Below are positions 1 through 64,000 of a DNA stretch of 64,000 nucleotides, in pieces. Source of the stretch: a virus (lineage: Duplodnaviria > Caudoviricetes); IMG/VR virus record IMGVR_UViG_3300030943_000011, positions 1,739-65,738 of that record; one strand, given 5' to 3'. The notes below the pieces were generated by a model. That model did no database searches, was not told the origin of the DNA, and saw nothing but the letters and a program-made list of their open reading frames with translations. Made by a program: the position numbers and the translations under genes. Within the stretch, counting starts at the first letter, position 1, and the number at the start of each line of letters is the position of its first letter.

Positions 1-72
1 AGGATAGTAAGATCGCTTTCTTCCTGTTTAAAAAGGTAAAAACCACCGACAACGCAATTAAAAACCGATAAA

Positions 73-525
73 ATGCAAGTTAATAAATCATCAAATGAAA
101 ATAGAGATATTCAACTGGCAAAGCATTTATCATTGCATACCAATGAATTTCTTTCAAAATATAAATTGTTTGATCTAAACAATTTGAGACTTTATCTTCA
201 AAAAAGCAATTGCTGTTATTATACAAGGGTAGCTTCATTTTTAAAAGAGAACGATAAAATTAAATTCTCAAAAAAAGGCGGTAATGGAATAGACAATAGA
301 TATTCTGATTTATACATGAAAATTGATGCTGAGCCAATTCATTACAGAGTTTTTCTTGAATTAATTTTTCAATACAGAAAAAGTGTTTCCAATTATAAAA
401 AGAACAAGTTTTTGCCAGTAGAAATTGAACCTCTAGAATTACAAGATATATCAGATAAGCAGATTGCAGATGAATTAAGGCGCAGAGGATATATAGTCAC
501 CGCATCAAAAACCATTGAACTTTAA
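73..525 (+). CDS. Hypothetical phage protein
   Basis: 150-aa ORF with A-rich leader, co-oriented with primase; no motif recognised. Confidence 0.6.
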   Translation: MQVNKSSNENRDIQLAKHLSLHTNEFLSKYKLFDLNNLRLYLQKSNCCYYTRVASFLKENDKIKFSKKGGNGIDNRYSDLYMKIDAEPIHYRVFLELIFQYRKSVSNYKKNKFLPVEIEPLELQDISDKQIADELRRRGYIVTASKTIEL

Positions 526-579
526 TCAACGCCTTGTAACGCGAAACCCGTAACTCATAATCAACAATAATCAACACTA

Positions 580-3500
580 ATGATCCCACAAGATACTATC
601 CAGAAAGTACTGTCAGCCGCCAATATTACCGAAGTGGTTTCCGAATTTGTGAACCTGAAGAAGAAAGGCGTGAATTACCTGGGCGTTTGCCCTTTTCATA
701 ACGAGAAAACCCCCTCGATGATCGTCAGCCCGGCCAAGGGTATTTTTAAATGTTTTGGCTGCGGAAAGGCAGGTAATGCCATCAGCTTTGTGATGGAGCA
801 CGAAGCAATGACTTATCCTGAAGCCATTGAATACGTGGCTAAAAAATATCATGTCGAAATTCCGAAGGTTGAAATGACCGCAGATGAACTCCAGAAGCGG
901 AGTGAGCGCGATACGATGTTTACAATGAACCGTGTAGCAGCTACCTTTTATGCTGACAACCTGAAGAACCACGGACAGGCTATTAATTATCTGAAAGACC
1001 GTGATTTTGATCTGGTGGATCTGGCGAAATTCGAATTGGGAAGTATTGCCACTGCCTGGGGCGGCTTGCTGGAATACATGAGTTCGCTGGGATATAATCC
1101 GCAGCAATTGCATAAGGCCGGTCTGCTTAGCAAGGCAGAAAGCGGTAAGTACTTCGACCGGTTCCGCGACCGGGTGATGTTCCCGTATTTCGATCTGATG
1201 GGGCATGTAGTTGGCTTTACCGGACGTATACTCGACCCGAACCCGGGTAAAAACGACTCCAAATACCTCAATTCTCCGGAAACTGAATTGTTCCATAAGG
1301 GCCGGTTATTGTATGGTTTATTTCAGGCCAAAGCGGCCATTGTGAAAGAGGGAAAAGCTTACCTGGTTGAAGGCAATACCGATGTAATCCGTTTCCACAA
1401 ACAAGGACTTACCAATACCATTTGTACTTCAGGAACCGCTTTAACGGTTGAACATGCCCGATTGATCCGCCGATTTACAAGCAACCTAACCATTCTATTC
1501 GATGGCGATGGCGCAGGCTTGAAAGCAGCTGTTAAAGGCATCGATATTTGTATTGCCGAAGGCCTGAATGTGTATGTGGCCTTGCTTCCAACAGGCGAAG
1601 ATCCGGATACGTTTGCCAAAGGTAAAAGCCGCGACGAGCTGTATCGATGGATTGAAGATAACGAGAAAGATTTCATTTTGCTGATGTGCGATTTGGCTGC
1701 AAAAGACATTGAGCAAAAACCTGCCGAAAAAGGAAAGCTGATCAACGAACTGCTTGACATTGTAAAGAAAGTTCCGGATCTGATTACCCGCGAAACTTAT
1801 TTTTCTGAAGTGGCCAACAAATTCAGCCTCGACCGCAAAAAAGTTGAAGCCGGAGTATTCAAGGAAGAGAAGGCTGACGAGCTGTTTGGAATGATCGTGA
1901 ACGAAACGGCCATTCGCGAAAAGGACCAGGTATTTATTTACACCTCAAAAGAAACGGCATTTGCCAATACCGGCTCGGATCTTGAAACAAATTCGATAGT
2001 TATCTCCGGATTATTGACCGCCGTACAGATCGGAAAGCTTTCAGGTATAACTAAGAATTTAGTTTTTGCCGAAGAGTTTGACTACGAACATTCTGCATCA
2101 TGCCGGGCAGGGATGGAAGTATCTCCTGAAGAACTTATTAAAATTCAGCGTCAGGTCAAGCAAATGAAATTTCTGGCCGAGAACGGATTTGCAGTTTCGT
2201 TAAATTGTGGTGACCGATATGGAAATGATCAGGAATATGTATCGTTTTCGACCTTTTATTTTGACTATCTGGCCGAAAGTATCAAACCATATGATCCGGA
2301 TTCGAAGAAAGAAGCGGTAGAAGCAGCTGCCGAATTCCTGAGTAAGCTCGACAACACGACTATATCAATTAAAACAGCAGAGATTGCCAAGCGTTTTGGC
2401 CTGTCGAAAGCCGATTTTGCGCAGGTGCTGAAACCCTTCCTGAGTAAGGTAAAAAATAAGGTGCAGCAGCGTAACGAGGAAATAATGATCGATGATGAGC
2501 ATTATGTTTTTTCGATCGAGAAACTTCCCGAGTATGTCGATCAGAAGTTCTTTAATAAGTACAACCATTTTGCAGCCCAGAATAAAGACGGCAAAAAGAT
2601 CTTTTATGTGTTTGCCACCGAACATGGCACCCTGACCAAGGTCGGTAACTTCTACATGGAACCCCAGTTTCAGGTATTCTCAGACGATCCGCTTAAGAAT
2701 AAACGAATCTGCAAGCTGAACCATGCCGATTTGCGATCGTCGAAATACGTGGAGATCCCGAGTAACGAAATGATTGAGTTTGGAGCATTTAAAAAGTTCC
2801 TGTTTCGTCAGGGTCCTTACCTGCTCCGGAATGCCAAAGTATTTCATCTGGATACCATTCTCGACTCCATCGCGCTTCAGTTCCCTGTAGCCTACGAACT
2901 AACCATTTTCGGTCAGCAGAACGAAGACTTTTATACATTTAGCAATGCCGCGCTGATCGATGGGAATATTAAGTACATGGACGAGCTGGGACTGATCGAG
3001 CATGAGAACACCACCTTTTATTCGCCCTCGATATCAATTATTTATAAGGACGTCAGGAAAGATGAAGATCAGTTTGCCCTCGACCGTTTCTTTATTTACC
3101 GCGAAAACAAAAACGTACATTTCAAGGAATGGGCTGCCCTGGTACGCGAAGTGTATAAATACAACGATAACGGCTGCTGGACGGTACTCATGGCCATTAT
3201 GTGCGCCTTCCGGAGCGACATATTTAAGATTGACAGGCTATTCACCACCTTGTTTTTTATCGGCCCTACAGAGTGCGGAAAATCGCAATTGGCACAATCG
3301 ATACGAGCATTATACATTCATCCTGATGCGCCAATGTTTAACCTGAATTCCGGAACTGATGCCGCATTTTTCACCATGCTCCAGCGTTACCGCGATGCAC
3401 CGGTAGTGATGGAAGAGTATAACGATCAGCAGATATCGGATATTAAATTTCAGGGTTTGAAAGCCAGTATCTATGATGGTGAAGGTAAAACCAAGCGGCA

Positions 3501-4515
3501 AGGCGCACAGGGAACAGCGCTCGACGTTAGCCAGGTGAATGCGGTGCCGATATTGTTGGGACAGGAAGCTCCTGAACGTGATGATGCTTCGCTGGCCAAC
3601 CGTTGCGTATTATGCCCGGTACCTAAAAAGGAACTGTGGAGCGACAACGAAGTCGCAAATTTCCAACTCCTTAAACGATGGGAGAAAGAAGGACTTACAG
3701 AGATACTGGTTGAAGTATTGAAATGCAGGCCAATTGTAAGAGATCACTACCAAAACAAGCTGCGCATCGTGCAAAAGGAACTCCGTAAAGATTTGACCGA
3801 CGACCATTCAGTATTTCAAACCCGTGTATTAAATACGGTATCATTGTTTCTGGCCATGGTGAAGTTGTTCGAAGAGCATGTTCCCGGATTGGAATTGCCA
3901 TTCACTTACAAGGAGTTTTATCAGATTGCCCGGAAGAAGCTGATCCACCAGAGCGAAAGCATTACCAGCTCCAACCGTCTGGCCGTGTTCTTCGATACGT
4001 TTGTGCAACTCACCGAAGATACCCGTAACGGACTGATACGTGGTAAGGAATTTAAAATTGAATTGCTCGATGAAATTACCGTACGCGAAGGGCAGAAGAA
4101 CAGCAGCCTGAAGACTTTCGACGATGGGCCAAAGAAAGTATTGTTTGTAAGGCTCGAAGTGATTCACCCGAAATACCGCGACCGTGTGGGTATTCAGGAA
4201 CATTTGAAAATGAACAACCTCCAAAACTATCTGAAAGATCATCCGGCCTATATCGGAGCAGTAAAGCATAGCACATTCACCTGGCAGAACGAACACCGCG
4301 AACTGGCTGACGATAGCAGCGGCAGGGTAATATCTACCATGTTCGAAGAATCGAAACGCACCAGCGCCATTGCATTGGACTACGAGAAGTTGGGTATTGA
4401 TTTGGGTAGTTCAAGTCAGATGGAGGGAGGAAAGCCAGCATCGCCGGAACAACAGGCCGTCAGTTTGCAACTGCAGATGTATCCGAATGGAAAAGGCGAT
4501 GGATTGCCATACTGA
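580..4515 (+). CDS. DnaG-type primase fused to C-terminal P-loop NTPase/helicase-like domain
   Basis: CHC2 zinc finger (CPFHNEKTPS...CFGC), KYLNSPET, Toprim (VEGNTDV, FDGDGAG, DPD), then Walker A GPTECGKS and Walker B VVMEE; 1311 aa. Confidence 0.92.
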   Translation: MIPQDTIQKVLSAANITEVVSEFVNLKKKGVNYLGVCPFHNEKTPSMIVSPAKGIFKCFGCGKAGNAISFVMEHEAMTYPEAIEYVAKKYHVEIPKVEMTADELQKRSERDTMFTMNRVAATFYADNLKNHGQAINYLKDRDFDLVDLAKFELGSIATAWGGLLEYMSSLGYNPQQLHKAGLLSKAESGKYFDRFRDRVMFPYFDLMGHVVGFTGRILDPNPGKNDSKYLNSPETELFHKGRLLYGLFQAKAAIVKEGKAYLVEGNTDVIRFHKQGLTNTICTSGTALTVEHARLIRRFTSNLTILFDGDGAGLKAAVKGIDICIAEGLNVYVALLPTGEDPDTFAKGKSRDELYRWIEDNEKDFILLMCDLAAKDIEQKPAEKGKLINELLDIVKKVPDLITRETYFSEVANKFSLDRKKVEAGVFKEEKADELFGMIVNETAIREKDQVFIYTSKETAFANTGSDLETNSIVISGLLTAVQIGKLSGITKNLVFAEEFDYEHSASCRAGMEVSPEELIKIQRQVKQMKFLAENGFAVSLNCGDRYGNDQEYVSFSTFYFDYLAESIKPYDPDSKKEAVEAAAEFLSKLDNTTISIKTAEIAKRFGLSKADFAQVLKPFLSKVKNKVQQRNEEIMIDDEHYVFSIEKLPEYVDQKFFNKYNHFAAQNKDGKKIFYVFATEHGTLTKVGNFYMEPQFQVFSDDPLKNKRICKLNHADLRSSKYVEIPSNEMIEFGAFKKFLFRQGPYLLRNAKVFHLDTILDSIALQFPVAYELTIFGQQNEDFYTFSNAALIDGNIKYMDELGLIEHENTTFYSPSISIIYKDVRKDEDQFALDRFFIYRENKNVHFKEWAALVREVYKYNDNGCWTVLMAIMCAFRSDIFKIDRLFTTLFFIGPTECGKSQLAQSIRALYIHPDAPMFNLNSGTDAAFFTMLQRYRDAPVVMEEYNDQQISDIKFQGLKASIYDGEGKTKRQGAQGTALDVSQVNAVPILLGQEAPERDDASLANRCVLCPVPKKELWSDNEVANFQLLKRWEKEGLTEILVEVLKCRPIVRDHYQNKLRIVQKELRKDLTDDHSVFQTRVLNTVSLFLAMVKLFEEHVPGLELPFTYKEFYQIARKKLIHQSESITSSNRLAVFFDTFVQLTEDTRNGLIRGKEFKIELLDEITVREGQKNSSLKTFDDGPKKVLFVRLEVIHPKYRDRVGIQEHLKMNNLQNYLKDHPAYIGAVKHSTFTWQNEHRELADDSSGRVISTMFEESKRTSAIALDYEKLGIDLGSSSQMEGGKPASPEQQAVSLQLQMYPNGKGDGLPY

Positions 4516-4597
4516 AGCCGGACATTTTCATAATCAGACCGAAGGAAAACTAAAGGAGAAAAAAATAATAAAAAAAGCAACTGACAGGCAAAAGGGT

Positions 4598-5120
4598 GTT
4601 CCCGCGTTCCCGCGTTCCCGCACCCCGCGCCCCACGCTCTCAAAAAACCAGAGTAAAACGATTTTGCAAAACTCATGCCATTGAAAACCAAGCCGATAAA
4701 GTATGATAATAATGATAAAAAAAGTAATAATCTCTCTCTGTAAGTTGCGGGAACGATGGGTCACGCTGGGTCACGCTCTAAAAATTACTAATTTTTGGGT
4801 CACGCTGGGTCACGGTGGGACGGACGTTTTTAGCCGTGCCCCAACTTTTAATAAAAATAAGGTATTGAAAATTAATGTGTTAATCCGTAGCGGTTAGTCG
4901 TGGGAACGCGGGACGGAGAAATGGCAAAAAAAGGCCTTCTGAAAAAATAATTAATTTTTTTGCTCCAAAAACACCAAAAAACCGCCTACATATCTATTAA
5001 ATTTTAATAATCAATCAATTTTTTGAATCGAACAATATTAAAAAATGTTCAAAAAATTAGAAAAGTGATAAAAAGTAAACTAAAAAACTATTTAACAATT
5101 TTTAAAAACCAATAAATAAC
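4598..5120. promoter_or_regulatory. Putative replication origin (iterons plus AT-rich tract)
   Basis: GTTCCCGC x3 (4598-4621) with inverted copies near 4747 and 4902; TGGGTCACG x4 (4757-4776, 4796-4814); very AT-rich 4940-5120; directly after primase-helicase. Confidence 0.65.
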
Positions 5121-5220
5121 CCATGGGAAAAGAAATAAATTATGATTTTTTGGTAGATGAAATTATGGCTTACCAATTATCGAAGGAGTACAAACTTTTA
5201 AATTCATTAACACAATCGAT

Positions 5221-5499
5221 ATGGAAAAAGAAATCAAAATAGCAGCCAAACTCTACGAATGCAGAGATACTGCCAAACGTTTTTTCCGCGAAGAATATGC
5301 CGAAAGATTGAAGCCTTACATCCACATCATTAAAGAAGTAATGAAAGCCAATCAATTAGATGAACTGGAGGCTATTCTCAGGATCAGTAAAACCGAAACA
5401 TACCAAGAAGACGGAATGGTGCAACTATTGTTTATGGCTGCTGCAGTGGAAATGATGGAACCATCTGAAGAATTTTTAAACCAAACTAAAGATCAATAA
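5221..5499 (+). CDS. Hypothetical phage protein
   Basis: 92-aa ORF in tight operon spacing. Confidence 0.7.
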   Translation: MEKEIKIAAKLYECRDTAKRFFREEYAERLKPYIHIIKEVMKANQLDELEAILRISKTETYQEDGMVQLLFMAAAVEMMEPSEEFLNQTKDQ

Positions 5500-5500
5500 A

Positions 5501-5881
5501 ATGAACACACAATTTGGAGAATCATTAACAGGCGATTTCGAGGAAAGAACCTGGACGTTCGAAATGCCTGAAGACTTTACCGTTAAATCCGGAGAGTTTG
5601 CGATCGTACCAAAAGCTGAATATGAAGCATTGATTGAAAAACCAAGCTTTAACGGCGAATTGATTTTAACGCTGGAGAGCAAACGAGATTGGGTCCGTAA
5701 GGTTCCTAATTATCTTCCGGAAAAAACAAGGGCTGAACGACTGATTTGGCTCGATGCAAATAATAATAGCCTCACCATTGGCGAAGACTTTACATCTGCC
5801 GAAGAAATGAAATCATATCCTGTAAGGGTTTATCGGGTTACCAGAGTTACTGAAGCCGCGGAGAAAGTTAGAAATAAATAA
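5501..5881 (+). CDS. Hypothetical phage protein
   Basis: 126-aa ORF starting 1 bp after previous stop. Confidence 0.7.
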   Translation: MNTQFGESLTGDFEERTWTFEMPEDFTVKSGEFAIVPKAEYEALIEKPSFNGELILTLESKRDWVRKVPNYLPEKTRAERLIWLDANNNSLTIGEDFTSAEEMKSYPVRVYRVTRVTEAAEKVRNK

Positions 5882-5939
5882 CGTTAATTTTTAGACCGAC
5901 AATAGACCTATTTGAAACAAACCTTTTTAAATAAATGAT

Positions 5940-6305
5940 ATGATTAATATTCAAAATGAAGTTCAAAAAATTCATTCACAATTCGGAATGAGCGAAATGG
6001 CACTGTATAAAATACAGTTGTTATGTTATCAGTATGCCAAAGAATCAAAACAATTTAAACCAATTACGGATGAACTTCCACCTTTAGGAGTTGAATGTTT
6101 ATTACAGAACGATAAGTGGATACACTTGGATTTCAACCCAAAAGGTATTCGTATAGGTTATAGATGTGATTTAAGCGGATGGGTATCAGCATATTTTTGC
6201 AGTCAGCATGATTGTTATATGACAAGACAGGCCGATGAAGACAATGATAACTTCGAACTATCGAAAGCCGAAGATCAAATTCCGACACATTGGCGACATT
6301 ATTAA
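5940..6305 (+). CDS. Hypothetical phage protein (DUF551-like ends)
   Basis: PITDELPP near N-terminal half and PTHWR at C-terminus resemble small phage DUF551-type proteins. Confidence 0.55.
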   Translation: MINIQNEVQKIHSQFGMSEMALYKIQLLCYQYAKESKQFKPITDELPPLGVECLLQNDKWIHLDFNPKGIRIGYRCDLSGWVSAYFCSQHDCYMTRQADEDNDNFELSKAEDQIPTHWRHY

Positions 6306-6341
6306 CGTAATTAAAAGGTTAAACTATAGGAAGATAAAAAA

Positions 6342-6477
6342 TAACATCCAAAGCTATACGCAGGGCAGGTTACGAAGCGATTCACTTTCCTGTCCGCCAA
6401 GTAGCTGATACGGGCTGCAAAGCTCGAAACCCGATGCTACCTGACTTGCCGGATAGCTGAAGTTAACTGCCAGGGCT
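6342..6477. repeat. attC-like site 1 (family A, array-distal)
   Basis: TAAC 6342; arms agctatacgcagggcaggt / acctgacttgccggatagct; GTTAACTGCCAGGGCT from 6462; near-identical to site 3. Confidence 0.85.
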
Positions 6478-6608
6478 TCATTTTGTATCAATTGTTACAA
6501 ACAAGTAAAATAATTACGAAATATCGAAAAATAATTGTAAAAAAGCTTGCATGATATTACTATATATCGTATCTTTACTTCATCAAACAATCACAAATAC
6601 AAAACATC

Positions 6609-6902
6609 ATGGCAACTTTAGAAATCGGACAAACAGGAAAATTAGGAAATGAAATTTTAACAGTAGTTTCTATTTCTGAACCAACTTTTAAGTGTGACAA
6701 CGGCAAAATGTACATGATTGCAACTGCAAAATGGATGACTGAAGGAATTGAAATAGCAGCTCCAAAGGCAAAGAAAGCAAGAAAATACAACGCAGCCCCC
6801 GAAGATTATTTAACAGATATGACAAGAGAAGAAGCTGACAGAGCTGAAGCATACATGGCAAATGCAAAATTCAGACAAGCAGGTAGCTCATTAAGAAAAT
6901 AA
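6609..6902 (+). CDS. Cassette 1 hypothetical protein (paralog of 11039-11332)
   Basis: 97 aa, near-identical to second copy. Confidence 0.85.
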   Translation: MATLEIGQTGKLGNEILTVVSISEPTFKCDNGKMYMIATAKWMTEGIEIAAPKAKKARKYNAAPEDYLTDMTREEADRAEAYMANAKFRQAGSSLRK

Positions 6903-6909
6903 TAAAAAT

Positions 6910-8025
6910 ATGAATATAGCTTTAATTGACAATGATCTACTAATGAGAGATAATCATAATTTCCCCAACTTGGCAATTATGAAACTATCTGCATTTCATA
7001 AAAACAAAGGAGATGTCGTAGAAATAGCTACTTTTAATGAAATAAACCCTTTAGCGCTCTTTAAAAAAGAATACGATAAGATTTATATTTCAAAAGCTTT
7101 TACCGAAACACCAACGCCTTCATTTGTTTATAATTTACCAAATGTAAAGATTGGTGGCACTGGATTTTATTTTGATAAAGCAGAACCGTTGCCTTATGAA
7201 ATAGAACACACAAAACCTGATTACGATGCTTATAATTCAGCTTATAGAATTATAAAAGACACAATGTTTTATACTGATTATTCAATTGGCTATACTACTA
7301 GAGGATGCTTTAGACATTGCTTATTTTGTGTAAACATTAATAGTAATAAAGTTAAAGTACACAGTCATATTGATGAGTTTTATGATTCTTCAAGAAAAAA
7401 AATAGTTTTACTGGATGATAATGTTTTAGGATTACCAAACAATGAGCTTTTTAAAATATTTGATAAGTTTCAGGAAATAAATAAACCAATTAATTACAAA
7501 CAAGGACTCGATATCCGCTTGCTTTCAAAAGAACGAATTGATAGGTTATTTAGGTTAAAATATGATGGAGGAAAAGGCGGGTTTACTTATTATTTTGCAT
7601 TTGATTTATGGGAAAATAAATCCAAAATTGAAGAAAATTTAAAAATGTTTTCAGAAATGTATTTTGAAAGAAAGCCTGATGTAAAATGGTAAGAACGAAA
7701 TTGTATTGTTTTTGCGGGTTTAACCCAAATAATGAAAAATCTGAAAACTACTGGTTAACCGATTTGGAAATACTTTTTAAACGATTTGAAATAATATTTA
7801 GATATAAGGCCGCCCCTTATGTAATGAAGCATAAAGATTATAAAGAAAGTCCCTTTTTTTTACGTTTATGATGAAGTTGCAAACTATATTAATTCAATAA
7901 ATGGAACTTGTTTATCTATGAGCTTTAATGAATATTTGGATACAGCTTATAAAAACACAGTCAAAACACGTCAATTTAGAGATAAATACCCACAATTTAA
8001 AATATTATTTAACACTAAATTATAA
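6910..8025 (+). pseudogene. Radical SAM protein, broken by two apparent frameshifts
   Basis: FPNLAIMKLS N-terminus, CxxxCxxC (GCFRHCLFC), LLDDN, QGLDIRL; coding continues in other frames at ~7686 (A4 run) and ~7861 (T8 run) to a stop at 8025. Confidence 0.7.
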
Positions 8026-8030
8026 AAGAA

Positions 8031-8276
8031 ATGAAAACTTACTCATTGATCAAAACAAAGGCTGGCGAACGCAAAGGAACTGAAAATTCAAATTTTATTG
8101 GTGAAAATGAGAATGATCCTAAAATGTTGGCTGAAGTGAAAACTTACCTAACTGAATGGCTGAATAGTTATACAAGCATTTCGGATGAAGAAATTGCCGA
8201 TTTGTTTTCTGCCTTCGCTGGCAGTTTTTCTTATGACGTTTGGAGCTTTGAATTAATCGAAGAAAATGAAAATTAA
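8031..8276 (+). CDS. Cassette 1 hypothetical acidic protein (paralog of 11363-11611)
   Basis: 81 aa, conserved with second copy, overlaps the HTH gene. Confidence 0.8.
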   Translation: MKTYSLIKTKAGERKGTENSNFIGENENDPKMLAEVKTYLTEWLNSYTSISDEEIADLFSAFAGSFSYDVWSFELIEENEN

Positions 8277-8463
8277 CGAAGCTATCAAGGCTGCAAGAAT
8301 TGAGCAAAATATAACTCAAAAAGAACTTGCCGAAAAAATTGAAGTTCGCAAAGCCACAATTTCAGAGTTCGAGAGCGGTAAACATGCTCTCGGCTCTGAC
8401 AAACTCGAAGCGATAATGAACGCTTTAAATCTGACATTTTCAAAATACACGGACGCAGATTAG
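8266..8463 (+). CDS. XRE-family HTH regulator (cassette 1)
   Basis: IKAARIEQNITQKELAEKIEVRKATISEFESGK is a classical HTH_3 pattern. Confidence 0.9.
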   Translation: MKINEAIKAARIEQNITQKELAEKIEVRKATISEFESGKHALGSDKLEAIMNALNLTFSKYTDAD

Positions 8464-8609
8464 CCTTGCAGTTAACGCTCCCGCCAATACACGCAGTTGG
8501 GGATTTGAAAGATAATTTGTCAAACATAAATAAAACTTAAAAAATGAATGAACAAACGAAAACCACCGAAACCCCAATTGACGGGTATTTGGCTGTTATA
8601 ACCAGTTTT
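8462..8609. repeat. attC-like site 2 (family B, holds start codon of next gene)
   Basis: AGCCTTGCAGTTAAC 8462-8476; arms gccaatacacgcagttgggg / ccccaattgacgggtatttggc; GTTATAACCAGTTTT 8595-8609. Confidence 0.85.
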
Positions 8610-8801
8610 TCAGCCTGTCCACATTGCGGAAGCACGTATGGTTATTATAGCCGAGTCAAAATATCTGGCACGGTTGATTATCAATGTGATTTTAACGGCA
8701 ATGGCGAAAATACCAATATCGCAGATGGTTTTAATTACACAACAATCAGCAAAACTTACAGATGTATCGAGTGTCGAAAGATAATCTGTCAGATACATTA
8801 A
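8544..8801 (+). CDS. Cassette 2 zinc-ribbon protein
   Basis: CPHC...CIEC; ATG lies in loop of site 2, stop abuts site 3. Confidence 0.7.
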   Translation: MNEQTKTTETPIDGYLAVITSFSACPHCGSTYGYYSRVKISGTVDYQCDFNGNGENTNIADGFNYTTISKTYRCIECRKIICQIH

Positions 8802-8946
8802 AATTGGTTATAACGGTGGAAGCTATACGCAGGGCAGGATGCGAAGCGATTCACTTTCCTGTCCGAGAACTGGCTGATACGGGCTGCAACGCTCGAAAAC
8901 TACGGCTGCCTGACTTGCCGGATAGCTGAAGTTAGCAACTAGGCGT
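8800..8946. repeat. attC-like site 3 (family A)
   Basis: AAAATTGGTTATAAC 8800-8814; arms agctatacgcagggcagg / cctgacttgccggatagct; GTTAGCAACTAGGCGT 8931-8946. Confidence 0.87.
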
Positions 8947-8972
8947 TCATTCATCAACTTAAATCTAAAAAT

Positions 8973-9554
8973 ATGCCTTGGTACGATTTAAACGAAAAAG
9001 TAGAAACGAAAAAGGATTATTTGCAAAGAGTCAAATATGATGAGATTATTTGCAAGAAAACTAAAAATTTCATTGACATTATTGGAGATGATTTATCCCC
9101 AAATGTTCAATATCGAATGGTAACGGAACAATCTTTTAATGCAATAGTCGTAATTGAATATTTGCTTAAAAGATATGAGTTAGTTGAGATTTATATTGCT
9201 GTTTACCGAATGAATCAATTGTCAGTCAACAAACTAAAATCAATCATTGATGCCGGAAATATTAAATGTTCGATTTTGATTTCTTCGTTTTTTCGTGAAA
9301 ACAAACGATATGAACGCTGGGCCGAAGAACTGATTATGTATGCCGAAAAAAGAGAAAATGTAGAAGTTTCTTTTGCTGTAAATCACGCGAAAGTTTTTAT
9401 TGCAAAAACAAAGGATTTGAAATTTATAGTTTTTGAAGGGAGCGGAAATTTATCCGATAATGCCAGGATAGAGCAATATTTGATTGAGGATAATGAAACA
9501 ACATACAATTTTCATAAAGAATGGATTACTAACACTTTAAATTTAAAAAAATGA
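8973..9554 (+). CDS. Cassette 3 phospholipase D-superfamily (HKD-like nuclease) protein
   Basis: NHAKVFI...EGSGNLSDN...EQ fits HxK...GSxN; homologous to 21101-21697. Confidence 0.7.
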   Translation: MPWYDLNEKVETKKDYLQRVKYDEIICKKTKNFIDIIGDDLSPNVQYRMVTEQSFNAIVVIEYLLKRYELVEIYIAVYRMNQLSVNKLKSIIDAGNIKCSILISSFFRENKRYERWAEELIMYAEKRENVEVSFAVNHAKVFIAKTKDLKFIVFEGSGNLSDNARIEQYLIEDNETTYNFHKEWITNTLNLKK

Positions 9555-9865
9555 AAATCGAAAAAGAAAACGAAGAGCAGATTATCAATTTCGGAGTATT
9601 TACATATGATGCTTTGAAAATGGCCAATATTCTAAATCTTGAAGAAGCTGAAATTGCAAATGAAATGAGAGATAAAACATCTGATTTTTATAAGCTATAT
9701 CAAAAAGGCTGCGATATGGCAGACTATGTAATTGATTTAAAATTATTCGAAATGGCAAAGTCTGGCGATATAAAAGCTCTTGACAAATTAGATGATCGAA
9801 AAGAGATTCGAAATGCAGAAACAAGAGAAAGATTTAAAGAAATAGCAAGACAGAAAAGAGAATAA
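9551..9865 (+). CDS. Cassette 3 small helical protein (paralog of 21666-21956)
   Basis: 4-bp overlap with PLD-like gene; shares NEEQ..., MA.x.L.L.E, YxKG..., A..G pattern with 21666. Confidence 0.7.
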   Translation: MKIEKENEEQIINFGVFTYDALKMANILNLEEAEIANEMRDKTSDFYKLYQKGCDMADYVIDLKLFEMAKSGDIKALDKLDDRKEIRNAETRERFKEIARQKRE

Positions 9866-9903
9866 AATTCAAGAAGATAAAGATCACCATCAACGAAGCA
9901 CTT

Positions 9904-10049
9904 ACGCTTGTTGCTAACGGTGTAGCATACACGAAGTTGGGGAATAGAAAGTAATAACCTGTCAAATTTAACGAATGAAAATAGATACAGATACAGTAAC
10001 AACCTGCACCGATACCCCAATTGCGGGTATGCGAAGTTATGCACAGCTT
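9904..10049. repeat. attC-like site 4 (family B, holds start codon of methyltransferase)
   Basis: ACGCTTGTTGCTAAC 9904-9918; arms gcatacacgaagttgggg / ccccaattgcgggtatgc; GTTATGCACAGCTT 10036-10049. Confidence 0.87.
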
Positions 10050-10772
10050 TCACATGGATCTCTGTTCAGCGGGATTGAAGGTTTTGGATTAGGTGCTGCA
10101 ATGGCTGGAATCAAAACGGTTTTTAGTTGCGAATTTGAAGATTTTCAAACAAGTATTATTAAAAAGAATTTTGGAGATGAACACGAAATCAATAGAGATA
10201 TTAGAACGTATAAAAACCCGCCATTTGTTGACATCATTAGCGGTGGATTCCCTTGCCAGGACATCAGTATTGCTGGAAAAGGTATCGGAATTGGAGGTGA
10301 AAGAAGCGGCTTATGGTCTGAAATGTACCGTATTTGTGGGATCGTTAGACCAAAGTACATTATCATTGAAAACAGCCCAATGCTCCTTGTTCGAGGATTT
10401 GAGCAAGTCCTTTGCGACCTTTCCAAAATCGGGTATTATGCAGAATGGCAATGTTTATCTGGCACCGACTTTGGAATACAACAGGGTAGAGAGCGATTAT
10501 ATTGTATTGCCTACACCAACGAAATCGACAGCAAAAGGAGCTGCACGGAATCGGTATTTCGGAAGCCCTACTTACAGGGGAAATATACACGAGTATATCC
10601 GGGATGGAGAACAAGACAGTCTTTACCCTCACCCCGATTTGCTGGAAAATCTAATGTCATTCCCGATAGGATGGACAGAACTCAGTCAATAGGTAATGCG
10701 GTTCAACCGATAATTTCTCATTATCTTTTTGAATGTATCAAAATGCACTACGCCAAATTAAGTTGTGCATAA
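9975..10772 (+). CDS. Cassette 4 DNA cytosine-5 methyltransferase, main (alpha) chain
   Basis: Motif I SLFSGIEG, IV GGFPCQDIS, VI IENS, VIII QGRERL, X IGNAV; stop codon is the TAA of site 5 TAAC. Confidence 0.92.
   Translation: MKIDTDTVTTCTDTPIAGMRSYAQLSHGSLFSGIEGFGLGAAMAGIKTVFSCEFEDFQTSIIKKNFGDEHEINRDIRTYKNPPFVDIISGGFPCQDISIAGKGIGIGGERSGLWSEMYRICGIVRPKYIIIENSPMLLVRGFEQVLCDLSKIGYYAEWQCLSGTDFGIQQGRERLYCIAYTNEIDSKRSCTESVFRKPYLQGKYTRVYPGWRTRQSLPSPRFAGKSNVIPDRMDRTQSIGNAVQPIISHYLFECIKMHYAKLSCA
10093..10692 (+). CDS. Nested alternative-frame polypeptide, putative methyltransferase beta chain carrying motif IX
   Basis: 199 open codons inside the MTase gene ending LPTPT...LLENLMSFPIGWT (motif IX-like), which the main frame lacks; true start uncertain. 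Confidence 0.7.
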   Translation: MLQWLESKRFLVANLKIFKQVLLKRILEMNTKSIEILERIKTRHLLTSLAVDSLARTSVLLEKVSELEVKEAAYGLKCTVFVGSLDQSTLSLKTAQCSLFEDLSKSFATFPKSGIMQNGNVYLAPTLEYNRVESDYIVLPTPTKSTAKGAARNRYFGSPTYRGNIHEYIRDGEQDSLYPHPDLLENLMSFPIGWTELSQ

Positions 10773-10907
10773 CGGTCTGCAAGTACACGTCAGGGCTGGA
10801 CTACGGGCTGAAACCTTTCTTGTCAGAGCAAAAGACCGGGCGAATAAATGCAGACCGCACCGCACTGCTGCCAGACTTGCGGGTACTTTGCTGTTAACTG
10901 CTGGGCT
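10760..10907. repeat. attC-like site 5
   Basis: AAGTTGTGCATAAC 10760-10773; arms gcaagtacacgtcagggctgg / ccagacttgcgggtactttgc; GTTAACTGCTGGGCT 10893-10907. Confidence 0.85.
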
Positions 10908-11038
10908 TCGTTTTGTATCAATTGTTACAAACAAGTAAAATAATTACGAAATATCGAAAAATAATTGCAAAAAAGCTTGCATGATATTACTATATATCGT
11001 ATCTTTACTTCATCAAACAATCACAAATACAAAACATC

Positions 11039-11332
11039 ATGGCAACTTTAGAAATCGGACAAAAAGGAAAATTAGGAAATGAAGTTTTAACAGTAGTTTC
11101 TTTTGATAACATGACTTTCAAATGCGACAACGGCAAAATGTACATGATTGCAACTGCAAAATGGATGACTGAAGGAATTGAAACAGCAGCCCCAAAAGCA
11201 AAGAAAGTAAGAAAATACAACGCAGCTCCCGAAAATTATTTATCAGAAATGACAAGAGAAGAATCAGATAGAGCTGAAGCATACATGGCAAATGCAAAAT
11301 TCAGACAAGCAGGTAGCTCATTAAGAAAATAA
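11039..11332 (+). CDS. Cassette 5 hypothetical protein (paralog of 6609-6902)
   Basis: Near-identical duplicate. Confidence 0.85.
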   Translation: MATLEIGQKGKLGNEVLTVVSFDNMTFKCDNGKMYMIATAKWMTEGIETAAPKAKKVRKYNAAPENYLSEMTREESDRAEAYMANAKFRQAGSSLRK

Positions 11333-11362
11333 TAACCATTATAACCATTAAAACCATTTAAA

Positions 11363-11611
11363 ATGAAAACTTACTTATTGATCAAAACAAAAGCTGGCGA
11401 ACGCAAAGGAACTGAAATTTCAAATTTCATTGGTGAAAATGAAAATGATCCTAAAATGTTGAAGGAAACTGAAACCTACCTTCGCGCCTGGTTGGATAGT
11501 TACAACAACAGCCTGACACTTGAAGAGATTGACAGACTGTTTGAAAATTTTGAAGGTAGTTTCTCTTATGACGTTTGGAATTTTGAATTAATCGAAGAAA
11601 ATGAAAATTAA
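11363..11611 (+). CDS. Cassette 5 hypothetical acidic protein (paralog of 8031-8276)
   Basis: Duplicate with diverged middle. Confidence 0.8.
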   Translation: MKTYLLIKTKAGERKGTEISNFIGENENDPKMLKETETYLRAWLDSYNNSLTLEEIDRLFENFEGSFSYDVWNFELIEENEN

Positions 11612-11798
11612 CGAAGCCATCAAGGCTGCAAGAATTGAGCAAAATATAACTCAAAAAGAACTTGCCGAAAAAATTGAAGTTCGCAAAGCCACAATTTCAG
11701 AGTTCGAGAGCGGAAAACATGCTCTCGGCTCTGACAAGCTCGAAGCGATAATGAACGCTTTAAATCTGACTTTTTCAAAATGCACGGACGCAAATTAG
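11601..11798 (+). CDS. XRE-family HTH regulator (cassette 5)
   Basis: Identical to 8266-8463 product except at the C-terminal tail. Confidence 0.9.
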   Translation: MKINEAIKAARIEQNITQKELAEKIEVRKATISEFESGKHALGSDKLEAIMNALNLTFSKCTDAN

Positions 11799-11862
11799 CC
11801 TTGCAGTTAACTACTATATGTATTTTATTCTCACAACAAACTAACATTTAAAACTTTACAGC
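11797..11862. other. attI-like terminal half-site
   Basis: AGCCTTGCAGTTAAC (cassette 5 end) followed by non-hairpin AT-rich sequence, 51 bp before the recombinase ATG. Confidence 0.6.
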
Positions 11863-12696
11863 ATGAACATCGGAAACTATCAACGGCAACTTTCCGACTG
11901 GATGAAGTACAAAAAATACTCTCCGGAAAGCATAAGCAATTACGTTTCTTGTATCGGTAAGTTTCTCAAATATTTTGAAGATGAAGCAACAAAACCGAGT
12001 GAGATTTCTGCTGTTCAGATTAAAAAGTTTCTATCAACAAAACAGCAAGTAAATACTCATAAGGCTTATTTGTGTGCAATAAAGTTGTTTTACGAAAAGG
12101 TTGGACATCAACCGAGAAAGCTCGATAATGTTGAATATCCACGATCTGAAAAGAAATTGCCAATTGTTTTGAGTCAGGATGAAATACAAAAAATGTTTGA
12201 TGTTTGCGAAAACCTTAAACACCGCACTATTTTAGCATTGATTTACTCCTGTGGGTTGCGTGTTTCTGAAGTAATAAATCTGCAATGGAGTCACATCGAC
12301 TGCAGCCGAATGATAATCAACATTATTTGCGCAAAAGGGCGCAAAGACCGACAAATTGCATTACCCGAAACCATAATACCACTACTGAAAAGTTATTACA
12401 AAGAATATCACACTGAAAAATATGTTTTGAATGGTCAGTTTGGATTAAAATATTCAGACAGAAGCGTACTAGAGGTAATGAAGCAATTAGCCGCAAAATC
12501 AAAAATTAAAAAGCGAGTTTACACTCATCTTATCAGGCATAGCACATTTACGCACATGGTTGAGCAGGGCACAGACATAAACCTCATTCAGCGAATTGCA
12601 GGCCACAACAATGTTAAAACAACGATGCTCTATTGTCATCTTTCTGATAATCTTATCAGCAGAATACAATCACCAATTTCTAACATTAGAATTTGA
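11863..12696 (+). CDS. Tyrosine recombinase (XerD/IntI-like, 277 aa), candidate cassette integrase
   Basis: N-terminal SAM-like region; GLRVSE, AKGRKDR, HLIRH, AGH, TMLY = complete R-K-H-R-H-Y set. Confidence 0.93.
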   Translation: MNIGNYQRQLSDWMKYKKYSPESISNYVSCIGKFLKYFEDEATKPSEISAVQIKKFLSTKQQVNTHKAYLCAIKLFYEKVGHQPRKLDNVEYPRSEKKLPIVLSQDEIQKMFDVCENLKHRTILALIYSCGLRVSEVINLQWSHIDCSRMIINIICAKGRKDRQIALPETIIPLLKSYYKEYHTEKYVLNGQFGLKYSDRSVLEVMKQLAAKSKIKKRVYTHLIRHSTFTHMVEQGTDINLIQRIAGHNNVKTTMLYCHLSDNLISRIQSPISNIRI

Positions 12697-12735
12697 TTCA
12701 AGTATTGGAGTTGTTGAACTAAAATCGTTATTAAC

Positions 12736-12766
12736 AAAAGCCTGTTCGTAGTTGAGCAGGCTTTTT
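12736..12766 (+). terminator. Intrinsic terminator closing array/recombinase unit
   Basis: aaaagcctgttc gtagtt gagcaggcttttt. Confidence 0.8.
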
Positions 12767-12852
12767 ATGTTTTTCGAACCATACATATTAAAATTAATTT
12801 CTATATTGTAACCGCTTCATTCACCGTGTTAATCCTATAACGCGATGTAAAA

Positions 12853-13422
12853 ATGACTTCACCCGATAAATTTGTAGTTTCCATACCAGTTAAGCCTTAC
12901 GTAAAGCGCTTTATCGAATTGAACTACGGTTTACCTGCAGATTTCACCAATCACCCCGAAATTCACAAGGTTGTATGCCGCTCGTTAAAGAAACCGCGCA
13001 CTCAGTATGATAAACAATTTGAAAATAAATTGTGTACTTACACTGAAACAATTGAAATTGTAATATCACAGCGAGATTTCTACCGTTACGGTTGGGAGTT
13101 CTCGCGCACTGATGTGGTTGAATTTGGAAAGTCATTTGAATCAATCATTAAATGTAACATGCACAATGTGGTGAATATTTACCGGGGTGTTGGACTATCG
13201 ATTAAAGACAGCATCCAGAAATACCAGGTGCATTATAAAATGGAAGAAGAATACTGGCCTTATGAGTCGATCAAGAAAGAATATTACCGCCGTAGGCCGG
13301 TAAACCAGATTGATTTTTTTGTTGAGATTATTGGTAAAATAGACGAATTATTTATGCTCACATTGTCCCGCAAAAAGGACAATGTGACACCAAAAAAAAT
13401 AGAATATGAAACAGTTGAATAA
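12853..13422 (+). CDS. Putative transcriptional regulator (candidate late-gene activator)
   Basis: 189-aa basic protein immediately before the structural genes; function by position only. Confidence 0.45.
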   Translation: MTSPDKFVVSIPVKPYVKRFIELNYGLPADFTNHPEIHKVVCRSLKKPRTQYDKQFENKLCTYTETIEIVISQRDFYRYGWEFSRTDVVEFGKSFESIIKCNMHNVVNIYRGVGLSIKDSIQKYQVHYKMEEEYWPYESIKKEYYRRRPVNQIDFFVEIIGKIDELFMLTLSRKKDNVTPKKIEYETVE

Positions 13423-13864
13423 GCCTTCAGACAACATGGGTGGACTCCTGAAAATTTGGGCGGTTCCACCAACCGATATCATCATCGGAATCGACTCCGT
13501 CAGTTTTTCATCTCAGGATGATATCGTCGAAATGTATTGCTCACCAGGGAGCATGTCGTTTACCGAAAAAGAAAACAACACCCAATCGGGATTGAGCTAC
13601 AAAACCGAATTGAACGCTTTTGTACCGAAGGACTCACCCGAAGCCCAAATCATTATTGAAGGTATGTCTGGCCGGAAATGGATCGTGGTTTATCTCGATC
13701 AGAATGAACAGTATAAAGTGGCCGGAACAGTTGATATCCCCTTGCGTGTTGCTTTCGATCTGAACACCGGTTCTGATACTCCCGAACGCAACGGGCATAG
13801 CGTTTCGTTTTACGGCACCCAGCTGTCGAAGGCGAAGTTTATCAGTAATCCATTTGCTGAATAA
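13406..13864 (+). CDS. Virion structural protein, paralog of 16422-16976
   Basis: Shared NMGG N-terminus and (I/F)(V/I)V.D...QY/KY..G pattern. Confidence 0.6.
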   Translation: MKQLNKPSDNMGGLLKIWAVPPTDIIIGIDSVSFSSQDDIVEMYCSPGSMSFTEKENNTQSGLSYKTELNAFVPKDSPEAQIIIEGMSGRKWIVVYLDQNEQYKVAGTVDIPLRVAFDLNTGSDTPERNGHSVSFYGTQLSKAKFISNPFAE

Positions 13865-13903
13865 GCCGAAAACCTCGTGTTTTCTGCTTTTACAGGCGGT
13901 CGA

Positions 13904-13939
13904 TGTCCTTTCGACCGCCTTTTTTGTGCCCTAAACTTG
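13904..13939 (+). promoter_or_regulatory. Late promoter motif copy 1
   Basis: TGTCCTTTC-N19-TAAACTTG before prohead protease. Confidence 0.75.
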
Positions 13940-13957
13940 CTGAAAATACAGCAAGTT

Positions 13958-15355
13958 ATGAACTATTTATTCTTAAAAGATATAGTAAGCAGCCCCTGGC
14001 AGGTCGATGCAAACACGTTCAGGTCGTTGCTTCCCATCTTCAGGGGATTCATGGCAGGAGCCAGCATCGAGAAAGCCGAAGAGCCCGAATACTATAAACC
14101 TTATTCCATTTCAGCAGCTGATAAGTCAACGGTTATGGGTTACTATGCCGACGATCAGCCCGAGTTAATGGATCAGGAGCCAGAGAAAGAAAAGGTAGTG
14201 AATGTTTTGCCAATCCGCTCGGTATTGACAAAACATGATCAGGAATGCGGACCGCGAGGAACCCGCACCTATGCTAATCGCTTGTTTCGTGCCGATGCCG
14301 AAGAAAACGTAATCGGTCACATTATAGTTATGGAATCAGGCGGCGGTCAGGCTATTGCTGTTCCTGAATTAACCGATGCTATCCTGAAATGTAAAAAGCC
14401 AATTATTACCTGGGTCGACGGTATGGCCTGTTCGGCCGCTTATTACATTGCCAGCTATACCAAAGAAATTATTGCCAGTCGCGCTAATGATATCATTGGC
14501 TGTATTGGTACTATGGCCGTTTACGAAGGTCGTAAAAGCAAGTCTGAAGAAAATGAAGATGGTGAAATTCAAGTAACGATTTACGCCGATGGCTCAGAGG
14601 AGAAAAACGAAGAGTATACCAGAGCAATCGATGAATTTGATTTTACCCTCGTTAAAGTCCGTTTTTTAAATCCATTGAATGACAAATTTAAAACAGACGT
14701 TACCGGCAATCGATCAGCAGTAAAACCTGAACAGTTGAAAGGCCGCAGTTATTTCGCTTCTGACTGTGTTGGAACGCTCGTTGATTCGATTGGCGAATTC
14801 AGTGTAGCCATGGATCGCATTATTGCACTGGCCGACTTCAAACCCACCAAAAAAACAAGTAATCAAAATAATAAAGTAACACTTAATTCATTTATTCCCA
14901 TGAAGAAACAATTCGTGAATGTGAATAAAGTGTTGAATGTGGAAACTTTGGAAGCTACCGAAGAAGGCGTATTCCTCAATGAGGACCAGCTGGAGTTGGT
15001 AGATAGCCAAATTGCACAGATTGACACTTTAACCAGCGAACACGCAACGGCTATTAACGCTGTTACTGCTGAACTTGCTACGGCAACCGAAAGCATAACT
15101 GCAGTAACTGCCGAACGCGATACCGCCCGTAACGAACTTACCAATGCTTTGAATCCGTTCAACGCCATTGATCCTACCATTGCCAGCGCTGAAACTCCTG
15201 AAGCAAAAGTTCAGGCTATCCGCACACTGTTGGCTGCTAAACCGGGAGCTGCTCCTGCTCAAAATTTGGGCAGTACCGATCCGATTACTGAAGAAGTTGA
15301 TTGGGAAGCCATCGACAATCTTCCGCACAACAAAGCTGTTGACGCAAACATTTAA
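13958..15355 (+). CDS. S49-family prohead protease with C-terminal scaffold
   Basis: ESGGG, MACSAAYYIAS, IGCIGT motifs; Ala/Thr/Glu coiled-coil tail; start moved to ATG 13958 downstream of promoter motif. Confidence 0.88.
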   Translation: MNYLFLKDIVSSPWQVDANTFRSLLPIFRGFMAGASIEKAEEPEYYKPYSISAADKSTVMGYYADDQPELMDQEPEKEKVVNVLPIRSVLTKHDQECGPRGTRTYANRLFRADAEENVIGHIIVMESGGGQAIAVPELTDAILKCKKPIITWVDGMACSAAYYIASYTKEIIASRANDIIGCIGTMAVYEGRKSKSEENEDGEIQVTIYADGSEEKNEEYTRAIDEFDFTLVKVRFLNPLNDKFKTDVTGNRSAVKPEQLKGRSYFASDCVGTLVDSIGEFSVAMDRIIALADFKPTKKTSNQNNKVTLNSFIPMKKQFVNVNKVLNVETLEATEEGVFLNEDQLELVDSQIAQIDTLTSEHATAINAVTAELATATESITAVTAERDTARNELTNALNPFNAIDPTIASAETPEAKVQAIRTLLAAKPGAAPAQNLGSTDPITEEVDWEAIDNLPHNKAVDANI

Positions 15356-15367
15356 TCCTTAATAGCC

Positions 15368-16333
15368 ATGACAATCACTACTTCTGCTATCGTATCAGAG
15401 TATGGCGCTTATTATCAGGATGCCGGACAAAACAAGAAACGCATTCTTACCATGCTCTCTCAGGGCCGCGAAATCGTCGATCTCGCCACCCCAATCAAAA
15501 CGGATGACACTATCTTCCGTTTAGCCAATGCAAGCTTTCGCTCGCTGGTGCAACCCTTCCAAAAAGCATTCACTCCAAAAGGTGGTGTTGAAATCGTTCC
15601 AAACGAAATCCGCGTATTCCGTTTCAAAATCGACGATGAATTCATGCCCGACGAATTGTACGGTACCTGGTTGGGTTTCCTTGCAAAAGGTGGTCTCGAC
15701 CGCAAAGAATGGCCATTTGTAAAATGGTTGATCGAAGTGTACTACAATCGCCAGATTGATCAGGACATGGAACTGAAAGAGTACTACAAAGGCGTTTATG
15801 CTGCTCCTGCCAATGGTGTTGCCGGTATCGACGGAACAGGTATGGATGGTTTGAAAAAACAACTTCAGGCTGGAGTTGATGCTGAAACCATAAATTCAAT
15901 CAATATCGGTCCATTAGACGAAGCCAACATCTTCGATCAGGTGGAAGAATTCACCGATAAAATTTCTGAAATCTATCAGGGTGTGCAAATGGATGTTTGC
16001 ATGAGCAAATATTGGGTAAAGAAATACCTTCAGGACAAACGTTCACAAGGTTTCTACATCAAGAAAGGCGACAACGAAATCACTACCGGTGTCGACTTTA
16101 CTCCGATGAATGTAAAAGGTTTGGCCTCTATGGTTGGAACCAACGACATTTTCTGTACTCCAACTGAAAACTTCCTACACCTCTCTCCAATCACTTCCAC
16201 CAAAAACAGCTGGAAAATTGAAGAAGCCAAACGTGCCGTAGCCGTTATGGGCGACTGGGCCGAAGGTTTAGGTTTTGGTATCAACCAAGCTGTATGGACT
16301 AACATCCGACCAACCGGATCGGGTTCAAACTAA
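15368..16333 (+). CDS. Major capsid protein
   Basis: 321 aa directly after protease-scaffold; strongly biased codons; positional inference. Confidence 0.75.
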   Translation: MTITTSAIVSEYGAYYQDAGQNKKRILTMLSQGREIVDLATPIKTDDTIFRLANASFRSLVQPFQKAFTPKGGVEIVPNEIRVFRFKIDDEFMPDELYGTWLGFLAKGGLDRKEWPFVKWLIEVYYNRQIDQDMELKEYYKGVYAAPANGVAGIDGTGMDGLKKQLQAGVDAETINSINIGPLDEANIFDQVEEFTDKISEIYQGVQMDVCMSKYWVKKYLQDKRSQGFYIKKGDNEITTGVDFTPMNVKGLASMVGTNDIFCTPTENFLHLSPITSTKNSWKIEEAKRAVAVMGDWAEGLGFGINQAVWTNIRPTGSGSN

Positions 16334-16421
16334 GATAATTTTCTATCAGCCGTTGCCTGAGTATGTCGAAGGCATAGGCTGGTAGAAATAATCACTCACC
16401 TTCAATAAAAAAGGAAATATC

Positions 16422-16976
16422 ATGTCAATCGAATTTACTGATATCAATAAGAACCTTCCCAATGGCGAGAACATGGGCGGGATCAATCAGAAAGTGTATT
16501 TTGGATTTCATGCTGATGTAGCCTCATGGCCAACTAAGCCAGTTAATCCACTTACGCTCGAAGCTAACGCAACTCTTACAGGCGATTTGACCATGAAAAC
16601 AGGCAAACGCATGTTCGAATTGTACATTACCGACGACACCGGCGAATTCAACATTGAAACGGTTGGTGAAGTTGATGCTAAATCGTTCGTTCAGCACCTG
16701 AACTTCTTCCATCCAGGACTGCAAAAGAAAATCCTCGGATTTATGAACGCAGCTAAAAACGATAACCTGGTGTTTATCGTGGTCGATGCTGAAGGTCAAA
16801 AATACCTGATGGGCGATTCGATGCGTCCGGCAACTTATCAGGGGGCTCCTGATGGTAACGGAACCGGTAAAGAAACTGCTGCCCGTAAGGGTATGAGTGC
16901 TGAATTCACCTACAAAACTGCAAACAACCATGTTTACGGTGGAAGTATTCCTCTGACTGAATCCGTAAGTGGGTAA
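16422..16976 (+). CDS. Putative major tail tube protein
   Basis: 184 aa, beta-rich, highly biased codons, follows capsid gene. Confidence 0.6.
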   Translation: MSIEFTDINKNLPNGENMGGINQKVYFGFHADVASWPTKPVNPLTLEANATLTGDLTMKTGKRMFELYITDDTGEFNIETVGEVDAKSFVQHLNFFHPGLQKKILGFMNAAKNDNLVFIVVDAEGQKYLMGDSMRPATYQGAPDGNGTGKETAARKGMSAEFTYKTANNHVYGGSIPLTESVSG

Positions 16977-17277
16977 CACCATGTGGACCAAATATTTTAA
17001 AATGATCGGAATTCGCCGTGGCAGGGTAATCACTCCCCGCCATGGCGAAATCGATTTTAGCAGGGATGACATTTCAATTGAAATATGTCAACAGCTCTAC
17101 GAAGAAGATTTTCCCTATCTGGCAATCACCGAAGAAGGTAAAAAAGAATTGTACGGTGCTGAACCCGATTTAGTAGTTTCAGAATCGGATCCCGTTTTTG
17201 AACATTTGCCACCGGCCGAAGAAAATCCCGATGAATTGAAAACCTCAATTCCCATTAAAAGAAAATACAAAAAGTAA
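16969..17277 (+). CDS. Hypothetical phage protein
   Basis: Overlaps previous gene, followed by terminator. Confidence 0.7.
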   Translation: MGNTMWTKYFKMIGIRRGRVITPRHGEIDFSRDDISIEICQQLYEEDFPYLAITEEGKKELYGAEPDLVVSESDPVFEHLPPAEENPDELKTSIPIKRKYKK

Positions 17278-17303
17278 AGCTCCGAATAATCGGGGCTTTT
17301 TTT
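17276..17303 (+). terminator. Intrinsic terminator
   Basis: aaagctccga ataa tcggggcttttttt. Confidence 0.8.
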
Positions 17304-17312
17304 ATGACCGTT

Positions 17313-17348
17313 TGTCCTTTCTGCTCGTTTTTCTGCGCCTTTTCTTTA
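17313..17348 (+). promoter_or_regulatory. Late promoter motif copy 2 (weak -7 box)
   Basis: TGTCCTTTC-N19-TTTCTTTA. Confidence 0.55.
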
Positions 17349-17370
17349 CCTGAAATTAAACAAGCATAGC

Positions 17371-17559
17371 ATGAATAGTGATAAAAGAGAATTCAACATG
17401 TTTAAAGGCGATGGATTTCCCCTAATCGCGATTACTCCTGAACGCAATTCGAAATGCAAGTGTGGAAGCGGCAAAAAAACAAAAAATTGCTGTGGAGTTA
17501 AAACACAGGTTTTCTCTACGAAGACCGAAAGGGTAACCAAGCGTAAAAAGAAACCATGA
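17371..17559 (+). CDS. SEC-C motif small protein
   Basis: RNSKCKCGSGKKTKNCC matches SEC-C zinc-binding motif. Confidence 0.8.
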   Translation: MNSDKREFNMFKGDGFPLIAITPERNSKCKCGSGKKTKNCCGVKTQVFSTKTERVTKRKKKP

Positions 17560-19691
17560 AAATCATATTTCTGATAGGTGTAAATAATGTGGGCGGTGCA
17601 GAATATGTTTCGTTTCAGCACGTAATGATGGCCAGTCGTAACGAAATGGATGTTACCGTACTGAGTGGAACTAAGGGGATGTTCTTTGACTTTATAAAGT
17701 CATCAGGAATAAAAATTGAAGTAATTGGAATGAATCCAAAATCATCTGTTATTGAATCCTACCTAAAAGATTGCGATGTGGTTTTTAACTGTAACTCGTT
17801 TGGTATTACCCAAACTGTGATCTCTCTCAAACAAAAATACGGATTCCGTTATCTGACTATTATACATAGCAACATCAACTGGGTGTATGATCAGATGCTT
17901 AAATATTACCAACACACCGACGGATTTTATGCAATACACCAAAAGATTGTCGATTCGTTTGTGGCTAAGGGCGTGATGCATATCCGAAAGTTTACAGTTA
18001 TACCCAATTGTGTGGATGCCAAACTGGTCGGTAAAAATTTGGAACGTAGAGAGGCCGTTCGCGAAAAGTTTGGATTTGATAAAGACGATTTTGTGATTGG
18101 CATGATTACCCGAATCGCCCAGGATAAAAATACAATGGATGCACTTAAAATACTGAAAGGATTGCCCGCGAGTATTCAATCTAAACTATTCATTATAGGT
18201 GGTGCTGCCGATAATGCCTCAAGCATTGACTATGAGCGCCGAATTGTAAAACAAATTAAAGAACTTGGTTTGACAGGCCGGGTGATCATCACGGGCAACG
18301 TAATTTCTGAACAGGTATATGAGCTGATGCAAGCTTTTGATATCGGTTTAAATTGTTCGCCATCTGAAGGGTTACCCATTGCCTTGCTTGAAATGATGGG
18401 CGCAGAAATACCTTGTATAATGCCCTCGCTCGGTGAAATTACAGAGGTTTTGGATTCAAGCCGCGGACTTATCGTGTGGATAAGGCAACGACTGGATATA
18501 GGTGAAATTTTGGCTGAACCGTGTTACGATGATTACGAGATTCAAAACTTCAGATATGGTATTTCGCTGCTTCACAGCCATAAATCGCTTCGTGAAAATA
18601 TGGGCGTCAATGCAGGTAAATACATTTTGGAACATCGCAACCTGGTCATTCAGGAAAAAATGTTTTTGAAATTTATAGGCACCAGTCAGCCGGTTCTGGT
18701 ACCAAAAGTAAAACCAACAATAGAACAGCGCAAAATCAGTATGGCAGGAAGTGGATATACTGCGGAAACCGATGTTGTTTATGTGTTGGGCACCGGATCG
18801 CACTGGAACGACAACGAGCTCCGTTTTAGTTTGCGCAGTCTGGCCAGTAACCTTAATGGAATTAGAAATGTGTTTGTGGTTGGAGCAAAACCCAAATTTT
18901 TACAGAATATAATTCACATCCAAGCTAACGATGAATTTGAGCCCGCCAAAAATGCCGATGGAAACATTATTCTAAAAGTATTAAAGGCTTGCGCCGACGA
19001 ACGGCTATCAGATAATTTTCTGTTTATTAACGACGATCACCTGATACTGGATCCAATTGAAATTTTGGAAGTTCCGCAATTCCACAAAGGTGATATGAAA
19101 GATTATGATCGTGATTTTTGGAAATTGAATTTTTGGAGGGAAAGACTAAAACGAACCATGCATATACTGTATGATCGGGGGTTGACGACATTCAATTTTG
19201 ACTGTCATACACCCATGTTAATTAATAAAATACGGTTCGTTGAAATAATGAATAGCTTCAACTATGGCGCCGATATTGGCCTAACCATGAAAAGTCTGTA
19301 CGGAAATTCAGAAAATTCAAACTCAATAGTACAGCTTACCAACGAAAAGCAAACCATTTTTAAGAATTATACCCTTCAAGAATTGAACGAACGATTAAGT
19401 GCCTGTCGGTTCATGTCGTTCAACGACCAGGGATTGAATAACTCGCTAATTTATTGGTTATGGAGCAAATTTCCGAATCAGACAGAATACGAATCAGACG
19501 ACATTCAGGAAAAAATAATTGACGTTTACAGTTGGCTCGAAAGTTCGCGTGACTTTAAAGCAGGAATAGATCTGTTTAAAAAATACATGAAAGGCAATAA
19601 CCTGCTCGATTTATTCGAAGATGGTGAAACCCCACGATTACGGAAAAAATTGGAATATAAATTAGAAAGGATATTCGATGGCATCAAATGA
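17556..19691 (+). CDS. GT4 glycosyltransferase fused to Stealth-like phosphotransferase domain
   Basis: GGAE, VIPNCVD, EGLPIALLEMM (EX7E); then DVVYVLG...DNELRFSLRSL...FLFINDD. Confidence 0.85.
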   Translation: MKIIFLIGVNNVGGAEYVSFQHVMMASRNEMDVTVLSGTKGMFFDFIKSSGIKIEVIGMNPKSSVIESYLKDCDVVFNCNSFGITQTVISLKQKYGFRYLTIIHSNINWVYDQMLKYYQHTDGFYAIHQKIVDSFVAKGVMHIRKFTVIPNCVDAKLVGKNLERREAVREKFGFDKDDFVIGMITRIAQDKNTMDALKILKGLPASIQSKLFIIGGAADNASSIDYERRIVKQIKELGLTGRVIITGNVISEQVYELMQAFDIGLNCSPSEGLPIALLEMMGAEIPCIMPSLGEITEVLDSSRGLIVWIRQRLDIGEILAEPCYDDYEIQNFRYGISLLHSHKSLRENMGVNAGKYILEHRNLVIQEKMFLKFIGTSQPVLVPKVKPTIEQRKISMAGSGYTAETDVVYVLGTGSHWNDNELRFSLRSLASNLNGIRNVFVVGAKPKFLQNIIHIQANDEFEPAKNADGNIILKVLKACADERLSDNFLFINDDHLILDPIEILEVPQFHKGDMKDYDRDFWKLNFWRERLKRTMHILYDRGLTTFNFDCHTPMLINKIRFVEIMNSFNYGADIGLTMKSLYGNSENSNSIVQLTNEKQTIFKNYTLQELNERLSACRFMSFNDQGLNNSLIYWLWSKFPNQTEYESDDIQEKIIDVYSWLESSRDFKAGIDLFKKYMKGNNLLDLFEDGETPRLRKKLEYKLERIFDGIK

Positions 19692-20523
19692 AGTGAAACA
19701 GGAAGTATTGCAATGGATTTCCGATGGTTGCAATTACCAGGTTGGCGTAGCGCTCTACACGCAATATGGTAAGAATGTATTTCTGAAGCGTGATTTTCCG
19801 GCGCATCAGAACCGGTACTCCATCAAAATTATTTACGAACTGTGTAAATCGGTAGGACTCGATTACCAGCAGTTGAAAAGCACGAAGCAAATTCCTGAAG
19901 TAAAAACATCGCTCCCTTCGACACGCTCAGTGGGCGGAGCAATATTCAACGCATCGTTGCCTGAGCAGTCCCGAGTACTCGGGATGTCGAAGGCAGAACC
20001 ACCGGAAGGCATGCCTGAAACGATTGAAATACCCCGGATCGAAGAATACCCGCCTGTTGTTCGCCGTGTGATTGCTGAATATGCTGAAACGTTTCAGGAA
20101 CGCAGTAAAACGCACCGCATTATGAGCGAAATGCCCGATGGCAATAGTCAGGCATTAAAAACCAAACGCGCCCAGTTATTTGATATCGTTAAATCGCTTT
20201 CAGATCGCTTGCAGCTCTTATTCGATGTTCAGGAGGTTTATAAAAATACCGGATTCGTACCTACTGAAGCCGAGATTTGGCCAGCGCCCAAAGAAAACCC
20301 AAAAACTGAATTGCCCGATGATGTCGAGCAACTGAAGAAGATGAAAAAGAATCAGCAATCAGCCAATACGAAAGACCAAAGTCTGTTGGACTATCAGAAC
20401 GAAAAGCAGGGAGCTGTGAAACGCCCGATGCCCAACGGTCCTAAACGGATGAAGATTGAAAACCGGATTAAGGCCCGCCTGAAAATGATTGAAGAGATTG
20501 ATTATAAACTTTTAAAACTTTAA
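19678..20523 (+). CDS. Hypothetical phage protein with in-frame REP-like insert
   Basis: 281 aa, overlaps GT gene; N-terminus resembles GT C-terminus. Confidence 0.75.
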   Translation: MASNEVKQEVLQWISDGCNYQVGVALYTQYGKNVFLKRDFPAHQNRYSIKIIYELCKSVGLDYQQLKSTKQIPEVKTSLPSTRSVGGAIFNASLPEQSRVLGMSKAEPPEGMPETIEIPRIEEYPPVVRRVIAEYAETFQERSKTHRIMSEMPDGNSQALKTKRAQLFDIVKSLSDRLQLLFDVQEVYKNTGFVPTEAEIWPAPKENPKTELPDDVEQLKKMKKNQQSANTKDQSLLDYQNEKQGAVKRPMPNGPKRMKIENRIKARLKMIEEIDYKLLKL

Positions 20524-20526
20524 GCT

Positions 20527-20706
20527 ATGTGGCCACAAATTACATTATTGGTAATTTACTTGATAAAATTGATTATTAATATTATCAACGAAGGTGAACC
20601 AAGAAATGAACATTTCGATACTATGAATCAAATTATAAGGACAGCATTCGTTCTTTTTGTTTTGTATTGGGGTGGATTTTTTGATTGCTTCTTTAATAAG
20701 GTATAA
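20527..20706 (+). CDS. Small membrane protein (not in ORF track)
   Basis: MWPQITLLVIYLIKLII...LYWGGFF, 59 aa, two hydrophobic segments. Confidence 0.65.
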   Translation: MWPQITLLVIYLIKLIINIINEGEPRNEHFDTMNQIIRTAFVLFVLYWGGFFDCFFNKV

Positions 20707-20711
20707 ATTAA

Positions 20712-21056
20712 ATGGTTAATCAGTTCCACCGAAAGAGAACTGAAATATATATAAATACACATAGAATGATTTACTTAAGAATTATTGAGAAATGTCGAAA
20801 AGACGAAGGTTCAAAATTTGACAAAGTAACGGAAGATTTTGAACTTGGAAGTTGTCATTCATTGCTTGTAAAAGGTGAGACAAGCGAGTTTGAAGATGAA
20901 ATGGAAAATCATTTTCCAGAAACATCCCACGAAGGAATAAGAGCACTACTATGCGCTGAAAACGGTTCTCATTTTTTCATTCGAGAAGTAACGCCTTTTG
21001 AGCAGCAGGAGTATTATCTTATGGGAGAAACTGGGAAAACGTATGGAAGATTGTAA
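20712..21056 (+). CDS. Hypothetical phage protein
   Basis: 114-aa ORF, start uncertain. Confidence 0.6.
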   Translation: MVNQFHRKRTEIYINTHRMIYLRIIEKCRKDEGSKFDKVTEDFELGSCHSLLVKGETSEFEDEMENHFPETSHEGIRALLCAENGSHFFIREVTPFEQQEYYLMGETGKTYGRL

Positions 21057-21100
21057 ATTAAATCTGGGCAGGGGCAAAACCCTGCCATTTTAGAACTTAT

Positions 21101-21697
21101 ATGCTAACTAATACATATTTACATCAGCCGGATCGAGATAATACCACTTATCCGCCTCTAGGAGCAAAACCCGATTCAGTTGGATTAGTTTGCCTAAATG
21201 GAGCATCAGTATTTGTGGCCGATGATGAACGAAACCTAAGCAAAGCCATTGGGCAGCTTGCCCCCGGGGAAACAACCCATTTTTACAGCTGGGGAAACTT
21301 TAACCTGGTGCGGCTAATTGTGTTCATTCTGAAACAAACCGGTCCGGCTCATTGCTTCATGACTTCATACAGCTTCAGCCAGAAAAGCATTGAGCAGCTG
21401 CAGCACCGAATAGAGAAAAAGGAATTGTTGTCGTTCAGGGTAATCATCGATAACCGGGTACGGAGCATGAGCCCAAAACCCTTCCAGATGCTCACGGAGA
21501 GCTTTAATTACCGTTGTACTTCGGTACATGCCAAAGTAGCACTGATATGGAACGAAAACTGGAAGATTTGCATCACTACCAGCCAGAATGCAACCGATAA
21601 CCCCAAACTGGAACGGGGCACGATTTTTACCGATGCTGAAGTTTTTGAATTTGACTTAAAAGTACTTGAAAATGAATTTGAACGAGGAACAACTTAG
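21101..21697 (+). CDS. Phospholipase D-superfamily (HKD-like) protein
   Basis: VHAKVALI...TTSQNATDNPKLE. Confidence 0.7.
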   Translation: MLTNTYLHQPDRDNTTYPPLGAKPDSVGLVCLNGASVFVADDERNLSKAIGQLAPGETTHFYSWGNFNLVRLIVFILKQTGPAHCFMTSYSFSQKSIEQLQHRIEKKELLSFRVIIDNRVRSMSPKPFQMLTESFNYRCTSVHAKVALIWNENWKICITTSQNATDNPKLERGTIFTDAEVFEFDLKVLENEFERGTT

Positions 21698-21956
21698 CAT
21701 GGTGGAGGAAATGGCAGGACTGTTTTTTCCTCCGGAAATGATAGCTATAAATCTGGAACTCGATGAAGATGATACCGCCAGATTCATTATAAATGTGCAA
21801 ATCAATACCACATCAATGCCAATTGTAGCTGCATATTACAAAGGCAGGCTCCAGTCTGAAATTGAACTTCGAAAATCGATTAAGCAATCGGCTAATAATG
21901 GATCCAGTCCGAGCCAGCAAATGATGTTAAACTTTAAACGGGAAAGTACAAGATGA
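21666..21956 (+). CDS. Small helical protein upstream of terminase
   Basis: 96 aa, homologous to 9551-9865. Confidence 0.65.
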   Translation: MKMNLNEEQLSMVEEMAGLFFPPEMIAINLELDEDDTARFIINVQINTTSMPIVAAYYKGRLQSEIELRKSIKQSANNGSSPSQQMMLNFKRESTR

Positions 21957-22147
21957 GTAAAAAACAGATTTTTATCAATTGGCTTATTTTAGTTGCATTA
22001 TCCTTAATTGAGGACATGATCAGAAATAGAGTAAGCCTATATTGGCTCTTAACTCATTTGATAAATTGTTTCCTTGCAGTTCAAATAGTTAGATTATTGA
22101 AATTTACATATTCTAAAATTAAAGAAAGATGTCACGCACAGCGTTAG
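21953..22147 (+). CDS. Small membrane protein
   Basis: 64 aa, two hydrophobic stretches, overlapping neighbours. Confidence 0.5.
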   Translation: MSKKQIFINWLILVALSLIEDMIRNRVSLYWLLTHLINCFLAVQIVRLLKFTYSKIKERCHAQR

Positions 22148-22722
22148 AAGATACTAACTACGAACTGATCAAAGCGCATGTCCTTGATCCGGATACTTCT
22201 CCACTTTCACCCGAAAAGAAGGAAATGCTGGAGCGTGTAGTTTCGGCTTCAAAAATTCTGGATAAAAACCCCATCCAAAAGCAGGCAGTTGCCATCCATC
22301 AGCAGAAATACCCGCACATTAGCAGGGCACAGGCTTACGAAGATCTTCGCTTTGCTGTTCGTTTATTCAATACCCTGCATACCTTCGATTACGATTTATG
22401 GCGAAACTGGATATTGAGCGATATTGTAAAAAACATCGATAAATGTCGCAATGCAGAATCTGAAAAAGATCGGCGTGTAATTGCCATGGAGCATGCCAAC
22501 CTGATTAAAATACTTGGTGAAAAGCCAACAGAACTTCCAGATCCAAAACGCACCGAAAAACATCAGTTCTATATTTTGATCCAAAACGATAACCGAAAGG
22601 TAAAAATTGACATCAATAATCTGAAGGACTTACCCGAATCGGCACTTCGCGAACTTAACCGGGCAATTTACGGCGGTAACGAAATCACCGAAGCCGATGC
22701 CGAAGAAATATTGAACACATGA
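22129..22722 (+). CDS. Putative terminase small subunit
   Basis: Helical 197-aa protein overlapping terminase large subunit start by 4 bp. Confidence 0.6.
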   Translation: MSRTALEDTNYELIKAHVLDPDTSPLSPEKKEMLERVVSASKILDKNPIQKQAVAIHQQKYPHISRAQAYEDLRFAVRLFNTLHTFDYDLWRNWILSDIVKNIDKCRNAESEKDRRVIAMEHANLIKILGEKPTELPDPKRTEKHQFYILIQNDNRKVKIDINNLKDLPESALRELNRAIYGGNEITEADAEEILNT

Positions 22723-24437
22723 TAACCGAACTGATTGAACTAAACGGTCCACAACAATTATCGGTTATCAACGATGCCAAAAACGAAGTTGATATAGAGG
22801 GTCGTGGTACCGGGAAATCGTATAAAATTGGATGGGAGATTAACCAGATCGTTCGAAATATGCCACGATCAATCTCTTCCATCACTGGCCGTACTTATGG
22901 TCAGATTTATACTCGAACCTTACCATCAACACTTAAGTTTCTTGAAAAATTGGGTTATGAGAAGGATAAAGACTTCAAAATTGGCGGACAACCCGATAAA
23001 AGGCTTGGTTTTGCTGAACCTTATGAGAAAGTAACCAAAAAAGGCTTCGAAAACTTTATTTCCTTTTCGAATGGTACCGGGTTCATGATGTTATCGCAGG
23101 AACGCTCCGGATCTTCCCGTGGTCCCAATCTCGACCGTGAAATTGTTGATGAAGCCCTTACCTTGAATAAAGAACGCTACGACGAAGAAGTATCGCCAGC
23201 CAACCGTGGAAACGAAGAACATTTTGGCTTCAAAGCTCCAAAACGCATCAAACAGCATCACGGATTCAGGTATGTTTCGTCAATGCCTTATACCCGCGAA
23301 CAAATGTGGTTGCTCCGATACGGCGATTATTACATGGCTGAAGCTGGAATCCCTATTTTCGACATCTGGAACCGTATCGTAAAGCTCCAGTTACAAGTGA
23401 TCGAAGCTGCTATTGCTGAAGATAAACGTTTGTTTAAAGATATCTGGAACGAAACAGTCAGGCTGAAAAAGCAGATTGCGCCATTCGTTTCGAAAGATGG
23501 GTTACTGTTTACCTTGGCTAATGCATTCGACAACGTGCAGAACCTGGGCATGTCGTATATCATCCGGGAATACAAAAAACAAAGCCTGCTCACCTTCATG
23601 ATCGAGATCCTGAACTGGATCATCGATAAAGTAGAAGACTGCTATTATCCACTCGATAGCCAAAGGCACATCTATTACGATGCGTATAATGATGATTTCA
23701 TTCGTGGAGTTGCTGAGAATAGCAATTGGGATGCTGATCAACTATCAACATCTGATTGCCGCTTTGATTTGGACTGCGATCCTAATCGTCCACTGGAGAT
23801 AGTTCCCGACTGGGGAGCAAAGATCAATCTATTCAGTATTGGTCAGGAGCGAAACTATAATTTTGCCACAAAGATGGTTGAGCCAGTTGATTGTGTGATA
23901 AATGAATTCAGCATAAAGCCTCAGGATGCAAGGAGCGTACCCGTTGACGATCTGGTCGATATGTTCTGCGATTACTACAAGGAACATCCATGCAGAGACT
24001 TAATGTACTTCAGGGATAGATACGGAGATCATCGCCAGCCTAACGTAAAGAACTCAAAGCCATATAACGAGCAAGCAATTGAACGACTGGAGAAGCGCGG
24101 ATGGAGAGTAACAGCAAGAGTACACAGAGGAATGGAACCACCACAGCACGATAAGTATCTGTTGTGGTCAAACATCTTAAAAGGAAATGATCCACGCTAT
24201 CCAAAGGTGATCATCAATGGTCGTAACTGTAAGTACACTATCATATCAATGAACAATACTCGTGTAATCGAGAGAGATGGTAAGTTTGACAAGGATAAAT
24301 CATCAGAGCGTAAGGACACGATCCTGCCCGAAGAAGCTACACACTTCGGCGATGCTGTCGATAAACGCATCTGGACAAAGTATGGTGAAATACTTTATCG
24401 TTCAGGTAACTCCACATTCGTAAGCCCAAGACTTTAA
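22719..24437 (+). CDS. Terminase large subunit
   Basis: Walker A GRGTGKS, RGPN..IVDEA Walker B, SS coupling motif, nuclease DWG and HFGDAVD. Confidence 0.9.
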   Translation: MITELIELNGPQQLSVINDAKNEVDIEGRGTGKSYKIGWEINQIVRNMPRSISSITGRTYGQIYTRTLPSTLKFLEKLGYEKDKDFKIGGQPDKRLGFAEPYEKVTKKGFENFISFSNGTGFMMLSQERSGSSRGPNLDREIVDEALTLNKERYDEEVSPANRGNEEHFGFKAPKRIKQHHGFRYVSSMPYTREQMWLLRYGDYYMAEAGIPIFDIWNRIVKLQLQVIEAAIAEDKRLFKDIWNETVRLKKQIAPFVSKDGLLFTLANAFDNVQNLGMSYIIREYKKQSLLTFMIEILNWIIDKVEDCYYPLDSQRHIYYDAYNDDFIRGVAENSNWDADQLSTSDCRFDLDCDPNRPLEIVPDWGAKINLFSIGQERNYNFATKMVEPVDCVINEFSIKPQDARSVPVDDLVDMFCDYYKEHPCRDLMYFRDRYGDHRQPNVKNSKPYNEQAIERLEKRGWRVTARVHRGMEPPQHDKYLLWSNILKGNDPRYPKVIINGRNCKYTIISMNNTRVIERDGKFDKDKSSERKDTILPEEATHFGDAVDKRIWTKYGEILYRSGNSTFVSPRL

Positions 24438-24973
24438 TCTCATGCAGCACATCCGTTAACCAACGGATAAGCTGCTTCATGCTAGGTATCAACCCATCAT
24501 CCTTATAAGTTGATGTATACAGGACTGCCCTTGCCTGTAATTCATAGAATAGGACTAACCCATCACACATAGGACTGCGCGTGAGATTCACCACAGCGCG
24601 TATTACCACGCACCACCCAGCGCCTCATATTTGCTTGAAATCTGGCCTCTTTTCTGCTCGAAAGGTTAGGGCGAGTTCGGCAACGCAGAGGCAAATAAAA
24701 ACGTTTCAGCGTTTTTATTTGCATAATGTTATAGGATTCAGAAGTTTACACGAAAATAAACTGGATAGAGTCAAACTTATACTCTACGCTTTTTCTTGGA
24801 AGAAAAAGCGACCAAAAAGAACCTTGCGCCATCCGTTTTGCAAACGTCTGAATTTTCAGGGACCAGCTTCGCTCCTAAAAATTTTGCGCAGTTCTTTTCT
24901 CTGATTTTGCTACTTAGATTTTCCGCAAGGCACCAGAGAAAAGAACCAAAAGAGACTGCCAACTTATAGGCAT

Positions 24974-25003
24974 AAAAAAACCCGGCTACTCACCGGGTCT
25001 TTT
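24974..25003. terminator. Bidirectional intrinsic terminator
   Basis: aaaaaaacccgg ctactca ccgggtctttt. Confidence 0.7.
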
Positions 25004-25021
25004 ATTTCGTTCGTAATTTTA

Positions 25022-25207
25022 TTACTGAATATCTCTTAAAGCTTCAATCTGCTTTTTCAATTTCACAACATATTCTTTCATTGCAATTTCCAGACAGTTT
25101 CCTTTCTTTAAATCAATACCAGTAATGGTTTCAAACTCCTTAAGAGTTTTTTCAAACTCTTTAATATTATCCTCTTCTGCCTGAAAATTAATGTTTTTCT
25201 TTACCAT
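25022..25207 (-). CDS. Small putative DNA-binding (RHH-like) protein
   Basis: 61 aa, KNINFQ strand then helices; ends at terminator. Confidence 0.5.
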   Translation of the reverse strand: MVKKNINFQAEEDNIKEFEKTLKEFETITGIDLKKGNCLEIAMKEYVVKLKKQIEALRDIQ

Positions 25208-25316
25208 GATATACGTATTTTATAATCACAAATATAATATAAAAGAATTTTATTATACAACTAATATTTTTCTTTTATTTTCTTGATTTGTAAAGAAATT
25301 AAAATACATTTGTATA

Positions 25317-25560
25317 ATGTTTGAAATTAAACCAATGGAATATATTATATCCAAAACCTGTCGTATTTGTAATATAGAAAAGCCAATTGACAATTTCTAT
25401 AAGACCAAAAAAAATACTGATGGTTATTTCAACTCATGTAAGGAATGCGATAAAGAAAAGAGCAAGCAATGGGCTTTGAATAATCCGAATAAAATAAAGG
25501 AAAGAAAGCAAACTAATAAATATAAAGAGGCTCACCGACTTAGATCCGCAGGGCAGCGGT
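25317..25560 (+). pseudogene. Zinc-finger N-terminus of HNH-type endonuclease, apparently truncated
   Basis: KTCRICNIEKPIDNFYK...GYFNSCKEC then runs out of frame into radC-like gene; no nuclease domain seen. Confidence 0.5.
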
Positions 25561-25567
25561 GCAACGA

Positions 25568-26041
25568 ATGCAAGCAAATTTATTTACCACGGTACCAATG
25601 TACAATTCAACTTTGGCCGAAATCGAAATCACGTATAAACCAAAGTACAAAGCATCCGAATTACCAAAGGTTGTTACTTCATCCGATGGTTATGCCTGTC
25701 TGAAAGATGTTTTTCCAAGTCTCGACTACCGTGAATTCTTTTACATACTATGCTTGAACCGGAATAACAAAGTGCTGGGTTACTGCCAGATTTCAGTGGG
25801 CGGCATTTCCGGAACAATGGCCGATGTGAAAATAATCATGCAAACTGCGCTGAAATCCAACGCCTGTAGCATAATTCTCGCACACAATCATCCGTCAGGG
25901 AACCTGATACCCAGCGAAGCCGATAAAGATCTGACGAAGAAGATCAGGGAAGCCGGTAAAGTTCTCGATATCCCGGTACTGGATCACCTGATTCTTACAT
26001 CAGAATCTTACTTCTCATTTGCCGACGAAGGCTTGATGTAA
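25568..26041 (+). CDS. RadC-like JAB domain protein
   Basis: REFF, IILAHNHPSGNLIPSEAD, VLDHLIL, YFSFADEG. Confidence 0.93.
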   Translation: MQANLFTTVPMYNSTLAEIEITYKPKYKASELPKVVTSSDGYACLKDVFPSLDYREFFYILCLNRNNKVLGYCQISVGGISGTMADVKIIMQTALKSNACSIILAHNHPSGNLIPSEADKDLTKKIREAGKVLDIPVLDHLILTSESYFSFADEGLM

Positions 26042-26050
26042 AAAAAACTC

Positions 26051-26800
26051 ATGGAAAAACAGAAAAGCTTTGCCCAGTACATGCAGCAGTTAGCGCGTAG
26101 GAACAGCATCAGTAATGTATTCAGCGACTTTTTGGAAATGGCAGTTTGCGCCTTATCACTCGGGGCGATGGAAGACCGTTACCTAGAAATTGTACGGAAG
26201 TACGATAAACCGGAAGCGTACCTGATGGCTGAAGCATTTGGCGCACTGGTGATGGAAATGGATAACCACGGTGAAGGCTTGAAAGATGTTTTCGGCGAAT
26301 TCTTTATGGAGCATGTCTCACATGGTCACAATGGCCAGTTTTTCACACCAGAGCCAATCTGCGAAATGATGGCACGTATGACCGGCCCGATTGAAACCGG
26401 ATCCCGCGTATTAGATTGCGCCTGTGGATCGGGACGAACATTACTTGCCGCAGCAAAGATTAATCGGTTTGCATATTTCTACGGTGCAGATGTGGATAAG
26501 AACTGCTGTATGATGTGCCTGATCAACATGTGCCTGAATACAATGTTTGGAGAAGTTGCCTGGATGAACTCACTATCTAATCAGTTTTATGGTGCCTGGC
26601 AAGTAAAGGTTCATCCATCGGGAAAAGGACCATATATTGTTCCCATTACCGAATCAGAAAGCGTTATCGTACTAAAAATGCCCGAAAACGTAACGCAAAA
26701 ACCAAAAAGTGTAACGATTCCGGAATGGAACGAACTACCGTCTGATCTGTTTGACGATTTACTCACTCTGGTAAATACTCAACAGCTCACTTTATTCTAG
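26051..26800 (+). CDS. HsdM-like N6 methyltransferase-fold protein lacking motif IV
   Basis: GQFFTP and VLDCACGSGRTL present; no NPP(F/Y). Confidence 0.8.
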   Translation: MEKQKSFAQYMQQLARRNSISNVFSDFLEMAVCALSLGAMEDRYLEIVRKYDKPEAYLMAEAFGALVMEMDNHGEGLKDVFGEFFMEHVSHGHNGQFFTPEPICEMMARMTGPIETGSRVLDCACGSGRTLLAAAKINRFAYFYGADVDKNCCMMCLINMCLNTMFGEVAWMNSLSNQFYGAWQVKVHPSGKGPYIVPITESESVIVLKMPENVTQKPKSVTIPEWNELPSDLFDDLLTLVNTQQLTLF

Positions 26801-26818
26801 CCCTTCGGGGCTTTTTTT
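26799..26818 (+). terminator. Intrinsic terminator
   Basis: agccc ttcg gggct tttttt. Confidence 0.8.
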
Positions 26819-26836
26819 GTTCGCTAATACTTTTTC

Positions 26837-26872
26837 TGTCCTTTCTATACGCTGCCCTGCGCTATATCTTCG
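26837..26872 (+). promoter_or_regulatory. Late promoter motif copy 3
   Basis: TGTCCTTTC-N19-TATCTTCG before portal operon. Confidence 0.75.
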
Positions 26873-26903
26873 GTTCATCATTAATAATTCATTATTCAAA
26901 TAC

Positions 26904-27191
26904 ATGGCAGAAAAGCCCATCACCATCCGCCGTAACCTGGCGCTTAAAGAATACGAGGTTAAAGAAACACCCAACGGTAAGCAAGTTACCTTCTCACTCA
27001 AATTTGTGAAGAAAGACGGTGAACTGGTATTCATGCCCCGTGCCGTTGCTGCCGGGTTAAAAATGAACATGAAAGAAAACCGGATGCGCGGTGTACTTCC
27101 GGTTGATGCTCAGGGCGAAGGATGCGGACATGTTACTCCGGTGCACATCGACAGTTTAATTGAATGGAACGGTAAAAAAATACGAATGTAA
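26904..27191 (+). CDS. Hypothetical protein preceding portal
   Basis: ATG 26904 in A-rich context; TAATG coupling to next gene. Confidence 0.7.
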   Translation: MAEKPITIRRNLALKEYEVKETPNGKQVTFSLKFVKKDGELVFMPRAVAAGLKMNMKENRMRGVLPVDAQGEGCGHVTPVHIDSLIEWNGKKIRM

Positions 27192-28555
27192 TGGCAGAAA
27201 TACTTTGGAATAAGCAAGGCGACCCGTTAATGGTTTCAGGACGAAGCTATATGGGTGTTACAAAAGGTGGCCCTACCGAACAACCTAAAAAACTGGCATC
27301 GCCAAAACCACCCGAAATCGATTTGGATCGAACGCGAGTTGGCGATATCGTGATTGCCGACTGGGGACCAGGTAATCTGTGGCCAACAAAAGCCGACGAA
27401 ATCATCAACAAGGTTGGTGTACTCAATACCGGATTGCGTTTTACCCGTAACTTTACGCTTGGTCAGGGTATTTTCCCTTGCGAAGTGGATGGCTACGACG
27501 AGAAAGGTAACGAGGTATTAAAAGCCGTTGCCGATAAAACACTGGCCGTTTTTGCCAATAGCCGTATGGTTCGCCGTTATATGGAAAAAGCCCTGCGCGA
27601 TTACCTGAAGCTGGGCATCGGTTACGTTCAGTTATTGATGAATTCCGATGGTGATAAAATCGTTGGTATCAATACCATCAATGCAAAGTATTGCCGCCTT
27701 GCTGTTGCCAATGCCATGGGTGTAGTCGAAAAATGTGTGGTGTCAGGCAAATGGCCCGACGTTCCTTCAGGCGATAATTTTACCGTTATTGATGTGCTCG
27801 ACGAATACGACCCGCTGGCCGATCTGCAACGCCGTCGCTTTGGCAATCAAACCAAGGGCAAATCATATATCATGTGTATCCGCGATTCGTGGAGCAACAA
27901 CGAATATTACTCCGCGCCATTGTGGTATGCTTCTTATCTGGCCGGATGGGTCGATATCGCCGGAATGATTCCCAACTTTTTGAAAAAAGCATATGCCAAC
28001 CAAATCACATGGAAATGGCACATCCAAATCCCTTATTCGTTCTGGGATCGTCAGTTTCCAAAGAATACATTTGCATCAACCGAATTACGTCAAAAGGCAA
28101 TCAACGATTATATGGATAGCATTGAAGATAACCTGTGTGGAACCGATAATGCCGACAAACCGATCTTTACGTTCTTCGAAATCAACCCACAAAACGGAAA
28201 GGCCGAAGAGCAATGGATCATTAAACCGCTGGAGAATAAACTGAGCAACGAGCAAAACCTGATCACTTCTGCAGCAGCCAACAGCGAGATCATGTTTGCC
28301 ATCATGGTTAACCCTAACGTAATGGGTGCCGGGATGCCCGGAGGAACTTATGCCGGCAACCAGGGAGGTTCGAACATTCGTGAGGCTTACCTGGTGAACG
28401 TGGCTAATGCCTGGCTCGATCGTCAGGGTATTCTCGATCCGATTGAAACCGTTCACCGGTTTAATGGTGGTAACGAATCGGTCGAATGGCGTTTCCGTAA
28501 CACCGTGCTTACCACACTCGATTCCGGCGCCGGAACAACTAAAACGCTGTCATAA
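27191..28555 (+). CDS. Portal protein
   Basis: 454 aa; YYSAP.W and GGSNIREAY segments and position fit portal proteins. Confidence 0.75.
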   Translation: MAEILWNKQGDPLMVSGRSYMGVTKGGPTEQPKKLASPKPPEIDLDRTRVGDIVIADWGPGNLWPTKADEIINKVGVLNTGLRFTRNFTLGQGIFPCEVDGYDEKGNEVLKAVADKTLAVFANSRMVRRYMEKALRDYLKLGIGYVQLLMNSDGDKIVGINTINAKYCRLAVANAMGVVEKCVVSGKWPDVPSGDNFTVIDVLDEYDPLADLQRRRFGNQTKGKSYIMCIRDSWSNNEYYSAPLWYASYLAGWVDIAGMIPNFLKKAYANQITWKWHIQIPYSFWDRQFPKNTFASTELRQKAINDYMDSIEDNLCGTDNADKPIFTFFEINPQNGKAEEQWIIKPLENKLSNEQNLITSAAANSEIMFAIMVNPNVMGAGMPGGTYAGNQGGSNIREAYLVNVANAWLDRQGILDPIETVHRFNGGNESVEWRFRNTVLTTLDSGAGTTKTLS

Positions 28556-28573
28556 CTCATAACTATATACGCC

Positions 28574-29572
28574 ATGCTATTCAAAACGATAAACGAAATT
28601 CAGCAACATCTGGCCATTGGTGTCGGATCAGATTTTAATCAGCTTGCACCACACATTTCGAATGCCGAGGTGGCTTTTATACGTCCGCTTTTGGGAACGG
28701 CGCTATTCGAAGAAATTCAGGATTTCTATTCGAATCCGCCTACAGATTCGCCAACCGATGAAGCTATTATTGATGCCCGTGAGGCTATGACTTTACTCAT
28801 TCCAAAAGTTCAGAAGTCGCTTATTCATCTGGCGTACCTCATAGGATTTCAGGTCTTGAATGCTACGATCTCATCCGGAGGGTTTAAACGAACCGAATCG
28901 ACGACAACCAAAAGTCTTTACCATTATCAGGAAGACGAACTGAAGGAATATTTCAAAACAGCAGGGTTCAATGCGATGGACGAAGTTTTGGAATTCATTG
29001 AAACTGAAATCGTTCATTTTGGTGAATTCAAAGCATCATCAAACTGGACCGTACTAAAAGCAGCATTTATTCCCGATACAAAGACTTTCGAATCCATTTA
29101 CTTCATCAATAACAGCCGGTTGACATTTTTGCGTCTGAAATCGTACTCCGGATTGATTGAAGACATGGAGATACGGCCCATACTTGGAACGGCCATTTTC
29201 GACGAAGTAAAAGCGGAAATGGTGAAAGATGCACCTGCAGCTAAAGTATTGGCATTGCTCGGTTACATCCGCAACCCCATTGCTTACCTGTCGACAGCCA
29301 TGCTGATGGAAGAGTCGGGTGCTGATTTAGGCGAAAAAGGATTGTATTTCGAAAGTACATCGACAATAAGCATTAGCGGCAAAAACAAACAGGTAACGAA
29401 TTCCGATCGCATTGCCCTGCTCGCTGCCCGTAACCGCAGTTTAGGAAATGCTTATCTCGATCAGCTAAAAAGTTATCTCGCTGCAAATGCCGATGTCTGG
29501 CCAAACTATTCAGGCCAAACAGGAAGCGTATTTCGCAGAGATAATACCGGTAAAAAAACTTTTTGGGCATGA
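28574..29572 (+). CDS. Putative head-tail adaptor
   Basis: Internally duplicated (IRPLLGTALFEEI / IRPILGTAIFDEV) helical protein after portal. Confidence 0.55.
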   Translation: MLFKTINEIQQHLAIGVGSDFNQLAPHISNAEVAFIRPLLGTALFEEIQDFYSNPPTDSPTDEAIIDAREAMTLLIPKVQKSLIHLAYLIGFQVLNATISSGGFKRTESTTTKSLYHYQEDELKEYFKTAGFNAMDEVLEFIETEIVHFGEFKASSNWTVLKAAFIPDTKTFESIYFINNSRLTFLRLKSYSGLIEDMEIRPILGTAIFDEVKAEMVKDAPAAKVLALLGYIRNPIAYLSTAMLMEESGADLGEKGLYFESTSTISISGKNKQVTNSDRIALLAARNRSLGNAYLDQLKSYLAANADVWPNYSGQTGSVFRRDNTGKKTFWA

Positions 29573-30402
29573 AACCAGTAACAATTAAATACCGCCCTAT
29601 CGTATTTATCCCTGCTTACCGAACGGTATCCGGAAGTTTTCCGCAGAACTGGGGCGAAGTATCGGCCAAGCAATTAATTGCCATTGCCTGCGTATATAAA
29701 AACCGCATATCCGATCTGGCATTTTTAAAATCCATGTCAGGGTTGCCCATGCGGGTGTTGAAACGCACCGACGATTACGAACGGTTTAAGCTGATGGAAC
29801 AACTCGAATTTATCAGCGATCGACGGGCATTTCATGAATTTATTATTCAGGAAATACGACTTTCGAAGGTTATCCGCCCGGCACGTGAATATGGTATGCG
29901 GGGTCCTTTACTCCATGCTCCAGAGCCAAAACTGAAGGGAGTTACTTTCGGCCAGTTTATTTTTGCGGACACTTATTTTTCAAACTACCTGGAGTCGAAT
30001 GACGAAAACGATCTGAATAAATTCATTGCCGCTTTATATCTCCGGATAGATGAAAAATTTGATGAATCACTGATACAGAAACGACATTCAGCAGTCGGCA
30101 AAATCGACCGCACAACCCGCGAAGCCATTGTAATCAACTACCAGCTCATACACGAATGGTTATCACTGGCTTATCCGCTAATATTTCAGCGCCGAAATGA
30201 AATTCAAGCGGAAAGTCATCCCGAACTTATTTCGGGATCTGATAAAAAAACAACACGTGATTCATCTGTATGGATCAAAGTCTTTCAGAATTTTGTAGGC
30301 GACGACATTCTGCACGATGACGTATGGGCATCGAAACCCGTTAATACCATATTTGCCTACATGACCCGCAAATACAAAGAATCAGCCAGATCAAAAAATT
30401 AA
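29563..30402 (+). CDS. Hypothetical morphogenesis protein (possible tail assembly chaperone)
   Basis: 279 aa in structural operon. Confidence 0.55.
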   Translation: MGMKPVTIKYRPIVFIPAYRTVSGSFPQNWGEVSAKQLIAIACVYKNRISDLAFLKSMSGLPMRVLKRTDDYERFKLMEQLEFISDRRAFHEFIIQEIRLSKVIRPAREYGMRGPLLHAPEPKLKGVTFGQFIFADTYFSNYLESNDENDLNKFIAALYLRIDEKFDESLIQKRHSAVGKIDRTTREAIVINYQLIHEWLSLAYPLIFQRRNEIQAESHPELISGSDKKTTRDSSVWIKVFQNFVGDDILHDDVWASKPVNTIFAYMTRKYKESARSKN

Positions 30403-30407
30403 ACACC

Positions 30408-30923
30408 ATGAACATCAAATTTTCAGCACTTGTTACCTACTTCGAAAACCTTGCCCGCCTACATAAAGACATTGGGCATACCAACAACGAAAAACATTTC
30501 TTCCGGATGGAAGTGGATGAAGTACTGGCCGGAATTAACCGTACCGATGTAAAATACCCGTTCTTGATACTCGAAGGTTATGGCTACGACTTTACCGATA
30601 GTAAGTCTGATAATTTGCTGAAGAACCGCCGCGGCGCTTTTATGTTGCTCGATCATGTTAAGGACCCGACCGACTTTGATGCCATCCACGATGTATGGGA
30701 TCACATGGAAGAAATTGGTGATGAACTTCTCGTGAAGATGAAAACCGATAAGTATAATCCGCAGGCTCCAGTTATCCGTGACTTCCAGTTCAGCGCCTCC
30801 GAAGCTACATTAATAGCCAACGAACTCGATGGCAGTTACGGAATTCGCTTTACTTACACGCTAACATCGCCCCGGGCAAACGACATCGATCCAACGAAAT
30901 GGCTACCTGTTGGCAGCGAATAA
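30408..30923 (+). CDS. Putative tail terminator/neck protein
   Basis: 171 aa, YPFLILE motif, position. Confidence 0.5.
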   Translation: MNIKFSALVTYFENLARLHKDIGHTNNEKHFFRMEVDEVLAGINRTDVKYPFLILEGYGYDFTDSKSDNLLKNRRGAFMLLDHVKDPTDFDAIHDVWDHMEEIGDELLVKMKTDKYNPQAPVIRDFQFSASEATLIANELDGSYGIRFTYTLTSPRANDIDPTKWLPVGSE

Positions 30924-30932
30924 TTAAGCACC

Positions 30933-31505
30933 ATGGGCTACGATCCGAATAGAGAGAACGACGGCATAAACCGAATGACCGGCAACCGTGTAGGAGGTGG
31001 CCGTATTACGGGCAATTCGAAACCGGTTATACTGGTTAATCGGAGCGAACAGGAAACACTTCAGGATATGCTGGCCGGAGTGCAGCAAAACGAATTAATT
31101 GAAATGTGGGTTCCTAAAGTTCGCCGCGCCTTGCGCTCCAGTGCCCGTTGGTTCTCCGATGGTAAAACAGATCCGTTTGTAATCCGCGATCACGGTAAAC
31201 AAACCGAGAAGAAACTGGCCGACTCCATTGGCAGTTATACAAAAAAAGATATTGATACCATCACCAAAATAGCCTTTAAATTCGAGCGGCATGGGGTATT
31301 TGTGCATAAAGGAGTTGGCCGTGGTTACCATGCCAGCGGCACAGGCTTTGTAAATAGAACTGCTAAAGGTTCACAGGTTCATCCGCGTGTGGCCGTCGAA
31401 TGGTTTAACCCGGTACTCGACCAATATCTGCCCGAACTGGTAGAAAAAATTGCCCGTATCAATGCCGATGCTGTGGTAAATTACACTGCGATGAAGATTT
31501 TATAA
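30933..31505 (+). CDS. Putative neck/tail completion protein
   Basis: LADSI...GVFVHKGVG...WFNPVL pattern like HK97 gp10-type proteins. Confidence 0.55.
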   Translation: MGYDPNRENDGINRMTGNRVGGGRITGNSKPVILVNRSEQETLQDMLAGVQQNELIEMWVPKVRRALRSSARWFSDGKTDPFVIRDHGKQTEKKLADSIGSYTKKDIDTITKIAFKFERHGVFVHKGVGRGYHASGTGFVNRTAKGSQVHPRVAVEWFNPVLDQYLPELVEKIARINADAVVNYTAMKIL

Positions 31506-31516
31506 TATGATTTTTT

Positions 31517-31552
31517 TGTCCTTTCCTTTACATGCCTGCCATTATATATTTG
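31517..31552 (+). promoter_or_regulatory. Late promoter motif copy 4
   Basis: TGTCCTTTC-N19-TATATTTG. Confidence 0.8.
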
Positions 31553-31583
31553 CTCAAACATTAACTCTAAAAAAGTTTAAATA

Positions 31584-32150
31584 ATGACAACAAAATTTTA
31601 TCTTTTTCAAAGGGCAACTGATTCAGTCTGGATTTTTGGAAGTTCAGTAAAAAGCGTTTGCCCTGCTGGGTCGTACCGAATCGATATTGTGGGCGACAAT
31701 GTAACAATACATGCAGTATTTAACCGCGACATATCACTTAATTACGGAGCAACATTTGCTGACTATTTAAAAGAAAATGGTAATCCTTATGCGTCGATCG
31801 CTGAATTTGAAGCTGCAACAATTGGGTTTTTCTGTGCTTCAGAGGCTGGAGCTGTATCCGTTGGATTAACTGATGCTCAACTTCGTGAAACTGCTGTTCC
31901 GGTAACCGTCCCTTTCGATAATGTTGGCGTTTGCAATGGATGTATTGCTGCAGTATTATCTGATACGGTTGATTTATCTCATCCGGGATTTATTCAACCC
32001 CGGCTTTTGGAAGGTAACATTAAAGTTACTGATGAGAATGGTAATGTCAGCACACTTGCTTTTGATAAGAAAGAAATATCAGCGTTCAGGGTTAAGCGCG
32101 TTTGGGTAACCGGAACAACTGCAAACATGGGTATAGTAGTAATCTATTAA
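31584..32150 (+). CDS. Putative virion decoration/spike-base protein
   Basis: GLTDAQLRETAVPV and C-terminal VKRVWVTGTTA..IV motif. Confidence 0.55.
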   Translation: MTTKFYLFQRATDSVWIFGSSVKSVCPAGSYRIDIVGDNVTIHAVFNRDISLNYGATFADYLKENGNPYASIAEFEAATIGFFCASEAGAVSVGLTDAQLRETAVPVTVPFDNVGVCNGCIAAVLSDTVDLSHPGFIQPRLLEGNIKVTDENGNVSTLAFDKKEISAFRVKRVWVTGTTANMGIVVIY

Positions 32151-32159
32151 TTTACGAAC

Positions 32160-32318
32160 ATGCTAATAAGATCATTAAGTCTTGCAGTACAATCGAGGGT
32201 TCAACAAGGGGCAAATACGGCTCCTGACAATGCACTGTTTTTTATCAGTTTAGTAGACGGATTAAAATATTATTTAACCATGACTATTGATGGAGTTGAA
32301 AATTACATAACGATTTAA
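32160..32318 (+). CDS. Small hypothetical protein (not in ORF track)
   Basis: 52-aa ORF exactly filling the gap between neighbours. Confidence 0.5.
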   Translation: MLIRSLSLAVQSRVQQGANTAPDNALFFISLVDGLKYYLTMTIDGVENYITI

Positions 32319-32329
32319 AAATTCACAAA

Positions 32330-33010
32330 ATGCCAACAAAAAACATAAACGATCCCGAAGCTAAGGCTGCAATTGCGCTCGCTCTTGGATTAGATAATCC
32401 AGATAGTTTGACTGATTTTTTTTATACTAAAGAACAAATTGATTCATTGCTAGATGGTACGTTTGAAAAAGATGGGTTACTGTATCAATTAACATACACG
32501 AGCCGTGCTGTTCCGACTCCTAAAAATCTAATTTTATATTCTGAAGAATTAGATAGAACAACTGCTTGGAACGCTTATCATGTTGCAATAACACCGAATC
32601 AAGGACTTGACCTAGACGGCAATAACACATTAGAATCCATAGTTCCAACCGATAATTCAAATCAGATATTAAGGTTAGTTAGTTCTATAACTGTTGTTGC
32701 TGGTTTGGAATACACTTTATCATTTGATGCTAAAAAATCAAGTGACTTGGCGTATGCAAAATGGTCTGTTTATGACGTAGATCATGACACTTTTCCCGTA
32801 GAAAAAGTTAGTTTTTTTAGCCAGTTAAGCGAAACCGTAAGTCGCGTAAGTCTTAAATTTACAGTTCCTACCGGTTGCACTTCGATTAATATATATTTGG
32901 TTGCTGATAATCAAAATCAGGACTTAACTGGAACTTTATATATTGGTAGGGTGCAATTGGATGATACTGGTTCTAAGTATATCAAAACCACTGATACGCC
33001 CGTACAATGA
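32330..33010 (+). CDS. Carbohydrate-binding-module-like virion protein
   Basis: KNLILYSEEL, YTLSFDAK, RVSLKFT, QL...YIKT. Confidence 0.6.
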   Translation: MPTKNINDPEAKAAIALALGLDNPDSLTDFFYTKEQIDSLLDGTFEKDGLLYQLTYTSRAVPTPKNLILYSEELDRTTAWNAYHVAITPNQGLDLDGNNTLESIVPTDNSNQILRLVSSITVVAGLEYTLSFDAKKSSDLAYAKWSVYDVDHDTFPVEKVSFFSQLSETVSRVSLKFTVPTGCTSINIYLVADNQNQDLTGTLYIGRVQLDDTGSKYIKTTDTPVQ

Positions 33011-35019
33011 AATATTATTTTCTGACAATAGTTTTGTTTTGTACTATGCTTGCTAATGCGGCATTACACACTGTCACAAGCGGTACAGGAACATTTCACA
33101 CGCTGCAAGATGTGAGCGAACATACTTTTGTTGCAGGAGATACAATTGCTTTTCATGCCGGAGAAACATTTACCGGATCGCTAACACTTGGTCAATCTGG
33201 TACGTCTGGTAATCCTATTGTTTTTACTAAATATGGAACTGGTTCTGATCCAATTATAACAGGATTTACAACCGTTACATCATGGACTAATTTAGGTAGT
33301 AATATTTGGGAAAGTACCAATGCTGTTTCAACCCTTTCGACCTGTAACATGGTATCGATTAATGGGGTTAATACTTCAAAAGGTAGGTATCCAAATCCTG
33401 ATGCGACATGGGGCGGTTTTTTGACTATTGATTCACACACAGGAACTACATCAATCACTCATAACGCTTTTACTGGAAATCCAAATTGGACAGGTGCAGA
33501 GGTTGTAATGAAAATAAATGGGTATGTTACTTGTCGTACACGAATAACCAATCAATCTGAAGGAACATTAACTTGCAATACGGCTGACGCAGGAACCCCA
33601 GCAGATACTTATGGTTTTTTTATTCAAGACGATATTAGAACTCTTGATCAACAAAATGAGTGGTATTACAATCCTTCAACTAAAAAAATAAGTATTTATA
33701 GTGCAAGTCAGCCAGTAAATGTTAAAGTGGCTTCTGTTGAAAATCTATTTGAATACCTTACACCAAATAATGTAACGCAAGGTAATTGGTCAATTGTTGA
33801 GAATATTACATTCGAGGGTGCAAATAATAATGCTTTGTCAATAGCAGAATCACGCCCGTATCTAAATCATGCAACAATTCAGAATTGTAATATAAAATAT
33901 ACCGGTGTCAATGCAATACAGATTAAGGGTGATTATCTTGAAATTTTAAACAATAATATTCAATATTCAAATAGAAAGGCAATTGAGGCTCCAGCTTCAA
34001 CAAACGTTACAATTAAAGATAATATTATTGATAGCAGTGGTTTGTTATATGGAATGGCCGGAAGCGGTTTTTATGGGGCAACCTGCGCGGTTTCAGTTGG
34101 AAGTGAATGGATAACTCCAAGTCCGATTCTGGTTGAGAACAATAGAATAACAAACACAGCTCTTAATGGTATTCATTGTCAAAGCGGAATAGTTACAATT
34201 AAAAATAACTTTATTGATACATATTGTGTAAACGGTGATGATGGTGCTGGAATATACTCATGGCATACTTCCGGTGTTGAAATCGTTGGAAACATTATTA
34301 TAAATGGTATTGGTGATGTCAACGGAAGAACAGGAACATTCCCGATTCAGGCTTGTGGTATTTATTTAGATGAATTAACAAATAATTGTTCAGTACATGG
34401 TAATTCAGTCTACAATGCTACGGTTCACGGCATATTTATGAACGAAGCCAGAAATATAGATATTTATGACAATACTGTTTTTGACACAAAAAACATTCGG
34501 ACAGAAAATGCTCCAGCTAATCAACTTGCAATAAATAGCAGTAGCGATCCACTATATCAAGCTACTGAAATGAATGTGTACAATAACATATTTGTAGCAA
34601 AATCAAATCAAATAGTTGCCGGGTTTCAATCAACAATCAACAACCTAACTTTGATGGGTAGTTTTCGCAATAACTATTATGCGATGCCCGAAAATCCTAA
34701 TGGAAATTTATTTTGGGTTCAACAACCAAATCAAACTGATATACAAGATAAAACTCTTTCTGAATGGAAGTCATTTTCAGGTCAAGATTCAAATTCAAAG
34801 TTATCACCACAAATAGTTTCTTCTGTAAATGATCTTCAGTTTGAATATAATTCAACTACATCCCCCAAACCGATTACTTTAAGTCGTCCAATGATGGACG
34901 TAAAAGGTAATAAATATGCCAAATCTGTGACCTTACAATCTTTTACTTCTGTGGTTTTAATGAAGGATTTGACTCCCCGCATTTACTTAAAATTTGCAGG
35001 TAAAATATATCATTTTTAA
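33007..35019 (+). CDS. Right-handed parallel beta-helix (pectin-lyase-like) protein with signal peptide
   Basis: Repeated I.NN.I/GI motifs, DDGAGIYSW, GIYLDE; hydrophobic N-terminus ending ANA. Confidence 0.8.
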   Translation: MKYYFLTIVLFCTMLANAALHTVTSGTGTFHTLQDVSEHTFVAGDTIAFHAGETFTGSLTLGQSGTSGNPIVFTKYGTGSDPIITGFTTVTSWTNLGSNIWESTNAVSTLSTCNMVSINGVNTSKGRYPNPDATWGGFLTIDSHTGTTSITHNAFTGNPNWTGAEVVMKINGYVTCRTRITNQSEGTLTCNTADAGTPADTYGFFIQDDIRTLDQQNEWYYNPSTKKISIYSASQPVNVKVASVENLFEYLTPNNVTQGNWSIVENITFEGANNNALSIAESRPYLNHATIQNCNIKYTGVNAIQIKGDYLEILNNNIQYSNRKAIEAPASTNVTIKDNIIDSSGLLYGMAGSGFYGATCAVSVGSEWITPSPILVENNRITNTALNGIHCQSGIVTIKNNFIDTYCVNGDDGAGIYSWHTSGVEIVGNIIINGIGDVNGRTGTFPIQACGIYLDELTNNCSVHGNSVYNATVHGIFMNEARNIDIYDNTVFDTKNIRTENAPANQLAINSSSDPLYQATEMNVYNNIFVAKSNQIVAGFQSTINNLTLMGSFRNNYYAMPENPNGNLFWVQQPNQTDIQDKTLSEWKSFSGQDSNSKLSPQIVSSVNDLQFEYNSTTSPKPITLSRPMMDVKGNKYAKSVTLQSFTSVVLMKDLTPRIYLKFAGKIYHF

Positions 35020-35165
35020 TTATTCTATTGCACTTGTCGAACCTCTTTTGCACTCACTTTTAACAAAATAAATCGGTCATTTTCAGCGGAAAATTGACCG
35101 ATTTTTCGTAATTTAGAAGTGATAAAAAATTCGAAAACTTTAAAATTAATCCTTAAATTTGGGGC

Positions 35166-35233
35166 ATTGCCTTGAGTGTTCCGTGACAGTGATGTCCGGA
35201 CGGTGTCGAATACCGTATCGCACTTAAGGCAAT
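35166..35233 (+). ncRNA. Candidate structured RNA leader
   Basis: 13-bp stem attgccttgagtg / cacttaaggcaat enclosing two hairpins, upstream of AGGAGG and ATG 35256. Confidence 0.4.
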
Positions 35234-35255
35234 ACTTCGTTTAGGAGGTTTAAAA

Positions 35256-36240
35256 ATGAACACTGCTTTAAAATTGGTCCACAACGCGAACGGAAAGCGG
35301 GACTACATCAACCGGCTGATCCAGGCCGAACCAAAAACCGGAGTTTTATTTGTTGATTTTATTTGGCCAGACCGTTATTAAGAAATCAAAACGGCGGGGA
35401 GTAAGCTATGTTAAAGGGTATAAAACCCTGGTAAATCATTTGAAAGCTTTTTCCAAAGAGTATGAAGCTGATATCTATACCAACAGCGTTGGTGAAGACT
35501 TTATGGATGATTTTATTTTGTACCTGCAGGATAAGGATCTGCGGCAAACATACATCATCACGCTTTTATCACTCGTTAAGGCGATGGCTGCCAAGGCCGC
35601 GAAGTATGGATATGCGGTTGACTCCAGTTACGATGACGTAACGGTAGATCCGGAGGAGATCTTCACGGTTTATTTATCGATGAATGAAATCACCAGAATC
35701 TATTATTTTAAGGGATTGACGAAAAAACAGGAACGAATCCGTGATCTGTTCGTTGTTGGATGCCTTACTGCGCTGCGTTATTCAGATTATTCAACCCTAA
35801 CAAAAGAAAACTTCACAAAAGACTACATTGTCAAAATCACCAAGAAAACTGGTAAAAAAGTAACGATTCCGCTACACAACTACGTCCGCGAAATTTATAC
35901 AAAGTACGACGGTGAAGTTTCACCAGGTATCAGCCTCCAGCATTTTAACCGCTACATCAAAAAGATTTGTCAGAGGGTAGGGTTTACCGAGGAAATCGTT
36001 TACCACTACACCAAAGGAGGAAAGTTGGTCACCGAGTCAAAACAGAAATGGCAATTAGTCAGTAGCCATACAGGGCGTCGAAGTGCGGCAACTAACCTCT
36101 ATCAAACTGGCAGGATAAAAACCTATGAGATTATGGCACTCACTGGCCATACGACTGAGAAAAGCTTTTTCCGATACATTCGAACGTCCGATGAAGATAA
36201 GGCCAGACAAATTGCCGGAGATAACTTTTTTCGGCATTAA
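35256..36240 (+). CDS. Second tyrosine recombinase (Bacteroidota integrase-like), apparent frameshift near 35367
   Basis: RDLFVVGCLTALRYSD, KKT, SSHTGRRS, TGH, FFRY; SD and ATG at 35256 are one base out of frame with 35350-36240. Confidence 0.8.
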
Positions 36241-36261
36241 ACTTATTTCACATCAAAAATC

Positions 36262-36287
36262 AAAACCTGCTCCCCGCAGGTTTTTTT
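36262..36287 (+). terminator. Intrinsic terminator
   Basis: aaaacctgc tcccc gcaggttttttt. Confidence 0.7.
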
Positions 36288-36312
36288 ATTTCATTCATTT
36301 GTCATAACTTAG

Positions 36313-37086
36313 TTGGATAAACCAAAAATCAAGCTTATGGCATGGATCGTAGTAATTATCATTATTGTGGTTTTTGTCGCTGTTAAATCAAAACCAACTA
36401 AAAAACCTCTTGAAAAATACATCAGTTACCCTGAAAACATTGTTAAAAGCGACAACGAAAGAAGGGAAAGAATAGCCAGAGGTGAACATGATGATATGTA
36501 TTTGGCATACAAAGATCATCATCGGGGAAAATCACTTGCCCAAATCGAACAGTACATAAAAGCAAAGCGCGAAGAAGGTGGAGATTACTGGAGTAATAGC
36601 CGGTTAGAGTATAAAGTATTAATGGATTTGGCCAGACCGCTTGAGATTAGTAGGAATGCAGAAATAAAGCAATTGGTAGAATCAGAACAGATTTACCAGT
36701 ATAGTTATACAAAACTACTTGAGTATTACCGAATTATAACATATAATCCACAGATTTATGCAGGGTTTAATCTAAACTTGCTTAACGATGCACTTGAAAA
36801 AGCTTCATTTCAAAAGTTTAATCCAGAACTAATAAAGAAACCACCTTCAACTGCTGTAAGGTGGTTGATCGCACGTGAAAAAGAAGGTGAATATATTGCC
36901 AGTGAACTGAATGATATTGCCGGAAAAATGGAAAAACAGGAATTACCTGAAGAGGCCTACAAACGCCAGCGCAAAAATATTCAAAGCAACATTTCAAAAG
37001 CAAAGAAGGAAGGTAATTGGCTTAAAACTGAAGAATTAGAACAAAAACTTATAACCCTTAAAAATCAAAAAATCAATCCAACATGA
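36313..37086 (+). CDS. Membrane-anchored moron protein
   Basis: N-terminal TM WIVVIIIIVVFVAV. Confidence 0.7.
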   Translation: MDKPKIKLMAWIVVIIIIVVFVAVKSKPTKKPLEKYISYPENIVKSDNERRERIARGEHDDMYLAYKDHHRGKSLAQIEQYIKAKREEGGDYWSNSRLEYKVLMDLARPLEISRNAEIKQLVESEQIYQYSYTKLLEYYRIITYNPQIYAGFNLNLLNDALEKASFQKFNPELIKKPPSTAVRWLIAREKEGEYIASELNDIAGKMEKQELPEEAYKRQRKNIQSNISKAKKEGNWLKTEELEQKLITLKNQKINPT

Positions 37087-37538
37087 AAAAACTATTTGCA
37101 CTTATTTTTATTTTAACGATAATACTCTCCTGTAGCAAAACGGATGATAGTTCAAATGAAATTTTAAAAACTTACATCAAAGTAATATCAACTACGCCGG
37201 AGATTGGTGGTATGATTGATAATTCAAATATTATTACGGCAAAGTTGAATTACTATATATCCTCAAGTGATCGGGTTGGTGATGGTATAATTAGAATAAA
37301 TGTATTCATTCGATGTAAAGGAAAAGATAATAAAGAAGACTTTAGCGCAGAATCCTATGGCGGCCCAGCTTTCCCAGAATGGTGGTTACACACTGATTTT
37401 AACTATACACTTGATTTAGATGACTATAAATTTTTAGACATTTATCATCCTGTTGAAATTAAATTCGCATTTTATAAGAATACTAATGGCCCCCTCAATT
37501 ACTTTTATGTTAGTGATAAAATAAAATTTAAGAACTAG
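37083..37538 (+). CDS. Lipoprotein moron
   Basis: MKKLFALIFILTIILSC lipobox followed by SKTDDS. Confidence 0.75.
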   Translation: MKKLFALIFILTIILSCSKTDDSSNEILKTYIKVISTTPEIGGMIDNSNIITAKLNYYISSSDRVGDGIIRINVFIRCKGKDNKEDFSAESYGGPAFPEWWLHTDFNYTLDLDDYKFLDIYHPVEIKFAFYKNTNGPLNYFYVSDKIKFKN

Positions 37539-37561
37539 AAAATACTATTGAATATTTATCC

Positions 37562-37599
37562 AAAAGAAAAACCCGGCTAATTTTCCGGGTTTTTCTTTT
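37562..37599. terminator. Bidirectional intrinsic terminator
   Basis: aaaagaaaaacccgg ... ccgggtttttctttt. Confidence 0.8.
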
Positions 37600-37623
37600 G
37601 GTATTAATCTCTATCTTTACAAA

Positions 37624-37762
37624 GCCAAACTACATTTATATAATTTTAGAAATACGCTGAAGGGAATTTTTTTCCCCGGTAGCGTTTTCAGCATTTTAGT
37701 ATTTCTAAAACTGGATGTGGTTTGGCGACCCGCTATCGGGGTTTTTAAAGCCAAACCACATG
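37624..37762 (+). ncRNA. Candidate switchable RNA leader
   Basis: gccaaactacat (37624) / atgtggtttggc (37715) / gccaaaccacat (37750, overlaps ATG); inner 12-bp stem. Confidence 0.5.
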
Positions 37763-38074
37763 GAAAAATCAAAAATCAAAATTAAAGGCATCCGTACTGC
37801 TTACATCGATGAAGAAGTGGACGAAAAAAAAGTTGAAGAGAAAGAATCAGTCGAAGAATCGCTGGTAGATCTTATTTTCGACCGATATGCTCCAGCTGAA
37901 TCATACCCCGAAAGCACCGATCAAAAAACCACCCTCGATTTAATCGACGAGATGGAATCGACCTGCGAAGTTTATAAATCAAAAGTTAAAATGGCTATGG
38001 AAGCCAAAGGCTTCAAACTTCACTATACCGGATCCGAATTCATCTGGCTGTTAAAAGAAAGATATAATCAGTAA
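37760..38074 (+). CDS. Hypothetical protein
   Basis: Likely start ATG 37760 (MEKSKIK). Confidence 0.65.
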   Translation: MEKSKIKIKGIRTAYIDEEVDEKKVEEKESVEESLVDLIFDRYAPAESYPESTDQKTTLDLIDEMESTCEVYKSKVKMAMEAKGFKLHYTGSEFIWLLKERYNQ

Positions 38075-38096
38075 TTCAATCCTTCAGTAATTTAAG

Positions 38097-38119
38097 AAGC
38101 GGCAGAAAGCCGCTTTTTT
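38097..38119 (+). terminator. Intrinsic terminator
   Basis: aagcggc agaaa gccgctttttt. Confidence 0.8.
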
Positions 38120-38121
38120 CT

Positions 38122-38157
38122 TGTCCTTTCCATCCGTGTTAGCCTGCATTAGATTTG
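38122..38157 (+). promoter_or_regulatory. Late promoter motif copy 5
   Basis: TGTCCTTTC-N19-TAGATTTG before tape measure. Confidence 0.8.
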
Positions 38158-38197
38158 AATTCAGTAAGTAAATCCTTCAGTAATTCAATTCTTCACC

Positions 38198-41100
38198 ATG
38201 GCACAATCATACGACCGACGAATAAACCTGTACATCAACATTGATGGCAAAGATGTGAAAAACGATGTGGCCAGCATCAAGGCTGAAATGAACAAAATTG
38301 TCAACGCACAAGCCCGCATGACAATTGGCTCGAAAGAATACCAGGCACAAGCTGAAAAAATAAAACATCTTAAAGGCATACTCGACCAGCACCGTCAGGA
38401 TATCACCAGCATCGACAAATCATGGTCGCTGGGCAAAATGGGCGATTCGTTTAACCGCTATTTCTCTTTGATTACGGCGGGTATGGCTTCATTGGTAGGT
38501 TTGGCATTGTCTGTTCGCCAGGTTGTTCAGTCATTTAACGACTTCGAAGAACGCCTCGATAACCTATCGGCTTTAACGGGTTTATCAGGCGAAGATCTCG
38601 ATTGGTTAGGACAGAAAGCAAAAGATCTCTCCACTGCAACGCTCGAAAGTGGAATCCGGGTAACCTATGGAGCGCAGCAAATTGTCGATGCCTTTACCAA
38701 AACCGGATCGGCCCGGCCCGAGCTGCTAAAAAATAAAGAAGCATTGGTCGCAGTAACCACCGAAGCCATCATTTTAGCCAGCGCTGCAAAAATAGAGCTT
38801 CAGCCAGCCATCGAAGGGTTGACCATGGTAATGAACCAGTACAACGTTTCGGCCACTGAAGCCCGTCGCATTATCAATACACTGGGAGCTGGATCCAAAG
38901 AAGGTGCCGGAGAAATTCCTTACCTTACCGTTGGTTTTGAGAAAGTAGGTACCGTTGCTTCTCAGGCCGGATTATCCATCGAAACACTTGTTGCTGCTCT
39001 CGAAACCCTTGCGCCTCGAATGACTCAGCCCGAAATTGCAGGGCGCGGATTAAAAGGCGTATTGCTTGCGCTTCAGGCCGGAGCCGACGATACCAACCCT
39101 AAGATTGTTGGTTTTTCGAATGCGATAGAAAATCTGGCGAAAAAGAACCTGACGGTGACCGAATCAATGGCATTATTTGGTTCCGAAAATATTACCTGCG
39201 CCAATACTCTAACGGCCAACGTCAAGGAATTGAAATACTATGAGCAAGCAGTAACCGACACCAATGTAGCCATCGAACAGGCCGCTATTAATACCGACAA
39301 CAACAATTCGAAACTGGCCCAGGCAAAAAACAGGCTGAACCTGATGAGCATCGAACTGGGTGAAAAGCTTGCACCGGCGCTTACCATTAGCACCAGTGGC
39401 TTATCTTATTTTATTAAGGCAATGAGTATCATGGCCAATTTTGTAAGTCAGAATAAAGTTTTGCTTGTAACATTACTTGTATCTTTAATTGCTTATGGAT
39501 CGGCTATAAGAATAGCCACAATAATGGAAGCGGGTTTAAACCGGGAAAAGGGAATAGGACTGGTTATTACAAAGTTGAGTATTTTCTGGAACAGAGCAGC
39601 CAGTAGCGCAATGCTGTTGTATCAGGCTGCGGTTGCATTACTAACAGGTAATATTACCAGAGCGACACGTGCAATGCAGCTATTTTGGGCATTCTCTGCA
39701 TTAAATCCTGTGGGTTTGATTACTGCAGCAGTTGTAGGATTAGGAGCGGCATTGTATTTTCTTTCCGGAAGGCTCACCGCAGCACAAAAAGCGCAAAAAA
39801 TGCTCAACGACATGAACGTGGAAGCCCAGAAAAATATCGTTGAAGAAAAAATTAAGCTTGAAACATTAATGGATTTGGCCCGCGACGAAAAGCTTTCGAA
39901 AATGGATCGGCTGAAAGCCATTATGCAACTCAATGCCATTTCGCCCAAATATCTCGGAGGCTTAACCCTCGAAAATATTAATACCAAAGCTGCAACCGAA
40001 TCAACAAAAGCTTATACCGAATCACTTTTACATAATGCCCGTGCTCAGGCAGCCAAAGAAAAAATAATAGAGATAGATAAACAACTGCTCGATTTGCAAG
40101 CTGGAAATATAGAAAATATATCATTTTTAGATAAAGCAAGAGTTAGATTGGCAGAAGGGTTTAAGCATGACTATAGTGCAGAAAAGGCTAATACACTAAT
40201 AGCTGCCAAGGCAATTGAAGATTTAACTAAACAAAAAGAAAAGTTGGTTGGCATCGCTAAAGAGCAGGCTGTGGCCGATTTATTAACCGGTGGAGGTGGT
40301 GGCGATCCTATCAATACCGATTTAATCAGAGCCAAAGAACTGGAGCTTGAACTGGCAAATAAAATGCCGCGTTCAACTGAAGCCGAAATAGTGGCAAGGA
40401 ATAAAGCCATCGAAACTATTCAAAAAGAAATCGACCGGCTCAATGCCCTGGGAACCGTAAAAGAAGGTGCTGCAGGCGAAGAGCAAGCTAAACGTGACGA
40501 GAAAGCCATTAAAAAGAAAATGGACTTTGAAGAAGCCGCGCATAACGACGAGATGAGCCGCATTAACCGCGAACATCTCGATGGTAAAACTACCGACGAT
40601 CAGTACAAAGCCGATTTGCTTGATGAAGACCTAAAGTTTCTGGCTAAAAAGTTGACTATTTATAAGGTTGGAAGCAAGGAATATAAAGCCGCTTACAACG
40701 AATCACTGCAGAAACAGGTCGATGCGCAGAAAGTAGTTCAGGATTTACTCCTAAAAGCTCAAAAAGGACTGGCCGATGCCGGTATCGAAAATCTTAAGGA
40801 TGGAATTAACAAAGAAAAAGCTCTTCAGGAGCAACGCTTTAAAGAAGAAATTGACGCCCTGAAAAAACAGTTGCTAGAGAAGGCCGTTCTGTCCGATCAG
40901 GAGATTGCCCTTAACGATACCATCAACCAAACTATTGAACAGAAAAAAATAACGCACCTAAAAGCAATGGCCGATCTGGATAAGGCCGGTGCTTTGCAAA
41001 AACAGATGGATGCTGCAATTATCGATCAGGCTAAAGCAGCAACAGACGAGGAAAAATATGCAGCCGAACGCGAGCTGGCACAGGCGCAATACGATCAGGA

Positions 41101-41899
41101 CATTCAGGACGCCAACGGTAATGCCGCAAAAATAGCCCAGGCCGAACGTGGTCTTTCTGATCGACTGATACAGATTAAGCTCGACGAACTGGATAGGCGG
41201 CAACAAATAGGCGATGCTGTTTTTGGCGCTGCAAATACTTTATTTGGTGCATTGGTCGATTTGGCCGGGAAAGAAACCGCATTGGGCAAAGCGTTATTCC
41301 TGTTTCAACAGACCGCCGCCATCGGACAAATCATTTTTAATACCGGTATCGCTAATGCAAAAGCCCTTGCCGCATCGCCTTTAACGTTTGGCCAACCATG
41401 GGTGACAATTAATACAATAACCGGAGCGGCCAGTATTGCTGCTGTGGTCGCTCAATCAATTGCCGGTTTTTCTGGTGGTGGTTACACCGGATCTGGAAAC
41501 AAAAATGAAGTGGCCGGTCAGGTACATAAAGACGAATATGTAGTACCGTCGAAAGTTTTAAATTCTCCGCTCGGAGCCGCATTGGTAGCTAACCTCGAAG
41601 ACATGCGAACCAATCCGGTAATGGTTACCCAGGCAGCAGTTCAGGCCAGCCGTAGCAACCGGAACTCAGGTTGCGATGCGTCAGCGGCTATGGTGGTCAA
41701 TCCATCGCCAAATACTCCGATCGATTCTGGAGCCGCTTCCCACGATTCCGAGCTAACTAACGCCATAAACAACATGTCGCGGGCAGTGGCTATCCTGGTT
41801 AAAAATGGCGTTCAGTTTCCGATCGTGCCATTTAAAAAGCAATTGGACGAAATCTCCGACCTGATCGATCAGACCGGCATGGGAGGATTTAAAAAATAG
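38198..41899 (+). CDS. Tail tape measure protein (TP901-type core)
   Basis: 1233 aa Ala/Leu-rich coiled coil, hydrophobic NPVG segment, C-terminal FSGGGYTG...AGQVHKDEYVVP. Confidence 0.92.
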   Translation: MAQSYDRRINLYINIDGKDVKNDVASIKAEMNKIVNAQARMTIGSKEYQAQAEKIKHLKGILDQHRQDITSIDKSWSLGKMGDSFNRYFSLITAGMASLVGLALSVRQVVQSFNDFEERLDNLSALTGLSGEDLDWLGQKAKDLSTATLESGIRVTYGAQQIVDAFTKTGSARPELLKNKEALVAVTTEAIILASAAKIELQPAIEGLTMVMNQYNVSATEARRIINTLGAGSKEGAGEIPYLTVGFEKVGTVASQAGLSIETLVAALETLAPRMTQPEIAGRGLKGVLLALQAGADDTNPKIVGFSNAIENLAKKNLTVTESMALFGSENITCANTLTANVKELKYYEQAVTDTNVAIEQAAINTDNNNSKLAQAKNRLNLMSIELGEKLAPALTISTSGLSYFIKAMSIMANFVSQNKVLLVTLLVSLIAYGSAIRIATIMEAGLNREKGIGLVITKLSIFWNRAASSAMLLYQAAVALLTGNITRATRAMQLFWAFSALNPVGLITAAVVGLGAALYFLSGRLTAAQKAQKMLNDMNVEAQKNIVEEKIKLETLMDLARDEKLSKMDRLKAIMQLNAISPKYLGGLTLENINTKAATESTKAYTESLLHNARAQAAKEKIIEIDKQLLDLQAGNIENISFLDKARVRLAEGFKHDYSAEKANTLIAAKAIEDLTKQKEKLVGIAKEQAVADLLTGGGGGDPINTDLIRAKELELELANKMPRSTEAEIVARNKAIETIQKEIDRLNALGTVKEGAAGEEQAKRDEKAIKKKMDFEEAAHNDEMSRINREHLDGKTTDDQYKADLLDEDLKFLAKKLTIYKVGSKEYKAAYNESLQKQVDAQKVVQDLLLKAQKGLADAGIENLKDGINKEKALQEQRFKEEIDALKKQLLEKAVLSDQEIALNDTINQTIEQKKITHLKAMADLDKAGALQKQMDAAIIDQAKAATDEEKYAAERELAQAQYDQDIQDANGNAAKIAQAERGLSDRLIQIKLDELDRRQQIGDAVFGAANTLFGALVDLAGKETALGKALFLFQQTAAIGQIIFNTGIANAKALAASPLTFGQPWVTINTITGAASIAAVVAQSIAGFSGGGYTGSGNKNEVAGQVHKDEYVVPSKVLNSPLGAALVANLEDMRTNPVMVTQAAVQASRSNRNSGCDASAAMVVNPSPNTPIDSGAASHDSELTNAINNMSRAVAILVKNGVQFPIVPFKKQLDEISDLIDQTGMGGFKK

Positions 41900-41966
41900 A
41901 AGTACCCTAGTCCGAGCGCGACCATAAGTCGCCACCGGAGTTTTCTTCCATCTTCCGCACTATTTC

Positions 41967-42002
41967 TGTCCTTTCTCCCGGCTGCGGTCTCCTTTATCTT
42001 CG
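41967..42002 (+). promoter_or_regulatory. Late promoter motif copy 6
   Basis: TGTCCTTTC-N19-TATCTTCG. Confidence 0.8.
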
Positions 42003-42026
42003 GTTCAGTAATTCAATCCTTCAGTC

Positions 42027-43238
42027 ATGATAGATTTTAGCATATACGGTGGTATCGTTCAGCTTTCGGGCAACAAAGTCGAAATTGAAGTATCCAACGA
42101 CGACATCAAAGGCGAATCGCCCCGCGCGATGCTTAAAGCAACCAGTACCGATGGCGCAGTTCCCGGTGGCCCGTTCGAAGATGCAAGAGAATGGCGACCA
42201 TTAACCCCAACTGTTGAAGGATCCGGGAAAGCCATCTTCGACTTTCAGGAATACCTCGACGCTCCAACCGATTATAATTTCACCTTTCCTTATGGCGCCA
42301 CTTATGCCGTGAAACATCCGCTTCGTGCGTTCGATATCGATATCCTTGCAGGCGCGAGTTATATCGACAACGATGTTGAAAGCGCAACTTACGGCCAGAA
42401 AATTACAGCATGGCAGGAAGCTGCCGAAGCAGTCTCTATCCGGATACTGAAGGGAGGAATGAGCCAGTACCGTCAGGCACAATACAACGAAGACGCCACC
42501 GATTTTTATCACGATTGGATCCTTGCAAACAAATACCTGACACACCGGCCAAACAACCAGAAAGTATCGTACAATCAGCCGATAAGGTTGTGGTACTTGC
42601 TACCTGGCGAAACGCAGGTAACACGTGCGCTCTATATTTTTTACACTTGTGCAGACGGGTCTAACGGCGCTACAATGCGCATGGTTACATTAGATCCAGA
42701 CGGGCTTTACGAATTCATACTCGACCCTGCATTGTGGGAACTGCCAGCAAATACAGTACAGTTCGGTTTCTTGCAGATGGAAAACCTGACAATTATTGGC
42801 GAAACGCGGGTTTTCATTATCGATCCGCAATTCTACTCCGAGAATAACACCTTTCTGTTTTTTGCCAACTCGCTGGCCGGCATCGACGATGTGTGGTTTA
42901 CCGGAGCAGTTAAGTTACTGGTCAACTCCGAAGCCGAAACCGGAATTCAGCAGCTCGACCGCAATGCCACTACCCGCGACCGCTCAGTAATAGAAACAAA
43001 CTCAACCGGATCGCGAAAATGGTCCATATTTCCGGGCAATCGGTTAAGTGTGGCCGAAATTGAAGACTTGCAGGATTTCATTTATTCGCGGTTTCGTTGG
43101 TTGGTTTGGAACGGAAAGATCGTGCCGGTAAACCTTGAGCGTGGCGAATTTGAACTGACAAATACCATACGCGACCTGGTCATTAACGACGAACTGGAGT
43201 TCGTATTTGTAGAAGCCCACTCAAATAATCACTATTAA
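42027..43238 (+). CDS. Distal tail/baseplate protein
   Basis: Follows tape measure; FANSLAGIDDVWFTG C-terminal domain. Confidence 0.6.
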   Translation: MIDFSIYGGIVQLSGNKVEIEVSNDDIKGESPRAMLKATSTDGAVPGGPFEDAREWRPLTPTVEGSGKAIFDFQEYLDAPTDYNFTFPYGATYAVKHPLRAFDIDILAGASYIDNDVESATYGQKITAWQEAAEAVSIRILKGGMSQYRQAQYNEDATDFYHDWILANKYLTHRPNNQKVSYNQPIRLWYLLPGETQVTRALYIFYTCADGSNGATMRMVTLDPDGLYEFILDPALWELPANTVQFGFLQMENLTIIGETRVFIIDPQFYSENNTFLFFANSLAGIDDVWFTGAVKLLVNSEAETGIQQLDRNATTRDRSVIETNSTGSRKWSIFPGNRLSVAEIEDLQDFIYSRFRWLVWNGKIVPVNLERGEFELTNTIRDLVINDELEFVFVEAHSNNHY

Positions 43239-43239
43239 A

Positions 43240-43938
43240 ATGAGCGTCATCGATAAGCTTCTAAAGAGCATTCGCGGGGTAGGCAAAGGCAACCCGATTA
43301 CCTATATGCAGCTTTCCGCTATCATCAGGGCGCTGTGGAGCGAAACACATGACAACAATGTGATTGAAAATATTGCACAGGTTGCGCATGGTTTTACAGT
43401 TGGACAAACGGTAAGGCAAAATGGAGAAGGCGCATGGGAATTAGCGCAAGCTGATGCTTTTGGCGTAATGGCAATCGTTTGCAGGGTTGTGACAGCAGAT
43501 ATTTTTTGGATTAGAACCGGTGGATTGCTCCCAGGCGAATACACTATCGCCGCTAAGTATTTTCAGTCAATAGTAACTTCTGGCGCATTAATGATGCAAA
43601 CCGATCCCGAAGTATGGGAAGCGGGGCAATACTGGCAATTTATCGGAACCGGATCGGATAAAGGTTTACTGATCGAAATTGCAGAACCAACCATTATAAG
43701 TGAAATTGCCATCGGAGAAGTGAAAGAAGTTGATCTAATTGGGGTTGTAGATGGCGAAAACAAAAATTATTCAACACCAGTTGCTTATCAACCTGGAAGT
43801 ATATCAGTTTTTTTAAACGGACAAAAATTAAACAAGGACGATTATACAGAGACAAGCGATACAACGGTAACGCTTGTAGACGCTCCTAAAAATACAATGT
43901 TTACAGATGTAGTTTCGGCAATTATAACACTTAAATAG
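43240..43938 (+). CDS. Tail-associated protein
   Basis: AHGFTVGQ..WELAQAD and VFLNGQ..DDYTE modules. Confidence 0.6.
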   Translation: MSVIDKLLKSIRGVGKGNPITYMQLSAIIRALWSETHDNNVIENIAQVAHGFTVGQTVRQNGEGAWELAQADAFGVMAIVCRVVTADIFWIRTGGLLPGEYTIAAKYFQSIVTSGALMMQTDPEVWEAGQYWQFIGTGSDKGLLIEIAEPTIISEIAIGEVKEVDLIGVVDGENKNYSTPVAYQPGSISVFLNGQKLNKDDYTETSDTTVTLVDAPKNTMFTDVVSAIITLK

Positions 43939-43945
43939 TAAAGTC

Positions 43946-44914
43946 ATGACACCATTTAGAAGTAGTACGCAATTAAAGATTGATGAAAATCTGAATTATA
44001 ACGGGAAAAAGGGAGTTAGTTTGGCTGATGGGGTTGATGCTCAGGACGCGGTAACGGTTAACCAGTTGAACAATGCTGTTATGTCAGGATCAACATCAAT
44101 ACATGCACCTGTTGCCGACTTAGCGGCTTCAAAGGCTGTTGTTGCAGCCGCAAGAGCAGATAGGATGCTGATGCTCATAGAAACAATTGGCTTATATGCA
44201 TTCGATGCTCAAAGTACGATAGCCAGTAACGATGACTCGGTAATAAGACCTACTGATATCGCTTCAGATGCTTCAGCCGGAAGGTGGATTCGACTTTCAA
44301 GTAATATTACTGATATTGTGGCAATCTTAAATAATGCTGCAGCTATCACAGTTATTGCCGATGCCGATAAAATGAACGTACTGGTATCGGGGGTGATCAA
44401 AAATGTCACATGGGCTTATATAAAATCAATCCTTAAAACTTATTTCGACGACCTGTACAACAAGTATGTTCACCCAAATCATTCTGGAGATGTTACTTCG
44501 GTTGCTGACGGAGCGCAAACAATTGCAGCCAATGCAGTCACAAACGCAAAGGCAGCACAGATGGCTACTAAAACATATAAAGGTCGTACAAGTGCCGGAA
44601 CAGGAAATGCAGAAGATGTTTCGGTTGCTACGTTAAAAACTGATTTAGGGATGCGTACAAGATACTACAGGCAATCTCTTACTGGTGCTATAACCGGGTC
44701 AAATACAGTATTTACAATCATCGCAAATATAGTTTCAGGCTCAGAAGAACTATTTTTGAACGGTCAACTTCAGGATGCCAATGCCGGGGTCGATTATACG
44801 ATCAGCTACGGAGCTACTACTACAGTAACGTTTGCAACTGCCCCTAAATCAGTGGTTGTCGATGGCGTTACTTATACCGACAAAATATTAATGAGTTATG
44901 ACGTTTTAAACTAA
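43946..44914 (+). CDS. Tail fibre-like protein
   Basis: LADGVDAQDAVTVNQL stalk motif, YVHPNHSGDVT, LFLNGQLQ...DYT. Confidence 0.65.
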   Translation: MTPFRSSTQLKIDENLNYNGKKGVSLADGVDAQDAVTVNQLNNAVMSGSTSIHAPVADLAASKAVVAAARADRMLMLIETIGLYAFDAQSTIASNDDSVIRPTDIASDASAGRWIRLSSNITDIVAILNNAAAITVIADADKMNVLVSGVIKNVTWAYIKSILKTYFDDLYNKYVHPNHSGDVTSVADGAQTIAANAVTNAKAAQMATKTYKGRTSAGTGNAEDVSVATLKTDLGMRTRYYRQSLTGAITGSNTVFTIIANIVSGSEELFLNGQLQDANAGVDYTISYGATTTVTFATAPKSVVVDGVTYTDKILMSYDVLN

Positions 44915-44918
44915 TCAC

Positions 44919-46307
44919 ATGAAAACAAATATTAAGATTTTAGTTGTTGTAGTAATTTTTCTGTTAATGGGTGCAACTGGAACGCTTATCAGGTACGATC
45001 AACTTGTTCCGATAAAGGCTATTCAAATTCTAAATACACCAGCCGGCACGATAAGTTCAACCAACGTTCAGGCAGCGATTGATGAGTTAAACAGTGAAAA
45101 AGAAAGTTCTTTGGGTAATCCTTCAGTAACTGGATATGTTCTTTCATCAACAACAGGAGGATCCAGATCGTGGATTGCTCCGTCAGGTGGAGCAGATGGG
45201 AATAATTATCCTACATCATTAGGGTTTTCGGGTGGAACATTATCATTAGGTAGAAGCGGATTATCTGATTTGACAACTTCGTTGGATGGAAGATACTTGA
45301 CTTCTTATAATGAAACTGACCCAAACATATCTACATGGGCGAGAGCATCAGTTAAACCGAGTTATTCTTATTCTGAAATAGGAAGCCCGCCCACTGCATT
45401 GAGTTCGTTCACAAACGATTTAGGAAATTACGGAAGTTTTGTAACTGGAACTCCGTGGACGTCTATGGGATATTTAACATCTCAAACATCCCATGCAGAT
45501 GTTGTTGTTGATGGTGATTTCACATCTCAAGGAATAATTCTTCGAGGTGCGACATCAGGAACATATTCGATTTTAACAAATAATTCTTCAAATTGGGATG
45601 ACGCTTACAGTAAGATGGGTAAAGTTAATATAGGTGGTTCGTATTTAGTTTTATCGTCTGGCGAATTCTTTGATAATACTTTTGGAACTGGAGTAATGAT
45701 TAAAGATGCTAATCCGACTTCTGGAAGCACAAAACCAGTTCAGTCAGGAGGGGTTTATACAGCATTATCGGGGAAAGCTGCTTTAGCTGGTTCAGCATCT
45801 CAGGCTTTTAGTGCAAGTGAGTTTGATTTACCAAATGGGTGGGTGGTGAATGACCATGATGGCATTTTTAGGTTTTATTATAGTGGCCAAGATAGGGCAT
45901 ATATTGACGGAAGCGGGAACATGGCACTTGACGGTTCTATAACTTCCATTGAGGGATATCGGGGGTCATCAGATATTCGGTTAAAGAAAAATATTAAGCC
46001 AATTGAAAGAAATGTTTCTGCGATAAACCTATGCCAATTTGAAATGAAAAGCGATAGCACTAAACGGATACACTATGGTGCAATTGCTCAGGAGGTAGAA
46101 AAGATTGCCCCGGAATTGGTTTATGAAGATGGAAATGGCATGAAATCAGTTGCATATATCGAACTTCTTGTTCTTAAGGTAGCTCAGCTAGAGAAAGAAG
46201 TTAAATCGAATAAGCAAATACCTGTTATTCCTTCATGGATATGGGCGTGCCTGTTTTCGTTAATAACATTGAATGTTATATTGATAATAAATAATTTAAG
46301 GAAATGA
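44919..46307 (+). CDS. Tail fibre-like protein with peptidase S74 intramolecular chaperone domain
   Basis: SSDIRLKKNI...GAIAQEVEKIAPELV...VAY; hydrophobic N- and C-termini. Confidence 0.8.
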   Translation: MKTNIKILVVVVIFLLMGATGTLIRYDQLVPIKAIQILNTPAGTISSTNVQAAIDELNSEKESSLGNPSVTGYVLSSTTGGSRSWIAPSGGADGNNYPTSLGFSGGTLSLGRSGLSDLTTSLDGRYLTSYNETDPNISTWARASVKPSYSYSEIGSPPTALSSFTNDLGNYGSFVTGTPWTSMGYLTSQTSHADVVVDGDFTSQGIILRGATSGTYSILTNNSSNWDDAYSKMGKVNIGGSYLVLSSGEFFDNTFGTGVMIKDANPTSGSTKPVQSGGVYTALSGKAALAGSASQAFSASEFDLPNGWVVNDHDGIFRFYYSGQDRAYIDGSGNMALDGSITSIEGYRGSSDIRLKKNIKPIERNVSAINLCQFEMKSDSTKRIHYGAIAQEVEKIAPELVYEDGNGMKSVAYIELLVLKVAQLEKEVKSNKQIPVIPSWIWACLFSLITLNVILIINNLRK

Positions 46308-47905
46308 AAAGACTAATTTTATTAACCGTTTTATTGACATTAACAATTTGGTCTTTCGGGCAGACAAACAGCTATGTGACCGAATATTATCTTGCCAATA
46401 CATTCACTCCCAAATCGGGCATAACTCCCGGCTCAAATAATACGCTTTGGATGGATTGCGATCAGATAACTGCACGATATAATGTCACTATTTCAGGGAT
46501 CACAACAACGGGAAATCGGTTGCCATCACAAAACCAATTATCGAATGCGGCAACTGCCCCTACTTATATAGCCGGAGGTCGTAATTATGTTATTGGTTGC
46601 GGGTCATCTGGTGCTATAACCGGATCAAATGCAATAACTGTTGGTACGCTTTTTCTCAGTTATTCGGGTACTACATCAACCTCATATACGACCTATGCTA
46701 TTGAGTCAATCAATAATAATTCGGACGGGGACGGCAATAACTTTTTAACCCTTAAACTGAACGGAACGATCGTTACCGGTGCAACAAATGTTGCGATTAC
46801 CGGATTAGCTACAGGCGCAAACTCCGGATTAACACTCGAATGGAATGATACATCAGGAGCATTGCGTAATGATATTGCGACTCAGAAGTTATCTATTACC
46901 TATCATATTGTCGATTCAAACGGATTATCAGGTGCAACGCAAACGGATTATATCGGTTTGGTTGGATATTATCAGGCATGGGTTTCATTAACCAATGTTG
47001 CAACAACTCATGCTACAATTACCGCTACTGTTTATGGAACGAATATAACAGACTCCGGTATTTATTGGGGACAGATATCTGGAACGTTGCCAAATAAAGT
47101 TTCATCAGGATCAACCACTTCAGGCGCAGCAATAGCTACAAACATAACTGGCTTATGGAACTCAAGCTTATACTATTATAAACTTTATGTTGTTGTTGAT
47201 GGTGGTGCGATTGAATATATTGATGGTACGCAAAGATCATTTATTACACAAGTTCAGTCAGATCTATACACAACAGCGTCGTCGCCATCATGGGTAGCAC
47301 AAACAGGAGTTACAAGCATAACTGTTGAAGCATGGGGCGGTGGTGGTTCTGGTGGTCCTGCAACGGGTACCTCTTCACGTGGTGGCGGTGGTTCTGGTGG
47401 TTCGTATTCTAAAAAAATAGTATCAGTAACGCCTGGCAATACTTATACTGTCTCGATCGGAGCAGGTGCAGTTGCAAACATCACAACAAAAGTAGATGGT
47501 GCAGCTACTAATTTTGGGTCTGGACTTGTGATTGCAAATGGAGGCATAGGGGGTGCATCGACTTCCGGAACTGCCGGAACTGGTGCAACCGGTGTTACAA
47601 CCGGTTCAGTAGGAACTACAATTTACAAAGGTGGTAATGGTGGAAATGGAACGGCTTCCGGATCGTCAGGTGGTGGTGGTTCCGGTGCTGGAAGTACTGG
47701 CGCGGGAAATAATGGATCTTCAGGAACTGCCGGTGCTGCAAAATCAGATAATGGAGGAGCAGGTGGAACAGGAGTAACTACTGCCAATACTTATAACAAC
47801 GGAGGCTCTTATGGTGGTGGTGGTTCTGGTGGATTATCCAACTCATCAACCGATCGCAAAGGTGGAAATGGTGGTGACGGGTATTTAAGAATAACATATC
47901 CATAA
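46304..47905 (+). CDS. Glycine-rich tail/adhesin-like protein with signal peptide
   Basis: VEAWGGGGSGG...GGDGYLRITY glycine-rich domain. Confidence 0.7.
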   Translation: MKRLILLTVLLTLTIWSFGQTNSYVTEYYLANTFTPKSGITPGSNNTLWMDCDQITARYNVTISGITTTGNRLPSQNQLSNAATAPTYIAGGRNYVIGCGSSGAITGSNAITVGTLFLSYSGTTSTSYTTYAIESINNNSDGDGNNFLTLKLNGTIVTGATNVAITGLATGANSGLTLEWNDTSGALRNDIATQKLSITYHIVDSNGLSGATQTDYIGLVGYYQAWVSLTNVATTHATITATVYGTNITDSGIYWGQISGTLPNKVSSGSTTSGAAIATNITGLWNSSLYYYKLYVVVDGGAIEYIDGTQRSFITQVQSDLYTTASSPSWVAQTGVTSITVEAWGGGGSGGPATGTSSRGGGGSGGSYSKKIVSVTPGNTYTVSIGAGAVANITTKVDGAATNFGSGLVIANGGIGGASTSGTAGTGATGVTTGSVGTTIYKGGNGGNGTASGSSGGGGSGAGSTGAGNNGSSGTAGAAKSDNGGAGGTGVTTANTYNNGGSYGGGGSGGLSNSSTDRKGGNGGDGYLRITYP

Positions 47906-47914
47906 ATAATAACC

Positions 47915-50695
47915 ATGTACACACTCACAATTGGTAACAACCAGCTAATTCTCGATAGCGATTTTTCGCCATCGTTAACCTATAAAAATCCGGCATGGTG
48001 TTTTGGAGAGCTTCCCGGTCCGTTGTGTCTCGATGTAACTATTCCTGATAACGACATCAACCGAAACTATCTGGGGTTTCCCGGTCGTTTTGCTAAAGTG
48101 GCAAAAAAGAACGACCGAAAATTCCCGAAAGCCGAACTTCGTTGGAATGGCTACTTATATATTTATGGAACGCTTGTTATCACTAAAACCGACGAAAAAA
48201 GATATTCAGGCTATATACAAAGCGAACTTCGTAGCCTTAGCGATGCACAACAGGAGAAATTAATTGGCAACCACAATCTATTGGGCGAATTGACTTTTGT
48301 AAACAAAACAAATTACGATCCTGCGACAGATAATTACTGCACCATAAGGCTAAGTAACGATGGGTTCTGGACTGATAAGGGCGAACAGGAAACTGTCGAC
48401 AATGAAACACGCAGCGTGTTAACCCGCAAATTTCGCGATACTGTCGAGTCGGTTGTGAATGCCACCACGATCGATGGTGTAAAAGTATCAGCTGCTGATA
48501 GTGAGGTGGTGGTGGTAAGCCCCTTCCCGTTTTTGCATAAATTAATCGAGCTTCTTCTTCGCGAAAACAAATTATTCGTGCGAAACGATTTTCTCCGGGG
48601 CGATGCCGATTTGAAAACACTTTGCCTTTATCACAATGTCTCAATATGCGAACCAACATCTGTACTTCTGCCAGTTGAAACATGGTATTATTTTGATTAT
48701 TTTGATAATGATGGCAATGCGGTAATTAATAATTATAAAATCGATTCAGTTATCGAAACCCAAACATGGGAAACAGCCAATTTTAAACTTAAAAAGTTGT
48801 TGCCAAAAATGAAGCTTAACGAATTAATACTTTCGATACAGAACCTCACAAACAGTTTTTACCATTTTTCAGGCATCGACGACGTGGATAACATTGACCG
48901 CGAAAGCCTGTTTGACATGACACCATTCGATCTGTCGAAATACCGTATTAGCCGCTGGTTACCCGGCACCCGTCAAAACCTTTGCCTAAAGTTTAAATTC
49001 TCGCACGACTCCGACGACCAGATATTTAACGAGAACTTTACCGATATCAGTTCGCGCGAAGACGACATAAAAGAAGCAGTACAAACCTATCCTGATTTGC
49101 TCTTAATTACCGGAATGAAAATTGGCAACATTCGCCTGGTAATTGCCGAAAAAAAATACTACGAATACCGGCAGGAAACCATCGAAGACGAAGCAGGCAA
49201 ATCGAAAAATGTAATAATATGGGCCATTCTAACAGTCGATATTCAGGACTATAAATATAACCCTACCGGCGACGAATCAGAAAATATAGAAACTATGTTT
49301 TCGACACTGCTGATGAAATTGGACGGACAGCCAATCGCTTTACAGAAAGGAAACAACAGCCAGTTTTCACAATATACCGAGAATTTCAGTCCGCGCCTGC
49401 TGTTTTACAATGGCAATAATACTGGAGGATCAACATCCAGCTCCGGCTTGTCGATCGACTGGAAAAGTCTGGTTGCTACCCGTTACCGGCGTACTGCCCC
49501 GTTTTATGCAAATGCTTTACCGATTGAAGCCGATTTTAGGTTTCCAGGAAATATTTTATATAAAGTGCTGAACGAAATTTATAAACCTTACCTCGATCGT
49601 GACGGATCGTTTTTCATTAAGGAATTGCAGATTAGTTCAGCCACATCGGAGTTTGTGAATGCCACATTAACCGTATTCAAAAACGAAGACAATGTATTTG
49701 AGTCCACAGCTGATACAGTTACCGGAGGTGGCGAACATTTCGGTAACTTGTTTACCCCAATGTTTATCGGCGTTACCGAAAACGGCTGGCCAATCCTGAT
49801 CAATGCGCAGGGAATTCCTCGCCCGATGCCCGATTATGGCAACCTGTCTACCGTAACGTTTGCAAACAAAACATGTGTCGAATACAATGCAGCCTACAAA
49901 CAGCTTTTTGTGGGTGGAAATAATGGCCAGTTGCATGTTTGCGACTTAAGTGACATGGAAAACCTGAGATACAAAACTATCCAGGTGTTTGCCGGAACCG
50001 ACGAAATTTCAGCCGTGGCTATCTGCAATAACATTCTTTTTATTGGTCGTGCCTGCTCTCCTCCAATTGCGTATGTGGTGCCTATGCATGCAAATTTCGA
50101 CGACTATGCAAACGGGGCTATCCAGTTGGCGCCGTTCAATTCATCAAGCGACTTTATCCGTTCGTTTATGTATGCAGATGGATGGTATTATGCCTGCAAT
50201 ACCGGTGGCGAATTGTTCCGAAGCGAAAACGGAACGGTTGAATGGGCCGAAGTTTTTGATACACATTCAGAATACATCAAAATCGGTCTGACAGCATCTC
50301 GAATATGGCTGGTAGAGTTGAACGAGGACCTGATGTATTCGCTCCGGAGCGATCCAACGCATTTTAACCGATTTGGAGGACTGGCAGGCGATCCGCTTCA
50401 GCATGTCCGCGATTTGCAACCGCTATTGAATGATCAGATTCTATACCTATGCGACGATGATGCAGCCTGTATATTCAAGATCGATCCGGGTGTGTCGAAT
50501 GCGAACATCACACCAAACGGAATCAAGAGTGCCGGTGGCGCTTGTTTCGATGGCACAAAGTATGCCTATATCAGCGTGAAGGATTGGGGAGGCTATACTA
50601 AAATTGCTACTTACAACGACAATGTTGTTGGTGCTGAAGTTATCTGGAGTTACCTGAATGTTCAGGCATTCTTCAGCAAATTGTTTTTGTACTAA
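47915..50695 (+). CDS. Tail tip/hub protein with probable C-terminal beta-propeller
   Basis: 926 aa, last gene of tail module, PRLLFYNG segment. Confidence 0.6.
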   Translation: MYTLTIGNNQLILDSDFSPSLTYKNPAWCFGELPGPLCLDVTIPDNDINRNYLGFPGRFAKVAKKNDRKFPKAELRWNGYLYIYGTLVITKTDEKRYSGYIQSELRSLSDAQQEKLIGNHNLLGELTFVNKTNYDPATDNYCTIRLSNDGFWTDKGEQETVDNETRSVLTRKFRDTVESVVNATTIDGVKVSAADSEVVVVSPFPFLHKLIELLLRENKLFVRNDFLRGDADLKTLCLYHNVSICEPTSVLLPVETWYYFDYFDNDGNAVINNYKIDSVIETQTWETANFKLKKLLPKMKLNELILSIQNLTNSFYHFSGIDDVDNIDRESLFDMTPFDLSKYRISRWLPGTRQNLCLKFKFSHDSDDQIFNENFTDISSREDDIKEAVQTYPDLLLITGMKIGNIRLVIAEKKYYEYRQETIEDEAGKSKNVIIWAILTVDIQDYKYNPTGDESENIETMFSTLLMKLDGQPIALQKGNNSQFSQYTENFSPRLLFYNGNNTGGSTSSSGLSIDWKSLVATRYRRTAPFYANALPIEADFRFPGNILYKVLNEIYKPYLDRDGSFFIKELQISSATSEFVNATLTVFKNEDNVFESTADTVTGGGEHFGNLFTPMFIGVTENGWPILINAQGIPRPMPDYGNLSTVTFANKTCVEYNAAYKQLFVGGNNGQLHVCDLSDMENLRYKTIQVFAGTDEISAVAICNNILFIGRACSPPIAYVVPMHANFDDYANGAIQLAPFNSSSDFIRSFMYADGWYYACNTGGELFRSENGTVEWAEVFDTHSEYIKIGLTASRIWLVELNEDLMYSLRSDPTHFNRFGGLAGDPLQHVRDLQPLLNDQILYLCDDDAACIFKIDPGVSNANITPNGIKSAGGACFDGTKYAYISVKDWGGYTKIATYNDNVVGAEVIWSYLNVQAFFSKLFLY

Positions 50696-50721
50696 AAGTC
50701 ACCTTCCCTCCATTTTAATAC

Positions 50722-50764
50722 AACTCCGGGTGCGGCTAAAAGTCGCGCCCGGAGTTCTTTTTTT
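50722..50764 (+). terminator. Intrinsic terminator
   Basis: aactccgggtgcggct aaa agtcgcgcccggagtt + T run. Confidence 0.8.
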
Positions 50765-50799
50765 GTCCTTTCTGTAAGCAGTCTGACGGCTTATGTTTG
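50764..50799 (+). promoter_or_regulatory. Late promoter motif copy 7 (lysis operon)
   Basis: TGTCCTTTC-N19-TATGTTTG. Confidence 0.8.
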
Positions 50800-50813
50800 A
50801 AATAAAAAACGCT

Positions 50814-51140
50814 ATGTCGCCAGAACTCTACAAATTCATCGTGACACTTGCCGGTGCTGCAATCACGATTCTACTCGCTATCGTAGGTTATTTTTTACAA
50901 AAACAGGTCACAGTAACCGAAACGCTCATTAAGGCTGTAAATGCACTGACACTGACAGTTGAGCTGATCCAAAACAATCAGGAAAATTCAACGGCCAACT
51001 GCGGAATGAAGCATGCAGTTATCGACACCCGGTTGAACAAGCATTCGCAAATATTGAGCGAACACGACAAGGCAATTACGCGCTTGGAAACGCTGAAACC
51101 TGTGCGAAATCGAAATTCATCGAAAAAAGAGACAGCATGA
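50814..51140 (+). CDS. Holin/antiholin-like single-TM protein
   Basis: N-terminal TM plus coiled coil at head of lysis cassette. Confidence 0.55.
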   Translation: MSPELYKFIVTLAGAAITILLAIVGYFLQKQVTVTETLIKAVNALTLTVELIQNNQENSTANCGMKHAVIDTRLNKHSQILSEHDKAITRLETLKPVRNRNSSKKETA

Positions 51141-51613
51141 AAAATCTGATGCTAATCCTTGCTTTCATTCTTCTTACTTCAGCAGTCCCAACCTACGTTC
51201 GCACAGTTGATAAAGCCGAATATGAACTTTACAAAAAGTGGTGTGCTAAAGTGGTATCAAAAAGAGTCGAACAAACTGGCAAAATAACACTCCTGAAAAA
51301 AGACGGCTACTATACCAAGGCAGACGGCACATTTACCCGCAGTACAAAAGCACCCTACTGGTATTCATTGTCAACCAAATCGTTTACGATCAACGAAAAC
51401 GAAAAGATGGTAAGTCGTTTTGTAATCGTTAACGAAGCCAACGATGCCACGCCCACTATTAAAGAATTTTACACGGTCTGGATGGTGGCGAAATACAATG
51501 CCGAAATTAAAAGGCTTCAGGAGGCTATTGCGAATCCCGACTTTGCCGATCACGTTGTGAACCTTACAAAACAACTCAATTACATTAAATCAGAATTAAC
51601 CAAAATTCAATAG
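51137..51613 (+). CDS. Exported hypothetical protein
   Basis: Signal-peptide-like N-terminus. Confidence 0.6.
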   Translation: MKNLMLILAFILLTSAVPTYVRTVDKAEYELYKKWCAKVVSKRVEQTGKITLLKKDGYYTKADGTFTRSTKAPYWYSLSTKSFTINENEKMVSRFVIVNEANDATPTIKEFYTVWMVAKYNAEIKRLQEAIANPDFADHVVNLTKQLNYIKSELTKIQ

Positions 51614-51615
51614 CC

Positions 51616-52146
51616 ATGGCAGAATTTATAAAAGGATTTCAAAAGACAATTGACGCAGAAGGTGGATATGTCAACGATCCCGATGATCCGGGCGGCGAAA
51701 CCTATAAAGGAGTTGCCCGAAAAATACACAGCAAATGGGAAGGATGGACAAACATCGACATGCTGAAGCGCCAACCTGGTTTTCCTGCTTCCATCGATAA
51801 GGATGCTGAAATCCGCGAGTTAGTTGGCGAATTTTACCTCGTTAATTACTGGAATAAGCTGAAAGGCGATGAAATAATCAATCAGGAAGTCGCTGAATCT
51901 ATTTTTGATTTCGGAGTTAACGCCGGAGCTGCTACCAGTGCTGCACTGGCACAGATGGTGGTGGGCGCCAACGCAGATGGTGTGATAGGTCCTGATTCTT
52001 TATCAGCAATAAATGCTTTTAATCCGGAGCATTTTCAGGCTGCATTTACAGTCGAGAAAATCAGGAGATACATTGCAATTTGCAATAAACGAGAAACCAG
52101 CCGGAAGTATTTCTATGGTTGGGTTAATAGAGCAGTTAATCATTAA
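51616..52146 (+). CDS. GH108 endolysin
   Basis: EGGYVNDPDDPGGETYKGV, FDFGVNAG, DGVIGP, YFYGWVNR. Confidence 0.93.
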   Translation: MAEFIKGFQKTIDAEGGYVNDPDDPGGETYKGVARKIHSKWEGWTNIDMLKRQPGFPASIDKDAEIRELVGEFYLVNYWNKLKGDEIINQEVAESIFDFGVNAGAATSAALAQMVVGANADGVIGPDSLSAINAFNPEHFQAAFTVEKIRRYIAICNKRETSRKYFYGWVNRAVNH

Positions 52147-52156
52147 ATTTTCAAAT

Positions 52157-52390
52157 ATGAAAAAGTTTTTTATTTGGATAGCTTCTGCCATTGAAGATCA
52201 GAAAGGAAGTATCTCATCAAAGAGGCTTGGTTTTTTTTGGTGTCTTTGGATGTTGAGTCGGGCAGTTACCCAGCCAACTATTAATGAAATAGTCCTATAT
52301 ACTATAGCTGGACTTGCTTTTGGATTAGCAGGGTTAACAATTCCAGAGTGGTTCTCAAATCTTAAAAACAAACCAAATGAAGCAAATTAA
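52157..52390 (+). CDS. Putative holin
   Basis: 77 aa, SSKR followed by two TM segments. Confidence 0.6.
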   Translation: MKKFFIWIASAIEDQKGSISSKRLGFFWCLWMLSRAVTQPTINEIVLYTIAGLAFGLAGLTIPEWFSNLKNKPNEAN

Positions 52391-52940
52391 TTTATTACTC
52401 ATAATCTTGGTTTTATTGGTTGGTTGCCGGTCAACTAAAAAAGTGATTAAATCGGATGTTCAAACGAATATCCAAACCGAAACGAAACAAACAACGGCAT
52501 CGAAAGAGAAGCAAAACATTGATTTTGATAAAAATTCGAATCAGGAAACCACTAATATCAATATTAAGTTTTCGCCACCTGATAAGAATTTACCACAAAC
52601 CGATCGCATTAATACCGGCATTCCTGAAGTTGACGAGCAACTTAAAAATCAGAATTTAGGCGATCACGGTCCGGTTGAATCAATATCGATTACAACGACC
52701 AAAAGCAATGAATCGGATAAAAGCAAGGTCACAACAGAGAAAGAAGATCAATCGACTACAAATACAAAGGCAAAAGATCAGTCGACCGAAAACACAGTAA
52801 CAAAGGAAAAAACGAAACCCGATCGGCGCTGGATGTGGTTTCTTATAATTCCTGCAGCAGCTGTCGGATTTTTGATTTATCGAAAATGGGCGTGGATCCA
52901 GTCTGTCCTTTCAAAATTTTCAGGAAAAAGCAAAATTTGA
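52377..52940 (+). CDS. Putative unimolecular spanin
   Basis: Lipobox LLVGC plus C-terminal TM WMWFLIIPAAAVGFLIY. Confidence 0.65.
   Translation: MKQINLLLIILVLLVGCRSTKKVIKSDVQTNIQTETKQTTASKEKQNIDFDKNSNQETTNINIKFSPPDKNLPQTDRINTGIPEVDEQLKNQNLGDHGPVESISITTTKSNESDKSKVTTEKEDQSTTNTKAKDQSTENTVTKEKTKPDRRWMWFLIIPAAAVGFLIYRKWAWIQSVLSKFSGKSKI
52904..52939 (+). promoter_or_regulatory. Late promoter motif copy 8
   Basis: TGTCCTTTC-N19-AAAATTTG. Confidence 0.65.
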
Positions 52941-52973
52941 TTCTCAATTATTTATAAACTTAAATTTTACCAG

Positions 52974-53375
52974 ATGAAAACGATTTTAGCATTTCTATTT
53001 TTGGTGATTTGTTTGGTGGTCATGCCACCAGGCTATTCGCAGGCTTCGAGTATTGATCACGGAATTACGTTTGTGGCCGATGTTGGTCATGTGGCACCTG
53101 TAGCTATGGTTCAGGAGATTGGAGGTATTGCTTATCGGCAATTTTCCAATGTGATCGTTATCTCTCATTCCGACGCTGTTTTACCGGCAACCTGTTTATA
53201 TTCGGATGAGAAAATTATGCTTAAATTACCTGTTGTGGCTTTGTTTTATATCGATCGATTATGCCATCAAACTTATGCGATGAATAAACGACCTCCTAAT
53301 TTACAAAGCAAGAAAGCATCCACTGAAAATATTACGATCAGCCCAATCCAGATCAGGGCCGATATGCAAGGTTAG
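52974..53375 (+). CDS. Exported hypothetical protein
   Basis: Signal-peptide-like N-terminus; own promoter motif. Confidence 0.6.
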   Translation: MKTILAFLFLVICLVVMPPGYSQASSIDHGITFVADVGHVAPVAMVQEIGGIAYRQFSNVIVISHSDAVLPATCLYSDEKIMLKLPVVALFYIDRLCHQTYAMNKRPPNLQSKKASTENITISPIQIRADMQG

Positions 53376-53403
53376 GTTTTTAGTTAAATAGTTTTATTGG
53401 TTT

Positions 53404-53437
53404 ATCCCCGGTTCACGAGCTGATCTGGGGATTTTTT
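53404..53437 (+). terminator. Intrinsic terminator between convergent genes
   Basis: atccccggttca cgagc tgatctggggatttttt. Confidence 0.65.
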
Positions 53438-53464
53438 GTATAATGTGGTAAGTGGTAGGTAAGA

Positions 53465-54724
53465 TTATATACAAAATTCAAATTCTTCCAAAACAATAGT
53501 ACAGGCAAATCCGGGTGGATCAGGAAACTTAGTTCGCACATGTTCCGACCGCTCCCCGAAATGCCTGCGGATATACCGGTAGGTTGAAGCAATATCGGTA
53601 TGACCCAGTTGATTCATTATCTCGACGATAGTAGCGCCACTCTCAAGTAATTTTCCGGCGCCGGTATGTTTGAATGAATACCACTTGTACAAATCGGTTA
53701 ATCCAAGCTGCTCCCGATACTTATTAAACCGGGTCCTCAATGTATTGTACCCGATTGAAAATTTACCCGGACGTCCAAACCGGCTGATTAGGTACATATC
53801 CTTTCCATAGTGAATTACGCCCTGTTCAACCAGTATTTTGTACATCTGAGCCGGAATATCAACCGTTCGTTCTTTCCGTTTTTTGGCTACGTTTTTAGGT
53901 ATATGTATCGTTCGTGCCGACATATTTACCTGATTAAGTTTAAGCTTAAGCAATTCGTCACCTGGCCGGATGAAACAAAAATACTGGAGCATGGCGCCAA
54001 GAAACAGTTGGGGATCTTCAGCCCTGATCATTGGAAGTATCAATTCTAAATCTTCATCCAGAAATGGAATAGCTGAGAAATCCTCACCAGGTTCCGGAAT
54101 TCCAATTCTACCCACCGGACTCTCATTGATTACTTTGCGATCGATAAGATAAGCCCAGAAGCCATCGAGCGTAATTTTATATTTTTCAACTGTTGGACCT
54201 GCCAGATGACGATCAATAATCAAGTGATCGAAAAATCTAAGAATCAGATCATGATTATATGTTGAAAGGTCATTGTCAACCAATTTTTCACGCTCGAGCC
54301 ATGACACAAACTCCCGGAGTTTACCGCGATAACTTTCGTAAGTTTTTTTTGCTTTGATGCTTTTCTGAAGGGTGACATATTCGGAGGCATAGAACCTGAC
54401 GTTCTTATTTGCCTGTCGCTTACGACCGTATACCTGAGCAGCTGTGTGATACTCCAGATCATCGACATATACCACCTGAACTGAGGAGTCATCTGTAGGA
54501 TTCCATCCCTTCAGCAGTTTTGCAGTGAGGTTATTGATTAACTCTTCACCAAACTTATACCGATCCTTTTTTGTACGGATTTGGGCAAAACCTTCCTGAT
54601 ATCGTTTCCGCACCATTTTATCAGTTCGCGGATCACGATAGCCAATCTCAACCCACCAGGGTTTTGAAAGGTCGCCGCCCTGATCAAACAGGCGCGGCGC
54701 CCTGAACAATTTCTGTCGTCTCAT
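53465..54724 (-). CDS. Phage integrase (lysogeny tyrosine recombinase)
   Basis: FIRPGDEL, AKKRK, YSFKHTGA, QLGHTD..TYRY; N-terminal arm-binding region; likely start ATG 54724. Confidence 0.9.
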   Translation of the reverse strand: MRRQKLFRAPRLFDQGGDLSKPWWVEIGYRDPRTDKMVRKRYQEGFAQIRTKKDRYKFGEELINNLTAKLLKGWNPTDDSSVQVVYVDDLEYHTAAQVYGRKRQANKNVRFYASEYVTLQKSIKAKKTYESYRGKLREFVSWLEREKLVDNDLSTYNHDLILRFFDHLIIDRHLAGPTVEKYKITLDGFWAYLIDRKVINESPVGRIGIPEPGEDFSAIPFLDEDLELILPMIRAEDPQLFLGAMLQYFCFIRPGDELLKLKLNQVNMSARTIHIPKNVAKKRKERTVDIPAQMYKILVEQGVIHYGKDMYLISRFGRPGKFSIGYNTLRTRFNKYREQLGLTDLYKWYSFKHTGAGKLLESGATIVEIMNQLGHTDIASTYRYIRRHFGERSEHVRTKFPDPPGFACTIVLEEFEFCI

Positions 54725-54763
54725 AATGTCTGAATAAAGTTCGTCCCCACGCCCAAAAAACAA

Positions 54764-54980
54764 ACACATACATAACGACATACATTTTCTTTAACGCTGA
54801 CATACACTTTTTAAACCTTAAAGCGTTGAAAATCAGCTATCTTATAAAACATCGTGGAGCTGGCGGGAGATTCAAAAACCCTTTAACCACTTCATCCTGA
54901 TGTTCTTGAAAATCGTATTATGTGTATGTTGCAAGTTTTGGTTGTATTCGTGAGTGTAGCTATAATATAATGTGTATGTC
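54764..54980. other. attP: tmRNA 3'-end core with flanking arm-type repeats
   Basis: 54854-54869 reverse complement CTCCCGCCAGCTCCAC matches typical ssrA 3' end; (G)ACATACA(C/T) copies on left, TGTGTATGT(T/C) on right. Confidence 0.75.
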
Positions 54981-54983
54981 GTT

Positions 54984-55019
54984 TGTCCTTTCCTGCATTT
55001 ACCAAAACGATTAGCATTG
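54984..55019 (+). promoter_or_regulatory. Late promoter motif copy 9
   Basis: TGTCCTTTC-N19-TAGCATTG. Confidence 0.65.
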
Positions 55020-55037
55020 TTGAAAATTTATTCAATT

Positions 55038-55199
55038 ATGAAAGCACTTAAAAATTTTGTCAACGCTATTTTTGGTAACAAATCCGAAAAAATAAGATTA
55101 AGGTCAGTTGATTTGGCTTTAAAATCAAATACGGATTCAAGCAATCTTATTAAAGTTGCTGATGGTATTTATAAGTACATCAAAAACGGTACGTTATAA
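55038..55199 (+). CDS. Small hypothetical protein
   Basis: ATG 55038 just after promoter motif. Confidence 0.55.
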   Translation: MKALKNFVNAIFGNKSEKIRLRSVDLALKSNTDSSNLIKVADGIYKYIKNGTL

Positions 55200-55403
55200 T
55201 CCAATCATCGCTTTTATTTCATCAAAACTTGCGGTCACATATTCTGTTTGCGGCCATAAGTCTTTTCCTCTCGAAAAATTCAGGGTTATTACCGATCCGT
55301 TACCGTCGCTGGATGGTTCTGGTTCAATTTTCCCAATGGTTGAAACACCAATAATAATTGGTGTTTTTTCTTTTGTAGTTAAAACAATAAATTCTTTGCT
55401 CAT
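55194..55403 (-). CDS. Small hypothetical protein (lysogenic strand)
   Basis: 69 aa with AAGGAG upstream. Confidence 0.6.
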   Translation of the reverse strand: MSKEFIVLTTKEKTPIIIGVSTIGKIEPEPSSDGNGSVITLNFSRGKDLWPQTEYVTASFDEIKAMIGL

Positions 55404-55556
55404 CTCCTTTATATTATGTGTATGTCAACTTAGGATCAATATTTTTTGCTTTTTAAAAAGGTTTAATCCTGTTTTATTTATTCTACTACTTCTATAACAC
55501 AAACTTCATCACCACCCCACCATACCAACGGAAGCTCTAATTGGTACTTTTGGAAA

Positions 55557-55943
55557 TTAGACCGCTTGTGCGATACTTGCATCCGGGGTCTCTTTTTTAT
55601 GCTCTCCCTGCAATGCTGCAATTGTTTGTTTTTGCGACTCAACTAATGCGTTGGCTCCATCAAGCTTGGCCTGTAACACTTCACATTTATTACATGGTTC
55701 ATTAGCCACATTCAATATTTCTTCTCCAACTAATATCTTTTGCTGCTTTTCTTCCTTGTCGAAGTAATAAGCTATCGTTCGGCCAAAGTAATCTGCAAGT
55801 ATTTCAACTTCATCAGGTGTCCAATTTCCATGTTTCATGCGATTGATCGCTGTAGTATATGGCAATTTTAAAATATTTGAAACGTCAATTTTGGTTAGAC
55901 TTTTAAAATTGATATCTGAAGCTATCCTATTGATATTTAACAT
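55557..55943 (-). CDS. Putative immunity repressor (HTH plus coiled coil)
   Basis: HTH-like N-terminus ending LADYFG..IAYYF; divergent from early operon. Confidence 0.7.
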   Translation of the reverse strand: MLNINRIASDINFKSLTKIDVSNILKLPYTTAINRMKHGNWTPDEVEILADYFGRTIAYYFDKEEKQQKILVGEEILNVANEPCNKCEVLQAKLDGANALVESQKQTIAALQGEHKKETPDASIAQAV

Positions 55944-56059
55944 GTATTATTTAGAATTAAAATAAATAATCATTTTTGGTTATTTTTTAACCAATATTGG
56001 TTTTTAATCAAACCAAATTTTGTACTATTGTCATATAAATATGTAATAATTATACAACT
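55944..56059. promoter_or_regulatory. Divergent promoter/operator region
   Basis: AT-rich gap with palindrome AACCAATATTGGTT (55989-56002) and further TTGGTT/AACCAA half-sites. Confidence 0.55.
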
Positions 56060-56245
56060 ATGGCAACAGCAAATAGGATGAAGTTTTTAACTCAACTGAA
56101 CGATGCCCGTTCGGCAATTGTACTGCCAAAAGAGTTAAAGAAAATTGTGAAAGCAAAAGCAAAAGAAGATAACACCAACGAATCGCAGTGGATAAAGGTT
56201 GCTATCATAGAGAAGTTGGAACGATCTGAAGTAGAAGTAGAGTAA
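56060..56245 (+). CDS. RHH-like small regulator (Cro position)
   Basis: AIVLPKELKK..K.KA....NESQWIKVAIIEKL. Confidence 0.65.
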   Translation: MATANRMKFLTQLNDARSAIVLPKELKKIVKAKAKEDNTNESQWIKVAIIEKLERSEVEVE

Positions 56246-56251
56246 AAACAC

Positions 56252-56296
56252 AAAAAACCCCGCTTAAATCTTGGCGGACTATTAGCGGGGTTTTTT
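56252..56296 (+). terminator. Intrinsic terminator/attenuator
   Basis: aaaaaaccccgct ... agcggggtttttt. Confidence 0.75.
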
Positions 56297-56307
56297 AAAT
56301 AAATCTA

Positions 56308-56865
56308 TTGGTTATGAAAGAACAACAGGTTACATCGCAAAATGTTCCGGCTGGAATTTTTTCGGGTATCGAAGCTTTTTGGCACGAAAACGAAAAGTGG
56401 GTAATTGCCAACGGAACGGTTAAACGTTTCCACGAATGCGACTCCCGAATTCAGCAACCTATATGGAAAGCATTTATGGCCGATAAACAATCGTTGGCAT
56501 ACATCGCTAAAATAGGAATCACTAAAGCTTCAGAAGTATTCGACCGCTGGTATCGCTGCGTTGTTGGCGGATTGGACCATGTTCCAGATTTCGATTTCAA
56601 GTTTACTCCCGATGCCTATAATAATATGTGCACCGACCACTCCTGCCCCCTTCGTGGTCGCTTATGCTCTCGCGCTGCTGGACTCAAAAACTACGAGGTT
56701 GAAACCATCATCGCACTGAAATCGGCCAAAAATATGGATCAGGTTGCTAATACCGTTCACGTGTCATTGCCAGCTATTAAATCGCGTGTAGCCATTATGC
56801 GCGAAAAGATGAATGTAACTACAACAGTTGGAATAATTGCCCGTGCTGCCGAATTCGGAATTTAA
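56308..56865 (+). CDS. LuxR-type HTH protein
   Basis: C-terminal QVANTVHVSLPAIKSRVAIMREKMNV. Confidence 0.7.
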   Translation: MVMKEQQVTSQNVPAGIFSGIEAFWHENEKWVIANGTVKRFHECDSRIQQPIWKAFMADKQSLAYIAKIGITKASEVFDRWYRCVVGGLDHVPDFDFKFTPDAYNNMCTDHSCPLRGRLCSRAAGLKNYEVETIIALKSAKNMDQVANTVHVSLPAIKSRVAIMREKMNVTTTVGIIARAAEFGI

Positions 56866-56883
56866 CCAATAAATACCAATACA

Positions 56884-57414
56884 ATGAAAAATTCGATTAA
56901 AAAGTTTTTAGAGTTCAACGGCAAAACCATTTATTTCGTTGCTGTTGATGGCCAGTACTGGATCGCAATTAAACCAATTTGCGAAGCTTTAAATGTGGAT
57001 TACATCCGCCAGTTTAAGAACCTGAAAGATGACAAAATTTTGGGTGCTGCGTTGTCTAATCAGACAATGCACGATGCCTCCGGAAGACTTCAGGAAATGT
57101 CTTCTTTGCCTGAATTTTTCATCTACGGATGGATATTCCAGATTCAATCTCAATCAACTGAATTGGCTGCCTATAAATGGGAATGTTACCGGGTTTTATA
57201 CGAACATTTCCACGGCGCAATCACTGGCCGTAAAGAATTACTTTCCGAAAAAGCCCGCATCCAAATCGAAATCGATAAATGTTTCAATACACTCGATCCA
57301 GAAGTTGCTCTTCGCCTCGATCGTGCCAATACTCAAATAAATAAAATTAATAAGCAACTACGAGAACTCGATGCAGATGTAATGGAGGAAGAAAAAACAT
57401 TGTTCGATTCTTAA
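56884..57414 (+). CDS. Antirepressor, P22 AR N-terminal domain
   Basis: WIAIKPICEALNVDY..Q..LK.D...GWIFQI. Confidence 0.85.
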   Translation: MKNSIKKFLEFNGKTIYFVAVDGQYWIAIKPICEALNVDYIRQFKNLKDDKILGAALSNQTMHDASGRLQEMSSLPEFFIYGWIFQIQSQSTELAAYKWECYRVLYEHFHGAITGRKELLSEKARIQIEIDKCFNTLDPEVALRLDRANTQINKINKQLRELDADVMEEEKTLFDS

Positions 57415-57519
57415 TTGATTGATGCAGTTCTGGGCCCTGCTAAACAAAACCGCCCTGTGTTACATGTATCAAATTTGCAACAACGCCCCGGTACAGTTAG
57501 GTTATTTGCCGGGGCACAC

Positions 57520-57592
57520 AGCGAAGTAGAGCAGCAGGCAGCTCGCCGGATTCATAATCCGGAGGTCATGGGTTCGATTCCCGTCTTCGCGA
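57520..57592 (+). tRNA. tRNA-Met(CAT), initiator-like
   Basis: Acceptor gcgaag/cttcgc, D stem gagc/gctc, anticodon arm ccgga-ttCATaa-tccgg, T arm atggg-ttcgatt-cccgt; CCA not encoded. Confidence 0.85.
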
Positions 57593-57701
57593 CACGGTGG
57601 ATGAAGCAATTCGGGGGTAGATCCTTATCGGTGCCCCTGTTTTTCACCTAACAAACAACAAAATTACAAATAGCGTCCCCACGCCCAAAAACAACACAGT
57701 T

Positions 57702-58076
57702 ATGATTTACATTGCCGGACCAATTACAGAAGTTCAGCCCGACTTAGCAGAAGCTAAATTTCAACAGGTTGAAAATGACCTTCGCAAACTTGATTTGAAA
57801 GTAATCAATCCACTTAAACTTGGTATTCCCTACTCGTGGAGTCATGCTGAACAGTTGAAAGAATGCAAAAGAGTTATATCCAAAGATGCCACGGCTATTT
57901 ATTTTATGCGTGGATGGCAAAACTCAAAACGTTGTCGTGAAGAATTTGAACATGTTCATGAGTTGAACCAATTGCCAACTCGGAGAATTTTAGTTTATCA
58001 GGAAACTGATTTCGGACTAAGTTCTGTCCGTCGTGACATCCTCAATAACGAACTTACCTGCTTAATCGACGAATAG
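57702..58076 (+). CDS. DUF4406-like protein
   Basis: IYIAGPIT...INP...AIYFMRGWQNSK.C..E. Confidence 0.75.
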   Translation: MIYIAGPITEVQPDLAEAKFQQVENDLRKLDLKVINPLKLGIPYSWSHAEQLKECKRVISKDATAIYFMRGWQNSKRCREEFEHVHELNQLPTRRILVYQETDFGLSSVRRDILNNELTCLIDE

Positions 58077-58078
58077 CC

Positions 58079-58294
58079 ATGTGTACCATTATCAACATCA
58101 AAATTGGATCGTGCCGCACAATTAACTATACCGGCGACATTAAATACCTGGGCGACACACTGGCCGAAGAAGCGCAGGATGATCCGGAACTCGAACAGCA
58201 GATTTTATTTGCAGCCAACGAAATAGGTATGGCAATACGTTCGAGAGATAAGGGAAAGCAGATGATCGATGTGCTTTTAAATAAAAACTCATAA
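58079..58294 (+). CDS. Hypothetical early protein
   Basis: Operon spacing. Confidence 0.6.
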   Translation: MCTIINIKIGSCRTINYTGDIKYLGDTLAEEAQDDPELEQQILFAANEIGMAIRSRDKGKQMIDVLLNKNS

Positions 58295-58307
58295 CTCCGA
58301 AACTGCC

Positions 58308-58622
58308 ATGTTTGCCACCGAAGCCCGAAGTTATATCGAAAGCCTGATCCAGATTCAGAAAAAAATCAGGGGAAAGGGTTATAACAGGGTCGACCAGTCG
58401 TTGATTAACGAATGCCTCGTAACTCTCGAAACGCTCCTGAAAGCATGGCATTACTCAACCAACGAATTGATGGCTAAATTCTGGATCAGCCATCGCACCG
58501 AAATTCGATTTTTGATACCAACAAACAGCTACAAAGGTTTTAAGGCACTAATGGTTCACTTCGAATACCTCGATAAAGACAGCAAAACATATAAACCAGT
58601 TAACCAATTAATTACTAGCTAA
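58308..58622 (+). CDS. Hypothetical early protein
   Basis: Operon spacing. Confidence 0.6.
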   Translation: MFATEARSYIESLIQIQKKIRGKGYNRVDQSLINECLVTLETLLKAWHYSTNELMAKFWISHRTEIRFLIPTNSYKGFKALMVHFEYLDKDSKTYKPVNQLITS

Positions 58623-58633
58623 ATCCTTTACCA

Positions 58634-59002
58634 ATGAAACACAATATCCAAGTATACAACCACGAGGTAATGTTCACCTGCCTGAAATGTCACGAAGAGT
58701 TTGATGGACGTATCCATCGTTTCACGTGCCCTTATTGCCAAACTGAAATCCCTCACGCCAATCGTATTTCAAAAACAATCGACTATCTGATACTTGCCAT
58801 TGCTATTTGGGCGGTGCTTTCAATGGTTACAGGCTGCAGCGTTTCGAAAATGCAATATTCGGTTCGCCAACATAAAAACCGAATTGCACAGGAAAACGCG
58901 CAGTACGAGCATTCTATCTCTGCCGGGAACGACTGGACCCGCCCCTACCGCCACGGATGGGAACGCCCCAAAGGATCGTGGCCGTTTCAGTTTTTACAGT
59001 AA
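58634..59002 (+). CDS. Zinc-ribbon plus TM protein
   Basis: CLKC...CPYC then hydrophobic segment ending TGC. Confidence 0.6.
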   Translation: MKHNIQVYNHEVMFTCLKCHEEFDGRIHRFTCPYCQTEIPHANRISKTIDYLILAIAIWAVLSMVTGCSVSKMQYSVRQHKNRIAQENAQYEHSISAGNDWTRPYRHGWERPKGSWPFQFLQ

Positions 59003-59247
59003 CCGTAATGTTTGGTGAAATCCATATTCATCGATACGGATCGGCGCTGTGTCATGCCAGTGGTGGCCTCTATATTCAGTTCGAAGAAGCTACCGGAATG
59101 AACCCCGCAAATTGCTGCAAAGATTGCGAGAGGCGATTTACCAACATTGCTAAAATGATGAAACTGGATTGGAATATGATAGGAATAGACAAAGCCGTGT
59201 TACGCGGAAAAACTGAAGAATATAAATAATAACTAAACAACAATAAG

Positions 59248-59517
59248 GTGAGCGCAAAAAACCCAACTAAGGCACTGCCGGCAGCATTAATACCAGGTAT
59301 TAACCGCATTAAACCGGCACACGACCGAGAAATACTGAAGCACAACCGGGTTAGAAGTCCCGACACATCGAAAATGCCCATACAGATTCATGATACAAAA
59401 ATGAAATGCACTTATTTTTTCACTTCTGTAGAGCAAAAAAACAGGTGTATCGAACGACTGGCACAAAAGCCAAACAACGAATCTTTGAAAAAAGGTGGAA
59501 GAACCTCAATACTTTAA
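59248..59517 (+). CDS. Hypothetical early protein
   Basis: Operon spacing. Confidence 0.5.
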   Translation: MSAKNPTKALPAALIPGINRIKPAHDREILKHNRVRSPDTSKMPIQIHDTKMKCTYFFTSVEQKNRCIERLAQKPNNESLKKGGRTSIL

Positions 59518-59520
59518 ATC

Positions 59521-59898
59521 ATGACACCACAGGAAGAAAAAGAAGTATTTCAATTCAGAGTAGTAAAACAATGGGCTGACGATGAATTATGGAAACGCCG
59601 GACTCCATTTACCGAAACCGGATATCTGTATACCGAATTGATAAACCAGTTGAATGATCGTGAATTGAGCGATGCAAAGTGCCTGGCTCGGATCCTATTA
59701 AAAGAATGCGAATCGCATAATGCCAAAATCGCAACAAAACGAACCATTTTAAAAAACCTGCGATTTTCTAAAAATTGGATGTCAAGCAAAGTATTTTCAG
59801 GAATGAACCTTCCGCTACGAGCTATCGACAAACTGATTTCAGAAAATCCGGAAATGTCACATTACGAAATTTATAAGCTTTTAAACAACAGAATCTAA
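59521..59898 (+). CDS. Hypothetical early protein
   Basis: Operon spacing. Confidence 0.6.
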   Translation: MTPQEEKEVFQFRVVKQWADDELWKRRTPFTETGYLYTELINQLNDRELSDAKCLARILLKECESHNAKIATKRTILKNLRFSKNWMSSKVFSGMNLPLRAIDKLISENPEMSHYEIYKLLNNRI

Positions 59899-59909
59899 CC
59901 AATAATACC

Positions 59910-60683
59910 ATGAAAGAAATACCAATTTTATTCAGTACTCCAATGGTTCAGGCCCTGCTCGATGGCCGCAAAACAATGACTCGAAGAATTGTAAATACCA
60001 AACGATCTGGTTGGGATTGCCAAACGATGAAATTTGCATTGAGCAAAATAATCAGGGCTATTGATACAAAAATCAGTTCTGTTATTGGATTTCACGCCTT
60101 TTTTCAAGCAAACGATTCTGACCATAAATTAGGAACAATGTGCCACTACGGGCAACCTGGTGATGTGCTTTGGGTAAGAGAAAGTTTTTCCTTTTGGCTT
60201 GATGCAATAAAATACAAAGCGGATGGTGAAAGTGTATTAAAAGGATTTAAGTATAAGCCATCCATTCACATGCGTAAAGATTATGCCCGCATCTGGTTGC
60301 AAGTAGAAGAGATCAGGGTGGAACAGTTGCAGGATATTTCAGAAGAAGATGCAAAATCGGAAGGTATTCTACCTGCTATTGAATCGAGTAGTTCATTTCT
60401 ATACTACGATAAATATTCAATGAAACTACTTGCCGGGGGTGCAATGAAAACGGAAGTTATAAAGGGTGAAAAAGTACGTATTGGAGCTAGTTATACCGGA
60501 GCGAAAAGTTCATTCCGATCTCTTTGGACATACATAAACGGCCCCCAAAGCTGGGACTCCAACCCATGGGTATGGGTGGTTAAATTCAAAACTCTCTCCA
60601 CTACTGGAAAACCCCAGATGTGTTACAAAACCAATGAACTATGCAAATACGACTGTATAGGTCTTTGCCGCGAAAGCATGTAA
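59910..60683 (+). CDS. ASCH/PUA-like phage protein
   Basis: PILFSTPMVQALLDGRKTMTRR, PGDVLWVRE, PSIHM, LQDISEEDA, NPWVWV. Confidence 0.8.
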   Translation: MKEIPILFSTPMVQALLDGRKTMTRRIVNTKRSGWDCQTMKFALSKIIRAIDTKISSVIGFHAFFQANDSDHKLGTMCHYGQPGDVLWVRESFSFWLDAIKYKADGESVLKGFKYKPSIHMRKDYARIWLQVEEIRVEQLQDISEEDAKSEGILPAIESSSSFLYYDKYSMKLLAGGAMKTEVIKGEKVRIGASYTGAKSSFRSLWTYINGPQSWDSNPWVWVVKFKTLSTTGKPQMCYKTNELCKYDCIGLCRESM

Positions 60684-60716
60684 TCTAGTTAATAATCATT
60701 CAATAAATACATATCC

Positions 60717-61292
60717 ATGCAAAATCAAACATCAACACCGGAAGAGTTAATTCCGCTCCGTCAGCTCGACGGCTGTATCAATACCATTTCGGGCAAAAAA
60801 TTCAATCTTTTGGAGCCAACCGTTGAAATGGTCGACCTGCTCGACATTGCCAAAGGATTGGCCTACAAACCGCACTTTGGCGGCATGTCGCCCCGCTTTT
60901 TTTCGGTGGCCGAACATTGCCTATTGGTTCGTTACCTGCTTATCAAGAATACCGTTCACGTTTCTCTTGGTATTGAGCTGGCCGCGCTGTTGCACGATGC
61001 TGCCGAAGCCTATATTGGCGATATGATTAAGCCACTTAAAGTTCACCTTCCGTTTTATTGCGAAGTGGAAGACCGGATTATGAAGGTCATTTTCGAGCAT
61101 TTTGGCCTGAAAGTATATTTACTGAAGCTGGTCAAAAAATACGATCTGAAAGCACAGGAAATTGAATACAACTGCTTTTTCAAAGGCAGCGAATACCCGC
61201 TTCTGTATCACGATCCTGAAAAAGCATTGATGGTTTATCATGCAGAACTGCAAAAGGCCATTGCCAAACATCAATCAACCTATCAAGTTTAA
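60717..61292 (+). CDS. HD-domain phosphohydrolase (YfbR-like)
   Basis: FSVAEHC, ALLHDAAEAYIGD. Confidence 0.85.
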   Translation: MQNQTSTPEELIPLRQLDGCINTISGKKFNLLEPTVEMVDLLDIAKGLAYKPHFGGMSPRFFSVAEHCLLVRYLLIKNTVHVSLGIELAALLHDAAEAYIGDMIKPLKVHLPFYCEVEDRIMKVIFEHFGLKVYLLKLVKKYDLKAQEIEYNCFFKGSEYPLLYHDPEKALMVYHAELQKAIAKHQSTYQV

Positions 61293-61297
61293 CAGCC

Positions 61298-62368
61298 ATG
61301 TCAGCAACAAAAGAACATTTTCATGATCAAATCGAGGCCGGACAACGCTCGAAACAGCATAAAATTAGCTGGCTCAATATGCCAGGTTACAAGCCTGAAA
61401 CGTGGAACCCCATTGTTGGATGCTCTAAAGTATCTCCCGGATGCGATAACTGTTATGCCGAACGAATGGCTAACCGATTAACCGGAATTCAGGCCACAAA
61501 AGACAATTATTCGCCGGTAATTTCTAACGGCAAATGGAATGGTAATACAAGTGCTTGCCTTAATCAGTGGAATTGGCCACTAGTCTGGAAAGCACCGCGA
61601 ATGGTATTTGTTTGCTCAATGGGCGATCTTTTCCACGAATCAGTTTCATTCGAAACTATTGAGCAGATATATGATATGATGCTCGCAAATGATCAGCACA
61701 TTTTTATCGTCCTTACAAAAAGGCCGGAACGAATGTATGAGTTTTGGGACTGGCTTCTTCGTAAAACTGGTGGAGTTGGAATACAAGATGTTTGCCTAAA
61801 ATCAAAGAATAATATTTGGCAAGGAGTTACTGCAGAGAACCAGGAGCAAGCCAATAAACGAATCCCGATACTTTTATCAATACCAGCTGCTAAACGGTTT
61901 GTAAGCATCGAGCCGATGTTGGGACCGGTTGATTTAACCGCAATTAGGCCATTTATCTGCGAAACAATTACCCAAAACGCATTATCCGGATTTGCAACGA
62001 ACCAAACCAAATCATTCCGCGATGGGCTGCCTGTTTTAGACTGGGTTATCTGCGGAGGCGAATCTGGTCCCAAGGCCAGACCCATGCACCCCTACTGGGT
62101 TAGTTCAATTCGATATCAGTGTAAAGCAGCAAGCGTACCATTCTTTTTTAAACAGTGGGGCGAATGGAGACCAGCAATAGATTCAGATAGTGCCAAATCA
62201 AATCGATGGAGTTGGATTTGCAAAAATGGCAAAGTAGAACCAGGTCTGGGTCGAACATGGGAATTCGAAAAGCTACATCACTCATTGATGATCAACGTTG
62301 GCCGAAAAGCTGCCGGAGATTTGATCGACGGCGAACGCCATCAAAACTGGCCGAAAATTAACCTATAA
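61298..62368 (+). CDS. DUF5131 / Gp37-Gp68 family protein
   Basis: WNPIVGCSKVSPGCDNCYA, SMGDLFH, LTKRP, SIEPML, WVICGGESG, FFKQWG. Confidence 0.9.
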   Translation: MSATKEHFHDQIEAGQRSKQHKISWLNMPGYKPETWNPIVGCSKVSPGCDNCYAERMANRLTGIQATKDNYSPVISNGKWNGNTSACLNQWNWPLVWKAPRMVFVCSMGDLFHESVSFETIEQIYDMMLANDQHIFIVLTKRPERMYEFWDWLLRKTGGVGIQDVCLKSKNNIWQGVTAENQEQANKRIPILLSIPAAKRFVSIEPMLGPVDLTAIRPFICETITQNALSGFATNQTKSFRDGLPVLDWVICGGESGPKARPMHPYWVSSIRYQCKAASVPFFFKQWGEWRPAIDSDSAKSNRWSWICKNGKVEPGLGRTWEFEKLHHSLMINVGRKAAGDLIDGERHQNWPKINL

Positions 62369-62378
62369 GTTAACTATC

Positions 62379-62651
62379 ATGAATTTTCTGAAATTGAAAA
62401 GCGACCAGTATGTTGAGCTCGTTCCGCGGAGTAACTTTTCGCTGCACGAAATGATTACCGAAGCCATTGAATTCATTAATCAAAATGAGTTGAAAGGCGC
62501 GGACTTAATTGTGCAAGGCTTCACAATGGGCATTTACCCCGAAGACTACAAAGGCCGAGAATCAGAATTTATTCACGGCTTGCAAACCGAATTCGATAAT
62601 CATCAAAAGAAACATCCAGAACCTAAAAATCAAAACCAATGCAAGAATTAA
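62379..62651 (+). CDS. Hypothetical early protein
   Basis: Operon spacing. Confidence 0.55.
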   Translation: MNFLKLKSDQYVELVPRSNFSLHEMITEAIEFINQNELKGADLIVQGFTMGIYPEDYKGRESEFIHGLQTEFDNHQKKHPEPKNQNQCKN

Positions 62652-62878
62652 TCATGCTATCAATTTACGGCATACTTACAGCCATTATCATACTTTCAGT
62701 TTTTGCGATCCGTAGAGAGCGAAAATTGATTTACAAAGTCGAAAATGAAATTGCCGATGATGTCAAAACTGCTTCAGACGTACTCGAAACATTTTACGGC
62801 AAACTGGATGAATTTATGAAAGTAATCAGCGAGATATCCGATAAAGCCAAAACTGGCTCCGATTCAACCGAACAGTAA
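62639..62878 (+). CDS. Small single-TM protein
   Basis: N-terminal hydrophobic helix. Confidence 0.55.
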   Translation: MQELIMLSIYGILTAIIILSVFAIRRERKLIYKVENEIADDVKTASDVLETFYGKLDEFMKVISEISDKAKTGSDSTEQ

Positions 62879-62900
62879 TTTAACATTCATAACTCTCGCC

Positions 62901-63323
62901 ATGCCACGAATCATTGTCCCATCAGCTTTAGTAGCCAGCATACTTCCGGTACTCGATCGTAAATCTTCGGACATACAGGTCATAACAATTCGGATTCGCA
63001 AGCGAAAGCGACCTGTCGTCAAAGGCGAAGTACTTCAATTGTATTTCAGAAACCTAAATAAACGGCTCGAAAAGCTGGCCGTGGTGAAATGTAAGGCCGC
63101 TGAAGATACAGCAAAAGGGCAGCTGGTCACCCTGCGAAATACTTACGACCGCAAGTATTACCTGAATCGGAAAGTAAAGGCTGCCGGTTATAGACTCGAA
63201 CTGGAGCAAACCAGCAAAACGATTTTGATTCCTCCGGAAATGACCGGACATGCAGAATTGAATAAGGCAGTGAAGGAATTAAGTAACAATTACAATTACG
63301 GAGTGCAATACACATTGATATAG
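62901..63323 (+). CDS. Basic hypothetical protein
   Basis: 140 aa, operon spacing. Confidence 0.6.
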   Translation: MPRIIVPSALVASILPVLDRKSSDIQVITIRIRKRKRPVVKGEVLQLYFRNLNKRLEKLAVVKCKAAEDTAKGQLVTLRNTYDRKYYLNRKVKAAGYRLELEQTSKTILIPPEMTGHAELNKAVKELSNNYNYGVQYTLI

Positions 63324-63357
63324 AACACTTTATTATTTATATAAATAAATCAAAATC

Positions 63358-63834
63358 ATGGAATTAACACTTAAAAAAACAACAGCAAAAAAGCTCTATC
63401 CTGAAGCTCCAGCGTGGTTTCAGAAAGTATTGATCGAAACTTTTGGAGAAGATTACTTCAAAAAAAGAGAATTCACCGACATCAAAACCTTTGCGGATGC
63501 CTGCGAAGAATGTGGAATTACTGAAGAAGAGTTTGATTATCGTTTTGCCGCACTTGGTCTGGATGATGATACAATTAACTATGAAAAGCTAAAGATTGTA
63601 GTGAAAGCAATTAACCAGGGCTGGAATCCCGACTGGAGTAATTCCGATCAATACAAATACTGGCCATATTTCAATCTGTCTTCCGGTTTCGGTTTTTCGC
63701 GCTCGGCTTACTGCTGCGCTTACGCGATTACGGCTGTCGGCTCTCGCCTTTGCACTGATACCTCAGAGAAGGCTGAGTATATAGCCGAACAGTTCCAGGA
63801 AGAGTACAAGGAATACTTGCTGTATTCAGAATAA
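63358..63834 (+). CDS. DGR target protein
   Basis: Contains VR ending in VGSRLC (CLec-type G.RL motif). Confidence 0.85.
   Translation: MELTLKKTTAKKLYPEAPAWFQKVLIETFGEDYFKKREFTDIKTFADACEECGITEEEFDYRFAALGLDDDTINYEKLKIVVKAINQGWNPDWSNSDQYKYWPYFNLSSGFGFSRSAYCCAYAITAVGSRLCTDTSEKAEYIAEQFQEEYKEYLLYSE
63675..63753 (+). repeat. DGR variable repeat (VR)
   Basis: 79 bp ungapped match to 63867-63945. Confidence 0.92.
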
Positions 63835-63866
63835 TAAAAAAGGTTGTACGCTGCGTTGCTGTTAGT

Positions 63867-63945
63867 TCTGTCTTCCAGTTTCAGTTTTTCGAACTCGAAT
63901 TACAACTACGATAACACGAATACGAATGTCAGCTCTCACCTATGC
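63867..63945 (+). repeat. DGR template repeat (TR)
   Basis: AAC/AAT-rich; all 18 differences from VR are at TR adenines. Confidence 0.92.
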
Positions 63946-64000
63946 GATTACTGGCAGCGTAGACCTTGCCAACAGTGCAATAAATAAACTCATTTAAATG

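Follow-up and report, generated by a model that had tools for sequence, protein, structure and literature searches.

Results

The 64,000-nucleotide stretch of phage DNA analysed here (the window) is confirmed to carry the target gene and repeat pair of a genuine diversity-generating retroelement (DGR) of the adenine-mutagenic type, belonging to a temperate phage of Bacteroidota; with the genes found past the window end the element is complete. The element is almost certainly of a functional type. Its target is a 158-aa protein encoded in the early region of the genome, and the best overall explanation, whose chances we regard as about even, is that the DGR diversifies an intracellular variable binder. 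To our knowledge, DGRs are the sole natural system of targeted protein hypermutation in prokaryotes, and we know of phage DGRs almost solely as diversifiers of tail fibres.

A repeat pair that differs only at template adenines

A repeat search of the window returned a single pair of 79-nt direct repeats, at 63675-63753 and 63867-63945, with 77% identity. Base-by-base comparison showed that the copies are mismatched at 18 of the 79 positions, each of which has an A in the downstream copy, the template repeat (TR; 63867..63945). The TR contains 22 adenines, 18 changed and 4 kept in the variable repeat (VR; 63675..63753), and the non-A positions are the same in both copies at 57 out of 57. If 18 mismatches were placed at random, the probability that all would fall on the 22 A positions is 2.7e-14. 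The original prediction of a 79-bp VR/TR pair with 18 mismatches, all at TR adenines, is thus borne out. By codon position, the mismatches number nine at the first, eight at the second and one at the third. These and the other features of the element in the window all lie on the plus strand.

The VR is internal to the target gene (63358..63834), running from codon 106/107 to codon 132 of the 158-aa ORF, and its 3′ end is 26 codons ahead of the stop codon, as had been claimed. Translation of the TR in the frame of the VR gives LSSSFSFSNSNYNYDNTNTNVSSHLC, in which AAY codons occupy six places (residues 115, 117, 119, 122, 124 and 126). By the codon table, no substitution at any TR adenine can create a stop codon in the VR. 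The six AAY-templated positions make up the hypervariable core (63700..63735, codons 115-126); in an alignment of 109 family sequences their columns have entropies of 3.21-3.59 bits and are among the seven most variable of the 158 columns. The TR starts 33 nt past the target stop codon. It is overlapped by a 47-aa ORF (63844-63987), which we regard as incidental.

The whole genome was scanned on both strands with the non-A positions of the TR. No further VR was found, in agreement with the earlier observation that none is seen in the tail genes. The other matches of the scan were a copy of the TR at the opposite end of the contig (contig positions 22-100), which is there because the contig ends overlap, and one chance match of 13/15 in a 30-nt sub-window.

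A possible DNA hairpin or cruciform (63737..63788) takes in the GC-rich 3′ end of the VR together with ~35 nt beyond it. Its DNA fold has an energy of -12.6 kcal/mol (z -3.59), and the structure is a candidate for a cis element, of the IMH/downstream hairpin kind, that would act in cDNA homing. The equivalent stretches of relatives gave z <= -1.9 in only 3 of 18 cases, and a stem of the GCCTTT/AAAGGC type is present in 6 of 9 RT-proximal stretches.

The reverse transcriptase, spacer RNA and accessory gene

The window end is the end of the contig, and it overlaps the contig start, contig 1-142 being the same as contig 65584-65725 at 140 of 142 positions. Three relatives (L002, L004 and L007) each have one continuous stretch that covers both contig ends. 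Through this terminal overlap a reverse transcriptase (RT) ORF of 316 aa, at contig 208-1158, lies just past the window end, its start 107 nt from the TR across the overlapping ends. This is where the RT had been predicted, just past position 64000, both RT and Avd having been placed outside the window. Over its final 13 nt the window departs from the contig start and agrees with the spacer variant found in L007; since the spacer variants differ between the two contig ends, the assembly contains a strain mixture.

The RT matched RVT_1 (6e-18) and phrog_1423 (6e-128), and keeps the DGR motifs. IGNYLSQ, at residues 181-187, does not vary among related RTs (40 of 40 in the alignment), and the protein also has YADD; (I/V/L)GxxxSQ in RT domain 4 is given as a motif of DGR-clade RTs in the available text of PMC3521204. 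The order of the element is target with internal VR, TR, structured spacer RNA, RT and a beta-barrel gene, and the order VR-in-target, TR, RT on one strand was also found in relatives.

The first part of the TR-to-RT spacer, corresponding to the 3′ region of the DGR RNA, lies in the window (63946..64000) and holds a first small conserved hairpin; the main covarying helix is beyond the window end, at contig about 150-195. In an alignment of 45 spacers (A2), 12 pairs were predicted, with compensatory changes in 11, and 95% of the cells were paired, compared with 82% in shuffles and 34-49% when the partners were slid. Of 11 related loci, two matched Rfam RT-17 at the gathering score. In the phage itself, RT-14 matched contig 88-192 with 28.2 bits, under its gathering score of 48.1.

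No match to the Avd family (PF05635) was obtained at E <= 1 in the whole 65.7-kb record, and the small neighbouring ORFs had no Pfam matches. According to the available text of a survey of DGRs, avd is present in about 74% of curated elements and about a quarter are without it (PMC5758913). As Avd-less DGRs are known, the missing Avd does not exclude the element from the DGRs. A conserved gene for a 101-aa beta-barrel protein lies 3′ of the RT, and a homologue directly follows the RT in 116 of 170 related loci and in 10 of 13 annotated ones. The model of this protein has a pLDDT of 90.4, and structural comparison ranked OB-fold nucleic-acid binders highest, with Z from 6.2 to about 4. Because these matches are weak (best Z 6.2, none >= 8), the OB fold is taken as a lead only. 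Foldseek with the same model returned nothing at E <= 0.001, and the sole PADLOC match was a weak one (0.0058) to PDC-M70B. Complex prediction for the RT (alignment A4) and the beta-barrel protein (A3) gave a score of 0.00 in two runs without controls, which counts neither way. The protein may be a nucleic-acid-binding accessory factor that substitutes for Avd. A non-exhaustive literature search found no published account of the cassette type or of the beta-barrel gene.

The target protein and its genomic context

The target has a pI of 4.62 and no hydrophobic N-terminus, and no signal or membrane segment was detected along its 158 residues, in line with the predicted absence of a signal peptide. 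It had no match in Pfam, NCBIfam or PADLOC, and matched phrog_11581 (category: unknown function) at 3.6e-25. The AF2 model (pLDDT 82.7, below 50 in the VR loop 121-125) has a predicted layout of an N-terminal helical part, then a beta-hairpin and the VR loop, then two C-terminal helices. Foldseek of the model against the PDB gave no match at E <= 0.001 (best E 1.4), and VIA-align against 48,161 chains gave none with Z >= 5 (best Z 4.2). Seven matches at E <= 0.001 were obtained in BFVD, all to uncharacterised phage proteins, and the ESM Atlas returned unnamed viral clusters only. The family profile matched one designed protein among PDB sequences, at E 0.64, and nothing else. A C-type lectin fold had no entry in any fold-search list for the target, which is no proof of a different fold.

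In the window, the target gene follows genes for an anti-repressor, a DUF4406 protein, an HD phosphatase and a DUF5131 protein and precedes that for DnaG primase, so its placing among early genes in the original prediction stands. The tail genes are at about 38200-50700 (tape measure, fibre, S74 chaperone domain), and lysis, integrase and early genes set the target at 63358 apart from them. Outside the VR, the target had no match to tail families in Pfam or PHROGs. The flanks of 13 diverse relatives contain helicase, primase, methyltransferase, integrase, anti-repressor and recombination genes; the downstream flank reaches terminase, head or connector genes in 4 of the 13, and a tail-fibre family was found in the flanks of none.

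As to the second diversification engine originally suggested for this phage, the genome has three tyrosine recombinases, and no convincing inverted repeats were found around the tail-fibre genes. The inverted repeats around the recombinase at 35350-36237 are weak (78-86%, 22-23 nt), and the recombinase at 11863-12693 has none of >= 22 nt around it.

A large target family and its cassettes

The target family is very large and unstudied. It comprises 4,359 clusters at 50% identity, with members typically of 120-160 aa. A hydrophobic N-terminal stretch or lipobox was present in 0 of 109 members, and 98 of the 109 have a pI <6. Informative fusions were absent from the best 150 of the 4,359 matches, all of 119-353 aa; ten longer proteins (300-346 aa) are apparently tandem duplications. 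One member occurs without a DGR, in a phage of 299 kb that has terminal repeats, a completeness rating of 100% and no RVT_1 match.

An RT lies downstream in 123 of 164 related loci. Among these 123 cassettes, 100 have two VRs, eight have one, eight have three, one has four and six have none by the filter used, which required >= 80% of mismatches to be at A. Over 236 VRs, 3,434 of 3,521 mismatches are at A positions, a share that arises partly by construction because of that filter. The VR ends 20-28 codons ahead of the stop in at least 223 of the 236. Target length depends on place, with a median of 135 aa for RT-proximal and 154 aa for distal proteins. The carriers are temperate phages and prophages of Bacteroidota, and they differ in large-terminase family (phrog_15 vs phrog_9). 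Searches of species-representative genomes gave 99 matches, the nearest in Prolixibacteraceae assemblies; strains of Maribellus, Flavobacterium and Dyadobacter are among the cultured isolates that were hit.

Comparison of near-identical relatives indicates that the cassette type is active in nature, since they differ almost only in their VRs. Loci L034, L035 and L036 are 99.4-99.8% identical over 4-6 kb, and 11/12, 24/25 and 13/13 of their pairwise differences are inside their three VRs, mostly at TR-A positions. There are 20 differences between L016 and L017; nine lie in a VR, each at a TR-A position. Metagenome contigs scanned with the target protein yielded six loci, none near-identical to the window. 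In four public runs (X1-X4), sequences break at the VR and several VR variants are present; these are contigs and not raw reads, and no listed piece spans the whole stretch. The variants are unassignable to the window phage because related phages with VRs of their own share the samples.

That the element is a relic, its VR/TR pair recording past activity of a DGR that no longer works, is very improbable. Such a reading could draw on the absence of Avd, on the unassignable variants in X1-X4, and on relatives L041 and L042, whose repeat pair has decayed to 4 of 10 mismatches at A. It runs against an intact RT ORF with SQ and YADD motifs, TR and VR non-A positions still the same throughout, a conserved spacer RNA helix and accessory gene, the near-identical relatives that vary almost solely in their VRs, and the quarter or so of curated DGRs that have no avd in the available text of the survey (PMC5758913).

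The single-target layout

Judged from its similarity to close relatives, the single target of the window looks like a fusion of two of their tandem paralogues. The segment that spans the N-terminal part and the VR (contig 65090-65491) shares 86.8% identity with paralogue 1 of L004, and the one that spans VR and TR (contig 65413-65733) shares 87.6% with paralogue 2 of that relative. The protein is also long for its RT-proximal position, and a long target there is atypical because proximal targets are typically short and distal ones long. The layout could be the product of a VR-VR deletion or of assembly collapse. If collapse, the true layout would be two tandem paralogues, the assembler having jumped from VR to VR; this is unlikely, and would alter the architecture only. 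The different spacer variants at the two contig ends, and the presence in the same samples of related phages whose contigs break at the VR, are consistent with it. Against it, the exact 158-aa protein is found on six recorded contigs and the reading frame is unbroken across the junction. Other assemblies (L102, L118, L119 and L132) also contain cassettes with a single VR, placed about 300 nt ahead of the RT, and two of these have long targets of 150 and 159 aa. If the layout is real, it would have arisen by homologous VR-VR deletion.

Discussion

Proposed role of the target

In mutagenic retrohoming, as the available text of the survey describes it, the TR RNA is reverse-transcribed with random nucleotides opposite template adenines and the cDNA replaces the VR (PMC5758913). 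By this route the DGR of the window would re-draw up to about 3e12 peptide variants over residues 110-130, chiefly at the six AAY positions. The target would be made together with early, replication and lysogeny-proximal genes, and would act inside the infected or lysogenic cell. Its conserved helical part may serve as scaffold or effector, with recognition left to the hairpin and loop of the VR; the likeliest ligand would be a host protein that is polymorphic, or one encoded by a competing element. Judging by gene context and by the properties of the sequence, we lean towards a non-virion protein that acts intracellularly. Counter-defence or host takeover is the most likely role, and a role specifically in counter-defence is a more tentative proposal on the same grounds. 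A bolder version, which we consider doubtful, is that the cassette is a self-contained, mobile 'intracellular antibody' module, in which an OB-like factor stands in for Avd, the DGR keeps re-drawing the binding loop of one to four small, acidic, cytoplasmic proteins that provide an evolving library of inhibitors of polymorphic defences or rivals, and the scaffold of roughly 150 aa is a new minimal VR-display fold distinct from the C-type lectin.

The main competing explanation is that the target is a small virion adhesin or receptor-binding accessory, its helical part docked on the tail or capsid and its VR facing outward, serving host-range switching as in BPP-1. It draws on homologues in two cultured phages. 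In PV4-TP1 one TR feeds both a 439-aa tail protein and a member of the target family, and in phage Versailles too one TR serves a tail protein and a family member; the Versailles homologue is labelled 'tail protein' in GenBank, via HHpred against PHROGs. The VR peptide of the target ends in ...GSRL, as does the VR of the Mtd_N-like tail protein of PV4-TP1. As one PV4-TP1 TR serves both proteins and the VR peptide is Mtd-like, a virion receptor-binding role keeps some weight. The cassette adjoins head, connector, terminase or packaging genes in four of the 13 annotated relatives, and virion proteins normally have no signal peptide, so that its absence from the target is compatible with such a role. 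On the other hand, only the VR segment of about 40 aa is common to the two PV4-TP1 proteins, and a common VR segment could by itself explain the 'tail protein' label. The end of the target VR and the VR of the Mtd_N-like protein aligned over 25 residues only, with 7% probability, and outside the VR similarity to tail or capsid families is nil. A context of replication, recombination, methylase or lysogeny genes is found in the window, in 13 of 13 annotated relatives, at two DGR-less loci and in the two cultured phages, and at none of these loci is the gene beside tail-fibre families. Carriers with different terminase and structural modules are also hard to square with a conserved docking site. 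On this evidence a virion adhesin is unlikely.

A role in the lysogen, with the target acting as a variable sensor or decoy of the prophage against superinfecting phages (superinfection exclusion), is less probable still; it would be analogous to the DGR-diversified putative antigen sensors of multicellular bacteria. The carriage of the cassettes by temperate phages and prophages, with the 99 matches in species-representative genomes, would suit it, and several cassettes (L010, L074 and L076) are near the integrase and regulator region. A precedent exists in DGRs aimed at cytoplasmic conflict proteins, as far as the available text of PMC10907252 describes them. Proteins of 120-160 aa without an effector domain, and with no conserved effector neighbour in 13 loci, are difficult to reconcile with this role, as is the lack of any match to PADLOC defence models. 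The family member of the 299-kb phage, moreover, adjoins genes of the host-takeover type (QueE-like and ADP-ribosylglycohydrolase). The intracellular variable binder is thus retained as our preferred reading. The question is directly testable, since there are homologues in cultured inducible phages (PV4-TP1, Versailles and LoVEphage) and in prophages of cultured Bacteroidota. If the target is intracellular, the cassette would represent a phage-side adaptive repertoire for intracellular conflict, and a scaffold of roughly 150 aa would be of interest for DGR-based directed evolution.

Comparison with known systems

The DGR of Bordetella phage BPP-1 (mtd-avd-TR-brt) is the prototype of mutagenic retrohoming, and serves host-range switching. 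The window element resembles it in the adenine-only differences between TR and VR, the (I/V/L)GxxxSQ motif of the RT and the location of the TR just upstream of the RT. Further points in common are a TR rich in AAY codons, a VR whose 3′ end is GC-rich, and a VR peptide that closes with a motif of the G-x-R-L type, as in Mtd-like proteins. The BPP-1 target is the tip of the tail fibre, whereas that of the window is a 158-aa early-region protein with an internal VR followed by 26 codons. BPP-1 has avd, in place of which the window element has the beta-barrel gene 3′ of its RT. Unlike BPP-1, the relatives of the window diversify two to four tandem paralogues.

Among the Avd-less DGRs of the survey by Wu et al. 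(2018), whose available text distinguishes Architecture A (TR-RT without accessory genes), Lineage 3 and Architecture E with 'CH1' (PMC5758913), the likeness lies in the lack of avd and the TR-RT core. CH1 is described there as a protein of 160-169 aa, acidic (pI 4.7 +/- 0.2), without motifs and found only in DGRs without avd, HRDC and MSL (PMC5758913). The description fits the target (158 aa, pI 4.62), the comparison being one of descriptions only. As the small acidic protein of the window bears the VR itself, it is a target and not an accessory protein such as CH1. The target clusters of Roux 2021, or the CH1 or VR classes of Wu 2018, may already contain the target family.

Dore et al. (2024) described DGR-diversified cytoplasmic conflict proteins, putative antigen sensors, of multicellular bacteria (PMC10907252). 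To the extent of the available text, these systems share with the window a DGR aimed at a protein without an export signal, read as intracellular variable recognition. Their proteins are cellular, large and multi-domain with effector modules, whereas the window target is phage-borne, about 150 aa long and without a recognisable effector domain.

A further likeness is to phages of Bacteroides and Phocaeicola. Profile comparison shows the second, remote DGR target of cultured phages of these hosts to be homologous with the target family. With hhalign, gp58 of PV4-TP1 matched the family profile over its full length (155 columns, 99.2% probability, E 8e-20). The gene for gp58 contains a remote VR of the PV4-TP1 DGR, whose 17 mismatches are all at TR adenines; in the VR of the Versailles homologue, 15 of 16 are. 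The gp58 gene lies among methyltransferase, tRNA ligase and recombination genes. With a genome of 72 kb and an RT that is split over three frames, PV4-TP1 itself appears to be Quimby-like. In the available text of two reports, on a few gut phages, the remote second target of Quimbyvirus/LoVEphage-like Bacteroides phages lies among defence or counter-defence genes, and a role in phage-host conflict has already been proposed for it (PMC8008677, Benler et al. 2021; PMC12629997, Nature 2025).

The window phage and the Quimbyvirus/LoVEphage-like phages thus have in common one protein family and its non-structural gene context, and they differ in how the family is deployed. In the latter an Mtd-like tail protein, adjacent to the RT, is the primary target, and the small protein is a secondary one encoded far away. 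The window phage has the small protein as its sole target, directly upstream of TR and RT; no target of the Mtd-like kind was found. Identity between the RTs is only 33-43%, the Quimbyvirus/LoVEphage-like phages are without the beta-barrel gene, and the window clade is without the insertion of ~28 residues in the VR region of their targets. The window shows that the remote-target family is also the sole, RT-adjacent target of a very common cassette (123 among the 164 related loci), which is distinct in usually having tandem paralogues, in having no Avd, and in possessing an accessory gene and a structured RNA of its own.

Template and variable repeats

A repeat search of the region returned a single 79-nt direct repeat, with copies at 63675-63753 and 63867-63945 (both on the + strand) that are 77% identical. 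The upstream copy, the variable repeat (VR), lies within the 158-aa target ORF (63358-63834) and ends at codon 132, 26 codons ahead of the stop; the downstream copy is the template repeat (TR). Base-by-base comparison gave 18 mismatches, each with A in the TR. Eighteen of the 22 TR adenines were changed and four unchanged, and the non-A positions were identical at 57 out of 57. The chance that 18 random mismatches would all fall on TR adenines is 2.7e-14. Translation of the TR in the frame of the VR gives LSSSFSFSNSNYNYDNTNTNVSSHLC, with six AAY codons at target residues 115, 117, 119, 122, 124 and 126; adenine substitution cannot create a stop codon in this frame, and the ceiling on the VR repertoire is about 3e12 peptides. 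A genome-wide scan found no further VR. The original prediction had described this 79-bp pair, its 18 adenine mismatches, the end of the VR 26 codons before the stop of a 158-aa protein and the lack of a second VR in tail genes, and every countable detail of that description proved correct. Folded as DNA, the 3′ end of the VR gives a possible hairpin that is stable in the window's sequence (z -3.59), and not consistently so across 18 equivalent stretches from relatives.

Reverse transcriptase and closure of the genome

The virus record is 65,738 nt long and rated 100% complete, and the window covers bases 1739-65738. The record contains only one RVT_1 match, near its start, in a 316-aa ORF (contig 208-1158) carrying the motifs IGNYLSQ and YADD. 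Reverse transcriptases (RTs) of diversity-generating retroelements (DGRs) are defined by the motif (I/V/L)GxxxSQ in the text available from PMC3521204; IGNYLSQ occupies RT residues 181-187, and neither motif varied among related RTs (40 of 40). The first 142 nt of the contig recur at contig 65584-65725 (window 63846-63987) with 140 of 142 positions matching, and the TR is therefore found at both contig ends. In each of three close relatives (L002, L004 and L007) the two ends are joined in one unbroken stretch. The end repeat, together with these continuous stretches, indicates that the genome closes on itself and that the RT starts 107 nt past the TR, where an RT had been predicted to lie just beyond position 64000. 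No family match to Avd, the usual DGR accessory protein, was found in the genome.

The contig ends overlap for 142 nt with two mismatches and diverge beyond. The last 13 nt of the window (63988-64000) mismatch positions 143-155 of its own contig (L001) and fit L007's variant of the TR-RT spacer; at the contig start the variant is of L002 type. Two strain variants were therefore mixed in the assembly, a probable reason for the record's linear classification.

Accessory gene and spacer RNA

An ORF overlapping the RT stop (contig 1155-1460) encodes a 101-aa protein of phrog_19665. A homologue lies directly 3′ of the RT at 116 of 170 loci, and at 10 of the 13 loci annotated in detail. The protein is modelled as a small beta-barrel (pLDDT 90.4) whose best structural matches are OB-fold nucleic-acid binders, with a RuvBL2 domain at the top (Z 6.2) and SSB, PriB and editosome OB domains weaker (Z 5.5 to about 4); no match reached Z 8, and Foldseek returned none at E <= 0.001. 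Judged from this model, the protein is a candidate nucleic-acid-binding accessory factor.

The spacer between TR and RT contains a strongly covarying helix common to 45 aligned spacers, with compensatory changes in 11 of its 12 predicted pairs. The helix cells were paired in 95% of cases, versus 82% when shuffled and 34-49% with slid partners. Rfam RT-17 matched at its gathering score (40.4 bits) in two of 11 related loci, L029 7008-7095 and L048 7005-7085 (40.7 and 40.5 bits), and the window's own spacer matched RT-14 only, below threshold (28.2 bits against a gathering score of 48.1). These RT-associated motifs appear to be DGR spacer RNAs.

Distribution and activity of the cassette

Viral, metagenome and genome collections supplied 164 related loci, and an RT lay downstream on the same strand in 123. 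VRs were accepted at >=60 nt with >=7 mismatches, >=80% of them at A. Among the 123 loci, 100 had two VRs, eight had one, eight had three, one had four and six had none by this filter. Mismatches fell at TR adenines in 3,434 of 3,521 cases over 236 VRs, a proportion set partly by construction of the filter (>=80% at A). The VR ended 20-28 codons ahead of the stop in at least 223 of the 236, and median target length was 135 aa for RT-proximal and 154 aa for distal targets. On the 61-kb contig of L004, one TR serves four VRs, two adjoining the RT and two about 40 kb away. The latter pair are in extra VR-bearing paralogues (L079 5150-5926, same contig) downstream of counterparts to the RadC and N6-methylase region of the window's phage, which itself lacks a paralogue at that position.

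Three loci (L034, L035 and L036) share 99.4-99.8% identity over 4-6 kb, and the differences between them are concentrated in the three VRs (11 of 12, 24 of 25 and 13 of 13). This is direct evidence of cassette activity. A family member with 44% identity (L058 5992-6447) adjoins QueE-like radical SAM and ADP-ribosylglycohydrolase genes in a complete, jumbo-sized 299-kb phage with terminal repeats, in which no RVT_1 match was found, so that members of the family can occur without a DGR as well. This is one of two family loci without an RT, and both have neighbours of the kind described below for the 13 annotated relatives.

The target protein

The target had no match in Pfam, NCBIfam or PADLOC, and matched phrog_11581, a family of unknown function. 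Its pI is 4.62; 98 of 109 aligned family members are acidic, and none of the 109 has a hydrophobic N-terminal segment or lipobox. A word-based search yielded 203 relatives among 216 candidates, and an exhaustive profile search 4,359 clusters (50% identity) at E <= 0.001, with 2,704 at <= 1e-10. The best 150 of the 4,359 clusters were all 119-353 aa long, and the longer ones resemble tandem duplications. Across the 158 columns of the family alignment, the six templated by AAY codons have entropies of 3.21-3.59 bits and take six of the top seven places for variability. Residues G110, G112, G128 and R130 are nearly fixed (108, 103, 108 and 105 of 109 sequences) despite adenine-containing TR codons, a pattern indicative of selection acting on the scaffold. 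In the AF2 model (pLDDT 82.7), helices extend up to residue 86 and are followed by a beta-hairpin (100-119), a VR loop of low confidence and a pair of helices at the C-terminus; no solved structure matched it convincingly, and it may be a reduced C-type lectin fold.

The target gene looks like a fusion of two paralogues, because, from its 5′ part up to and including the VR, it shares 86.8% identity with L004 paralogue 1, and the stretch from VR through TR shares 87.6% with L004 paralogue 2. Such a fusion could reflect a real deletion between the two VRs or an assembler jump between them. The exact protein occurs on six contigs, and single-VR cassettes are present in other assemblies (L102, L118, L119 and L132), as expected of a deletion. 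A jump would be consistent with the strain mixture in the sample, with related phages in the same peat metagenome runs, and with public contigs that are broken exactly at the VR.

Genome context and likely role

This temperate phage has three tyrosine recombinase genes, at 11863-12693 (+), 35350-36237 (+) and 53465-54778 (-). Structural genes span about 13900-50700. The recombinase at 35350-36237 lies directly 3′ of a beta-helix (tail-spike-like) gene (33007-35016), with a CBM-like gene also there (32330-33007); this could suggest invertase-type switching, and the inverted repeats nearby are weak (22-23 nt, 78-86%). Among the head genes, 17556-19688 (+) encodes a 711-aa protein with a group-1 glycosyltransferase domain and a sub-threshold Stealth CR2-like region, which may glycosylate the host surface or virion. 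A 1,311-aa protein (580-4512, +) begins with all the parts of a DnaG-type primase N-terminus (zinc ribbon, catalytic core, Toprim and DnaB-binding domain). The remaining residues, about 880, matched no family clearly and gave only a weak EcoO109I-like hit.

The DGR forms the end of the early rightward block, with anti-repressor, DUF4406, HD phosphatase and DUF5131 genes upstream and a DnaG primase downstream. Helicase, primase, methyltransferase, integrase, anti-repressor and recombination genes flank the cassette in 13 diverse relatives. In four of these the flank on the downstream side extends as far as terminase, head or connector genes, and no tail-fibre family was found in the flanks of any of the 13. 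Terminase families differ among these cassette-carrying phages. The hosts are Bacteroidota, with nearest matches in Prolixibacteraceae assemblies (73-76% identity).

The DGR is real and of functional type, and the central point of the prediction, that it is aimed at a small early-region protein and not a tail fibre, holds. From the gene context, the lack of export signals, the occurrence of the cassette in phages of different virion types and the family members that lie in host-takeover neighbourhoods without a DGR, we infer an intracellular, counter-defence role. The alternative of a virion adhesin is less likely, and in its favour stands a VR peptide of tail-protein type.

Relation to known DGRs

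Phage DGR targets in large surveys are mostly tail proteins, with many unannotated, in the text available from PMC8144416. A tblastn search of GenBank phages with the target returned eight records, all temperate Bacteroides or Phocaeicola phages, with 25-29% identity along the greater part of the target, and an additional partial match at 45.5%. Gp58 of Phocaeicola phage PV4-TP1 (194 aa) aligns end to end with the target family profile (probability 99.2%, E 8e-20). It is a remote VR of the PV4-TP1 DGR, with 17 of 17 mismatches at TR adenines; for the remote VR of Bacteroides phage Versailles the count is 15 of 16. In phages of this type a 439-aa tail protein, Mtd_N-like, is the target next to the RT, whereas the small protein is the remote target, among methyltransferase, tRNA ligase and recombination genes; the tail protein and gp58 have only the VR segment of about 40 aa in common. 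The PV4-TP1 RT (L169 / L171 9165-10350) matches the window's RT as three successive pieces in different frames, an arrangement consistent with the frameshift reported in the RT of Quimbyvirus. Four induced gut prophage species are described, in the available part of PMC12629997, as having a second VR close to counter-defence genes.

The curated survey of Wu et al., in the portion available, includes avd-less DGR lineages and a small acidic accessory protein, CH1, of 160-169 aa and pI 4.7 (PMC5758913); by that published description, CH1 may be the target's family. In print, the family had figured only as a secondary target, and a puzzling one, of a few gut phages. The cassette described here is distinct, widespread and Avd-less, brings its own accessory gene and structured RNA, and has this family as its sole target.
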